From Candidatus Altimarinota bacterium (GTDB lineage: Bacteria > Patescibacteriota > Gracilibacteria > UBA1369): DNA of 32,000 nucleotides. Shown piece by piece: positions 1-32,000 of this stretch. Position 1 is the first letter of the stretch; every line of letters starts with the position of its first letter. The position numbers and the translations under genes were made by a program. The notes below the pieces were generated by a model, which was not told the DNA's origin, did no database searches, and saw only the letters and a list, made by a program, of their open reading frames with translations. The stretch covers positions 1,165-33,164 of the forward strand of contig JBAZYK010000014.1 of the NCBI GenBank assembly GCA_041659405.1, given 5' to 3'.

Positions 1-30
1 TATAAACATCACAGTCCTATTCTAAAAAAC

Positions 31-252
31 ATGAAAAAGAATAGCGACATACTTAAAAAATTCGGGCAGAGGATTAAGAAACTCCGACTAGAGAATGGCA
101 TCACATCTCAAATGGCTTTGGCTTTAAAAACGGGGATGGATCGCACTTATATTGGAGGTATTGAACGAGGCGAACGAAATGTCGCACTAATAAACATAGA
201 AAAACTAGCAAAAGCTTTTGGCATCAGTATGGATGAGCTGTTTAAGTTCTAA
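31..252 (+). CDS. XRE/Cro-C1 family helix-turn-helix transcriptional regulator
   Basis: 73-aa ORF with a typical HTH_3 signature: ITSQMALALKTGMDRTYIGGIERGERNVALINIEKLAKAFGISMDELF. Confidence 0.85.
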   Translation: MKKNSDILKKFGQRIKKLRLENGITSQMALALKTGMDRTYIGGIERGERNVALINIEKLAKAFGISMDELFKF

Positions 253-293
253 TCCCGGTCGCGCTAAAAGTCGCATACGACAGATTTTATTCA

Positions 294-322
294 TTTACAT
301 AAATTATCGAAATAGTTATAAT
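294..322 (+). promoter_or_regulatory. Sigma70-like promoter for the hicB-like/hicA-like pair
   Basis: TTTACA (294-299), 17-nt spacer, TATAAT (317-322). The -10 ends only 9 nt before the ATG at 332, implying a nearly leaderless mRNA. Confidence 0.5.
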
Positions 323-331
323 CCAACCACT

Positions 332-625
332 ATGAAAATTATCCAATCTGTAAAAATAGGATTGCAAGTCACAGTTATCAAACAGGGCAAGCAATTTGTT
401 GCTTATGCTCCTGCTTTAGACATATCCACTTCCGGCAAGACCTTAAAAGAAGCACAAAAACGATTCTCGGAGCTCGTTAACATTTTTATTGATGAACTTA
501 TTGAAAAAAACACATTGGAGGAAGTTTTTACCGGGCTTGGATGGAGCAAAGTAAAAAAACAATGGGAACCTCCTGAAATAGTATCCCAAAAATCAGTAGA
601 TATTCGCTTACCAGTAGCCGCATAA
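332..625 (+). CDS. hicB: HicB-like (UPF0150-type) antitoxin, no DNA-binding domain
   Basis: Internal ATG at 332 chosen because the track ORF from 218 starts inside the XRE gene in another frame. 97 aa with a HicB N-terminal-domain-like pattern, FVAYAPALDISTSGKTLKEAQKRFSELVNIFIDEL. Its stop lies 1 nt before the next ATG. No RHH or HTH tail. Confidence 0.65.
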   Translation: MKIIQSVKIGLQVTVIKQGKQFVAYAPALDISTSGKTLKEAQKRFSELVNIFIDELIEKNTLEEVFTGLGWSKVKKQWEPPEIVSQKSVDIRLPVAA

Positions 626-626
626 T

Positions 627-857
627 ATGGGTCAACTTGGTTCAATTCATTGGAAAAAATTCGAAAAATTTCTTTTTAAAATAGGCTGTGAATTCAAAAG
701 AGAAAAAGGGGACCACAGAATATACTGGAAAACAGGCTTAAATCGTCCCATTGTAATCCCAAGAGATAGAATTTTGCCTCCTTTTATAATAATGAACAAC
801 CTAAGAGTTCTTGGTATATCCAAGGATGATTTCATGAAAATTATTTCAGAATTGTAG
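627..857 (+). CDS. hicA: HicA/YcfA-family mRNA interferase toxin
   Basis: 76 aa with the YcfA/HicA pattern WKKFEKFLFKIGCEFKREKGDHRIYWK...PIVIPRDRILPPFIIMNNLRVLGISKDDF, including the conserved His. Tightly coupled to the upstream HicB-like ORF. Confidence 0.7.
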   Translation: MGQLGSIHWKKFEKFLFKIGCEFKREKGDHRIYWKTGLNRPIVIPRDRILPPFIIMNNLRVLGISKDDFMKIISEL

Positions 858-1055
858 TAAACTAAGGCGCAATTACTTTATTAGAGAATTCTGCAAGCTG
901 CTCTGGCGCAGACGTGACTTGATCACCTTCCAGTCTATTCAACAGTGCTGCACAAACTATCGTTGCTGGAATGCCCGCCCTTAAACAAAAAGCCGCAAAC
1001 GCATTTGACAAATCAACAATAAATACCTACAATACCACCTATTCATAAAATTTCC

Positions 1056-1768
1056 ATGTCAGAACGAAAGCAATACAAAGGTTACGATTTACATATAGCT
1101 GATGAGCCACGGAGAGACATGCCCGAGTTCTTGCGTGAACATGGTTTGATGCAACGTGCACAATTAACTCCTTTAAGTACTCCCGCAAATATTGAAGAGG
1201 AATTGGCAGGAATAAGAGCCCAAAAGATTCAAACAGCTTCATCTATTTTTGAAAAGAATCGAGTTCCGGTCAGAGGCGCATTAAGAGCTATTGTAGGCTA
1301 TGCGTTTGATGAATTTAATCTTCCCAAATCCGGTGGGGTTGATATTGGCTCCGGAGCAACCGGCGAAATGGTTGAAGAATTATTACCACGAAGCGTTACA
1401 CAAAGTTCCTGGGTTCAACTGGAAGCCAATCCGTCAGCAGTTAAAGAAAATCAACGAAGACATCCAAATTCCAGAATTGTAGAAGGTTCATACCTGAATA
1501 TGGGCGTAAGTGGCTTGGATATTGTAACTAGAACGCCGTTAGCGTGGGTGAACTTTTCCGTAGAAATTTAGGAAGAACCATTGAAAATAATTCCGGCATG
1601 GAGCTGTTATTTAATCAGTGGGTTACCGCCCGCAAGCCGATTGATGGACCTCCCGCTCTTTGGTACTTTATGAATATTCTTTTAAGAGCGGAGTATTTTC
1701 CACCGGAAACAGAGCAGGTGGAAGAAGTCTCGGCTGTGGTTACGGTTGCAAGGAAGAGGGCTGCTTAA
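1056..1768 (+). pseudogene. Class I SAM-dependent methyltransferase-like gene with disrupted reading frame
   Basis: ORF 1056..1571 carries Rossmann methyltransferase motifs (GVDIGSGATGEMV, acidic QLEANP, IVEGSY, GLDIVT) and then stops. A second frame is open from 1532 (GTG at 1544) to 1768 and supplies a plausible C-terminal part. The two frames overlap at 1532-1571. The region is visibly more G+C-rich than its neighbours. Confidence 0.4.
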
Positions 1769-1819
1769 AAAATGTATTTATTTCAAAAAAGTCTTTTTGC
1801 TTAAGATAAGCTAATAATA

Positions 1820-1858
1820 TTGCTTTTAAAAGTACTTGTATATTATAATGCACAAGTA
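1820..1858 (+). promoter_or_regulatory. Promoter with an inverted repeat over the -10 box, upstream of the AAA ATPase gene
   Basis: TTGCTT (1820-1825), 18-nt spacer, TATAAT (1844-1849). A 7-bp inverted repeat, TACTTGT (1833-1839) and ACAAGTA (1852-1858), brackets the -10 box. Confidence 0.4.
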
Positions 1859-1881
1859 AATGCCCTTTAATGTATATTTAA

Positions 1882-3327
1882 ATGAACAAGAAAGAAGAAA
1901 TCCTGTTTTTCCTCCAGAATCAGATCCAAACCAACGCTGAAAGGTTGAAAAACTATACAGAAGACTCAAGTGGTAAAGAATACCCAAGACGACATGCTTT
2001 CATAAAATTACAGAAATATGTGAGTGAATTTATGAAAGGAAATAAAGATCAAAGATGGGTCATCATTCCAGGTCTTCGTGGTGTAGGTAAAACAACACTA
2101 TTATCTCAAATATACTTTAACTGCCTTGAAACCTATAAAGAACTTACGCCTCAAAATGTTTTGTATATTTCAGTTGATGATATTAAAACCAAGCTCGATG
2201 TAACACTGGACGAGGTTTTAACAGTTTATTTTGAGATTTTAAGAACCAGAATCGAAGAACTAAAGCATCCAGTAATCCTTTTTCTTGATGAAGTTCAATA
2301 TGATTCAGAGTGGGCTAAAGTTTTAAAAATTGCCTGGGATAAGACTAAAAATCTTTTTATATTTTGCAGTGGCTCTTCAGCAATTTCTCTACAGACAAAT
2401 CCAGATGCAGCAAGACGGTCTGTGGTTGAGAAGGTATATCCTGTGAGCTTTGGAGAATTTTTAATGATCAAATATGGTATTTTGCCGGAGAAATCTCTTA
2501 AGAAAGAATTAAAGAGCGCAATATATTCATCTGCCAATGCTGAAGATGTATTTAAAAAATTAAAGCAAATTGAAAGTAAGACCTCGCTTGCTTGGACAAA
2601 GGCTCCAAGGTACGCTCAAATTGAATATCTCGAAACAGGTTCATTGCCTTTCGCAATCAATGCCCCGAATAAAGAAAAAATTTATGATGTTATTGATCAA
2701 CTCTTAGATAAAATTATCAGCAAAGACATACAGTCTCTTGGTAAATTCGATTCAGATACACTTGGCATAATAAAGAGAATGCTTTTGATTGTTGCCGAAT
2801 CAGACACCATTAGTTACAGCACTCTGGAAAGATTGCTTCCAATCAAGCGTATTACAATTATGAATGTCTTTGATGTACTGGAAAAGGCCGAGTTGATTAT
2901 CAAAGTTCCCGCCTATGGCTCCAGCACAACAGTGGCTAAAAAACCAGCAAAATACCTCTTTATGTCTCCTGCAATAAGACAAGCATTGATGAGTATCACA
3001 GGTCTTCCAGAAACCCAAAGAACAAGAGAAGGAAAGTTGATTGAAGATGTTGTTGGTATGCATCTGTACAGAGAATTTTTAACCCCAGCAATAGGCGTCT
3101 TAACTTACGACAATGCTCAAGCTGGCGCTGATTTTATTTTACAAATAGCTAATCAAAGACAAATAGCTATAGAGATTGGCAGAGGTAAAAAGGGCTGTAA
3201 ACAGGTCTTAAATACAATGCAAAAAGTAAAATGCGACTACGGTTTATCTTTTGGAAAGAATGAACTTACCTTACACAAAGACGATAATATAGTTCAAATT
3301 CCTTCATATTATTTTCTTTTAATGTAA
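1882..3327 (+). CDS. AAA+ ATPase of the AAA_14/DUF4143 family (COG1373-like)
   Basis: 481 aa. Walker A GLRGVGKTTLLSQ, Walker B ILFLDEVQ. The C-terminal region ends in a restriction-endonuclease-like strand pattern, GADFILQIANQRQIAIEIGRGKKG, typical of DUF4143. Confidence 0.8.
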   Translation: MNKKEEILFFLQNQIQTNAERLKNYTEDSSGKEYPRRHAFIKLQKYVSEFMKGNKDQRWVIIPGLRGVGKTTLLSQIYFNCLETYKELTPQNVLYISVDDIKTKLDVTLDEVLTVYFEILRTRIEELKHPVILFLDEVQYDSEWAKVLKIAWDKTKNLFIFCSGSSAISLQTNPDAARRSVVEKVYPVSFGEFLMIKYGILPEKSLKKELKSAIYSSANAEDVFKKLKQIESKTSLAWTKAPRYAQIEYLETGSLPFAINAPNKEKIYDVIDQLLDKIISKDIQSLGKFDSDTLGIIKRMLLIVAESDTISYSTLERLLPIKRITIMNVFDVLEKAELIIKVPAYGSSTTVAKKPAKYLFMSPAIRQALMSITGLPETQRTREGKLIEDVVGMHLYREFLTPAIGVLTYDNAQAGADFILQIANQRQIAIEIGRGKKGCKQVLNTMQKVKCDYGLSFGKNELTLHKDDNIVQIPSYYFLLM

Positions 3328-3470
3328 GCAAGGAATAATCGCAAAACCTTGCGTGTAAAAAAGTGATGTTTTCCTTATATTCAATGACCCTCGGGTAAAG
3401 CCCCAGGGTCGCTGGCTGCCACTTTTAGGCATATGCGACATTGAAATTTTGGCAGAGGAATAACATCTTT

Positions 3471-3545
3471 TGGTTGCGGGGGATGGATTCGAACCACCGA
3501 CCTCCGGGTTATGAGCCCGACGAGCTGCCACTGCTCTACCCCGCG
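3471..3545 (-). tRNA. Initiator tRNA-fMet (anticodon CAT), CCA encoded
   Basis: The reverse complement reads CGCGGGGTAGAGCAGTGGCAGCTCGTCGGGCTCATAACCCGGAGGTCGGTGGTTCGAATCCATCCCCCGCAACCA. It forms a cloverleaf with a C1xA72 mismatch and three G-C pairs (GGG/CCC) closing the anticodon stem, both initiator hallmarks. The acceptor ends are identical to E. coli tRNA-fMet. Confidence 0.93.
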
Positions 3546-3588
3546 TCGCAATAAATTCCTAACTTAATTCCGCTCTACACTACGTTCT

Positions 3589-3996
3589 TTAGGCGTGAAT
3601 GTCAAAGAAAAATTTCCACCACTTTTGCGGATTACTCAAGGATCTAACCGCTAAATCACTGGTGTTGGTTCCATTATTTTGATCCGCGCCATTAACCGGT
3701 AAATCGGAGGAGGGGATCACAATTACCTGTTCCCCCGGCTTCACCAAGCCCAAATTCTGCTTGGCGATTTTTTCCACGTAAGCATTGGAACTATAATAAC
3801 CATAATCGAGCTCCTTTTGCTTATTATCCAGAGCGATTTTCTCGTTATCACTCATGAAAGTTGCGATGTGCTGGTCGATCTGATAGCTCTTATAAACCGA
3901 CACCGTTAACGTATAAAGCAAATAAGAAACTACCAAAAATTCAACAATTATAACCATTTTTGTGACTTTTGAGGTATGATTAAGGTTGAAAGCCAT
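3589..3996 (-). CDS. FtsB/DivIC-like septum formation initiator (single-pass membrane protein)
   Basis: A TM helix (VIIVEFLVVSYLLYTLTV) is followed by a coiled-coil segment and the family-typical YVEKIAKQNLGLVKPGEQVIVI. Start placed at ATG 3996 (MAFNL); ATG 3957 is an alternative. The track start at 4047 would overlap murC. Confidence 0.6.
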   Translation of the reverse strand: MAFNLNHTSKVTKMVIIVEFLVVSYLLYTLTVSVYKSYQIDQHIATFMSDNEKIALDNKQKELDYGYYSSNAYVEKIAKQNLGLVKPGEQVIVIPSSDLPVNGADQNNGTNTSDLAVRSLSNPQKWWKFFFDIHA

Positions 3997-3998
3997 AG

Positions 3999-5420
3999 TT
4001 GAAAAAAATGCTAAAAAAAATATACTATAAAGGCTTAAATATCGCAAATCGCATGATCAACGAATTACAATCGGCAAAAAACATCCATTTTATTGGAATT
4101 GGCGGCAGCGGCATGAGCGGTTTAGCCCGAATTTTAAATATTATCGGCAAAAAAATCAGCGGATCCGACCAAAACGTAAGCAATACTTTTCTTGCATTAA
4201 AAAGCGAAAATCTAAAAATTCACGCCGGGCACAAAGCGCAAAACATTCCGGCAAAAACCGATTTGGTTGTATATTCCGCGGCAGTTCCCAAAAAAAATCC
4301 GGAATTGCTGGAAGCACAAAAACGCAAGTTGCCTTGCTTAACTTATCCGCAGGCAGTTGGCCTTTTAACGCAGCATTATCAAACAATCAGCATTTGCGGG
4401 ACTCATGGGAAAACCACTGTAACGGCCATGACAGCCTTAAGTTTTGCAGCTGCCAAACAGGATCCAACCGTAATTGTGGGCGCGACTTTAAAGGAATTTA
4501 ATCACAAAAATGAAAGGTTTGGCAAAAGCGAATATTTTATTTTGGAAAGTTGCGAATATCGCCGGGGCTTTTTGAATTATCATCCAAAGGTGATCGTAAT
4601 AACCAACATTGAACCTGATCATCTGGATTACTACAAAAATTTGCAGGATTACCGCAGTGCCTTTCAGGAATTTTGCGAAAAATTACCCAAAGATGGCTTG
4701 ATCATCTGTAATTCCGACGATGAAAACATTAACTATGTTATGGGAAAAATCAAAAATCATCCTAAAATTATAACTTTCGGCACAAATAAAAAGGCGGATT
4801 ATCAAATCAAATCCAATAAAATTTATCACAATAAAAAACTTCTGGGTTCATTGGACTTAAAAATTCCCGGCCAACACAATTTAATGAACGCCGCAGCAGC
4901 AATAGCCTTAACTCATCATTTAAAATTTGATTTAGGTAAGATTTTCCAGGCTTTAAATAATTATCACGGAGCATCACGCCGTTTTGAGGTTAAAGGCAAA
5001 ATCGGCAAAACCGTTTTTATTGATGATTACGGCCACCATCCAACCGAAATTAAAGCCACACTCAAAGCCGCGCGTGAAAAATTCGGCAAAAAAAAGATTC
5101 TCTGTATTTTTCAGCCGCACCAATATAGCCGGACCTACAAGCTATTAAACGGCTTTGCTGATTCTTTTAATGACGTCGATGAAGTGATTATCCCAAATAT
5201 TTTAAACGTTCGTGATTCCGCAGCCGACCTCAAGAAAATCAATGAACAAATTCTCGTCCAAAAAATTGCCAAATTTCAGCCAAACGTTTCTTATGGCAAA
5301 GGATTGGAAAACACGACAAAAATAGTCCAGAAAAAACTTAAGGACTACGACGTCATCATCACCATGGGGGCAGGGGACGTGTACAAACTCGCCGACAATC
5401 TTCTGAAAAAGCACCAGTAA
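3999..5420 (+). CDS. murC: UDP-N-acetylmuramate--L-alanine ligase
   Basis: IHFIGIGGSGMSGLA N-terminal Rossmann motif, P-loop ICGTHGKTTVTAM, and DDYGHHPTEI. The track start at 3999 is TTG; ATG alternatives are at 4008 and 4053 (MINELQSAKNIHFIG), and the last gives a typical MurC N-terminus. Confidence 0.93.
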   Translation: MKKMLKKIYYKGLNIANRMINELQSAKNIHFIGIGGSGMSGLARILNIIGKKISGSDQNVSNTFLALKSENLKIHAGHKAQNIPAKTDLVVYSAAVPKKNPELLEAQKRKLPCLTYPQAVGLLTQHYQTISICGTHGKTTVTAMTALSFAAAKQDPTVIVGATLKEFNHKNERFGKSEYFILESCEYRRGFLNYHPKVIVITNIEPDHLDYYKNLQDYRSAFQEFCEKLPKDGLIICNSDDENINYVMGKIKNHPKIITFGTNKKADYQIKSNKIYHNKKLLGSLDLKIPGQHNLMNAAAAIALTHHLKFDLGKIFQALNNYHGASRRFEVKGKIGKTVFIDDYGHHPTEIKATLKAAREKFGKKKILCIFQPHQYSRTYKLLNGFADSFNDVDEVIIPNILNVRDSAADLKKINEQILVQKIAKFQPNVSYGKGLENTTKIVQKKLKDYDVIITMGAGDVYKLADNLLKKHQ

Positions 5421-5457
5421 TTGCGGCGCTTGCCAGCAAACCTCCCGGCAGACCCAC

Positions 5458-6852
5458 CTAAACCTTTTTCCAGGTCGTCCCTTCCGGCGTATCTTCAAGC
5501 TGAACACCCATTTTTAAAAGTTCATCACGAATTTGATCGGAAGTTTTGAAGTCTTTCGCTTTTCGCGCAGCATTGCGTTTTTCGATCAAATCAGCCACAG
5601 CTTGATTAATCGTCATCGCTTCTTTTGGCTCCAGGACTCCTAAAACCGCGTCCAATTTCATCATAAAATCAATCACGTTTTTCTGACCAGCCGCCGAAAT
5701 TTTCTTTTCATCCAGCAATTTATTCAACGCCTTCATGCAATCAAACCAGGCAGCCAAACCACCGGAAGTCTCAAAATCATCATCCATTCTTTCTTCAAAA
5801 TTTCTTTTGGAAGTTCCCAAAACCTCATCAATTACCTCATCGGTATCGTTTTGATCCTGAGCAGCCTTATACGCTCTTATTTTTCGTGAAAAATCATGCA
5901 ACCTCATTAAAGTATTTTTGGCCTGATCCAAAATCTCATTACTAAAATCAATCGGAGACCTATAATGCGTCTGCAAAAACAACAACCTAACAGCCTGTGG
6001 ATCATACTTTTCAAAAATATCCCTCAAAGTAAAAAAGTTCCCAAGTGACTTGGACATCTTTTCATTATTGATTTGAATGAAGCCATTATGGAGCCAGTAA
6101 TTCACAAAAGGCGCGCCGTTTGCCGCTTCACTTTGCGCAATTTCACACTCATGATGAGGAAATGTAAGATCCGCGCCACCACCATGAATATCAAAAGTAA
6201 CACCCAGAATTTGTTTACTCATAGCGCTACATTCAATGTGCCAGCCCGGCCTGCCAACACCCCAGGGACTCTCCCAAAAAGGTTCACCCGGTTTGGAAAG
6301 TTTCCACAAAACAAAATCCTGAGGACTTTTTTTTCCTACTTTAACAGCCACTCTTGAACCGGCCTTCAATTTATCCAGCTTTTGCTTTGAGAGCTTTCCA
6401 TAATCCTTGAATTTGGTCACATCAAAATAAACTCCATCATCCAAAAGATAAGTAAATCCTTTCTTTTCCAGATCCTTAATTAGCTCAATCATTTGCGGAA
6501 CATATTCGGTAGCCTTTGGCTGAACATCCGGTTTCATTATTCCCAGAGAGGCATAATCACGATCATATTCCGGAATTATTTGCGCAGCCAACTCCGCCAC
6601 GGTAATTTTTTTCAGCTCCGCGCGTTGAATCAGTTTATCGTCAATATCGGTATAATTGGAGACATAAGTCACTTTATAGCCCTTATAGACAAGATATTTG
6701 CGAATAATATCAAAAGAAACCGCCGACCTTCCATGCCCAAGATGCCCCAGGTCATAAACCGTCGGTCCACAAACATACATACTAACTTTGCCTTCTTGCA
6801 GCGGTTTAAAAGCCTCCTTTTTTGCCGTTAAAGTATTGTGAATATTCAGCAT
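5458..6852 (-). CDS. cysS: Cysteine--tRNA ligase
   Basis: 464 aa. MYVCGPTVYDLGHLGHGRS (HIGH-type motif), KMSKSLGN, and the zinc-binding region WHIECS. Confidence 0.95.
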   Translation of the reverse strand: MLNIHNTLTAKKEAFKPLQEGKVSMYVCGPTVYDLGHLGHGRSAVSFDIIRKYLVYKGYKVTYVSNYTDIDDKLIQRAELKKITVAELAAQIIPEYDRDYASLGIMKPDVQPKATEYVPQMIELIKDLEKKGFTYLLDDGVYFDVTKFKDYGKLSKQKLDKLKAGSRVAVKVGKKSPQDFVLWKLSKPGEPFWESPWGVGRPGWHIECSAMSKQILGVTFDIHGGGADLTFPHHECEIAQSEAANGAPFVNYWLHNGFIQINNEKMSKSLGNFFTLRDIFEKYDPQAVRLLFLQTHYRSPIDFSNEILDQAKNTLMRLHDFSRKIRAYKAAQDQNDTDEVIDEVLGTSKRNFEERMDDDFETSGGLAAWFDCMKALNKLLDEKKISAAGQKNVIDFMMKLDAVLGVLEPKEAMTINQAVADLIEKRNAARKAKDFKTSDQIRDELLKMGVQLEDTPEGTTWKKV

Positions 6853-7115
6853 TATTTCGCACCTAATAAAATAAAAATCAGAGTTTTCAAAAGATCCAAT
6901 GCAAAAATAGCAATAATCGGAGAAAGGTCAATCATCCCCAAATTTGGCGTAATCCTTTTTGCCAAATTCAAAATAGGATCGGTAACATCCTTCAAAATAT
7001 CAATTGCCCGATTTGATTGCATTGGCATCCATGAAAGCAAAACTCTCGCCAAAATTGCAAAACTAAGCAGGTCAAAGAAAATGTTCAAAAAAGTCACAAT
7101 ATAATTAATGTACAT
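6852..7115 (-). CDS. yggT: YggT family membrane protein
   Basis: 87 aa with two hydrophobic helices and the YggT pattern LLSWMP...VTDPILNLAKRITPNLGMIDLSPIIA. Its stop overlaps the cysS start by 1 nt. Confidence 0.8.
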   Translation of the reverse strand: MYINYIVTFLNIFFDLLSFAILARVLLSWMPMQSNRAIDILKDVTDPILNLAKRITPNLGMIDLSPIIAIFALDLLKTLIFILLGAK

Positions 7116-7125
7116 ATATCTGTTT

Positions 7126-7166
7126 AAAAAACATCAGGATTTTATCAGGAAAGTCCCTTAAAATCC
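7126..7166 (-). terminator. Possible intrinsic terminator after the surface-protein gene
   Basis: On the minus strand, GGATTTTA (7137-7144) pairs with TAAAATCC (7159-7166) as an 8-bp stem with a 14-nt loop. A T-run follows 5 nt downstream (A-run 7126-7131 on the plus strand). The stem is AT-rich, so this is weak. Confidence 0.35.
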
Positions 7167-7191
7167 ACCTAATAACCGCCAATATTAAACT

Positions 7192-9117
7192 CTATTTTTT
7201 CAACTTTCTGCGAATTTTTTGAATAGTCATAGAGGCCAGGCCGGATCCGGAAAGAATCCAAATCAATTCAGGGCCGTAATCATTCTGCCTTGGCATTGTT
7301 TCAAGTGAATCCAAAGCGGAAGCATGCAAATCATTAACTGTATTCAAAATATCTGCAGCCGTCTGTGGTAAAGAACTTACCTCGGAAGCAAAAGGAATTC
7401 CCGTTACAAAATCACTCTTCATTGAAGTTTCATTGCCGGCTTCATCAAAAGCGGTAACCGCAAAATAATATTGCTTGCCATTATCCAGATTTGGAACATA
7501 CCAGGTTGTGGAAGTATCTTTTGTATCCGCATAATCCTTAAGATCACTGGCATTATTACCAAAATATACACGATAATGCTTGATTACTGTATTTGGAGCG
7601 GTTAAGGCTTCCCATACCAGAACGACTTTTTTATCACCACCATAAGAGATAACGCCTGAAACCCTGCCGGCAAACTGTCCACCTTGTTGAGTTTGCTGCG
7701 TGCCCTGAGTCTGTTGTGATTCTTGGGTAGTCACGGTTTCCGTTACTGTTACCTGAGCTTTTCCTTTATATGAGCCCTCATTACCAAGTTGATCAACCAA
7801 AATAACATCAACCGGATAAGCGCCTGCAACATTGGGAGCCTGAATAGAGGCAATATAATGCCCCGGCTTATCCAAACTTGGATTCAAAGAAATGATATCC
7901 GAATTGAACACCGCGGCCGACTGAGACAAGTTTTCCTCACTTAATACATCAAGACTTATAGCCTGTCCGGGTTTTACATTATCGGCAGGAGTAAGTGTAA
8001 TTTGATCAACGGTTGGAGGAGTTGTATCAATTGTAATTTGCACAGGATCGGAAGTGCCCTGAATAGTTTGATTTTGATCCAAAGCCACTACATAAAACTT
8101 GTGAGCCCCATCAATAAGTGGAATGGTTTGATAGGTGAATTTACCGGTATTATCCGCCTGAACAGTTCCCATTTCTTGCTGATTATCAAAAATCTTAACT
8201 GTATAGCTAGCAGGAGCGGAACCTGTAATAGATTGATTTTTTTGACTAAAACTGCCGGCAACCGGAGTAGTAATTAACGGCTTGGATAAATTTTGCTGTG
8301 AACCCTGTTGTCCTTGATTACCAACTGTAACGGTAGCAGTTCCCTTTAAAAGAACATTACTTAAATCATTAACATTTACTTTGTAAGTTCCATTCGAGGT
8401 AAAACTTAAACCCAAACTAAATTGATGAACACCCAAATCACTTGCCTTAAAAGTGTAATCTACCGGCAAAGAAACATTATTGCTGTTATCACCTCCAGCT
8501 GAAAAATGAACCGTACCAACATAATCTTGAACAGTCTGATTAGAGGAATCCTGAGCAGTTATCTTAAAACTAACATTCTGACCGGACTGAATACTTACCG
8601 GAAAATCAGAAATTTGGAATTGACTCAACGCGCCAAAATCAGCAGCCTGAGCCACATTAATAAAATTGAAGTCACCACCGACATCTTGCATATATTGCTG
8701 AGAAGACAAAAAAGCGACCTGAGGTCTTTGATCAAGCACAACATTCGCAGTAGAATCAATTACGCTAAAGATAGAAACACCCTTATCCAAAGAAGAAACG
8801 GCAAAACTGGTTTTACCGGATCTATCCGAAATACCGGCAAAACTCAAAGCTTTGATTACATCATTGTTTCTGCTGGAAACGAGTGTTACAGCATGTCCGG
8901 GATACGGAGTGCCAAAAGCATCCATTAGTTGAACCTGGAGCGTTGCTGAGTCCCTGCCATCGTTTTGAATAACAGTTCTACTTACGGTAACGTTCGATTT
9001 TTGAGCTGAAACGGCACTAACGGTAACCTGGCCACTGGATGCCAAAGCCACATAAGGGGTCAAAAACATCAGAATAGTTGTTGCTGAAGCCAAAAATTTA
9101 GATATTTGTTTTTTCAT
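7192..9117 (-). CDS. Secreted, membrane-anchored surface protein with bacterial Ig-like (Big) domains and a fibronectin type III domain
   Basis: 641 aa. Signal peptide MKKQISKFLASATTILMFLTPYVALA. Invasin/Big_1-like segment VTVSRTVIQNDGRDSATLQVQLMDAFGTPYPGHAVTL. Ig-like domain ending in ITIDTTPPTV. FN3-like segment VLVWEALTAPNTVIKHYRVYFG...GKQYYFAVTAFDEAGNETS. C-terminal TM plus basic tail LIWILSGSGLASMTIQKIRRKLKK. Confidence 0.75.
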   Translation of the reverse strand: MKKQISKFLASATTILMFLTPYVALASSGQVTVSAVSAQKSNVTVSRTVIQNDGRDSATLQVQLMDAFGTPYPGHAVTLVSSRNNDVIKALSFAGISDRSGKTSFAVSSLDKGVSIFSVIDSTANVVLDQRPQVAFLSSQQYMQDVGGDFNFINVAQAADFGALSQFQISDFPVSIQSGQNVSFKITAQDSSNQTVQDYVGTVHFSAGGDNSNNVSLPVDYTFKASDLGVHQFSLGLSFTSNGTYKVNVNDLSNVLLKGTATVTVGNQGQQGSQQNLSKPLITTPVAGSFSQKNQSITGSAPASYTVKIFDNQQEMGTVQADNTGKFTYQTIPLIDGAHKFYVVALDQNQTIQGTSDPVQITIDTTPPTVDQITLTPADNVKPGQAISLDVLSEENLSQSAAVFNSDIISLNPSLDKPGHYIASIQAPNVAGAYPVDVILVDQLGNEGSYKGKAQVTVTETVTTQESQQTQGTQQTQQGGQFAGRVSGVISYGGDKKVVLVWEALTAPNTVIKHYRVYFGNNASDLKDYADTKDTSTTWYVPNLDNGKQYYFAVTAFDEAGNETSMKSDFVTGIPFASEVSSLPQTAADILNTVNDLHASALDSLETMPRQNDYGPELIWILSGSGLASMTIQKIRRKLKK

Positions 9118-9141
9118 AATGTGAGTTTTATAAATCTTTAC

Positions 9142-9150
9142 ATTATAGCA
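9142..9150 (-). promoter_or_regulatory. Extended -10 promoter element for the surface-protein gene
   Basis: The minus strand reads TGCTATAAT (TGn + TATAAT) 24 nt upstream of the ATG at 9117. A weak TTGTTT lies 17 nt upstream, inside the queA 3' end. Confidence 0.35.
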
Positions 9151-9159
9151 GAAAACCGC

Positions 9160-10179
9160 CTAAAAAACAAACATGGCATCACCAAAACTATAGAAACGAT
9201 ACTTTCTTCTTATAGCTTCATCATAAGCTTTCAGGGTAAAATCCTTCCCGGCAAAGGAAGAAACCAGTAGCAGCAGCGAACTTTGAGGCAGATGGAAATT
9301 GGTTATCATCCCCCTAACACATTTCCATTCATACCCGGGATAAATAAAAATACTGGTCTTTTGAAGACCGGTCGCAAAGCCGGTTTTTTGGTCAAAAGCA
9401 CTTTCCAGAACCCTAACGGAAGTAGTTCCCACAGCCACAATCCTGCGTCCTTCCTGCTGCGCCTTAAAAAGACGCCCGGCCGTTCCATCATCAATTTCAA
9501 AAAACTCCTCGTGCATTTTATGTTCTTCAATTTTTGGAACCTTAATTGGCAAAAAAGTACCAAGTCCAACATGCAAAGTCACAAATTCCAGCTGGATCCC
9601 CTTATTTTTCAGCTTGGCCAAGAGCTCTTCCGTAAAATGCAAACCGGCCGTTGGCGCCGCCACACTCCCATGTTTATCCGCATAAACGGTTTGATAATCA
9701 GCAAAACTCGCCTGAGGATTTTTAATATATGGCGGAAAGGGAGGTAATCCAACCTTAAAAAGTTCACTCTCTAGATCCGCGCCATTAAGCGAAAAAGCCA
9801 CCAGGCGCTGTCCATCTTCCAGAATATCTTCAACCACAAAAGACAAATTTTCATTGATTTTAAATTCCGCCCCTTGCTTTAAAACCTTTCCGGGCTTGGC
9901 TAAAACAAACCAACGCTGATGATCTTTCTGTCTAATCAGGAAAATTTCCAGCGTTCTTTCTCCACGTTTAAACAAAATTCTGGCAGGAATAACCTTGGAA
10001 TTATTAAAAACCAAAACATCACCGGGATTCAAATAATCTAAAATATCATAAAAATGCTTATGCTCAATTTGCCGTTTAGCACTATCAAGAACCATTAATT
10101 TACAAGAATCTCTGGGTGTAGCCGGCTTTTGCGCAATCAGCTCCGGCGGCAAGCAATAGTCAAAATCCTTTAAGAACAT
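9160..10179 (-). CDS. queA: S-adenosylmethionine:tRNA ribosyltransferase-isomerase
   Basis: 339 aa. FDYCLPPELIAQKPATPRDSCKLMV N-terminus, AAPTAGLHFT, VGTTSVRVLES. Confidence 0.93.
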   Translation of the reverse strand: MFLKDFDYCLPPELIAQKPATPRDSCKLMVLDSAKRQIEHKHFYDILDYLNPGDVLVFNNSKVIPARILFKRGERTLEIFLIRQKDHQRWFVLAKPGKVLKQGAEFKINENLSFVVEDILEDGQRLVAFSLNGADLESELFKVGLPPFPPYIKNPQASFADYQTVYADKHGSVAAPTAGLHFTEELLAKLKNKGIQLEFVTLHVGLGTFLPIKVPKIEEHKMHEEFFEIDDGTAGRLFKAQQEGRRIVAVGTTSVRVLESAFDQKTGFATGLQKTSIFIYPGYEWKCVRGMITNFHLPQSSLLLLVSSFAGKDFTLKAYDEAIRRKYRFYSFGDAMFVF

Positions 10180-10181
10180 AA

Positions 10182-11375
10182 TTATAAAATTGATTTCTCT
10201 TTATCATTAGCTGCAGGAACTTGTGGCTCCGCCATATCACTCCAGCTGGTCGAATTTTTAACAGCTGTTTCGATTGTGTCTTTAGAGCCGCTAAAACGAA
10301 TCGCCATCAAAGTCACATCGTCTTCCTGAACATGATCCTGAACAAATCTGGAAAAATCACGTGCAACATGAAACACAATTCCTTCAGGGCCATATTGCGG
10401 CGCATAAAGTTGAATTGCCTGCTTTAATCTATCCAGTCCAAACATTTCACCGGCCATATTTCTGGCTTCTGTAAGACCATCACTGTAAAGAATAATCACG
10501 TCATCTTTCATCAATGGAAGCGTAACTTCTTTCACGATTTTGCTGTTATCGGCAACCATTCCAAGAGCAATACCACCGGCCATTTTATCTTCACATTCTC
10601 CTTTGTGGGCTCTGTAAACAAGCAAATGCTCGTGACCGGCTCCCACATAACTCATTGTTTGAGTAGTCGAATTCCATTTCAACATCAACATCGTCATGAA
10701 CATGGTTGACTTGATTCTGGCCTTTAATTGGCGGTTTGTTTGAACCACAACATCATAAGCACTATCATAAACATCAACCAAAGTATGAATCAGCGTATTC
10801 ACCATCATCATGATCAAAGCCGCAGGAACTCCATGTCCGGTCACATCTCCAATGTAAATAAAAGTATTATCTTTATTAGTTATGAAATCGAAATTATCAC
10901 CACCAAGCTCAACAGCCGGCCTTGTTTTGGCTACAATGTCCAATCCCGCAATGTGTGGCGCGGCAGTCGGCAAAATCTCTTTTTGAATCTGCCCGGCAAT
11001 TTCCAGCTCACCCATCATGCGTTTTCCTTCACGCAGTTGATTGGAGATTTTTTCAAAATTTCTGGTAACTTCATTAAAAAAATGAGCGATAACCCCAATT
11101 TCATCAATCCTTTTACTAAAGAATCTTTTGTATTCTTTTCCCATTAACAAAGCCCTGATTTCATTTAAAATAACGTTCATTGGTCTGACAAACTCATACC
11201 AGTAAACAAGCAGGAAATAAGCCAAAAAGAAGACAAGCACCCCGGCAAAAGTAACCAGACTTATATTTTGATAATTCTGAGAAAAAAAGTAATAAACTAT
11301 TACAGCGGCCAACACTGTAAAAAGAATAAAATAGTTAAATACTTTCCAAAGGATGCTTTTTCTGAAGAAATTCAT
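10182..11375 (-). CDS. Membrane-bound HAMP-domain PP2C/SpoIIE-family serine phosphatase (RsbU-like)
   Basis: 397 aa. Two N-terminal TM helices and a HAMP-like linker (RIDEIGVIAHFFNEVTRNF). PP2C motifs GGDNFDF, GDVTGHGVPAAL, LYSDGLTEA, DDVTLMAI. Confidence 0.85.
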   Translation of the reverse strand: MNFFRKSILWKVFNYFILFTVLAAVIVYYFFSQNYQNISLVTFAGVLVFFLAYFLLVYWYEFVRPMNVILNEIRALLMGKEYKRFFSKRIDEIGVIAHFFNEVTRNFEKISNQLREGKRMMGELEIAGQIQKEILPTAAPHIAGLDIVAKTRPAVELGGDNFDFITNKDNTFIYIGDVTGHGVPAALIMMMVNTLIHTLVDVYDSAYDVVVQTNRQLKARIKSTMFMTMLMLKWNSTTQTMSYVGAGHEHLLVYRAHKGECEDKMAGGIALGMVADNSKIVKEVTLPLMKDDVIILYSDGLTEARNMAGEMFGLDRLKQAIQLYAPQYGPEGIVFHVARDFSRFVQDHVQEDDVTLMAIRFSGSKDTIETAVKNSTSWSDMAEPQVPAANDKEKSIL

Positions 11376-11384
11376 AAAAATAAA

Positions 11385-11753
11385 TTAAGCTCCGATTTTT
11401 TCCACAAACTGGTTTAAAGTATCATAGTAAGTAACCACTGAAAAAAGACCAATTACCTGAAAAATATCTTTAACATTAGCCTTGGCATTAACAACAACCA
11501 AAGCCTTTCCGGTTTTAACCAAATGTGAATGGATAGCCATTAAAAAGCCAATACTTTCACTGTTGATATAATCCAAAGCACCAAAATCAAAAACCAGATA
11601 TTGCAAACTGTAATTTTCGATTAAGGCCTCAAGTTTGCCCTTAACTTCGGTCAAACCGGCTTTATCCATTTCACCACGGAATTCCACCACCTGATATTTA
11701 TTTAAAGGCGGAACAATTTGAATAGTTAGATTTTCTGCTGAATAGTCACTCAT
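11385..11753 (-). CDS. STAS-domain anti-sigma-factor-antagonist-like protein (RsbV/SpoIIAA-like), copy 1
   Basis: 122-aa single STAS domain. LVFDFGALDYINSESIGFL keeps a Ser at the position phosphorylated in SpoIIAA (FMDSSGLG). Confidence 0.8.
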   Translation of the reverse strand: MSDYSAENLTIQIVPPLNKYQVVEFRGEMDKAGLTEVKGKLEALIENYSLQYLVFDFGALDYINSESIGFLMAIHSHLVKTGKALVVVNAKANVKDIFQVIGLFSVVTYYDTLNQFVEKIGA

Positions 11754-11768
11754 ATTTAAAAAATTAAA

Positions 11769-14189
11769 TTATACAGGCTCTAATACTTGAGCATTTTGAA
11801 TTAAAGAAGTAGAAGCAATTTCAATTTCGGAAGATTTTCTTTTCTCTAAAATATCATCAATCAACTGTGCTTCATGATAAGCCTCCAGACAAAGATAGGC
11901 TTCTTTAAGCTTAAATAACAATTCAGAGTCGGCACTTTGCAATAAAGAATTCATATTGGGTGACTTGAAAAACAAATGATGTAATTTTACCGAAATTTCT
12001 TTTTGTAATACCGAAACCATGACCATCTGCAAGTCTGGACTCAACTCATGCAAAAGTTCACGCGTCTTGGCTAAGACTACTGAATTTTTCCCCAAAAGTA
12101 AATGAGCAAGATAGCTTCCGGCTTCCCGATAACCCAATTTCAAAAGCGAACAGGAGGCATACAATCGCAACTCCGGATTGGAAACGGTAAGATAGGGGAT
12201 TAATTCGTTCCTTCCCTCGCCAATATCTCCGGCAATCGAACACGCAGCGACCTGATCGTTGAAAGAAATCGATCTCAACATAAAATAAAAAATCTTCTTC
12301 AACCTGGTGCGCAACTTTTTAAATTGCCAAAGCGTCACCAACGCCTGCGCTCTAACAAAAGCATCCCCGGCGTGCAAATAAGGCTCAACATAATAAATAA
12401 TATTCGGATCATTAAATAACTCGCAAGCACGAATGGAAGCAGCCTGCAATTTAGGCCCGGAATTCTTTAAAATATCCAACAAAAAAGGAACAATTTCCGG
12501 ATCACGAAAATGCGCCAAAGTTTTAATAATCGCAGTTTGAATTTGTTCATTTGGCTTTTCTGCAAACAATTTCTTTAGTTCATCAATAACCCTGTATCTG
12601 GCAAAAGACTGTTTAAGCATATATTTCTTCAACCGAGGAAATGCTTCTAAAGCCTTTATTGCAGCCAATACTAGATGTTGATCCTTGGAATTAAGAAAGT
12701 GCAAAATATCGGGGATATTTTCAATATTTCCAATCTTCCCAAGCATTTGTAGAATTTTGACCTTGATCAAGGTATCCTCGGAACTCTTATGTAAAGCCTT
12801 AACCAAAATAGGAGCGGCATTTTTATGGCCCTGTTGAGACAAAATTTCAATTGCATGCAGTTTTGAAATGGCATTTTCACCAATCGAAAGATTATTTTGA
12901 GCAAGCTTTGTATAACGATTTTGAAGTCTGAATGTAAGAACCACCATTGCCAGTGCCAAAGTCACAAAGCTCAATTGTATGAGCAAAGACGCATCTTTTT
13001 CCAGAAAAAACCATTGAATAAACAAAAGCATGACTGTTCCAATGATAGTTCCAAGTGGCAATAAAAGTGCTTCAAAAAGCTCTCTTACCTGGCGTTGTGT
13101 CCCATGCTTTAAGGCATAATAAGAAGCCTCATAGGCATTCCTGTTTATTACACCGGAAATCTCAAAATTATTCTTTGCCAAGATCGTAGTAAAAGTTCCA
13201 AACCCAAAAAATAAAGATAAAGCGCTAAAAAACGTCATCAAGGCATGAATCATAAAACTGGCCACAGTACCATATTTTTTCAAGATTCTACTTGCAACAA
13301 ATAACTGAACAAAAAGCGCGCAGGCATTAAACAAGATATAAAAAGACGCCAATCCCTGAGTCAGCCCTTCTTCCTGAGCAGCCTCCGTTTGAACGCCATG
13401 CAATCCACCTTCAATCACGTTAGTATATTGATACTCAAGCAGATGGGCAATAATCCATTGTAAAAGGAAAATCACAAATAAAGATTGTAGAAAAGGAACA
13501 GACCGCAAATGAGTTACCGCAGACTTAAATTCCCTAAAACGTTCCACCAAGAATGGCTTTTCTGAAACCTTTTTAGCATGAATGATATGATGATAAGAAG
13601 AAACTTTTGGTTGCAAAAACAAAGTAACACTTACCAGTAAAAATAAGAAAAATGTCCAAATATAGAGTAATTTAACCGGTTGAACAAACATGGTTAAACT
13701 GGCAGCCAACAAACCCGCAAAGATACCACCAAGCGTTTCCGAAGAATCAATAATCGGGGAGATTCTTTCACATTCCAATGGCGAGAAAAAGTCCTCCAGA
13801 TAGTTCGAAATAAATATTGTTAATTGAGGAACAAAAATACCAAAAGTAAGCAACAAAAAAGCAAAGAATATAAAAACATGATTCAAAAACAAAGTCGCAA
13901 CAAACAATAACGAGCCGGAAATCAGAGCACACATAACAATAAGGCTCCTAACCGATAAATGCTCATGTAGAAAAGCAAACAAGAACATTCCCAAAATATT
14001 TAAAAGAGCCTGGATCAAGAAAAGATAGGGGAGCGAAGTGATCGAAAATCTTGTAACAAACATGGCTGTTAAAACCGTCCAGCCAATCACAAACCCCACA
14101 CGATGCAAAAACTTCACAAACCAGGCGTAAGCCGTTCTTGGCAATTCGTGAGGAGAAATATTAAAGATTTTTTCAATAAGTTTTAGCAT
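11769..14189 (-). CDS. Polytopic transporter-like membrane domain (MFS or NTT/TLC-like) fused to a C-terminal HEAT-repeat domain
   Basis: 806 aa. The first ~430 residues are almost entirely hydrophobic helices. The C-terminal half consists of HEAT/PBS-lyase-like repeats (AAPILVKALHKSSEDTLIKVKILQMLGKIG, DQHLVLAAIKALEAF, PEIVPFLLDILKNSGPKLQAASIRACE). The membrane-domain family is assigned from the architecture, not from a search. Confidence 0.6.
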   Translation of the reverse strand: MLKLIEKIFNISPHELPRTAYAWFVKFLHRVGFVIGWTVLTAMFVTRFSITSLPYLFLIQALLNILGMFLFAFLHEHLSVRSLIVMCALISGSLLFVATLFLNHVFIFFAFLLLTFGIFVPQLTIFISNYLEDFFSPLECERISPIIDSSETLGGIFAGLLAASLTMFVQPVKLLYIWTFFLFLLVSVTLFLQPKVSSYHHIIHAKKVSEKPFLVERFREFKSAVTHLRSVPFLQSLFVIFLLQWIIAHLLEYQYTNVIEGGLHGVQTEAAQEEGLTQGLASFYILFNACALFVQLFVASRILKKYGTVASFMIHALMTFFSALSLFFGFGTFTTILAKNNFEISGVINRNAYEASYYALKHGTQRQVRELFEALLLPLGTIIGTVMLLFIQWFFLEKDASLLIQLSFVTLALAMVVLTFRLQNRYTKLAQNNLSIGENAISKLHAIEILSQQGHKNAAPILVKALHKSSEDTLIKVKILQMLGKIGNIENIPDILHFLNSKDQHLVLAAIKALEAFPRLKKYMLKQSFARYRVIDELKKLFAEKPNEQIQTAIIKTLAHFRDPEIVPFLLDILKNSGPKLQAASIRACELFNDPNIIYYVEPYLHAGDAFVRAQALVTLWQFKKLRTRLKKIFYFMLRSISFNDQVAACSIAGDIGEGRNELIPYLTVSNPELRLYASCSLLKLGYREAGSYLAHLLLGKNSVVLAKTRELLHELSPDLQMVMVSVLQKEISVKLHHLFFKSPNMNSLLQSADSELLFKLKEAYLCLEAYHEAQLIDDILEKRKSSEIEIASTSLIQNAQVLEPV

Positions 14190-14236
14190 TGTTTTTTATT
14201 TTTGAGTTTATTTTGAGCTTCTTCAATAATTAATAT

Positions 14237-14265
14237 ATTATAATACACAAGCGCAAATATAGCAA
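14237..14265 (-). promoter_or_regulatory. Sigma70-like promoter for the transporter-STAS-phosphatase operon
   Basis: The minus strand reads TTGCTA (14260-14265), 17-nt spacer, TATAAT (14237-14242), about 47 nt upstream of the ATG at 14189. Confidence 0.45.
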
Positions 14266-14310
14266 TGCTAAAGCCAAGCAGCGAAGCGTTCGCCAAGAAA
14301 TAATTCTCTC

Positions 14311-15417
14311 CTAAAACTTACCTTTATACCGAATATCCCCAACAATCAAAACATCCGGCCCAAACCTTTTAGTTTCAAGATTGATTAAATCTATACTTTT
14401 AGCCATTTTATTGATTCCAAGATCATTAACAAAGGGGATTCCTCCGCCAATAATCCTTGGCGCAATAAAAAAGTAACTTTTCTGAATCAGTCTCTCTTTC
14501 AAAAAAGCGGTAAAAAGCCCACCACCGGCCTCCAGCATAATTTTTCCAATATTTTTTTGGTATAAATCCTTAAGCAAATTTTTTAAAGGAATTCTCTCCC
14601 CGGGATAAACCAAAACCTCGATCCCTTTTTGCTTAAAAGCCTCAAATTTAACACCTTTAGCCACATTTGTAGCAACAATCACATTTTGATCACGATAAAC
14701 TTTGGCATCAAGACCGGTTTCAAGCCTGGAATCAATAATAATTCGCTTAGGATCTTTTCCCTTAACCATCCTCACTCCCAAATGCGAATCATCACTTAAA
14801 ACGGTTTTAGCCGACGTCACAATCGCATCCACCCAATTTCTCATTCTGTGAACTTCTTTTCGTGATTCCTCACCGGTAATCCATTTTGAATCTCCTGTAG
14901 CTGTCGCGATTTTTCCATCCAGCGTTATTGCCATTTTAGAGATAACAAACGGTGATTTATGCAGAACATTATGAATAAAAACCTCATTTAATTTCCGAGC
15001 TTCCTGCTCAAGCAGTCCAATTTCAACCTTTATTCCGGCTTTTTTTAACAACTCCATACCCTTTCCATTCACTAATTTAAACGGGTCACGCATGGCTATT
15101 TTAACGTGCTTAACACCTTTGTTGATCAAATAATTTGTACAAGGAGGAGTCTTCCCAAAGTGAGCACAAGGCTCCAAAGTAACATATAAAATTCCGCCTT
15201 TAATCTGTTGAGGTGATAACTTGGAAAGCGCCTCAACCTCTGCATGTGGCCGACCGGCTTTTTTATGATAACCTTCAGCAATAATTTTATTATTTTTCAC
15301 AAATACAGCCCCAACCATTGGATTAGGGAAAGTTCGCCCCCTGGCTTTTTCAGCAAGCACAAAAGCCCTTTGCATAAAAAGCCTGTCCTGTTTAGAAAAT
15401 TTATTAGACATAATCAA
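14311..15417 (-). CDS. ribD: Bifunctional riboflavin biosynthesis protein RibD (pyrimidine deaminase / uracil reductase)
   Basis: 368 aa. Deaminase zinc motifs HAEVEAL and TLEPCAHFGKTPPC, followed by a reductase-type C-terminal half. Confidence 0.92.
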   Translation of the reverse strand: MIMSNKFSKQDRLFMQRAFVLAEKARGRTFPNPMVGAVFVKNNKIIAEGYHKKAGRPHAEVEALSKLSPQQIKGGILYVTLEPCAHFGKTPPCTNYLINKGVKHVKIAMRDPFKLVNGKGMELLKKAGIKVEIGLLEQEARKLNEVFIHNVLHKSPFVISKMAITLDGKIATATGDSKWITGEESRKEVHRMRNWVDAIVTSAKTVLSDDSHLGVRMVKGKDPKRIIIDSRLETGLDAKVYRDQNVIVATNVAKGVKFEAFKQKGIEVLVYPGERIPLKNLLKDLYQKNIGKIMLEAGGGLFTAFLKERLIQKSYFFIAPRIIGGGIPFVNDLGINKMAKSIDLINLETKRFGPDVLIVGDIRYKGKF

Positions 15418-16018
15418 GCAAGTGACCTAAACGATTTTTTTTTGTTAACAAATAGCCTTTATTTACTTTATTAGGTTTAATTTGAATTGATATACGCTTA
15501 ACAACATCAATGCCGCACTGCGTAATTTCTTTTATTTTTTTAGGATTATTGGTAAGAAGTTTAATTTTCTTCACTCCAAATTCAGCCAACATCAAAGCGG
15601 CAATATCATATTCCCTGGCATCCGCTTCAAACCCCAATTGCTTATTTGCATCCACCGTATCAAAACCAAGATCCTGCAAAGCATAAGCCTTAATCTTATT
15701 GACCAAACCAATACCACGCCCCTCCTGTCTTAAATAAAGCAAGATACCGGACTTTTCTTTTTTGATTTGTTTTAAACTTGCTTGAAGCTGGGGCCCACAA
15801 TCACAACGCAATGAACCAAAAATATCACCGGTTAAACATTCAGAATGAATTCTAACCAACATCGGTGTATCTTTTTTAATTTTCCCCATCACCAAAGCAA
15901 CATGCTCTTTATTATCTTTTCCTCTAAACACATACAAATGGAACAGGCCGGATTTTGTTGGAAGCAAAGCGTCAGCCACCTTTTTTAACTGATTTTTTTT
16001 GTTGTTTTCTGTATTCAA
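15404..16018 (-). CDS. ribA: GTP cyclohydrolase II
   Basis: 204 aa. VRIHSECLTGDIFGSLRCDCGPQL zinc/GTP motif and LRQEGRGIGL. The ORF begins with TTG at 16018 and overlaps the ribB 3' end in another frame. Confidence 0.9.
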   Translation of the reverse strand: MNTENNKKNQLKKVADALLPTKSGLFHLYVFRGKDNKEHVALVMGKIKKDTPMLVRIHSECLTGDIFGSLRCDCGPQLQASLKQIKKEKSGILLYLRQEGRGIGLVNKIKAYALQDLGFDTVDANKQLGFEADAREYDIAALMLAEFGVKKIKLLTNNPKKIKEITQCGIDVVKRISIQIKPNKVNKGYLLTKKNRLGHLLDYV

Positions 16019-16610
16019 TGAGATCCTTTATTGAAATAAGTCTTAGTTTATAATTTTTAGCAAATTCAATCAAAAAAGGCAAACGTGCCATTTCCCCACT
16101 ATCTTCAGCAATTTCACAAAGTACACCAACTTCCTTTAATCCCGCCAACTTCATCAAATCCAACGTGGCCTCTGTATGTCCCGGTCTTTCAAAAACACCA
16201 TCATCACAGGCACGAATAGGAAAAACATGTCCGGGTTGAGCAAAATCATCGGACTTGGAAGAATCGGAAGCCAGAGAATTTATTGTTTTAGCTCTATCGG
16301 AAGCCGAAATTCCTGTTGTAGTTCCAAAACGATAATCAATCGAAATAGTAAAATTAGTCCTAAAAGCCTCATTATTCTTTTTAGCCATATGGTAAAGATC
16401 CAGTCGATCCGCCAACTTATTTGAAATAGGAGCACAAATCAACCCACGGCCTTTTTGCGCCATGAAATTTATGTCGGCAGCTGTCACTTTTTCCCCGGAC
16501 ATAATCAGATCACCTTCATTCTCCCGATCTTCATCATCAACCACCACAAGCATCTTGCCTGCTTTAATATCCTCAATAGCGGCCTCAATACCTTTCAAAA
16601 TATCCTTCAT
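15972..16610 (-). CDS. ribB: 3,4-dihydroxy-2-butanone-4-phosphate synthase
   Basis: 212 aa. [20 protein letters not shown]-like FTISIDY, and PGHVFP motifs. Confidence 0.9.
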
Positions 16611-16619
16611 TATTAAAAT

Positions 16620-17207
16620 TTAAACGGAGAAACGTGCGAAACGAACGATTTTAATATTTTCACCCATCTTTGTAATTGCATGGACCAAAAGCCCTTCAAT
16701 CGTCTTTTCCGGATCTTTAACAAAAACCTGTTTTAAAAGCGCATTTTCTTCACGGAATTTTTTTTCTTTACCTGTCAAAATCATTTCGATCATTTTATCG
16801 TTTTTTCCTTCATTTTTTAATTGCTGATGCCAAATTTCACGCTCTTTTTCAACCAATTCATGAGAAACATCATCAGGTGATAAAACCAAAGGATTCATCG
16901 CTGCGATATGCATGGCGATATCTTTTGCCAAGTTTTGGAACTCTTCATTCTTAGCAACGAAATCAGTTTCACATCCAATTTGAACAATAACGCCAAGTTT
17001 ACCATTTCCATGAATATAACTCGCTACAGTACCCTGACTTGTAGATCTTTCACCTCTTTCAATAGCCTTGGCTTCACCCTTTTTTCTAAGTGTATCAATA
17101 GCTTTATTTAAATCACCATCAGCCTCTTCCATAGCCTTCTTACAAGCCATCATGGATGATCCGGTGACCTCGCGTAATTCCTTAATTTGCTCAAGTGTAA
17201 CTGCCAT
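16620..17207 (-). CDS. tsf: Translation elongation factor Ts (short form)
   Basis: 195 aa. UBA-like N-terminus [37 protein letters not shown], then [12 protein letters not shown]. Confidence 0.93.
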
Positions 17208-17248
17208 TTCAATGAAAAGTTATAAAATAAGTAAATATAAAACCAAAT

Positions 17249-17806
17249 TTAAGACTGAGGTTTATCTGACGATTGTGGCTGTTCAGCATCCTGCGTAGAA
17301 GTTGGTTGCTGGCCGGTTATAGCCTGGGTAGCCGCTTTTGTTAAAACAGTTACCGGCAACTTTTCCGCAACATCACCTAAAACAGGAATCTTCCACCAAT
17401 TACCCATAAATGCCAAATAAGCTGAATATATGGACAAAACAAAAAGTACAAATTGACCCAACATCCCCAAAATTGGACCTAAAGGCCAAAACAAAACGTA
17501 CATAATAACAGTACAGAAAAACAAACCCAACATCAGCAATCCCTGTTTACCATGAAGCTTCACATAGGCACTTTCAGGTCTAACAATCAAAGCCAATAAC
17601 GCCATCATTGGTATATAACAAATAGCTCCCCAAAGCCGATCATCAGAACTAACGGCTGGTTGCACAATTGCAGTTACTGGTGCAGGTGACGAAACCGAAG
17701 CAGCAGTTGGACTTTGAGCCGCTACAGGCTGAACCGGCTGAGTATTTTGACTCTGCGCATTTTCAACAGGAGCGGAAGAAGAGGATTCTACTTTATTATC
17801 AAGCAT
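17249..17806 (-). CDS. DUF4870-like integral membrane protein with low-complexity termini
   Basis: 185 aa. P/A/S/Q-rich N-terminus. Core DDRLWGAICYIPMMALLALIV...YVKLHGKQGLLMLGLFF...AFMGNWWKIPVLG resembles the DUF4870 pattern. Q/S/P-rich C-terminal tail. Confidence 0.55.
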   Translation of the reverse strand: MLDNKVESSSSAPVENAQSQNTQPVQPVAAQSPTAASVSSPAPVTAIVQPAVSSDDRLWGAICYIPMMALLALIVRPESAYVKLHGKQGLLMLGLFFCTVIMYVLFWPLGPILGMLGQFVLFVLSIYSAYLAFMGNWWKIPVLGDVAEKLPVTVLTKAATQAITGQQPTSTQDAEQPQSSDKPQS

Positions 17807-17820
17807 TTTGATGAAAATTA

Positions 17821-18507
17821 TTATTTAGTACCTTTCCCACCCAAAATAGCACTTTTAACTTTGTGAATCAAATACGTAAGAGACTTAACCGCATCGTCAT
17901 TTCCGGGAATTGGATAAGCAATACCGTCCGGGTTAGCATTGGAATCCGCAATAGCCACAACCGGGATTTTTACCTTATTAGCTTCACGAACAACAATACG
18001 ATCACGAACCGCATCAGCCAAGAAAATTACATCAGGAAGCCTTTCTACGTCAATAACACCACCTAACGCCGCATCAAGTTTTTCGATCTCTTTTCTTAAA
18101 ACCACTGCTTCTTTTTTAGTGTATTTTTCAAATCCACCTGATTTTTCTTGTTCTTTTAAAGTCTTATAATAACGAATACGTTGCTTCATTGTAGTGAAGT
18201 TTGTCAACAAACCACCCATCCATTTGTGAACAACAAAAGGCATTTTAACAGCTTCTGCGGCCTCTTTCATCAACTCGGCAGCTTGTGGCTTAGTGCTGAC
18301 AAAAAGGATTGTTTTACCACTGGCAGCGGCGTTTCTTAAAAAATCAACAGCTTTATCCAAAGCAATTTCTGTTTTTTCCAAATCAAAAATATGAACTCCA
18401 TTTCGGGCTCCAAAGAGGTACTTTCTCATCTTTGGGTTCCATTTTTGAGTCTTATGTCCAAAATGGACAGCGTTGTCCAACATTTCCTTTATAACGGTCT
18501 GATTCAT
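17821..18507 (-). CDS. rpsB: 30S ribosomal protein S2
   Basis: 228 aa. NAVHFGHKTQKWNPKMRKYLFGARNGVHIFDL. An AAGGA Shine-Dalgarno sequence lies upstream. Confidence 0.95.
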   Translation of the reverse strand: MNQTVIKEMLDNAVHFGHKTQKWNPKMRKYLFGARNGVHIFDLEKTEIALDKAVDFLRNAAASGKTILFVSTKPQAAELMKEAAEAVKMPFVVHKWMGGLLTNFTTMKQRIRYYKTLKEQEKSGGFEKYTKKEAVVLRKEIEKLDAALGGVIDVERLPDVIFLADAVRDRIVVREANKVKIPVVAIADSNANPDGIAYPIPGNDDAVKSLTYLIHKVKSAILGGKGTK

Positions 18508-18638
18508 ATATCCTTGGGGTTAATTTACCCTCATCATCTTGCGCTTAACCCATAAACGGGAGGACAGCACAATCTAAAGGTAAACTGAAATAAAAACAGC
18601 GAAAATCTATAGTAATTCCGCCATAAATGCAAGGGTAT

Positions 18639-18668
18639 TTGACCAAACAGGGTAAAAAATGCTAAAAT
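18639..18668 (+). promoter_or_regulatory. Sigma70-like promoter (extended -10) for the kinase-STAS-PrsW genes
   Basis: TTGACC (18639-18644), 18-nt spacer ending in TGC, TAAAAT (18663-18668), 22 nt upstream of the ATG at 18691. Confidence 0.5.
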
Positions 18669-18690
18669 TATATGAACTTTTGAGAATTAT

Positions 18691-19215
18691 ATGGAAACAC
18701 CAACTCCGGAAAACAAACCGGTAAAAATAACAATCACCCTGCCTACCAATGCTTATTTCATGTCGGGGATAAGAGATTTTACTTTATCTCTCATTCGCAA
18801 CATGACCGAATTTTCGGAACAATGGGCATTCAGGTTTCAATCCGTAGTTGATGAACTTTGCAATAACGCAATTGAACACGGCACAGCGCCGGGAGATGAT
18901 ATTAAAATAACTTTCATCAGCAATCCTCACGAAAGTATTGAAATATTGGTTGAAGATAAAAATAACGGCACAAATAAAACAACCGCCGAACAACTAAAAC
19001 AACTGATAGATGAAAGAAGAAAACCAAACTACATTCACAAAGGTATCCGTGGCAGAGGACTTTCTAAAATCGTCGCAGAATGGACGGATGAATTGGAGTT
19101 TAAAGATATAGAAAATAATGGTATTTTAGTTAGAGTGAAAAAGAATTTAAACGATCCAAAACTCAAAGAAATGGCACAATCCTCAGCGGATCCAAGTCAT
19201 CTTGTGCTCAATTAA
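18691..19215 (+). CDS. RsbW/SpoIIAB-like anti-sigma-type serine kinase (HATPase_c_2 fold)
   Basis: 174 aa. N-box VVDELCNNAIEHG, EILVEDKNNG, and G-box GIRGRGLSKIV. Confidence 0.75.
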   Translation: METPTPENKPVKITITLPTNAYFMSGIRDFTLSLIRNMTEFSEQWAFRFQSVVDELCNNAIEHGTAPGDDIKITFISNPHESIEILVEDKNNGTNKTTAEQLKQLIDERRKPNYIHKGIRGRGLSKIVAEWTDELEFKDIENNGILVRVKKNLNDPKLKEMAQSSADPSHLVLN

Positions 19216-19275
19216 GCGCCCAGTCCCAAATCCATCATTTCTAATTACAAATTATTAATTACTAATTAAAAACCC

Positions 19276-19662
19276 ATGACAGAAATAAACATTACAGTTG
19301 AAGACATTCCGGCAACTACTCAAAACCAAGCGGTAAAACTGGCTAAATTCCAGGGACAGCTTGATGAAAGCAACGTTGACGAAAAATCCAAAATTATTTA
19401 CGGACTCATCGAGCAAAATCCTAAAAACTTATATTTACTTTTCGACTTTGAAGAATTGGAATATATGAATAGCAAGGCCGTAGGATACCTGACCGACTGG
19501 TATGGCAAAATTGCGGAAGCCCAGGGCAAAATCGTTATAGCAAAAGCTAAAAGCAACATCTTGGATATTCTTCAGGTCGTGGGTTTGACTCAACTGATTA
19601 ACACCTATCCAACTTTGGACGAAGCGAAATTTGCGTTATTGCATGACGTTGCTGCACATTAA
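19276..19662 (+). CDS. STAS-domain anti-sigma-factor-antagonist-like protein, copy 2
   Basis: 128 aa. LLFDFEELEYMNSKAVGYL retains the phospho-acceptor Ser position. ILDILQVVGL helix near the C-terminus. Confidence 0.8.
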   Translation: MTEINITVEDIPATTQNQAVKLAKFQGQLDESNVDEKSKIIYGLIEQNPKNLYLLFDFEELEYMNSKAVGYLTDWYGKIAEAQGKIVIAKAKSNILDILQVVGLTQLINTYPTLDEAKFALLHDVAAH

Positions 19663-19684
19663 AAATCCTTAATACGGATAGGCT

Positions 19685-20788
19685 ATGGACAGCACCTTTA
19701 CCCTCTATCTTGTTTCTGGACTCTTAGCCCTCGCCCCGGCGGCAATTTGGTTAACCGTGATTTTCAAAAAAACTAAAAGACACGGATTACAAGTACTGCT
19801 CTTTCTTGCGGGAACACTCTCGGTGATTCCGATTTTTGCAATGCAGTACTTCCTGAACTTCTTCCCTCAATTTAGCATTGTCAACTTTCTTCAGGAAAAC
19901 ATCAATGATCAAAATTTCAATTTTATCGTACTTTTTATATGTGTTGGAATAACCGAAGAAATAGTTAAACAAGCCTTAATAAGATTCATAGACAAAAGGT
20001 ACTTGCTGATAGAAACAATCAACGAATCAATTCAATTCAGCCTGGTTGCAGCTTTGGGGTTTTCATTCATTGAAAATATTTTTTACATCTATCATATTTG
20101 GACAAATCTGGGTATCCAACAGCTTTTCATAGCCTACTTATTCAGATCAATTTTCACTACCTGCGCCCACCTTATGTTTTCCGGCATATTCGGTTATTAT
20201 TATGGAATTGCAAAATTCTCATTAAATATTCGTGAACAATCGGAAATGGCCGGCAAAAAACATCATTTCCAAAGGTTCCTGGCAAGAGTCTTTAACTATT
20301 CCAAATCTCAAGCCTTTAAAGAAACAACTATCTTAAAGGGACTTTTTATTGCAATCGGACTACATGCGATTTTTGACTTCCTTCTACAATTAAACCAAAT
20401 TATACCGGTAGTTATTTTCGTAGTGATCGGTTATGGAATTTTGCGACTTCTATTAAAGCAAAAAACAGGAAGGCTTGTTTTGATAAACGATATCGATAAC
20501 GTCCGTGAATCAAGCATGGCAAAGACGGATGAAGAAGTTGTTGTTGAGCTACTCGGCATGTGGTTTAAGGAAAAAAAGTATGTCGATGTAATTCATATCT
20601 GCGAAAGACTTTTGGAACGTGATCCGGACAATAAGGTCGTTCAATTATTCAAGAGTAAAGCCATAGATAACATGAGCAATAACAGTATTTATGCCAAAAT
20701 TTTGGGAACAATGTTTCCAGCCAAATCGATTTCCATTTCAAAACTCATCAAAGTAAAAGAAAAAGACACCAAAGAAGAAAAACTTTAG
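19685..20788 (+). CDS. PrsW-family intramembrane protease with a TPR-like C-terminal tail
   Basis: 367 aa, polytopic. PrsW/CPBP-type motifs GITEEIVKQ (EExxK), CAHLMFSG, GLHAIFDF (HxxxD). Soluble tail KKYVDVIHICERLLERDPDNKVV. Confidence 0.7.
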   Translation: MDSTFTLYLVSGLLALAPAAIWLTVIFKKTKRHGLQVLLFLAGTLSVIPIFAMQYFLNFFPQFSIVNFLQENINDQNFNFIVLFICVGITEEIVKQALIRFIDKRYLLIETINESIQFSLVAALGFSFIENIFYIYHIWTNLGIQQLFIAYLFRSIFTTCAHLMFSGIFGYYYGIAKFSLNIREQSEMAGKKHHFQRFLARVFNYSKSQAFKETTILKGLFIAIGLHAIFDFLLQLNQIIPVVIFVVIGYGILRLLLKQKTGRLVLINDIDNVRESSMAKTDEEVVVELLGMWFKEKKYVDVIHICERLLERDPDNKVVQLFKSKAIDNMSNNSIYAKILGTMFPAKSISISKLIKVKEKDTKEEKL

Positions 20789-20793
20789 GCTTT

Positions 20794-20836
20794 ACTCAAG
20801 AGCAAAAAATTCGTATCATAAAAAATGCTTTTGAGT
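20794..20836 (+). terminator. Hairpin between the prsW-like gene and the first glycosyltransferase (possible terminator or attenuator)
   Basis: ACTCAAGAGCA (20794-20804) pairs with TGCTTTTGAGT (20826-20836), giving 11 bp including one G-U pair and a 21-nt A-rich loop. AATTTT follows, 8 nt before the ATG at 20845. The large loop makes it atypical. Confidence 0.3.
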
Positions 20837-20844
20837 AATTTTAA

Positions 20845-21963
20845 ATGTCCCTAAAAAACGTTAAACTGGCAATCGTTTGTGACTGGTTAACAAACACCGG
20901 TGGAGCAGAAAAAGTTATTTTGGCTCTCCACCATCTTTTTCCGAAAGCGCCAATTTACACTTCCATTTATAATCCACAAAAAATTAAAGGATTTGAAAAC
21001 GCGATAATCAACACTTCATATCTGCAAAACCTTCCTTTTGCAAAAGACAAACATCAATTGTATTTAGCATTGATGCCACACGCCTTTGAAAGGTTTGATT
21101 TGAGCGGGTACGACATTGTTATTTCAAGCTCTCACTCTTGCGCTAAAGGCGTAATAACCAAACCGCAAACTTTACATATTTGTTATTGCCATTCCCCAAT
21201 GCGTTATGCCTGGGAAAATAGTCACAAATATATTCAGGAGTACGAAGTAAACAGTATTGTAAAAAAGATCGCACCGCTTTTCATGCACAAAATAAGAATG
21301 TGGGATCGATTAAGCGCAGACAGAGTGGATAATTTTATTGCCAATTCCAAGCACATCCAAAATCGAATCAATAAATATTATCGCAAACCATCAAGCGTTA
21401 TTTATCCATTTGTTGATTGCAAAAATTATAATGTTAACCCAAATCGACAAGACTTCTTTTTGGCCGTAGGAAGACTAACGCCTTACAAAAAATTTGACCT
21501 TATAATTGAAACTTTTAACGAACTGAACCTGCCCTTGAAAATTGTTGGAACGGGAGTTGCCTACAAAAAATTAAAAGAAATGGCCAATGACAATATTGAA
21601 TTTCTGGGCCACGTTTCAAACAATAAATTAACGGAACTATACAGCCAGGCAAAAGCCCTTATCTTTCCGCAAATTGAGGATTTCGGGATTACTCCGTTAG
21701 AGGCAATGGCTTCGGGATGCCCGGTAATAGCCTATAACAAAGGTGGTGCCCTGGAAACAATCGTCGATAAAAAGACCGGAATATTTTTCAATGAGCAAAA
21801 TGCAGTTACTTTAAAGGCGGCAATTGAAAAATTCAACAAAATGAATTTCGATCCACAGGCAATCAGAGAACATGCCGAGAAATTTGATTTAAAGATCTTT
21901 AACGAGAAAATGCTTGAATTTATTGAGAAAAAGTGGGAAAACTGGGTAACCGATATGCATTAA
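20845..21963 (+). CDS. Glycosyltransferase family 4 (GT-B, retaining)
   Basis: 372 aa. N-terminus LAIVCDWLTNTGGAEKVILAL. C-terminal donor-binding motif EDFGITPLEAMASGCPVIAYNKGGALE. Confidence 0.85.
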   Translation: MSLKNVKLAIVCDWLTNTGGAEKVILALHHLFPKAPIYTSIYNPQKIKGFENAIINTSYLQNLPFAKDKHQLYLALMPHAFERFDLSGYDIVISSSHSCAKGVITKPQTLHICYCHSPMRYAWENSHKYIQEYEVNSIVKKIAPLFMHKIRMWDRLSADRVDNFIANSKHIQNRINKYYRKPSSVIYPFVDCKNYNVNPNRQDFFLAVGRLTPYKKFDLIIETFNELNLPLKIVGTGVAYKKLKEMANDNIEFLGHVSNNKLTELYSQAKALIFPQIEDFGITPLEAMASGCPVIAYNKGGALETIVDKKTGIFFNEQNAVTLKAAIEKFNKMNFDPQAIREHAEKFDLKIFNEKMLEFIEKKWENWVTDMH

Positions 21964-21973
21964 TTAATCAATT

Positions 21974-22891
21974 ATGGAAATTGTCGAATATTTAAATTTC
22001 ATAAAAAGGAACTGGAAAGTCTTATTGATGCTGACAATAGTCACAACACTAAGCGCACTTTATTTTGCCAATTCAAAAAATAAAATAAGTTATGAAGACA
22101 CAATTTATGCAAGTATTGGCGCAAAACAAACCGCTTCCACCAGCTTATATGAAAGCGTTCAGGCCGCGGATCAATTCGCCGAAACAATTACCGGATGGTT
22201 CAAAGATCAGAATTTCGTTAATAAAATTTCCGGCAAAAATATAAATGATAATTTTAATATTTCAGCAAAGAAACAGGAAAGACAAAATATTTCAATAAAT
22301 TTCACCGGTTCAACCAAAGAAGAAGCTGAAAAAATAAGTAACAATCTGGAAAAAGAGCTCAATAATCAGCTAGCCATTTACAATAATCTAACTCAAAGTG
22401 GTTTTATAATCGGATCATATTCATCAAATATAGAGCCAAAGAACTATCCTTTCATCTTAGTCGTTATTTTTGGAATGATTGGTGGATTCATACTCGGCCA
22501 AATAATCGCATTGGCCCATGAGTATTTCTTCATGCTTGCCACAACCCAAGAACAGATTATCTCCATTCTTAATAAAAAGCCTTTGGAAAGATTGGGAGAT
22601 GAAAAAATAAAGAGCCTGGAGACTGTTGGTGCCTATTTAAAGGGCCAAAGCGCCAAAAAGGTTATCATTGCCGGATTGAATATAAATCCCGAAAAAATCA
22701 GTAAACTTCTTCAAAAAACCAATTCTGGAAAAACTTTTCAGGCAATTACACTTCCACAAGACTCAATGGAAATAATCAGTAAAGAGTGGATTATCTTGGT
22801 TTGCAGACTCGGAAAAACCAAGCTTCAAGATTTGGAAAAGATTCAAAAACTTTTACCGGGCGATTTTGAGTACCTTATAGTCAATGCATGA
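21974..22891 (+). CDS. Wzz/PCP-like chain-length-determinant protein with a P-loop-less kinase-like cytoplasmic tail
   Basis: 305 aa. Wzz-type N-terminus EYLNFIKRNWKVLLMLTIVTTLSALYF (TM1), a short extracytoplasmic coiled segment, and TM2 FILVVIFGMIGGFILGQIIALA. The tail KKVIIAGLNINPEK...WIILVCRLGKTKLQDLEKIQKLL...YLIVN resembles a BY-kinase scaffold without a Walker A motif. Confidence 0.5.
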   Translation: MEIVEYLNFIKRNWKVLLMLTIVTTLSALYFANSKNKISYEDTIYASIGAKQTASTSLYESVQAADQFAETITGWFKDQNFVNKISGKNINDNFNISAKKQERQNISINFTGSTKEEAEKISNNLEKELNNQLAIYNNLTQSGFIIGSYSSNIEPKNYPFILVVIFGMIGGFILGQIIALAHEYFFMLATTQEQIISILNKKPLERLGDEKIKSLETVGAYLKGQSAKKVIIAGLNINPEKISKLLQKTNSGKTFQAITLPQDSMEIISKEWIILVCRLGKTKLQDLEKIQKLLPGDFEYLIVNA

Positions 22892-24063
22892 ATATCGTCA
22901 TTGATATCAGGCCACTGATGGGAGGGAAAATCAGTGGAATAGAAATCTACATTAAAAATCTTATCGAGAATTTAGTCAGTATAGATCAGACAAACACCTA
23001 TATTCTTTTTGCCAATGCTTCGAGTAATCAAATGCCGTTTTTGCCGAAAATTAAAAGCAAAAACCTGACAATAATTCAGACCAGAATCCCCAATAAAATC
23101 CTAAATTTTCTGCTTATTGCCGTTCAATGGCCAAAGCTGGATCAATTGATTTTAAGGCACCTTGATAGAAATCCACACCTAAGGCCGGAATCGCTAAAAA
23201 AAGACCAAATAGACCTGTTCTTTATGCCGGATTTAAGGCCAAGCGCTTTATCTAAGGAGGTAAGGAAAATCTTAACAATCCACGATTTATCTTTTTTGCA
23301 TTTTCCGAAGTTTTTTTCATTAAAAACACGGCTTTGGTACAAATTAATAAATCCCCAAAAAGAAATAAAAAGCGCAGATAAAATAATTGCCGTGTCGGAA
23401 TTTACTAAAAAAGATATCCTGCAAAACATTGATTATAAAGGCCAAATTAAAGTAATACACCAGGGGATTGCGGAAAATTTTTGCCAAAATATAAAAACTG
23501 AAACCACCAAGCAGGTACTCCGAAAATATCATCTTCAAGAGCCATACCTGCTTTTCTTATCAACAATAGAGCCAAGAAAAAACGTTAACAGGCTGGCAGA
23601 GGCTTTCAACCTATACAAAAAAAGGCATTCACAAAGTAAAATCAAGCTCGTCATAGCCGGCAAAGAAGATAAGAAAATTTTCTCTAAAGTAAAACTGGAA
23701 GAAAATAAAGACATCATCTTTGCGGGTTTTATTGAAGAAAATCAAAAAGAATCCCTGGTTAAGGGAGCAACCGCCTTCATTTACCCATCGCTTTTTGAAG
23801 GCTTTGGGTTGCCATTATTAGAAGCCATGAAATGCGGAGTTCCGGTTATCACCTCCAATACAAGCTCAATGCCGGAAGTTATCGGTGACGCCGGAATTTT
23901 AATTAACCCCAAAGATATAGAATCAATCTCCAAAGCAATCGAAGAAATTCAAAAACCGGAAATTCAGGAAAAACTCAAAAATAAAATGAAGGAGCAAATC
24001 AAAAAATTCAGCTGGGGAAATTGCGCAAAAGAAACATTGGATTATTTTGATTTCTCCAAGTAA
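22888..24063 (+). CDS. Glycosyltransferase family 4 (mannosyltransferase-like)
   Basis: 391 aa. EGFGLPLLEAMKCGVPVITSNTSSMPEV. Its start overlaps the upstream stop (ATGA at 22888-22891). Confidence 0.85.
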   Translation: MNIVIDIRPLMGGKISGIEIYIKNLIENLVSIDQTNTYILFANASSNQMPFLPKIKSKNLTIIQTRIPNKILNFLLIAVQWPKLDQLILRHLDRNPHLRPESLKKDQIDLFFMPDLRPSALSKEVRKILTIHDLSFLHFPKFFSLKTRLWYKLINPQKEIKSADKIIAVSEFTKKDILQNIDYKGQIKVIHQGIAENFCQNIKTETTKQVLRKYHLQEPYLLFLSTIEPRKNVNRLAEAFNLYKKRHSQSKIKLVIAGKEDKKIFSKVKLEENKDIIFAGFIEENQKESLVKGATAFIYPSLFEGFGLPLLEAMKCGVPVITSNTSSMPEVIGDAGILINPKDIESISKAIEEIQKPEIQEKLKNKMKEQIKKFSWGNCAKETLDYFDFSK

Positions 24064-25217
24064 TCTTTAACGAAAATAGCAATAATTGTAGCCAGTGGAA
24101 TAGAGATGACAAGACCCAGAATCCCCAAATACTGCGCACCAACCAGCATTGCGAAAATAATGATAATAGGGCTTAAACCAATAGCCTTGTTCATTATAAA
24201 AGGCGCAAGGACATTTACCTCTATTTGCTGAAGAATAAAATAATAGATTGAAACCCAAAGTGCCAAGACAGGGGATTGATTCAAAACAATCGGCATAGCC
24301 AAAGCCCAGGCAAAAACACGTCCAACAACCGGAATAACCATCAAGACACCGGCAATAACCGAAAGTGTTAGCGCGTACTGGACATTAAGTATTAAAAGAC
24401 CAATATAGCTTAAAACCGTACCTGCGACACAAAGCAAGAGTTGACCTCTTACCCAAAAACCGATTTTCTCTTTAACAGCTTCTAGACGGGTTGAAATATA
24501 AACTCCATAACGGGACGGGAAAAGTGAAAGATAAAATTTCTCCATCGATTTTTCTTCCACAGTCATGAAAAAAGTTAAAATCAAAACCAAAAGCACATTG
24601 ATCAAACCAAAAGAAATATTCAAAAGCTGAGAACCAATCACCTGCAAAGCAGTTTGAATTTGACTTGCGGCTGCCTGTAAATCAACAGTTTGATAAAGCT
24701 GAAGAATATAAGGCCTCAACTGTTCCGAAAAAGGAAAATTAACATTGCCGGAGCCCAAATCCTGAACAAATTTCCCTACGGTATGGGCCATATCAACAAC
24801 TTGTGTAGCAATTAAAGGAACAAGATGAGAAATCAAAATTCCAAAAACTACGAATACTAAAAGATAAATCAAAAATACACCAATACTCCTGGGGATTTTT
24901 TTATGTTGCAAATAACTGACCATTGGATGCAAAGCCGCGGAAAAAACAAAAGCCAGGAAAAATAAAATTAAAATCCCATTTATCTGATACAGAAAATAAA
25001 AAAAGACCATCAACAGCAAAACGACAGCTGTGCTTTTTGCCATGCTTGCAGGTGAAATTTCCACAATTACTTTTTCTTCAGTTTTTTGTGTTTTATGTGA
25101 ACTTCTTTCATTAATAAACTCAGAGCCGGAAGCCTTTAAGTCACTCATTTTTTTTTGCAGCTGTGAAATTTGTTTTCTTGTATTATCGAAGATTTTTTTA
25201 AAAATATTGTTTTGCAT
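24042..25217 (-). CDS. AI-2E family (PerM/UPF0118) transporter
   Basis: 391 aa, polytopic. Family-like segments KKIPRSIGVFLIYLLVFVVF and NKAIGLSPIIIIFAMLVGAQYLGILGLVISIPLA. Confidence 0.78.
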   Translation of the reverse strand: MQNNIFKKIFDNTRKQISQLQKKMSDLKASGSEFINERSSHKTQKTEEKVIVEISPASMAKSTAVVLLLMVFFYFLYQINGILILFFLAFVFSAALHPMVSYLQHKKIPRSIGVFLIYLLVFVVFGILISHLVPLIATQVVDMAHTVGKFVQDLGSGNVNFPFSEQLRPYILQLYQTVDLQAAASQIQTALQVIGSQLLNISFGLINVLLVLILTFFMTVEEKSMEKFYLSLFPSRYGVYISTRLEAVKEKIGFWVRGQLLLCVAGTVLSYIGLLILNVQYALTLSVIAGVLMVIPVVGRVFAWALAMPIVLNQSPVLALWVSIYYFILQQIEVNVLAPFIMNKAIGLSPIIIIFAMLVGAQYLGILGLVISIPLATIIAIFVKDYLEKSK

Positions 25218-25219
25218 AA

Positions 25220-26137
25220 TTAGCCTGTGATAGCTTTAAGAATAATATTAACAATTGACCAAGCAAGTAACGCCAACCCCATGCCCATAAGTGCGGAGCT
25301 GATAGTTTTTTTACCCTTTTCTTTATCTTCACCAAGGCCACCAACCACGTACCTGTAACCTCCAATCACAATGAATAAAACGGAAATTAAACCAACCAGG
25401 CCTAAAGCAAAATCAATGATGTAGGTTATAAAATATGGAACCAATGCCAAATTCATTCTCCCGGTTTTGATAGCACAACCTAAAAGATTTTTTCTAGCAT
25501 CAATAATTTGATCTGAATTAAGTTTTTCATCCACACTTCCTCCAACAGCATCAAATTCATCTCGCATTTGTTTAAGATCCTGCTCTGCAGAATTCAAATT
25601 TTCCTGTAATTTATCAGTTGATACCTTCAAATTTGCAACTTTACTCCGGGCATCATTATATGTTTTTTCATAATCATTACACTTAAAAGGTCCACCCACA
25701 CCCGCTCCATCCAGACATGTTTTCCTTGCTTCCGCTGCTTGTGTAACAGCATCATTCGCCTTCTCCTGCTCCCCTAATGCAGTATTTAACTCATTTTGAG
25801 CCTTTTCATTTGCCTGTTTAGCATCATCCAAGGTTTTAGAAGCATTATTGTAATCAACTGCATTTTTTGCTTGGTCAGCATCAGGAACTATGCCATTTGA
25901 TAAAAAATCATTAATTGTACTTTGACACTCCTCAATGGTCTTACTCGTACTCGGCAAAAGCGTGAATTGCGCATAAGCTGGCGCAACCATCAACATTGAA
26001 AGTAAACAGGAAACGGAAAGGTAACGAAAAAGTTTCACAATATGAGGGAAAAAATCATCCAAATCATACAGAGAAAATTCAGAAATCTCAAATTTCATTT
26101 TTAAATAAATAACTTCCAATTCTGATTTCGGTTGCAC
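25220..26137 (-). CDS. Secreted coiled-coil protein ending in a two-helix T4SS-pilin-like (TrbC/VirB2-like) membrane module
   Basis: Signal peptide LSVSCLLSMLMVAPAYA and a ~170-aa charged coiled-coil region with 4 Cys. The C-terminus LISVLFIVIGGYRYVVGGLGEDKEKGKKTISSALMGMGLALLAWSIVNIIL matches my recollection of the CPR T4SS_pilin family. The likely true start is the ATG at 26098 (MKFEIS). Confidence 0.45.
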   Translation of the reverse strand: MQPKSELEVIYLKMKFEISEFSLYDLDDFFPHIVKLFRYLSVSCLLSMLMVAPAYAQFTLLPSTSKTIEECQSTINDFLSNGIVPDADQAKNAVDYNNASKTLDDAKQANEKAQNELNTALGEQEKANDAVTQAAEARKTCLDGAGVGGPFKCNDYEKTYNDARSKVANLKVSTDKLQENLNSAEQDLKQMRDEFDAVGGSVDEKLNSDQIIDARKNLLGCAIKTGRMNLALVPYFITYIIDFALGLVGLISVLFIVIGGYRYVVGGLGEDKEKGKKTISSALMGMGLALLAWSIVNIILKAITG

Positions 26138-26765
26138 CTTCTTCTAAAGCCACACGATAATCATGACTCATGCCCATCGACAAAGTATCTATCTCGGCAA
26201 ACTTTTCACTATAAAGTTTAAAAACAGAACTCATTTTTTTGAAATAAATTCTGGCATTTTCCGGATCATCAAAAAAGGGAACAATCGCCATAAAACCTTT
26301 GCACAAAATAAATGGTAATTTTTGAACTTCATCCATCAAAGCTGAAATTTCACCTTCAGCTATACCGTGTTTATTAGGATCTGAAGCGATGTTTACCTCT
26401 ACCAAAATAGGCATTTTCTTATTCAATTTTTGGCATTCCAAATTAATCTTCTCTGCAAGCTTCAAAGAATCCACAGATTCAATACAATCAAACAACCTGA
26501 CCGCATTTTTAACTTTATTCGCTTGAAGATGACCAATAAAATGTCTTTTTACCGGCAATAATGATGGAAATTTCTTCTCGGCATCCTGAATTTTATTTTC
26601 ACCAATTAAACCGATTCCGGCTGTAATCGCCTGATTGGCAGCTTCAACATTAGCGCTCTTGGTAGCCGCTAAAATCGTAATTTCAGCAGCACCCCTCCCC
26701 ACTTTTTTACAAATATTATTGATGTCCTGCTGCAAAAATTTCAGTTTATCCGGATAAAATGGCAT
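26088..26765 (-). CDS. yggS: YggS-family pyridoxal-phosphate homeostasis protein
   Basis: 225 aa. ILAATKS (PLP Lys), GENKIQDAEKK, HFIGHLQANKVK, LSMGMSHDY. Confidence 0.9.
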   Translation of the reverse strand: MPFYPDKLKFLQQDINNICKKVGRGAAEITILAATKSANVEAANQAITAGIGLIGENKIQDAEKKFPSLLPVKRHFIGHLQANKVKNAVRLFDCIESVDSLKLAEKINLECQKLNKKMPILVEVNIASDPNKHGIAEGEISALMDEVQKLPFILCKGFMAIVPFFDDPENARIYFKKMSSVFKLYSEKFAEIDTLSMGMSHDYRVALEEGATEIRIGSYLFKNEI

Positions 26766-26826
26766 TTTAAATTGTAAGTTTGATAAAACACCTGTACTAT
26801 AAGCCAGAATTTAGCCAAATCCAAGC

Positions 26827-28197
26827 ATGAAAGAAGAACGAGATCACAATATACCAATCGTCGCCATTATTGGGCGACCTAATGTTGGAAAATCCAGCTT
26901 ATTTAATCGTTTGATCCAAAGAAGAGTAGCCATCACCTCGGAAGTGGCTGGAACAACCCGCGATCGCATCTATCATCATTCGGAAATTGGTGAAATTCCT
27001 GCCATTTTAGTAGATACCGGCGGTATGGAATATGGCAAAAAAGAAAACATTGAAGCCGATGTCCAAAGTCAGGCCAGACTCGCCATGAATGAAGCTGACT
27101 TTATTTTATTCGTGGTTGATGCCAGTGAAGTTCTAACTTCAAATGATTACGAAGCTGCTCAAACTCTGCGAAAAAGCCATAAGCCGATTATGATGATTGC
27201 GAACAAATGCGATCATCCAAGCGTTACAGAAAGAATGGAAGATTTTAAAAAGTTGGGTTTTGGTGAGCCAATTTACATTTCGACTATCCATAAAATCGGT
27301 TTTGATGAGTTATTTGAACAATTGGAGAAGAGACTCAAAAAAGAAGGCTGGAAAAAGCAGAAAATAATGGAACGGAAAGCGGAAGATGTTACCAATATTT
27401 GCTTCCTTGGACGCCCAAATGTTGGCAAATCGTCTTTGGTTAATGCGCTACTTGGTGAAGATAAATTGATTGTTTCACCAACTGCGGGAACAACCCGTGA
27501 TGCAATTGATATTGGAATTACCTGGGAAAATAAAAAATTCAATTTGATTGATACTGCCGGAATTCGTCGCAGAGGCAAAATCGAAAAAGGACTCGAAAAA
27601 CTGAGCATGCTTAGATCATTGGAAGCGGTTGAAAGAACGGATATTGCGTGCCTTATTCTTGATTATGAAGCCGGAATAGCAAAACAGGATCAACACATTA
27701 CCGAATTCATTACGGAAGCGGGAAAGGGCCTTATTCTGATAGTGAACAAAAGCGATCTTATGAAGAATCGCGAAGAAAACGAGACAAAAACTCTTTGGAG
27801 ATTGAAAAATAAGTTTGATTTTTTGCCATGGGCGCCGGTAATTTTTGTTTCCGCTCTTAAGAAGCGCAACATCGAAAAAATATTGGAGGTTTCACAACAA
27901 ATTCAAAAAGAAAGATCCAAGATGGTTGATACCGATGAACTGGAAGGCTTCATGAAAGCGACTATTTTCAAGCATTTGCCACCTAAAACCGGGCCAATTA
28001 AAGCCAAAATCTATTCATTGGATCAAACAGGTGTTAATCCACCAACGTTTGTTTTCAAGGTGAATGACTCAAAAGCGCTACATTTTTCCTATCGCCGTTA
28101 TTTGGAAAATGAATTGCGCAAAAAATACAGCTTCACCGGAACATCAATTAAAATTATCTACGCCGGCCAGGAAGAAAGACGCAGAGAAAAGAAATAA
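26827..28197 (+). CDS. der: Ribosome-biogenesis GTPase Der (EngA)
   Basis: 456 aa. Tandem GTPase domains (GRPNVGKSSLFN/DTGG/NKCD and GRPNVGKSSLVN/DTAG/NKSD) plus a C-terminal KH-like domain. Confidence 0.95.
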   Translation: MKEERDHNIPIVAIIGRPNVGKSSLFNRLIQRRVAITSEVAGTTRDRIYHHSEIGEIPAILVDTGGMEYGKKENIEADVQSQARLAMNEADFILFVVDASEVLTSNDYEAAQTLRKSHKPIMMIANKCDHPSVTERMEDFKKLGFGEPIYISTIHKIGFDELFEQLEKRLKKEGWKKQKIMERKAEDVTNICFLGRPNVGKSSLVNALLGEDKLIVSPTAGTTRDAIDIGITWENKKFNLIDTAGIRRRGKIEKGLEKLSMLRSLEAVERTDIACLILDYEAGIAKQDQHITEFITEAGKGLILIVNKSDLMKNREENETKTLWRLKNKFDFLPWAPVIFVSALKKRNIEKILEVSQQIQKERSKMVDTDELEGFMKATIFKHLPPKTGPIKAKIYSLDQTGVNPPTFVFKVNDSKALHFSYRRYLENELRKKYSFTGTSIKIIYAGQEERRREKK

Positions 28198-28210
28198 AAA
28201 CTATTCCTGT

Positions 28211-29155
28211 TTAAGGAAGAGGTTTTGATCTGAATGTCACCTCATTAAAGCGTTCCTTAAACGATTCCGTAATTTCCTTTCTACGATCAATATTGTGGAA
28301 TTTTAGCATTGAAGAATTAACGACAATCGAGGCTTCATCGCCCAAAGCGTTTTTATTTTTCTGAAAACGTTTTTGGTAAAAGTTCTTGAGCTTAAGCTCG
28401 ACCAGATCACCAAATTTGCCGCCAAAAACGAATTCACCAAACTTTCCAAATACTGAAAACCAAGGATCCTTTCTTAGCATTTGAAGATCAGGTTCAGGTT
28501 CACGATCAAAAAACGCAGTAAGCCAGTTATTATTTTTCAAAAAATCCAGATAACACTGTTTACCTAAAAAAGCCTTCAATGAAGCCATCCAAAATGGCAA
28601 ATAAATATCGTCATCAAGCTGGATTGAATGAATATCAAGAACATCATCGGCCAAATAAAAGCTTAAACAAAACCTGCCGGCAATTTTATTGCCATGCCTT
28701 CTAACTCCCAAAATTGAAAACAACAAAGTAACAAAAGTGCGGGTTAGGAAAATTCTACCTTTTTTCGTGATTATAAAAAGGTCAATATCACTATCCAAAG
28801 TAGGAGCGTCAAAAGCCAAAGTATTGCAGATCGCGACTAATCGCACAAAGGGGATTAATCTAATAATTGGCAGGAAGAAGCCAACTTTATGCCACAATTT
28901 CCTGGCAATTATCTGTTTCTCAAGAAAATTTTCAAAAATATTTTTTCGGTCGGCAAAAAAATAAAGACCTTCCTTCAATAAAATCTGATGATCATTTTGC
29001 AAAAAGTTTTCCAATTCCTTTTTATTGATATTTCCAAAACGATAAAGATAGATTTCGTCTAAGGTCAGAGGTCTATCAAACAAGTCAAAAAAAACCAGAG
29101 TTGCGTAAACACGCTCTTTTAGATTTTTAAATTCACTAATTCGAAGCATAAACAT
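28211..29155 (-). CDS. Hypothetical protein with a possible Pol-beta-type nucleotidyltransferase core
   Basis: 314-aa ORF with coherent coding character. The only recognisable element is AICNTLAFDAPTLDSDIDLFIITKKGR, resembling the hG[GS]...D-x-D nucleotidyltransferase motif. The function is uncertain. Confidence 0.4.
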   Translation of the reverse strand: MFMLRISEFKNLKERVYATLVFFDLFDRPLTLDEIYLYRFGNINKKELENFLQNDHQILLKEGLYFFADRKNIFENFLEKQIIARKLWHKVGFFLPIIRLIPFVRLVAICNTLAFDAPTLDSDIDLFIITKKGRIFLTRTFVTLLFSILGVRRHGNKIAGRFCLSFYLADDVLDIHSIQLDDDIYLPFWMASLKAFLGKQCYLDFLKNNNWLTAFFDREPEPDLQMLRKDPWFSVFGKFGEFVFGGKFGDLVELKLKNFYQKRFQKNKNALGDEASIVVNSSMLKFHNIDRRKEITESFKERFNEVTFRSKPLP

Positions 29156-29208
29156 TTAACAATAATCCAAAAAGAGCTTATACTCGAGCCGAAAATAATC
29201 AAGCAAAA

Positions 29209-31467
29209 ATGGAAAAAACACCGGATTTACAAACATATTTGGATCATATCCTGAAAAATATACCGCATGAACCCGGGGTATATAAAATGAAGGACAAAGA
29301 TGGAAATATCATCTACGTTGGCAAAGCCAAAAATTTAAAAAATCGCGTTTCCAGTTATTTTCAAAATCGCAACGATAAGGCCATGCGAACGCAAAAAATG
29401 GTCGAACATATTGCCGATATCGAATATATCGTTGTTAAAACGGAACTTGAAGCTCTTTTGCTGGAAACAAACTGGATTAAAGAAATAAGGCCAAAATACA
29501 ACATCCTGATGAAGGACGATAAAAGTTACGTTTACATCAAAATAACAACTCAGGACCTTTATCCGCGAATTTATTTGGTAAGAAAAGTTGATCGGGACAG
29601 GGCACGTTACTTTGGCCCAAAAACTGCCGGACATAAAGTCATCAAAACACTAAAAGTATTAAAAAAAGTTTTTCCTTTTAGGAATTGCGAACTGGCAATC
29701 GACTATACGATTCACACTGGAAGCACAGTTAAAAAAACTTTATCAGAGAGCCAACTGCAATATCACATTAGTCATTGCATTGGGCCATGCGTAGCCTCGG
29801 TTAAGCCCGAAAATTACAGAAAAATGATCGATGAGGTTATCAACTTTCTGGAAGGAAAACATGAAGGAATTATCGAAAAAATCAAAGAAGATATGTACAA
29901 AGCGGCAAGTGAAAAAAAGTTCGAAGTTGCTGCGTCAATTCGTGACCGTCTTAAAGCTGTTGAAGAGATTATTGAGCCACAACGCATTAGTGATCCACAC
30001 CAAAAAGACCTGGACATCATCAATTATGTTGAGCAGGATGACAAAATCTATTTCAATCTTTTTCAGCTAAGAAATGGCAAACTAATCGGCCAGGAAAATT
30101 TTATTTTTAAAGCCCAGACAGAAAGGGAACAGGAAGATCCTGAAGCACTCAATGCGTTTTTGGAACAGTACTATGAAAAAGCCACCGATTTACCAAAGGA
30201 AATCCTGATTCCTCATCACGTTGATGAACCTGAAATGATCGAACAATGGTTATCACAGGTGAAAGGACAAAAGGTAAGTTTAATTATTCCTGAACGCGGG
30301 AAAAAGAACCAGTTATTGGAACTTTCCCTGGCGAATGCCCAAAGTTACGCTAAACAAAGCCAAATTAAATGGCAAGGAGCGGAAAAGGAAACTCGAACAA
30401 AGGCACTTGAAGGTTTACAAAAAATCTTAGGACTAACCAAAATCCCCAGACGCCTTGAGTGTTATGACATTTCACATTTTTCAGGAACCGAAACCGTTGC
30501 GTCCATGGTCGTATTTGAAAATGGATTCCCTAAAAAAGATGATTACCGAAAATTCAAACTCCATCAACAAACGGCCGGCGCGCCCGATGATTTTGCCTCA
30601 ATGGAAGAAGCTTTAACCAGAAGAATCAAATATCTTAAACCTTCCATTAATCTTGAAAATCTCAAAATTAAAAAAGCCAAGAAAAAAGAATTGGAAGAAA
30701 TAAAGAAAGAATTAAAAGCCGAAAATCTTCCTGTAGGCGACTTTTTAGCAATAGAAAAAGAAAAGAAGAGGATTGGATACGCACATGTGAACGTTTTCCC
30801 AAGTAAGAAAACTCTTATTGAAGACATCCACATCATTGAAAAATTAGACACAGGCTTTCTCATAAAAAAACTTATCGAAAAGTATAAAGTGCACAGAATG
30901 TATCTGCTTTGCGATACAGCTGATCAGGCCAAATATGAAGAATTTGGCTTTGAAGCCATCAAAAAACTGCCGGACGAATTCGCCGAAAAAGAAGGTCAAA
31001 CCTATTTGGTTTTTGACCGAAACAAATATAGCGAAGATTCATCTTTCAAAAAAGTACCGGATTTAATCATTATTGATGGAGGAAAAGGCCAATTAAGCTC
31101 GGCCATAAAGGCATTAAACAAGTATGGCCTACCCCTAACCATGATTTCAATCGCCAAAAAAGAAGAAGAGCTTTTTAGACCTAATGAAAGCGAATCAATC
31201 AAACTCGAAAAAAACAATCCAATCCTGCACATGATTCAGCACATTCGTGATGAAGCGCATCGCTTTGCCATTACTTACCACAAAAACCTAAGAAGCAAAG
31301 CATCCATGAGTTCAATTTTAGACACTTTACCCGGAATTGGGCCGGAAACAAAAATCCTACTATTAAAACAATTTGGCTCCGTAGAAGGAATCAAAAATGC
31401 CCAGGAAGAAGAGTTGATTAAGCTTATTGGGCCAACGCTTGCAAAAAAACTTAAGGATTCACTTTAG
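29209..31467 (+). CDS. uvrC: Excinuclease ABC subunit C with a large internal insertion
   Basis: 752 aa. GIY-YIG GVYKMKDKDGNIIYVGKAKNLKNRVSSYF, UVR domain FEVAASIRDRLKAVEEI, ECYDISHFSGTETVASMVVF, IIDGGKGQL, IRDEAHRFAITYH, HhH LPGIGPETKILLLKQFGS. Extra sequence lies between the RRIKY and PDLIIIDGG motifs. Confidence 0.92.
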   Translation: MEKTPDLQTYLDHILKNIPHEPGVYKMKDKDGNIIYVGKAKNLKNRVSSYFQNRNDKAMRTQKMVEHIADIEYIVVKTELEALLLETNWIKEIRPKYNILMKDDKSYVYIKITTQDLYPRIYLVRKVDRDRARYFGPKTAGHKVIKTLKVLKKVFPFRNCELAIDYTIHTGSTVKKTLSESQLQYHISHCIGPCVASVKPENYRKMIDEVINFLEGKHEGIIEKIKEDMYKAASEKKFEVAASIRDRLKAVEEIIEPQRISDPHQKDLDIINYVEQDDKIYFNLFQLRNGKLIGQENFIFKAQTEREQEDPEALNAFLEQYYEKATDLPKEILIPHHVDEPEMIEQWLSQVKGQKVSLIIPERGKKNQLLELSLANAQSYAKQSQIKWQGAEKETRTKALEGLQKILGLTKIPRRLECYDISHFSGTETVASMVVFENGFPKKDDYRKFKLHQQTAGAPDDFASMEEALTRRIKYLKPSINLENLKIKKAKKKELEEIKKELKAENLPVGDFLAIEKEKKRIGYAHVNVFPSKKTLIEDIHIIEKLDTGFLIKKLIEKYKVHRMYLLCDTADQAKYEEFGFEAIKKLPDEFAEKEGQTYLVFDRNKYSEDSSFKKVPDLIIIDGGKGQLSSAIKALNKYGLPLTMISIAKKEEELFRPNESESIKLEKNNPILHMIQHIRDEAHRFAITYHKNLRSKASMSSILDTLPGIGPETKILLLKQFGSVEGIKNAQEEELIKLIGPTLAKKLKDSL

Positions 31468-31774
31468 GCGGCGCTGGCTCAAGGCTTACCACGTTATCAG
31501 CACCCAAAATTTCCCTAACTAGGCCAGCTGAGAATTCTCTTGTTGTAACTAAAACATTGGTTAAACCATCTTCTCCGGTTTCAACATGATCAATACCTGT
31601 TTTCGCCCGTAAAGTCTCAATCTGTGCGCCAGCTAAAGGGTTCCTGGTAACCAATTGGAGATGCTTCGCTCCCTCTCCAAGACTAGCCCAAGGATTTTTA
31701 GGGGTTTCCGCAGTTATGCGAGGAACCGTTACCTCAGGGGTTTCCGTAGTTTCACCAGACTCTGATCCACTCAT
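31451..31774 (-). CDS. Hypothetical small acidic protein (no recognisable family)
   Basis: 107-aa ORF, visibly more G+C-rich than its neighbours and preceded by a near-consensus promoter. It overlaps the uvrC 3' end by 17 nt in convergent orientation. Confidence 0.45.
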   Translation of the reverse strand: MSGSESGETTETPEVTVPRITAETPKNPWASLGEGAKHLQLVTRNPLAGAQIETLRAKTGIDHVETGEDGLTNVLVTTREFSAGLVREILGADNVVSLEPAPPKVNP

Positions 31775-31802
31775 ATATTAAATTATAACAAATAAAGGCC
31801 AC

Positions 31803-31831
31803 TTTATAACTCACACATCAAAAAATGTCAA
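31803..31831 (-). promoter_or_regulatory. Near-consensus sigma70 promoter for the small ORF at 31451..31774
   Basis: The minus strand reads TTGACA (31826-31831), 17-nt spacer, TATAAA (31803-31808), about 28 nt upstream of the ATG at 31774. Confidence 0.5.
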
Positions 31832-32000
31832 ATTCAGCAAATAATTTGGGGAATTAAAGCATGAGAGAAGAAAGGGATCATACGCTTTTTGGTTTGAATA
31901 AATTAAATCGCTAGACATAGAGCTGAACAATGCGATATAAAAAGAAATCAACATCACTCACCCCACGAACCAGTAATCTGAATCCTTTTAATCTGGCATT

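Follow-up and report, generated by a model that had tools for sequence, protein, structure and literature searches.

The 32,000-nt window analyzed here belongs to a Peregrinibacteria/Peribacteria genome, in which the genetic code is the standard one; Peregrinibacteria fall within the candidate phyla radiation (CPR). Its minus strand carries three closely packed genes, which encode an MFS-type transporter with a C-terminal HEAT-repeat domain (MFS-HEAT), a lone STAS protein (STAS1), and a membrane PP2C phosphatase (Table 1). The gaps between them are 15 and 9 nt; queA follows after 2 nt and is probably the last conserved gene of the operon. This arrangement and the identities of the three proteins had been proposed from the DNA sequence, and Pfam bears them out, recognizing an MFS-type membrane domain joined to HEAT repeats, a single STAS domain, and a SpoIIE-type PP2C domain. 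A promoter had also been placed upstream of the transporter gene. The TTGCTA-17-TATAAT sequence is indeed present, but promoter-like sites around it are no more common than in shuffled sequence (29 found versus 29.9 expected), so the match is no evidence of a promoter.

Table 1. Features of the two operons in the window
Feature	Position	Strand	Basis
queA, starting 2 nt past the PP2C stop codon	9160..10179	-	Pfam Queuosine_synth, E 1.6e-124
Membrane PP2C phosphatase, 397 aa	10182..11375	-	Pfam SpoIIE, E 6e-46
STAS1, 122 aa, single domain, RsbV/SpoIIAA type	11385..11753	-	Pfam STAS, E 4e-13
Codon of STAS1 phospho-acceptor Ser65 (...DYINSESIG...)	11559..11561	-	
MFS-type transporter, 806 aa, with C-terminal cytoplasmic HEAT-repeat solenoid	11769..14189	-	Pfam, AlphaFold2, Foldseek, hhalign
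HEAT domain of transporter, ∼residues 436-806	11772..12884	-	
Membrane domain of transporter, ∼residues 1-430	12900..14189	-	
Promoter-like site TTGCTA-17-TATAAT, upstream of transporter gene	14237..14265	-	10/12 consensus positions
RsbW-like GHKL serine kinase, anti-sigma type	18691..19215	+	Pfam HATPase_c_2; weak NCBIfam RsbW/SpoIIAB matches
STAS2, 128 aa, co-operonic with kinase	19276..19662	+	Pfam STAS
Codon of STAS2 Ser66, equivalent to STAS1 Ser65	19471..19473	+	
PrsW-family intramembrane protease with cytoplasmic C-terminal extension, after STAS2	19685..20788	+	Pfam PrsW-protease, E 4e-22
GT4 glycosyltransferase, last gene of kinase-STAS2 operon	20845..21963	+	Pfam Glycos_transf_1, Glyco_transf_4

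In the transporter, Pfam matches MFS_1 at residues 23 to 336 (E 2.6e-9), together with HEAT_2 (E 6e-21) and HEAT_PBS. The AlphaFold2 model (pLDDT 89, pTM 0.85) places an all-helical membrane domain of the MFS type ahead of a solenoid of helical repeats spanning residues ∼436 to 806, and the sequence profile of the protein matches alphaRep/HEAT structures in the PDB; the C-terminal half therefore has the HEAT fold originally assigned to it. The pTM over the entire chain implies that the solenoid would sit in a fixed position on the cytoplasmic side of the MFS domain. Foldseek retrieved MFS structures, including the nucleotide transporters AtNTT1 and Chlamydia NTT1, and alphaRep for the repeat domain. 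The family is large, with 2017 cluster representatives matching at E≤1e-30. When MFS-HEAT was compared with a TLC+HEAT protein by hhalign, both domains aligned over 590 columns (97% probability); MFS-HEAT is a remote relative of the uncharacterized NTT-HEAT fusions. Like NTT-HEAT and NTT-HEAT-cNBD proteins (Major et al. 2017, PMC5381601), it combines a 12-helix-type transporter with a C-terminal HEAT domain and is followed by a small regulatory gene. It differs in its MFS_1 membrane domain, as TLC (PF03219) matches 0/52 members of the MFS-HEAT family, and in what lies downstream, namely STAS and PP2C in place of a cNMP-binding protein.

The phosphatase has two transmembrane (TM) helices (∼residues 8 to 32 and 40 to 61), a HAMP-like helix-connector-helix (∼62 to 134), and a SpoIIE-type PP2C domain (168 to 361), in which the metal-binding motifs GGD, GDVTGHG, AGHE, DG, and DD are invariant in orthologue alignments. 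The TM helices and the full set of PP2C motifs are thus as predicted, but the HAMP-like linker holds only in part. The label derives from a P...DEIG..FFNEVT motif, weak NCBIfam matches to the HAMP regions of histidine kinases, and the topology after the TM helices in the AlphaFold2 model (helix, 14-residue connector, helix); Pfam HAMP gave no match in this protein, even with the isolated segment at E≤1. The external loop between the TM helices is only 7 to 8 residues long and is short in 16/16 aligned orthologues, so that the phosphatase has no sensor domain of its own, whereas chlamydial RsbU reportedly has a periplasmic ligand-binding domain. The TM helices are poorly conserved among orthologues, which argues against a specific intramembrane contact with the transporter.

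The best structural matches to the phosphatase are SiaA-PP2C, RssB, the RsbU domain of Rv1364c, SpoIIE, and RsbX. The SiaA PP2C domain (6k4e) is the best single-domain match (TM-score 0.80), and SiaA is also the best NCBIfam match, at 51.5 bits versus a cutoff of 700; thus, the phosphatase in the window does not qualify as an equivalog of SiaA. In Pseudomonas aeruginosa, SiaABCD forms a partner switch whose output is not a sigma factor; it consists of a membrane PP2C, a kinase, and a small phosphoprotein that binds an enzyme. Unlike in SiaABCD, the antagonists in the window are canonical STAS proteins, and no diguanylate cyclase was found among the scanned ORFs.

STAS1 matches the NCBIfam anti-sigma factor antagonist model TIGR00377 (54.8 bits versus a cutoff of 53.45). 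As expected, it keeps the phospho-acceptor serine: Ser65 and the N-S...G motif are invariant in 45/45 orthologues, and Ser66 of STAS2 is invariant in 39/39. Within the partner-switching module, STAS1 shows the lowest conservation, with ∼24 to 65% identity across loci versus 55 to 82% for STAS2. Conservation is highest for the kinase and STAS2, and the best 120 database matches of the kinase share 66 to 84% identity. This RsbW-like GHKL protein is presumed to be the kinase for both STAS proteins. Its N and G2 boxes are invariant among orthologues; the G1 box is DTGTG in 40/41 orthologues, but the subclade made up of the window and the three relatives nearest to it has D(K/T)NNG. The degenerate form in the window, D-K-N-N-G, suggests that phosphorylation may be weak in this organism.

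The window therefore holds a complete RsbU/RsbV/RsbW-type set (a GHKL kinase, two phosphorylatable STAS proteins, and a membrane PP2C). Its genes are divided between two operons on either side of rpsB, tsf, and the rib genes, and no sigma factor gene lies close by. The original prediction that the 32 kb contain neither a sigma nor an anti-sigma gene stands for the former, since none was found among the scanned ORFs of at least 100 aa (the five ORFs outside the scan, of 101 to 154 aa, overlap larger annotated genes of the other strand along nearly their entire length). It fails for the latter, as the kinase is an anti-sigma-type HATPase_c_2 protein. A different lineage has the kinase, both STAS proteins, and the PP2C encoded in a single compact operon that contains no transporter gene, and the module occurs without the transporter at L147, L148, L153, L155, L156, L160, L162, and L165 and also at L103, L107, and L108; the kinase of the compact operons is fused to a STAS domain, the counterpart of STAS2. 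This single operon and the fusion show that the four components are one module. The three minus-strand genes, first taken as the unit, are accordingly too few: the functional unit also takes in the kinase/STAS2/PrsW/GT4 operon, which lies 4.5 kb away and is conserved equally strongly.

From what is known of these families, the kinase would phosphorylate Ser65 of STAS1 and Ser66 of STAS2, the PP2C would remove the phosphate, and the unphosphorylated STAS proteins would then bind the kinase or another effector. The module of Chlamydia trachomatis (membrane RsbU, RsbW, RsbV1, and RsbV2, without sigma-B) resembles that of the window: a reduced genome encodes one PP2C, one RsbW-like kinase, and two STAS proteins, with no alternative sigma factor alongside (PMC8256260). 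Chlamydiae also carry an uncharacterized NTT-HEAT fusion gene (PMC5381601).

We examined, as had been suggested, whether the three-gene neighborhood is conserved in relatives, and found that it is. MFS-HEAT, STAS1, and PP2C are contiguous in 40/71 genome loci and 45/62 metagenome loci; PP2C lies directly downstream of MFS-HEAT in 60/71 genome loci, and a metagenome search begun from PP2C found MFS-HEAT upstream of it in 50/62 loci. Among the 60 loci, the distance between the two genes reaches 785 nt at most and never exceeds 1 kb, with STAS1 usually the sole gene between them. Judged from gene neighborhood, the phosphatase gene is almost always cotranscribed with the transporter gene, an unusual feature.

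Such adjacency may reflect nothing more than inherited gene order, with the switch acting on some other target, such as the primary sigma factor. A ∼20-kb block is syntenic across the phylum, and the genes from GT4 to a 641-aa surface protein, housekeeping genes included, keep their order at most loci. Junctions with no obvious functional link are also tight (median gaps of 26 nt for tsf-ribB and 14 nt for PP2C-queA, the latter at 39 loci), so much of the linkage could be due simply to inherited order. Moreover, module and transporter are each found without the other, the high conservation of the kinase and STAS2 is consistent with a conserved essential target, and the chlamydial partner switch reportedly controls sigma-66 (PMC8256260). 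On the other hand, the MFS-(STAS1)-PP2C unit stays intact while its flanks are repeatedly rearranged: murJ or other genes are inserted upstream, queA is lost downstream (it is missing from 18 loci), and most loci have insertions of >1 kb at the ribD-to-MFS junction and between queA and the next gene. The pair is kept even in P0053, the homologue that has diverged most, despite other genes upstream, and a phosphatase with no sensor domain of its own needs some input. We therefore regard an adjacency without functional meaning as rather unlikely, albeit a serious contender.

The original prediction was that STAS1, when unphosphorylated, binds to the HEAT domain of the cotranscribed transporter and gates uptake, with the transporter replacing sigma as the output. 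The contiguity of the three genes and the invariant serine of STAS1 are consistent with this idea, as is L061, in which a STAS2-like gene lies 29 nt past MFS-HEAT in a different gene context, with no PP2C. There are also precedents: the STAS protein MlaB regulates the MlaFE transporter, a STAS domain is an integral part of SLC26/SulP transporters (PMC8256260), and NTT-HEAT genes in other phyla have a cNMP-binding regulatory protein downstream or fused (PMC5381601), an arrangement also found at L081. However, 20 of the 60 loci with adjacent MFS-HEAT and PP2C lack STAS1, the gap there usually being 0 to 50 nt, and the HEAT/MFS identity ratio is 0.74 without STAS1 versus 0.72 with it, so that constraint on the HEAT domain is unchanged. 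Low conservation of STAS1 points the same way. At three loci (L103, L107, and L108), MFS-HEAT has been lost from the gene block, but STAS1 and PP2C are still paired there; two STAS proteins are present in the transporter-free compact operons, and eleven transporters form one clade without an adjacent phosphatase. These observations speak against STAS1 acting on the HEAT domain, which we now consider improbable.

The comparative evidence instead ties the transporter to the phosphatase. Because the PP2C lacks a sensor domain and its pairing with MFS-HEAT outlasts the loss of STAS1, we tentatively favor, at somewhat less than an even chance, a reading of the sequences in which the transporter feeds into or scaffolds the phosphatase of a sigma-less Rsb-type module and is not the target of STAS1. 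The transporter, probably via its HEAT domain, would be the input or scaffold of the PP2C, and transport status would determine whether the STAS proteins are phosphorylated. By analogy, the cNMP-binding partners of NTT-HEAT suggest that a HEAT tail recurrently sits beside a signaling partner. A further analogy is BceS/BceAB, in which a membrane histidine kinase with a minimal external loop is encoded beside an ABC transporter that is the true sensor; the window likewise pairs a short-loop membrane enzyme with a transporter, although these are a PP2C and MFS-HEAT. Given the poorly conserved TM helices of the PP2C, any contact with the transporter is more likely to be cytoplasmic.

Candidate outputs of the module are the co-operonic GT4 or PrsW, the primary sigma factor, and feedback onto the transporter. 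Five points count against transporter-PP2C coupling: its derivation from gene neighborhood, the synteny, the occurrence of each partner alone, the poorly conserved TM helices, and the degenerate G1 box of the kinase.

Control of GT4 and/or PrsW by STAS2 or the kinase would make synthesis or remodeling of cell envelope glycans the output, which can coexist with an input from the transporter. PrsW is at the same position in 23/39 loci (those that carry RsbW and STAS2 and extend 8 kb or more upstream), GT4 follows RsbW-STAS2-(PrsW) on the same strand in 25/26 informative loci, and in the loci without PrsW it mostly lies 2 to 31 nt past STAS2 (8/11). The usual divergent neighbor of MFS-HEAT is murJ. 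In Anabaena, the phosphatase HenR and kinases set the phosphorylation of the STAS domain of All4160, which directly controls a glycosyltransferase (bioRxiv 10.64898/2026.04.08.717354; PMC8256260). STAS2 in the window is similarly co-operonic with a GT4 gene, but in All4160 the STAS domain and the glycosyltransferase share one polypeptide, whereas the window has separate genes associated by neighborhood, and no STAS-glycosyltransferase fusion was seen in this family. We assign a glycan output a low probability, as the case comes from gene neighborhood and GT4 genes are common. GT4 genes are also found close to four of the compact operons (confirmed for L155), with weak similarity to the GT4 of the window (E 1e-7 to 1e-10).

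The gene set is best classed, from its sequences and gene order, as a real and conserved Rsb-type module without a sigma factor, whose phosphatase arm appears to be tied to a HEAT-tailed transporter. The three ORFs predicted to lie close together on one strand do so: those of the transporter (MFS-HEAT), the first STAS protein (STAS1), and the membrane phosphatase (PP2C) are spaced by 15 and 9 nt, with queA directly after them. Pfam matched all three products as proposed, with MFS_1 plus HEAT_2, STAS, and SpoIIE/PP2C, respectively. Four consecutive plus-strand genes, for an RsbW-like kinase, a second STAS protein (STAS2), a PrsW-family protease, and a GT4 glycosyltransferase, are found 4.5 kb from the MFS-HEAT operon.

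Genes of the transporter and kinase operons in the window
Feature	Position	Strand	Basis or remark
MFS-HEAT, 806 aa	11769..14189	-	ORF listing and Pfam
STAS1, 122 aa	11385..11753	-	ORF listing and Pfam
PP2C, 397 aa	10182..11375	-	ORF listing and Pfam
queA	9160..10179	-	Starts 2 nt past the PP2C ORF
RsbW-like HATPase_c_2 kinase	18691..19215	+	Pfam/NCBIfam
STAS2	19276..19662	+	Pfam
PrsW-family protease	19685..20788	+	Pfam
GT4 glycosyltransferase	20845..21963	+	Pfam

The promoter placed upstream of the transporter by the original prediction is present as a motif (TTGCTA-17-TATAAT, 14265..14237), but promoter-like sites in the region are not enriched over shuffled sequence (29 found versus 29.9 expected), which leaves this match without evidential value. 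The combined promoter and terminator scan gave the same counts as shuffled sequence and neither backs nor opposes the operon boundary. The statement that the 32 kb lack a sigma gene held: no sigma domain was detected among the scanned window ORFs of ≥100 aa, a set comprising all but five opposite-strand ORFs of 101 to 154 aa nested in larger genes. A tblastn map of the syntenic loci, made with window proteins and no sigma query, leaves little unassigned space within the block, and the word "sigma" is absent from the text of the Peribacteria complete-genome paper. The sole sigma-related domain seen near any MFS-HEAT family member is in one related genome locus (L061, 8705..12812), where a Sigma70_r4+HARE-HTH gene, MFS-HEAT, and a STAS2-like gene stand in a row on one strand, without PP2C. 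Some Gracilibacteria read UGA as Gly. We rejected this alternative code here; genes are intact under table 11, with full-length ORFs in the window and in 79 of the 80 related genome loci, and thus the standard genetic code applies.

Pfam STAS and the anti-sigma-factor-antagonist superfamily TIGR00377 match both STAS proteins; STAS1 (Pfam STAS, E 4e-13) is just above the NCBIfam cutoff of the latter. The phospho-acceptor serine that this lone STAS domain was thought to keep is indeed invariant (Ser65, in an N-S-E-x-I-G motif; 45/45 orthologues), as is Ser66 of STAS2 (39/39 orthologues). Compared with RsbU/V/W systems, the kinase has the HATPase_c_2 domain (E 5e-9) and invariant N and G2 boxes, but its G1 box (residues 89-93, window 18955..18969) reads D-K-N-N-G, and D-(K/T)-N-N-G in the three closest relatives, versus D-T-G-T-G in 40 of 41 Peregrinibacteria orthologues. 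Because the G1 box is degenerate in this subclade, its kinase may bind ATP poorly or serve mainly as a binding protein. A search of RsbW homologues was uninformative about the kinase target, the best 120 listed matches all being close relatives (66 to 84% identical). The kinase and STAS2 are the most conserved of the proteins, followed by PP2C (36 to 79% identity across loci) and then by MFS-HEAT and STAS1 (about 25 to 70%).

The phosphatase matches SpoIIE/PP2C with an E value of 6e-46, and the Asp motifs expected of this family are present and invariant in orthologues (GGD, GDVTGHG, AGHE, DG, and DD). Its closest folds are the partner-switching phosphatases SiaA, RssB, the RsbU domain of Rv1364c, SpoIIE, and RsbX; a SiaABCD system was ruled out by the SiaA model score (51.5 bits versus a cutoff of 700) and the lack of a GGDEF protein in the window. 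The N-terminus consists of helices 8-32 and 40-77 with a 7- to 8-residue loop between them, followed by a 14-residue connector (78-91) and a long helix (92-134). This helix-connector-helix topology, a conserved linker motif (P65...DEIG..FFNEVT), and weak NCBIfam hits in the HAMP regions of histidine kinases fit the HAMP-like linker described earlier; since the Pfam HAMP model (PF00672) does not match the isolated linker at E≤1, "HAMP-like" is the right term. The external loop is short in all aligned orthologues, which indicates that PP2C has no extracytoplasmic sensor, and the transmembrane helices are poorly conserved.

By a scan from PP2C, we found eight metagenome loci, in another lineage, with a compact kinase-STAS-STAS-PP2C operon and no transporter. 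The order, read in two of them (L155, 5167..7191, and L153, 4640..7179), is a PAS histidine kinase, a receiver-only response regulator, a kinase-STAS fusion, a second STAS, and a PP2C with two transmembrane helices and a HAMP-like region; the second STAS is a separate gene in L153 only, and L155 has just the fused STAS. The four signalling proteins thus share a single operon in that lineage, where the kinase also carries a fused STAS domain, and we conclude that they form one module. With the STAS and PP2C features of the RsbU/V/W and SpoIIE/AA/AB switches, the window set appears to work like a partner switch of this kind, although the cognate sigma factor of RsbU/V/W systems is not co-encoded among the scanned window ORFs of ≥100 aa. 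Going by family knowledge, the kinase would phosphorylate Ser65 of STAS1 and Ser66 of STAS2, PP2C would reverse this modification, and the unphosphorylated STAS proteins would sequester the kinase or bind an effector.

In the transporter, Pfam identified MFS_1 (residues 23-336, E 2.6e-9), HEAT_2 (E 6e-21), and HEAT_PBS; an identical database entry ("Candidatus Gracilibacteria," metagenome assembled) is annotated as an MFS transporter. Among 52 family members, the HEAT domain was matched in 51 and MFS_1 in 47; the TLC profile (PF03219), suggested as a check on the transporter type, matched none at E≤1. The AlphaFold2 model, built with 52 homologues (pLDDT 89, pTM 0.85), has a helical membrane domain up to residue ∼430, and the remainder, to residue 806, is a solenoid of helical repeats. 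This solenoid, the Pfam hits, and matches of the sequence profile to alphaRep/HEAT proteins in the PDB confirm that the C-terminal half adopts a HEAT fold, as the original prediction had it. The high whole-chain pTM implies a fixed placement of the solenoid against the transporter domain in the model. This is a large family; at 50% clustering, 2017 representatives match at E≤1e-30. An SLC26-type STAS transporter was ruled out: unlike in SLC26/SulP proteins, the membrane domain is of the MFS type, and STAS is a separate 122-aa product, not fused in cis.

A profile-profile alignment with a TLC+HEAT protein (hhalign) extends through 590 columns at 97% probability. Because it spans both domains, MFS-HEAT is, judging from the profiles, a distant relative or a sister of the "NTT-HEAT" fusions of Major et al. 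2017 (PMC5381601), a widespread group that includes members in Chlamydia and cyanobacteria and for which no function is known. Our literature search likewise retrieved no paper that gives NTT-HEAT proteins a function. The window transporter has the same architecture and aligns with one member, but its family is unmatched by TLC, and the genes downstream encode STAS and PP2C proteins, not a cNMP-binding protein; we saw a cNMP-binding gene only beside the distant TLC+HEAT homologue. Foldseek matches include the plant (AtNTT1) and Chlamydia NTT1 ATP/ADP translocators, which score no better than other MFS transporters; generic MFS folds (SV2A, NTT1, NupG, SLC15, and NorA) score alike, so the fold does not point to a substrate. 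One transporter from the clade without an adjacent phosphatase is followed by tgt, for queuine tRNA-ribosyltransferase (related locus L035, 12515..13675). With queA in the window, two different queuosine genes are thus found beside the family, which may be coincidence; two adjacencies are too few, and we set aside queuosine-precursor transport as the role of MFS-HEAT.

We analyzed gene order in one genome per species, mapping the window proteins with tblastn onto 80 loci, almost all from Peregrinibacteria/Peribacteria; counts are limited to the 71 loci with ≥1.7 kb downstream of MFS-HEAT. The predicted neighborhood is kept in related genomes, with STAS and then PP2C downstream of the transporter in 40 loci. 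PP2C follows directly without STAS in 20, usually after a gap of 0 to 50 nt; STAS alone is present in one (L061), and 10 have neither. A hidden STAS1 was looked for in the loci that seem to lack it and rejected: most gaps are 0 to 50 nt, and the gap in locus L053 is taken up by an unrelated ORF. This ORF (12337..13023, 228 aa), which is not a STAS gene, separates MFS-HEAT from PP2C in one lineage. On a neighbor-joining tree of the transporter, loci without an adjacent PP2C group in a single clade, in which the gene contexts vary, and most loci without STAS form another. When metagenomes were scanned reciprocally from PP2C, 50 of the 62 informative loci had MFS-HEAT upstream; three others (L103, L107, and L108) have the same block with STAS1-PP2C, and the transporter is gone.

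A block of ∼20 kb is syntenic across the phylum, and linkage alone is therefore weak evidence. The transporter and the partner switch might have no functional link, which we regard as rather unlikely; if inherited gene order alone accounts for the linkage, the window holds an ordinary Rsb-like module, new only in its phylum. Within this block, the gap between MFS-HEAT and PP2C never exceeds 1 kb (maximum, 785 nt; n = 65), and >1 kb of inserted genes, usually a divergent murJ, separates ribD from MFS-HEAT in 34 of 44 loci. In 18 loci PP2C is not followed by queA, and the most divergent homologue, P0053, retains the MFS-STAS-PP2C-queA unit despite different upstream neighbors. A coupling of transporter and phosphatase is what we tentatively favor from these sequence patterns, at somewhat short of even confidence. 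The divergent murJ, encoding a lipid II flippase, is located just upstream of MFS-HEAT in most lineages, at 8290..9879 in locus L016 and in about 30 other loci; the window has no murJ, and its ribD and MFS-HEAT are 121 nt apart.

The original prediction was that STAS1 has the HEAT domain as its output partner, giving phosphorylation-gated uptake. The 40 loci with all three genes accommodate this reading, but the comparative data do not favor it. STAS1 is gone from 20 loci in which MFS-HEAT and PP2C are still adjacent; STAS1 is thus dispensable for the pairing of transporter and phosphatase. Moreover, the ratio of HEAT to MFS identity is alike with STAS1 (0.72) and without it (0.74), so the HEAT domain is under the same relative constraint in either case. 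We therefore consider gating of the transporter by STAS1 improbable. The comparative pattern makes PP2C a more likely partner of the transporter than STAS1. It also makes the transporter more likely an input or scaffold than an output, because PP2C has no sensor domain, and their contact is probably cytoplasmic, via the HEAT domain, since the transmembrane helices of PP2C vary. The transporter-phosphatase-STAS operon gives concrete form to the idea of the HEAT tail as a platform on which signalling proteins dock. This idea fits by analogy with the NTT-HEAT relatives (PMC5381601), in which a cNMP-binding protein is encoded downstream or fused, as seen beside the distant TLC+HEAT homologue.

The co-directional RsbW-STAS2-(PrsW)-GT4 operon is kept in 25 of 26 informative loci, and where PrsW is lacking, GT4 mostly starts 2 to 31 nt after STAS2 (8 of 11 loci). 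This conserved STAS2-GT4 linkage suggests a glycosyltransferase output by analogy with Anabaena All4160/HenR, a precedent for a STAS-linked glycosyltransferase (bioRxiv 10.64898/2026.04.08.717354). That the co-operonic GT4 and/or PrsW is the output of the switch is compatible with transporter-phosphatase coupling, and we hold it to be a long shot. Feedback on the transporter is another candidate output, as is the primary sigma factor, on which the Chlamydia partner switch is reported to act (PMC8256260). Taken as a whole, the transporter-coupled switch would start at an NTT-HEAT-like importer, whose HEAT solenoid would serve as a scaffold for PP2C, a membrane enzyme without its own sensor, and for STAS where present; substrate flux would set the phosphorylation of the two RsbV-like proteins, and these, by way of the highly conserved RsbW-like kinase, would control envelope glycosylation or proteolysis (GT4/PrsW) or the primary sigma factor. 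This full chain is unlikely to hold in every part. If true, host-dependent CPR bacteria would possess a switch for growth or the envelope that is gated by import, and the widespread NTT-HEAT fusions, Chlamydia's included, would gain a first clue to their function. The conserved operon suggests a way for very small, nutrient-dependent bacteria to couple uptake to regulation.

To our knowledge, partner-switching systems with non-sigma outputs are still few and none is on record from the candidate phyla radiation; a full-text search that combined the two terms retrieved no paper connecting them. The Rsb module of Chlamydia shares with the window set two STAS proteins, a membrane PP2C, and the lack of a co-encoded alternative sigma factor. 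Chlamydial RsbU, in work by Soules and colleagues from 2020, reportedly has a periplasmic sensor domain, which the window PP2C lacks.

Several other features of the window stand apart from the switch. A DUF4870-like membrane protein with a Pro/Ala/Gln-rich N-terminus is encoded between rpsB and tsf (17249..17806), the same position as in many loci. ribB (15972..16610) and ribA (15404..16018) are read in different frames and share 47 nt; a related contig encodes a single fused RibBA of 401 aa, and the split in the window is either a frameshift or genuine. At 752 aa, UvrC (29209..31467) is long for this protein and may contain an insertion; the UvrC RNase H endonuclease domain is matched twice in it, at separate places. 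Finally, a 305-aa protein (25220..26137) has a coiled-coil-like middle and a C-terminus that matches a type IV secretion pilin family (PF18895, E 9e-10).
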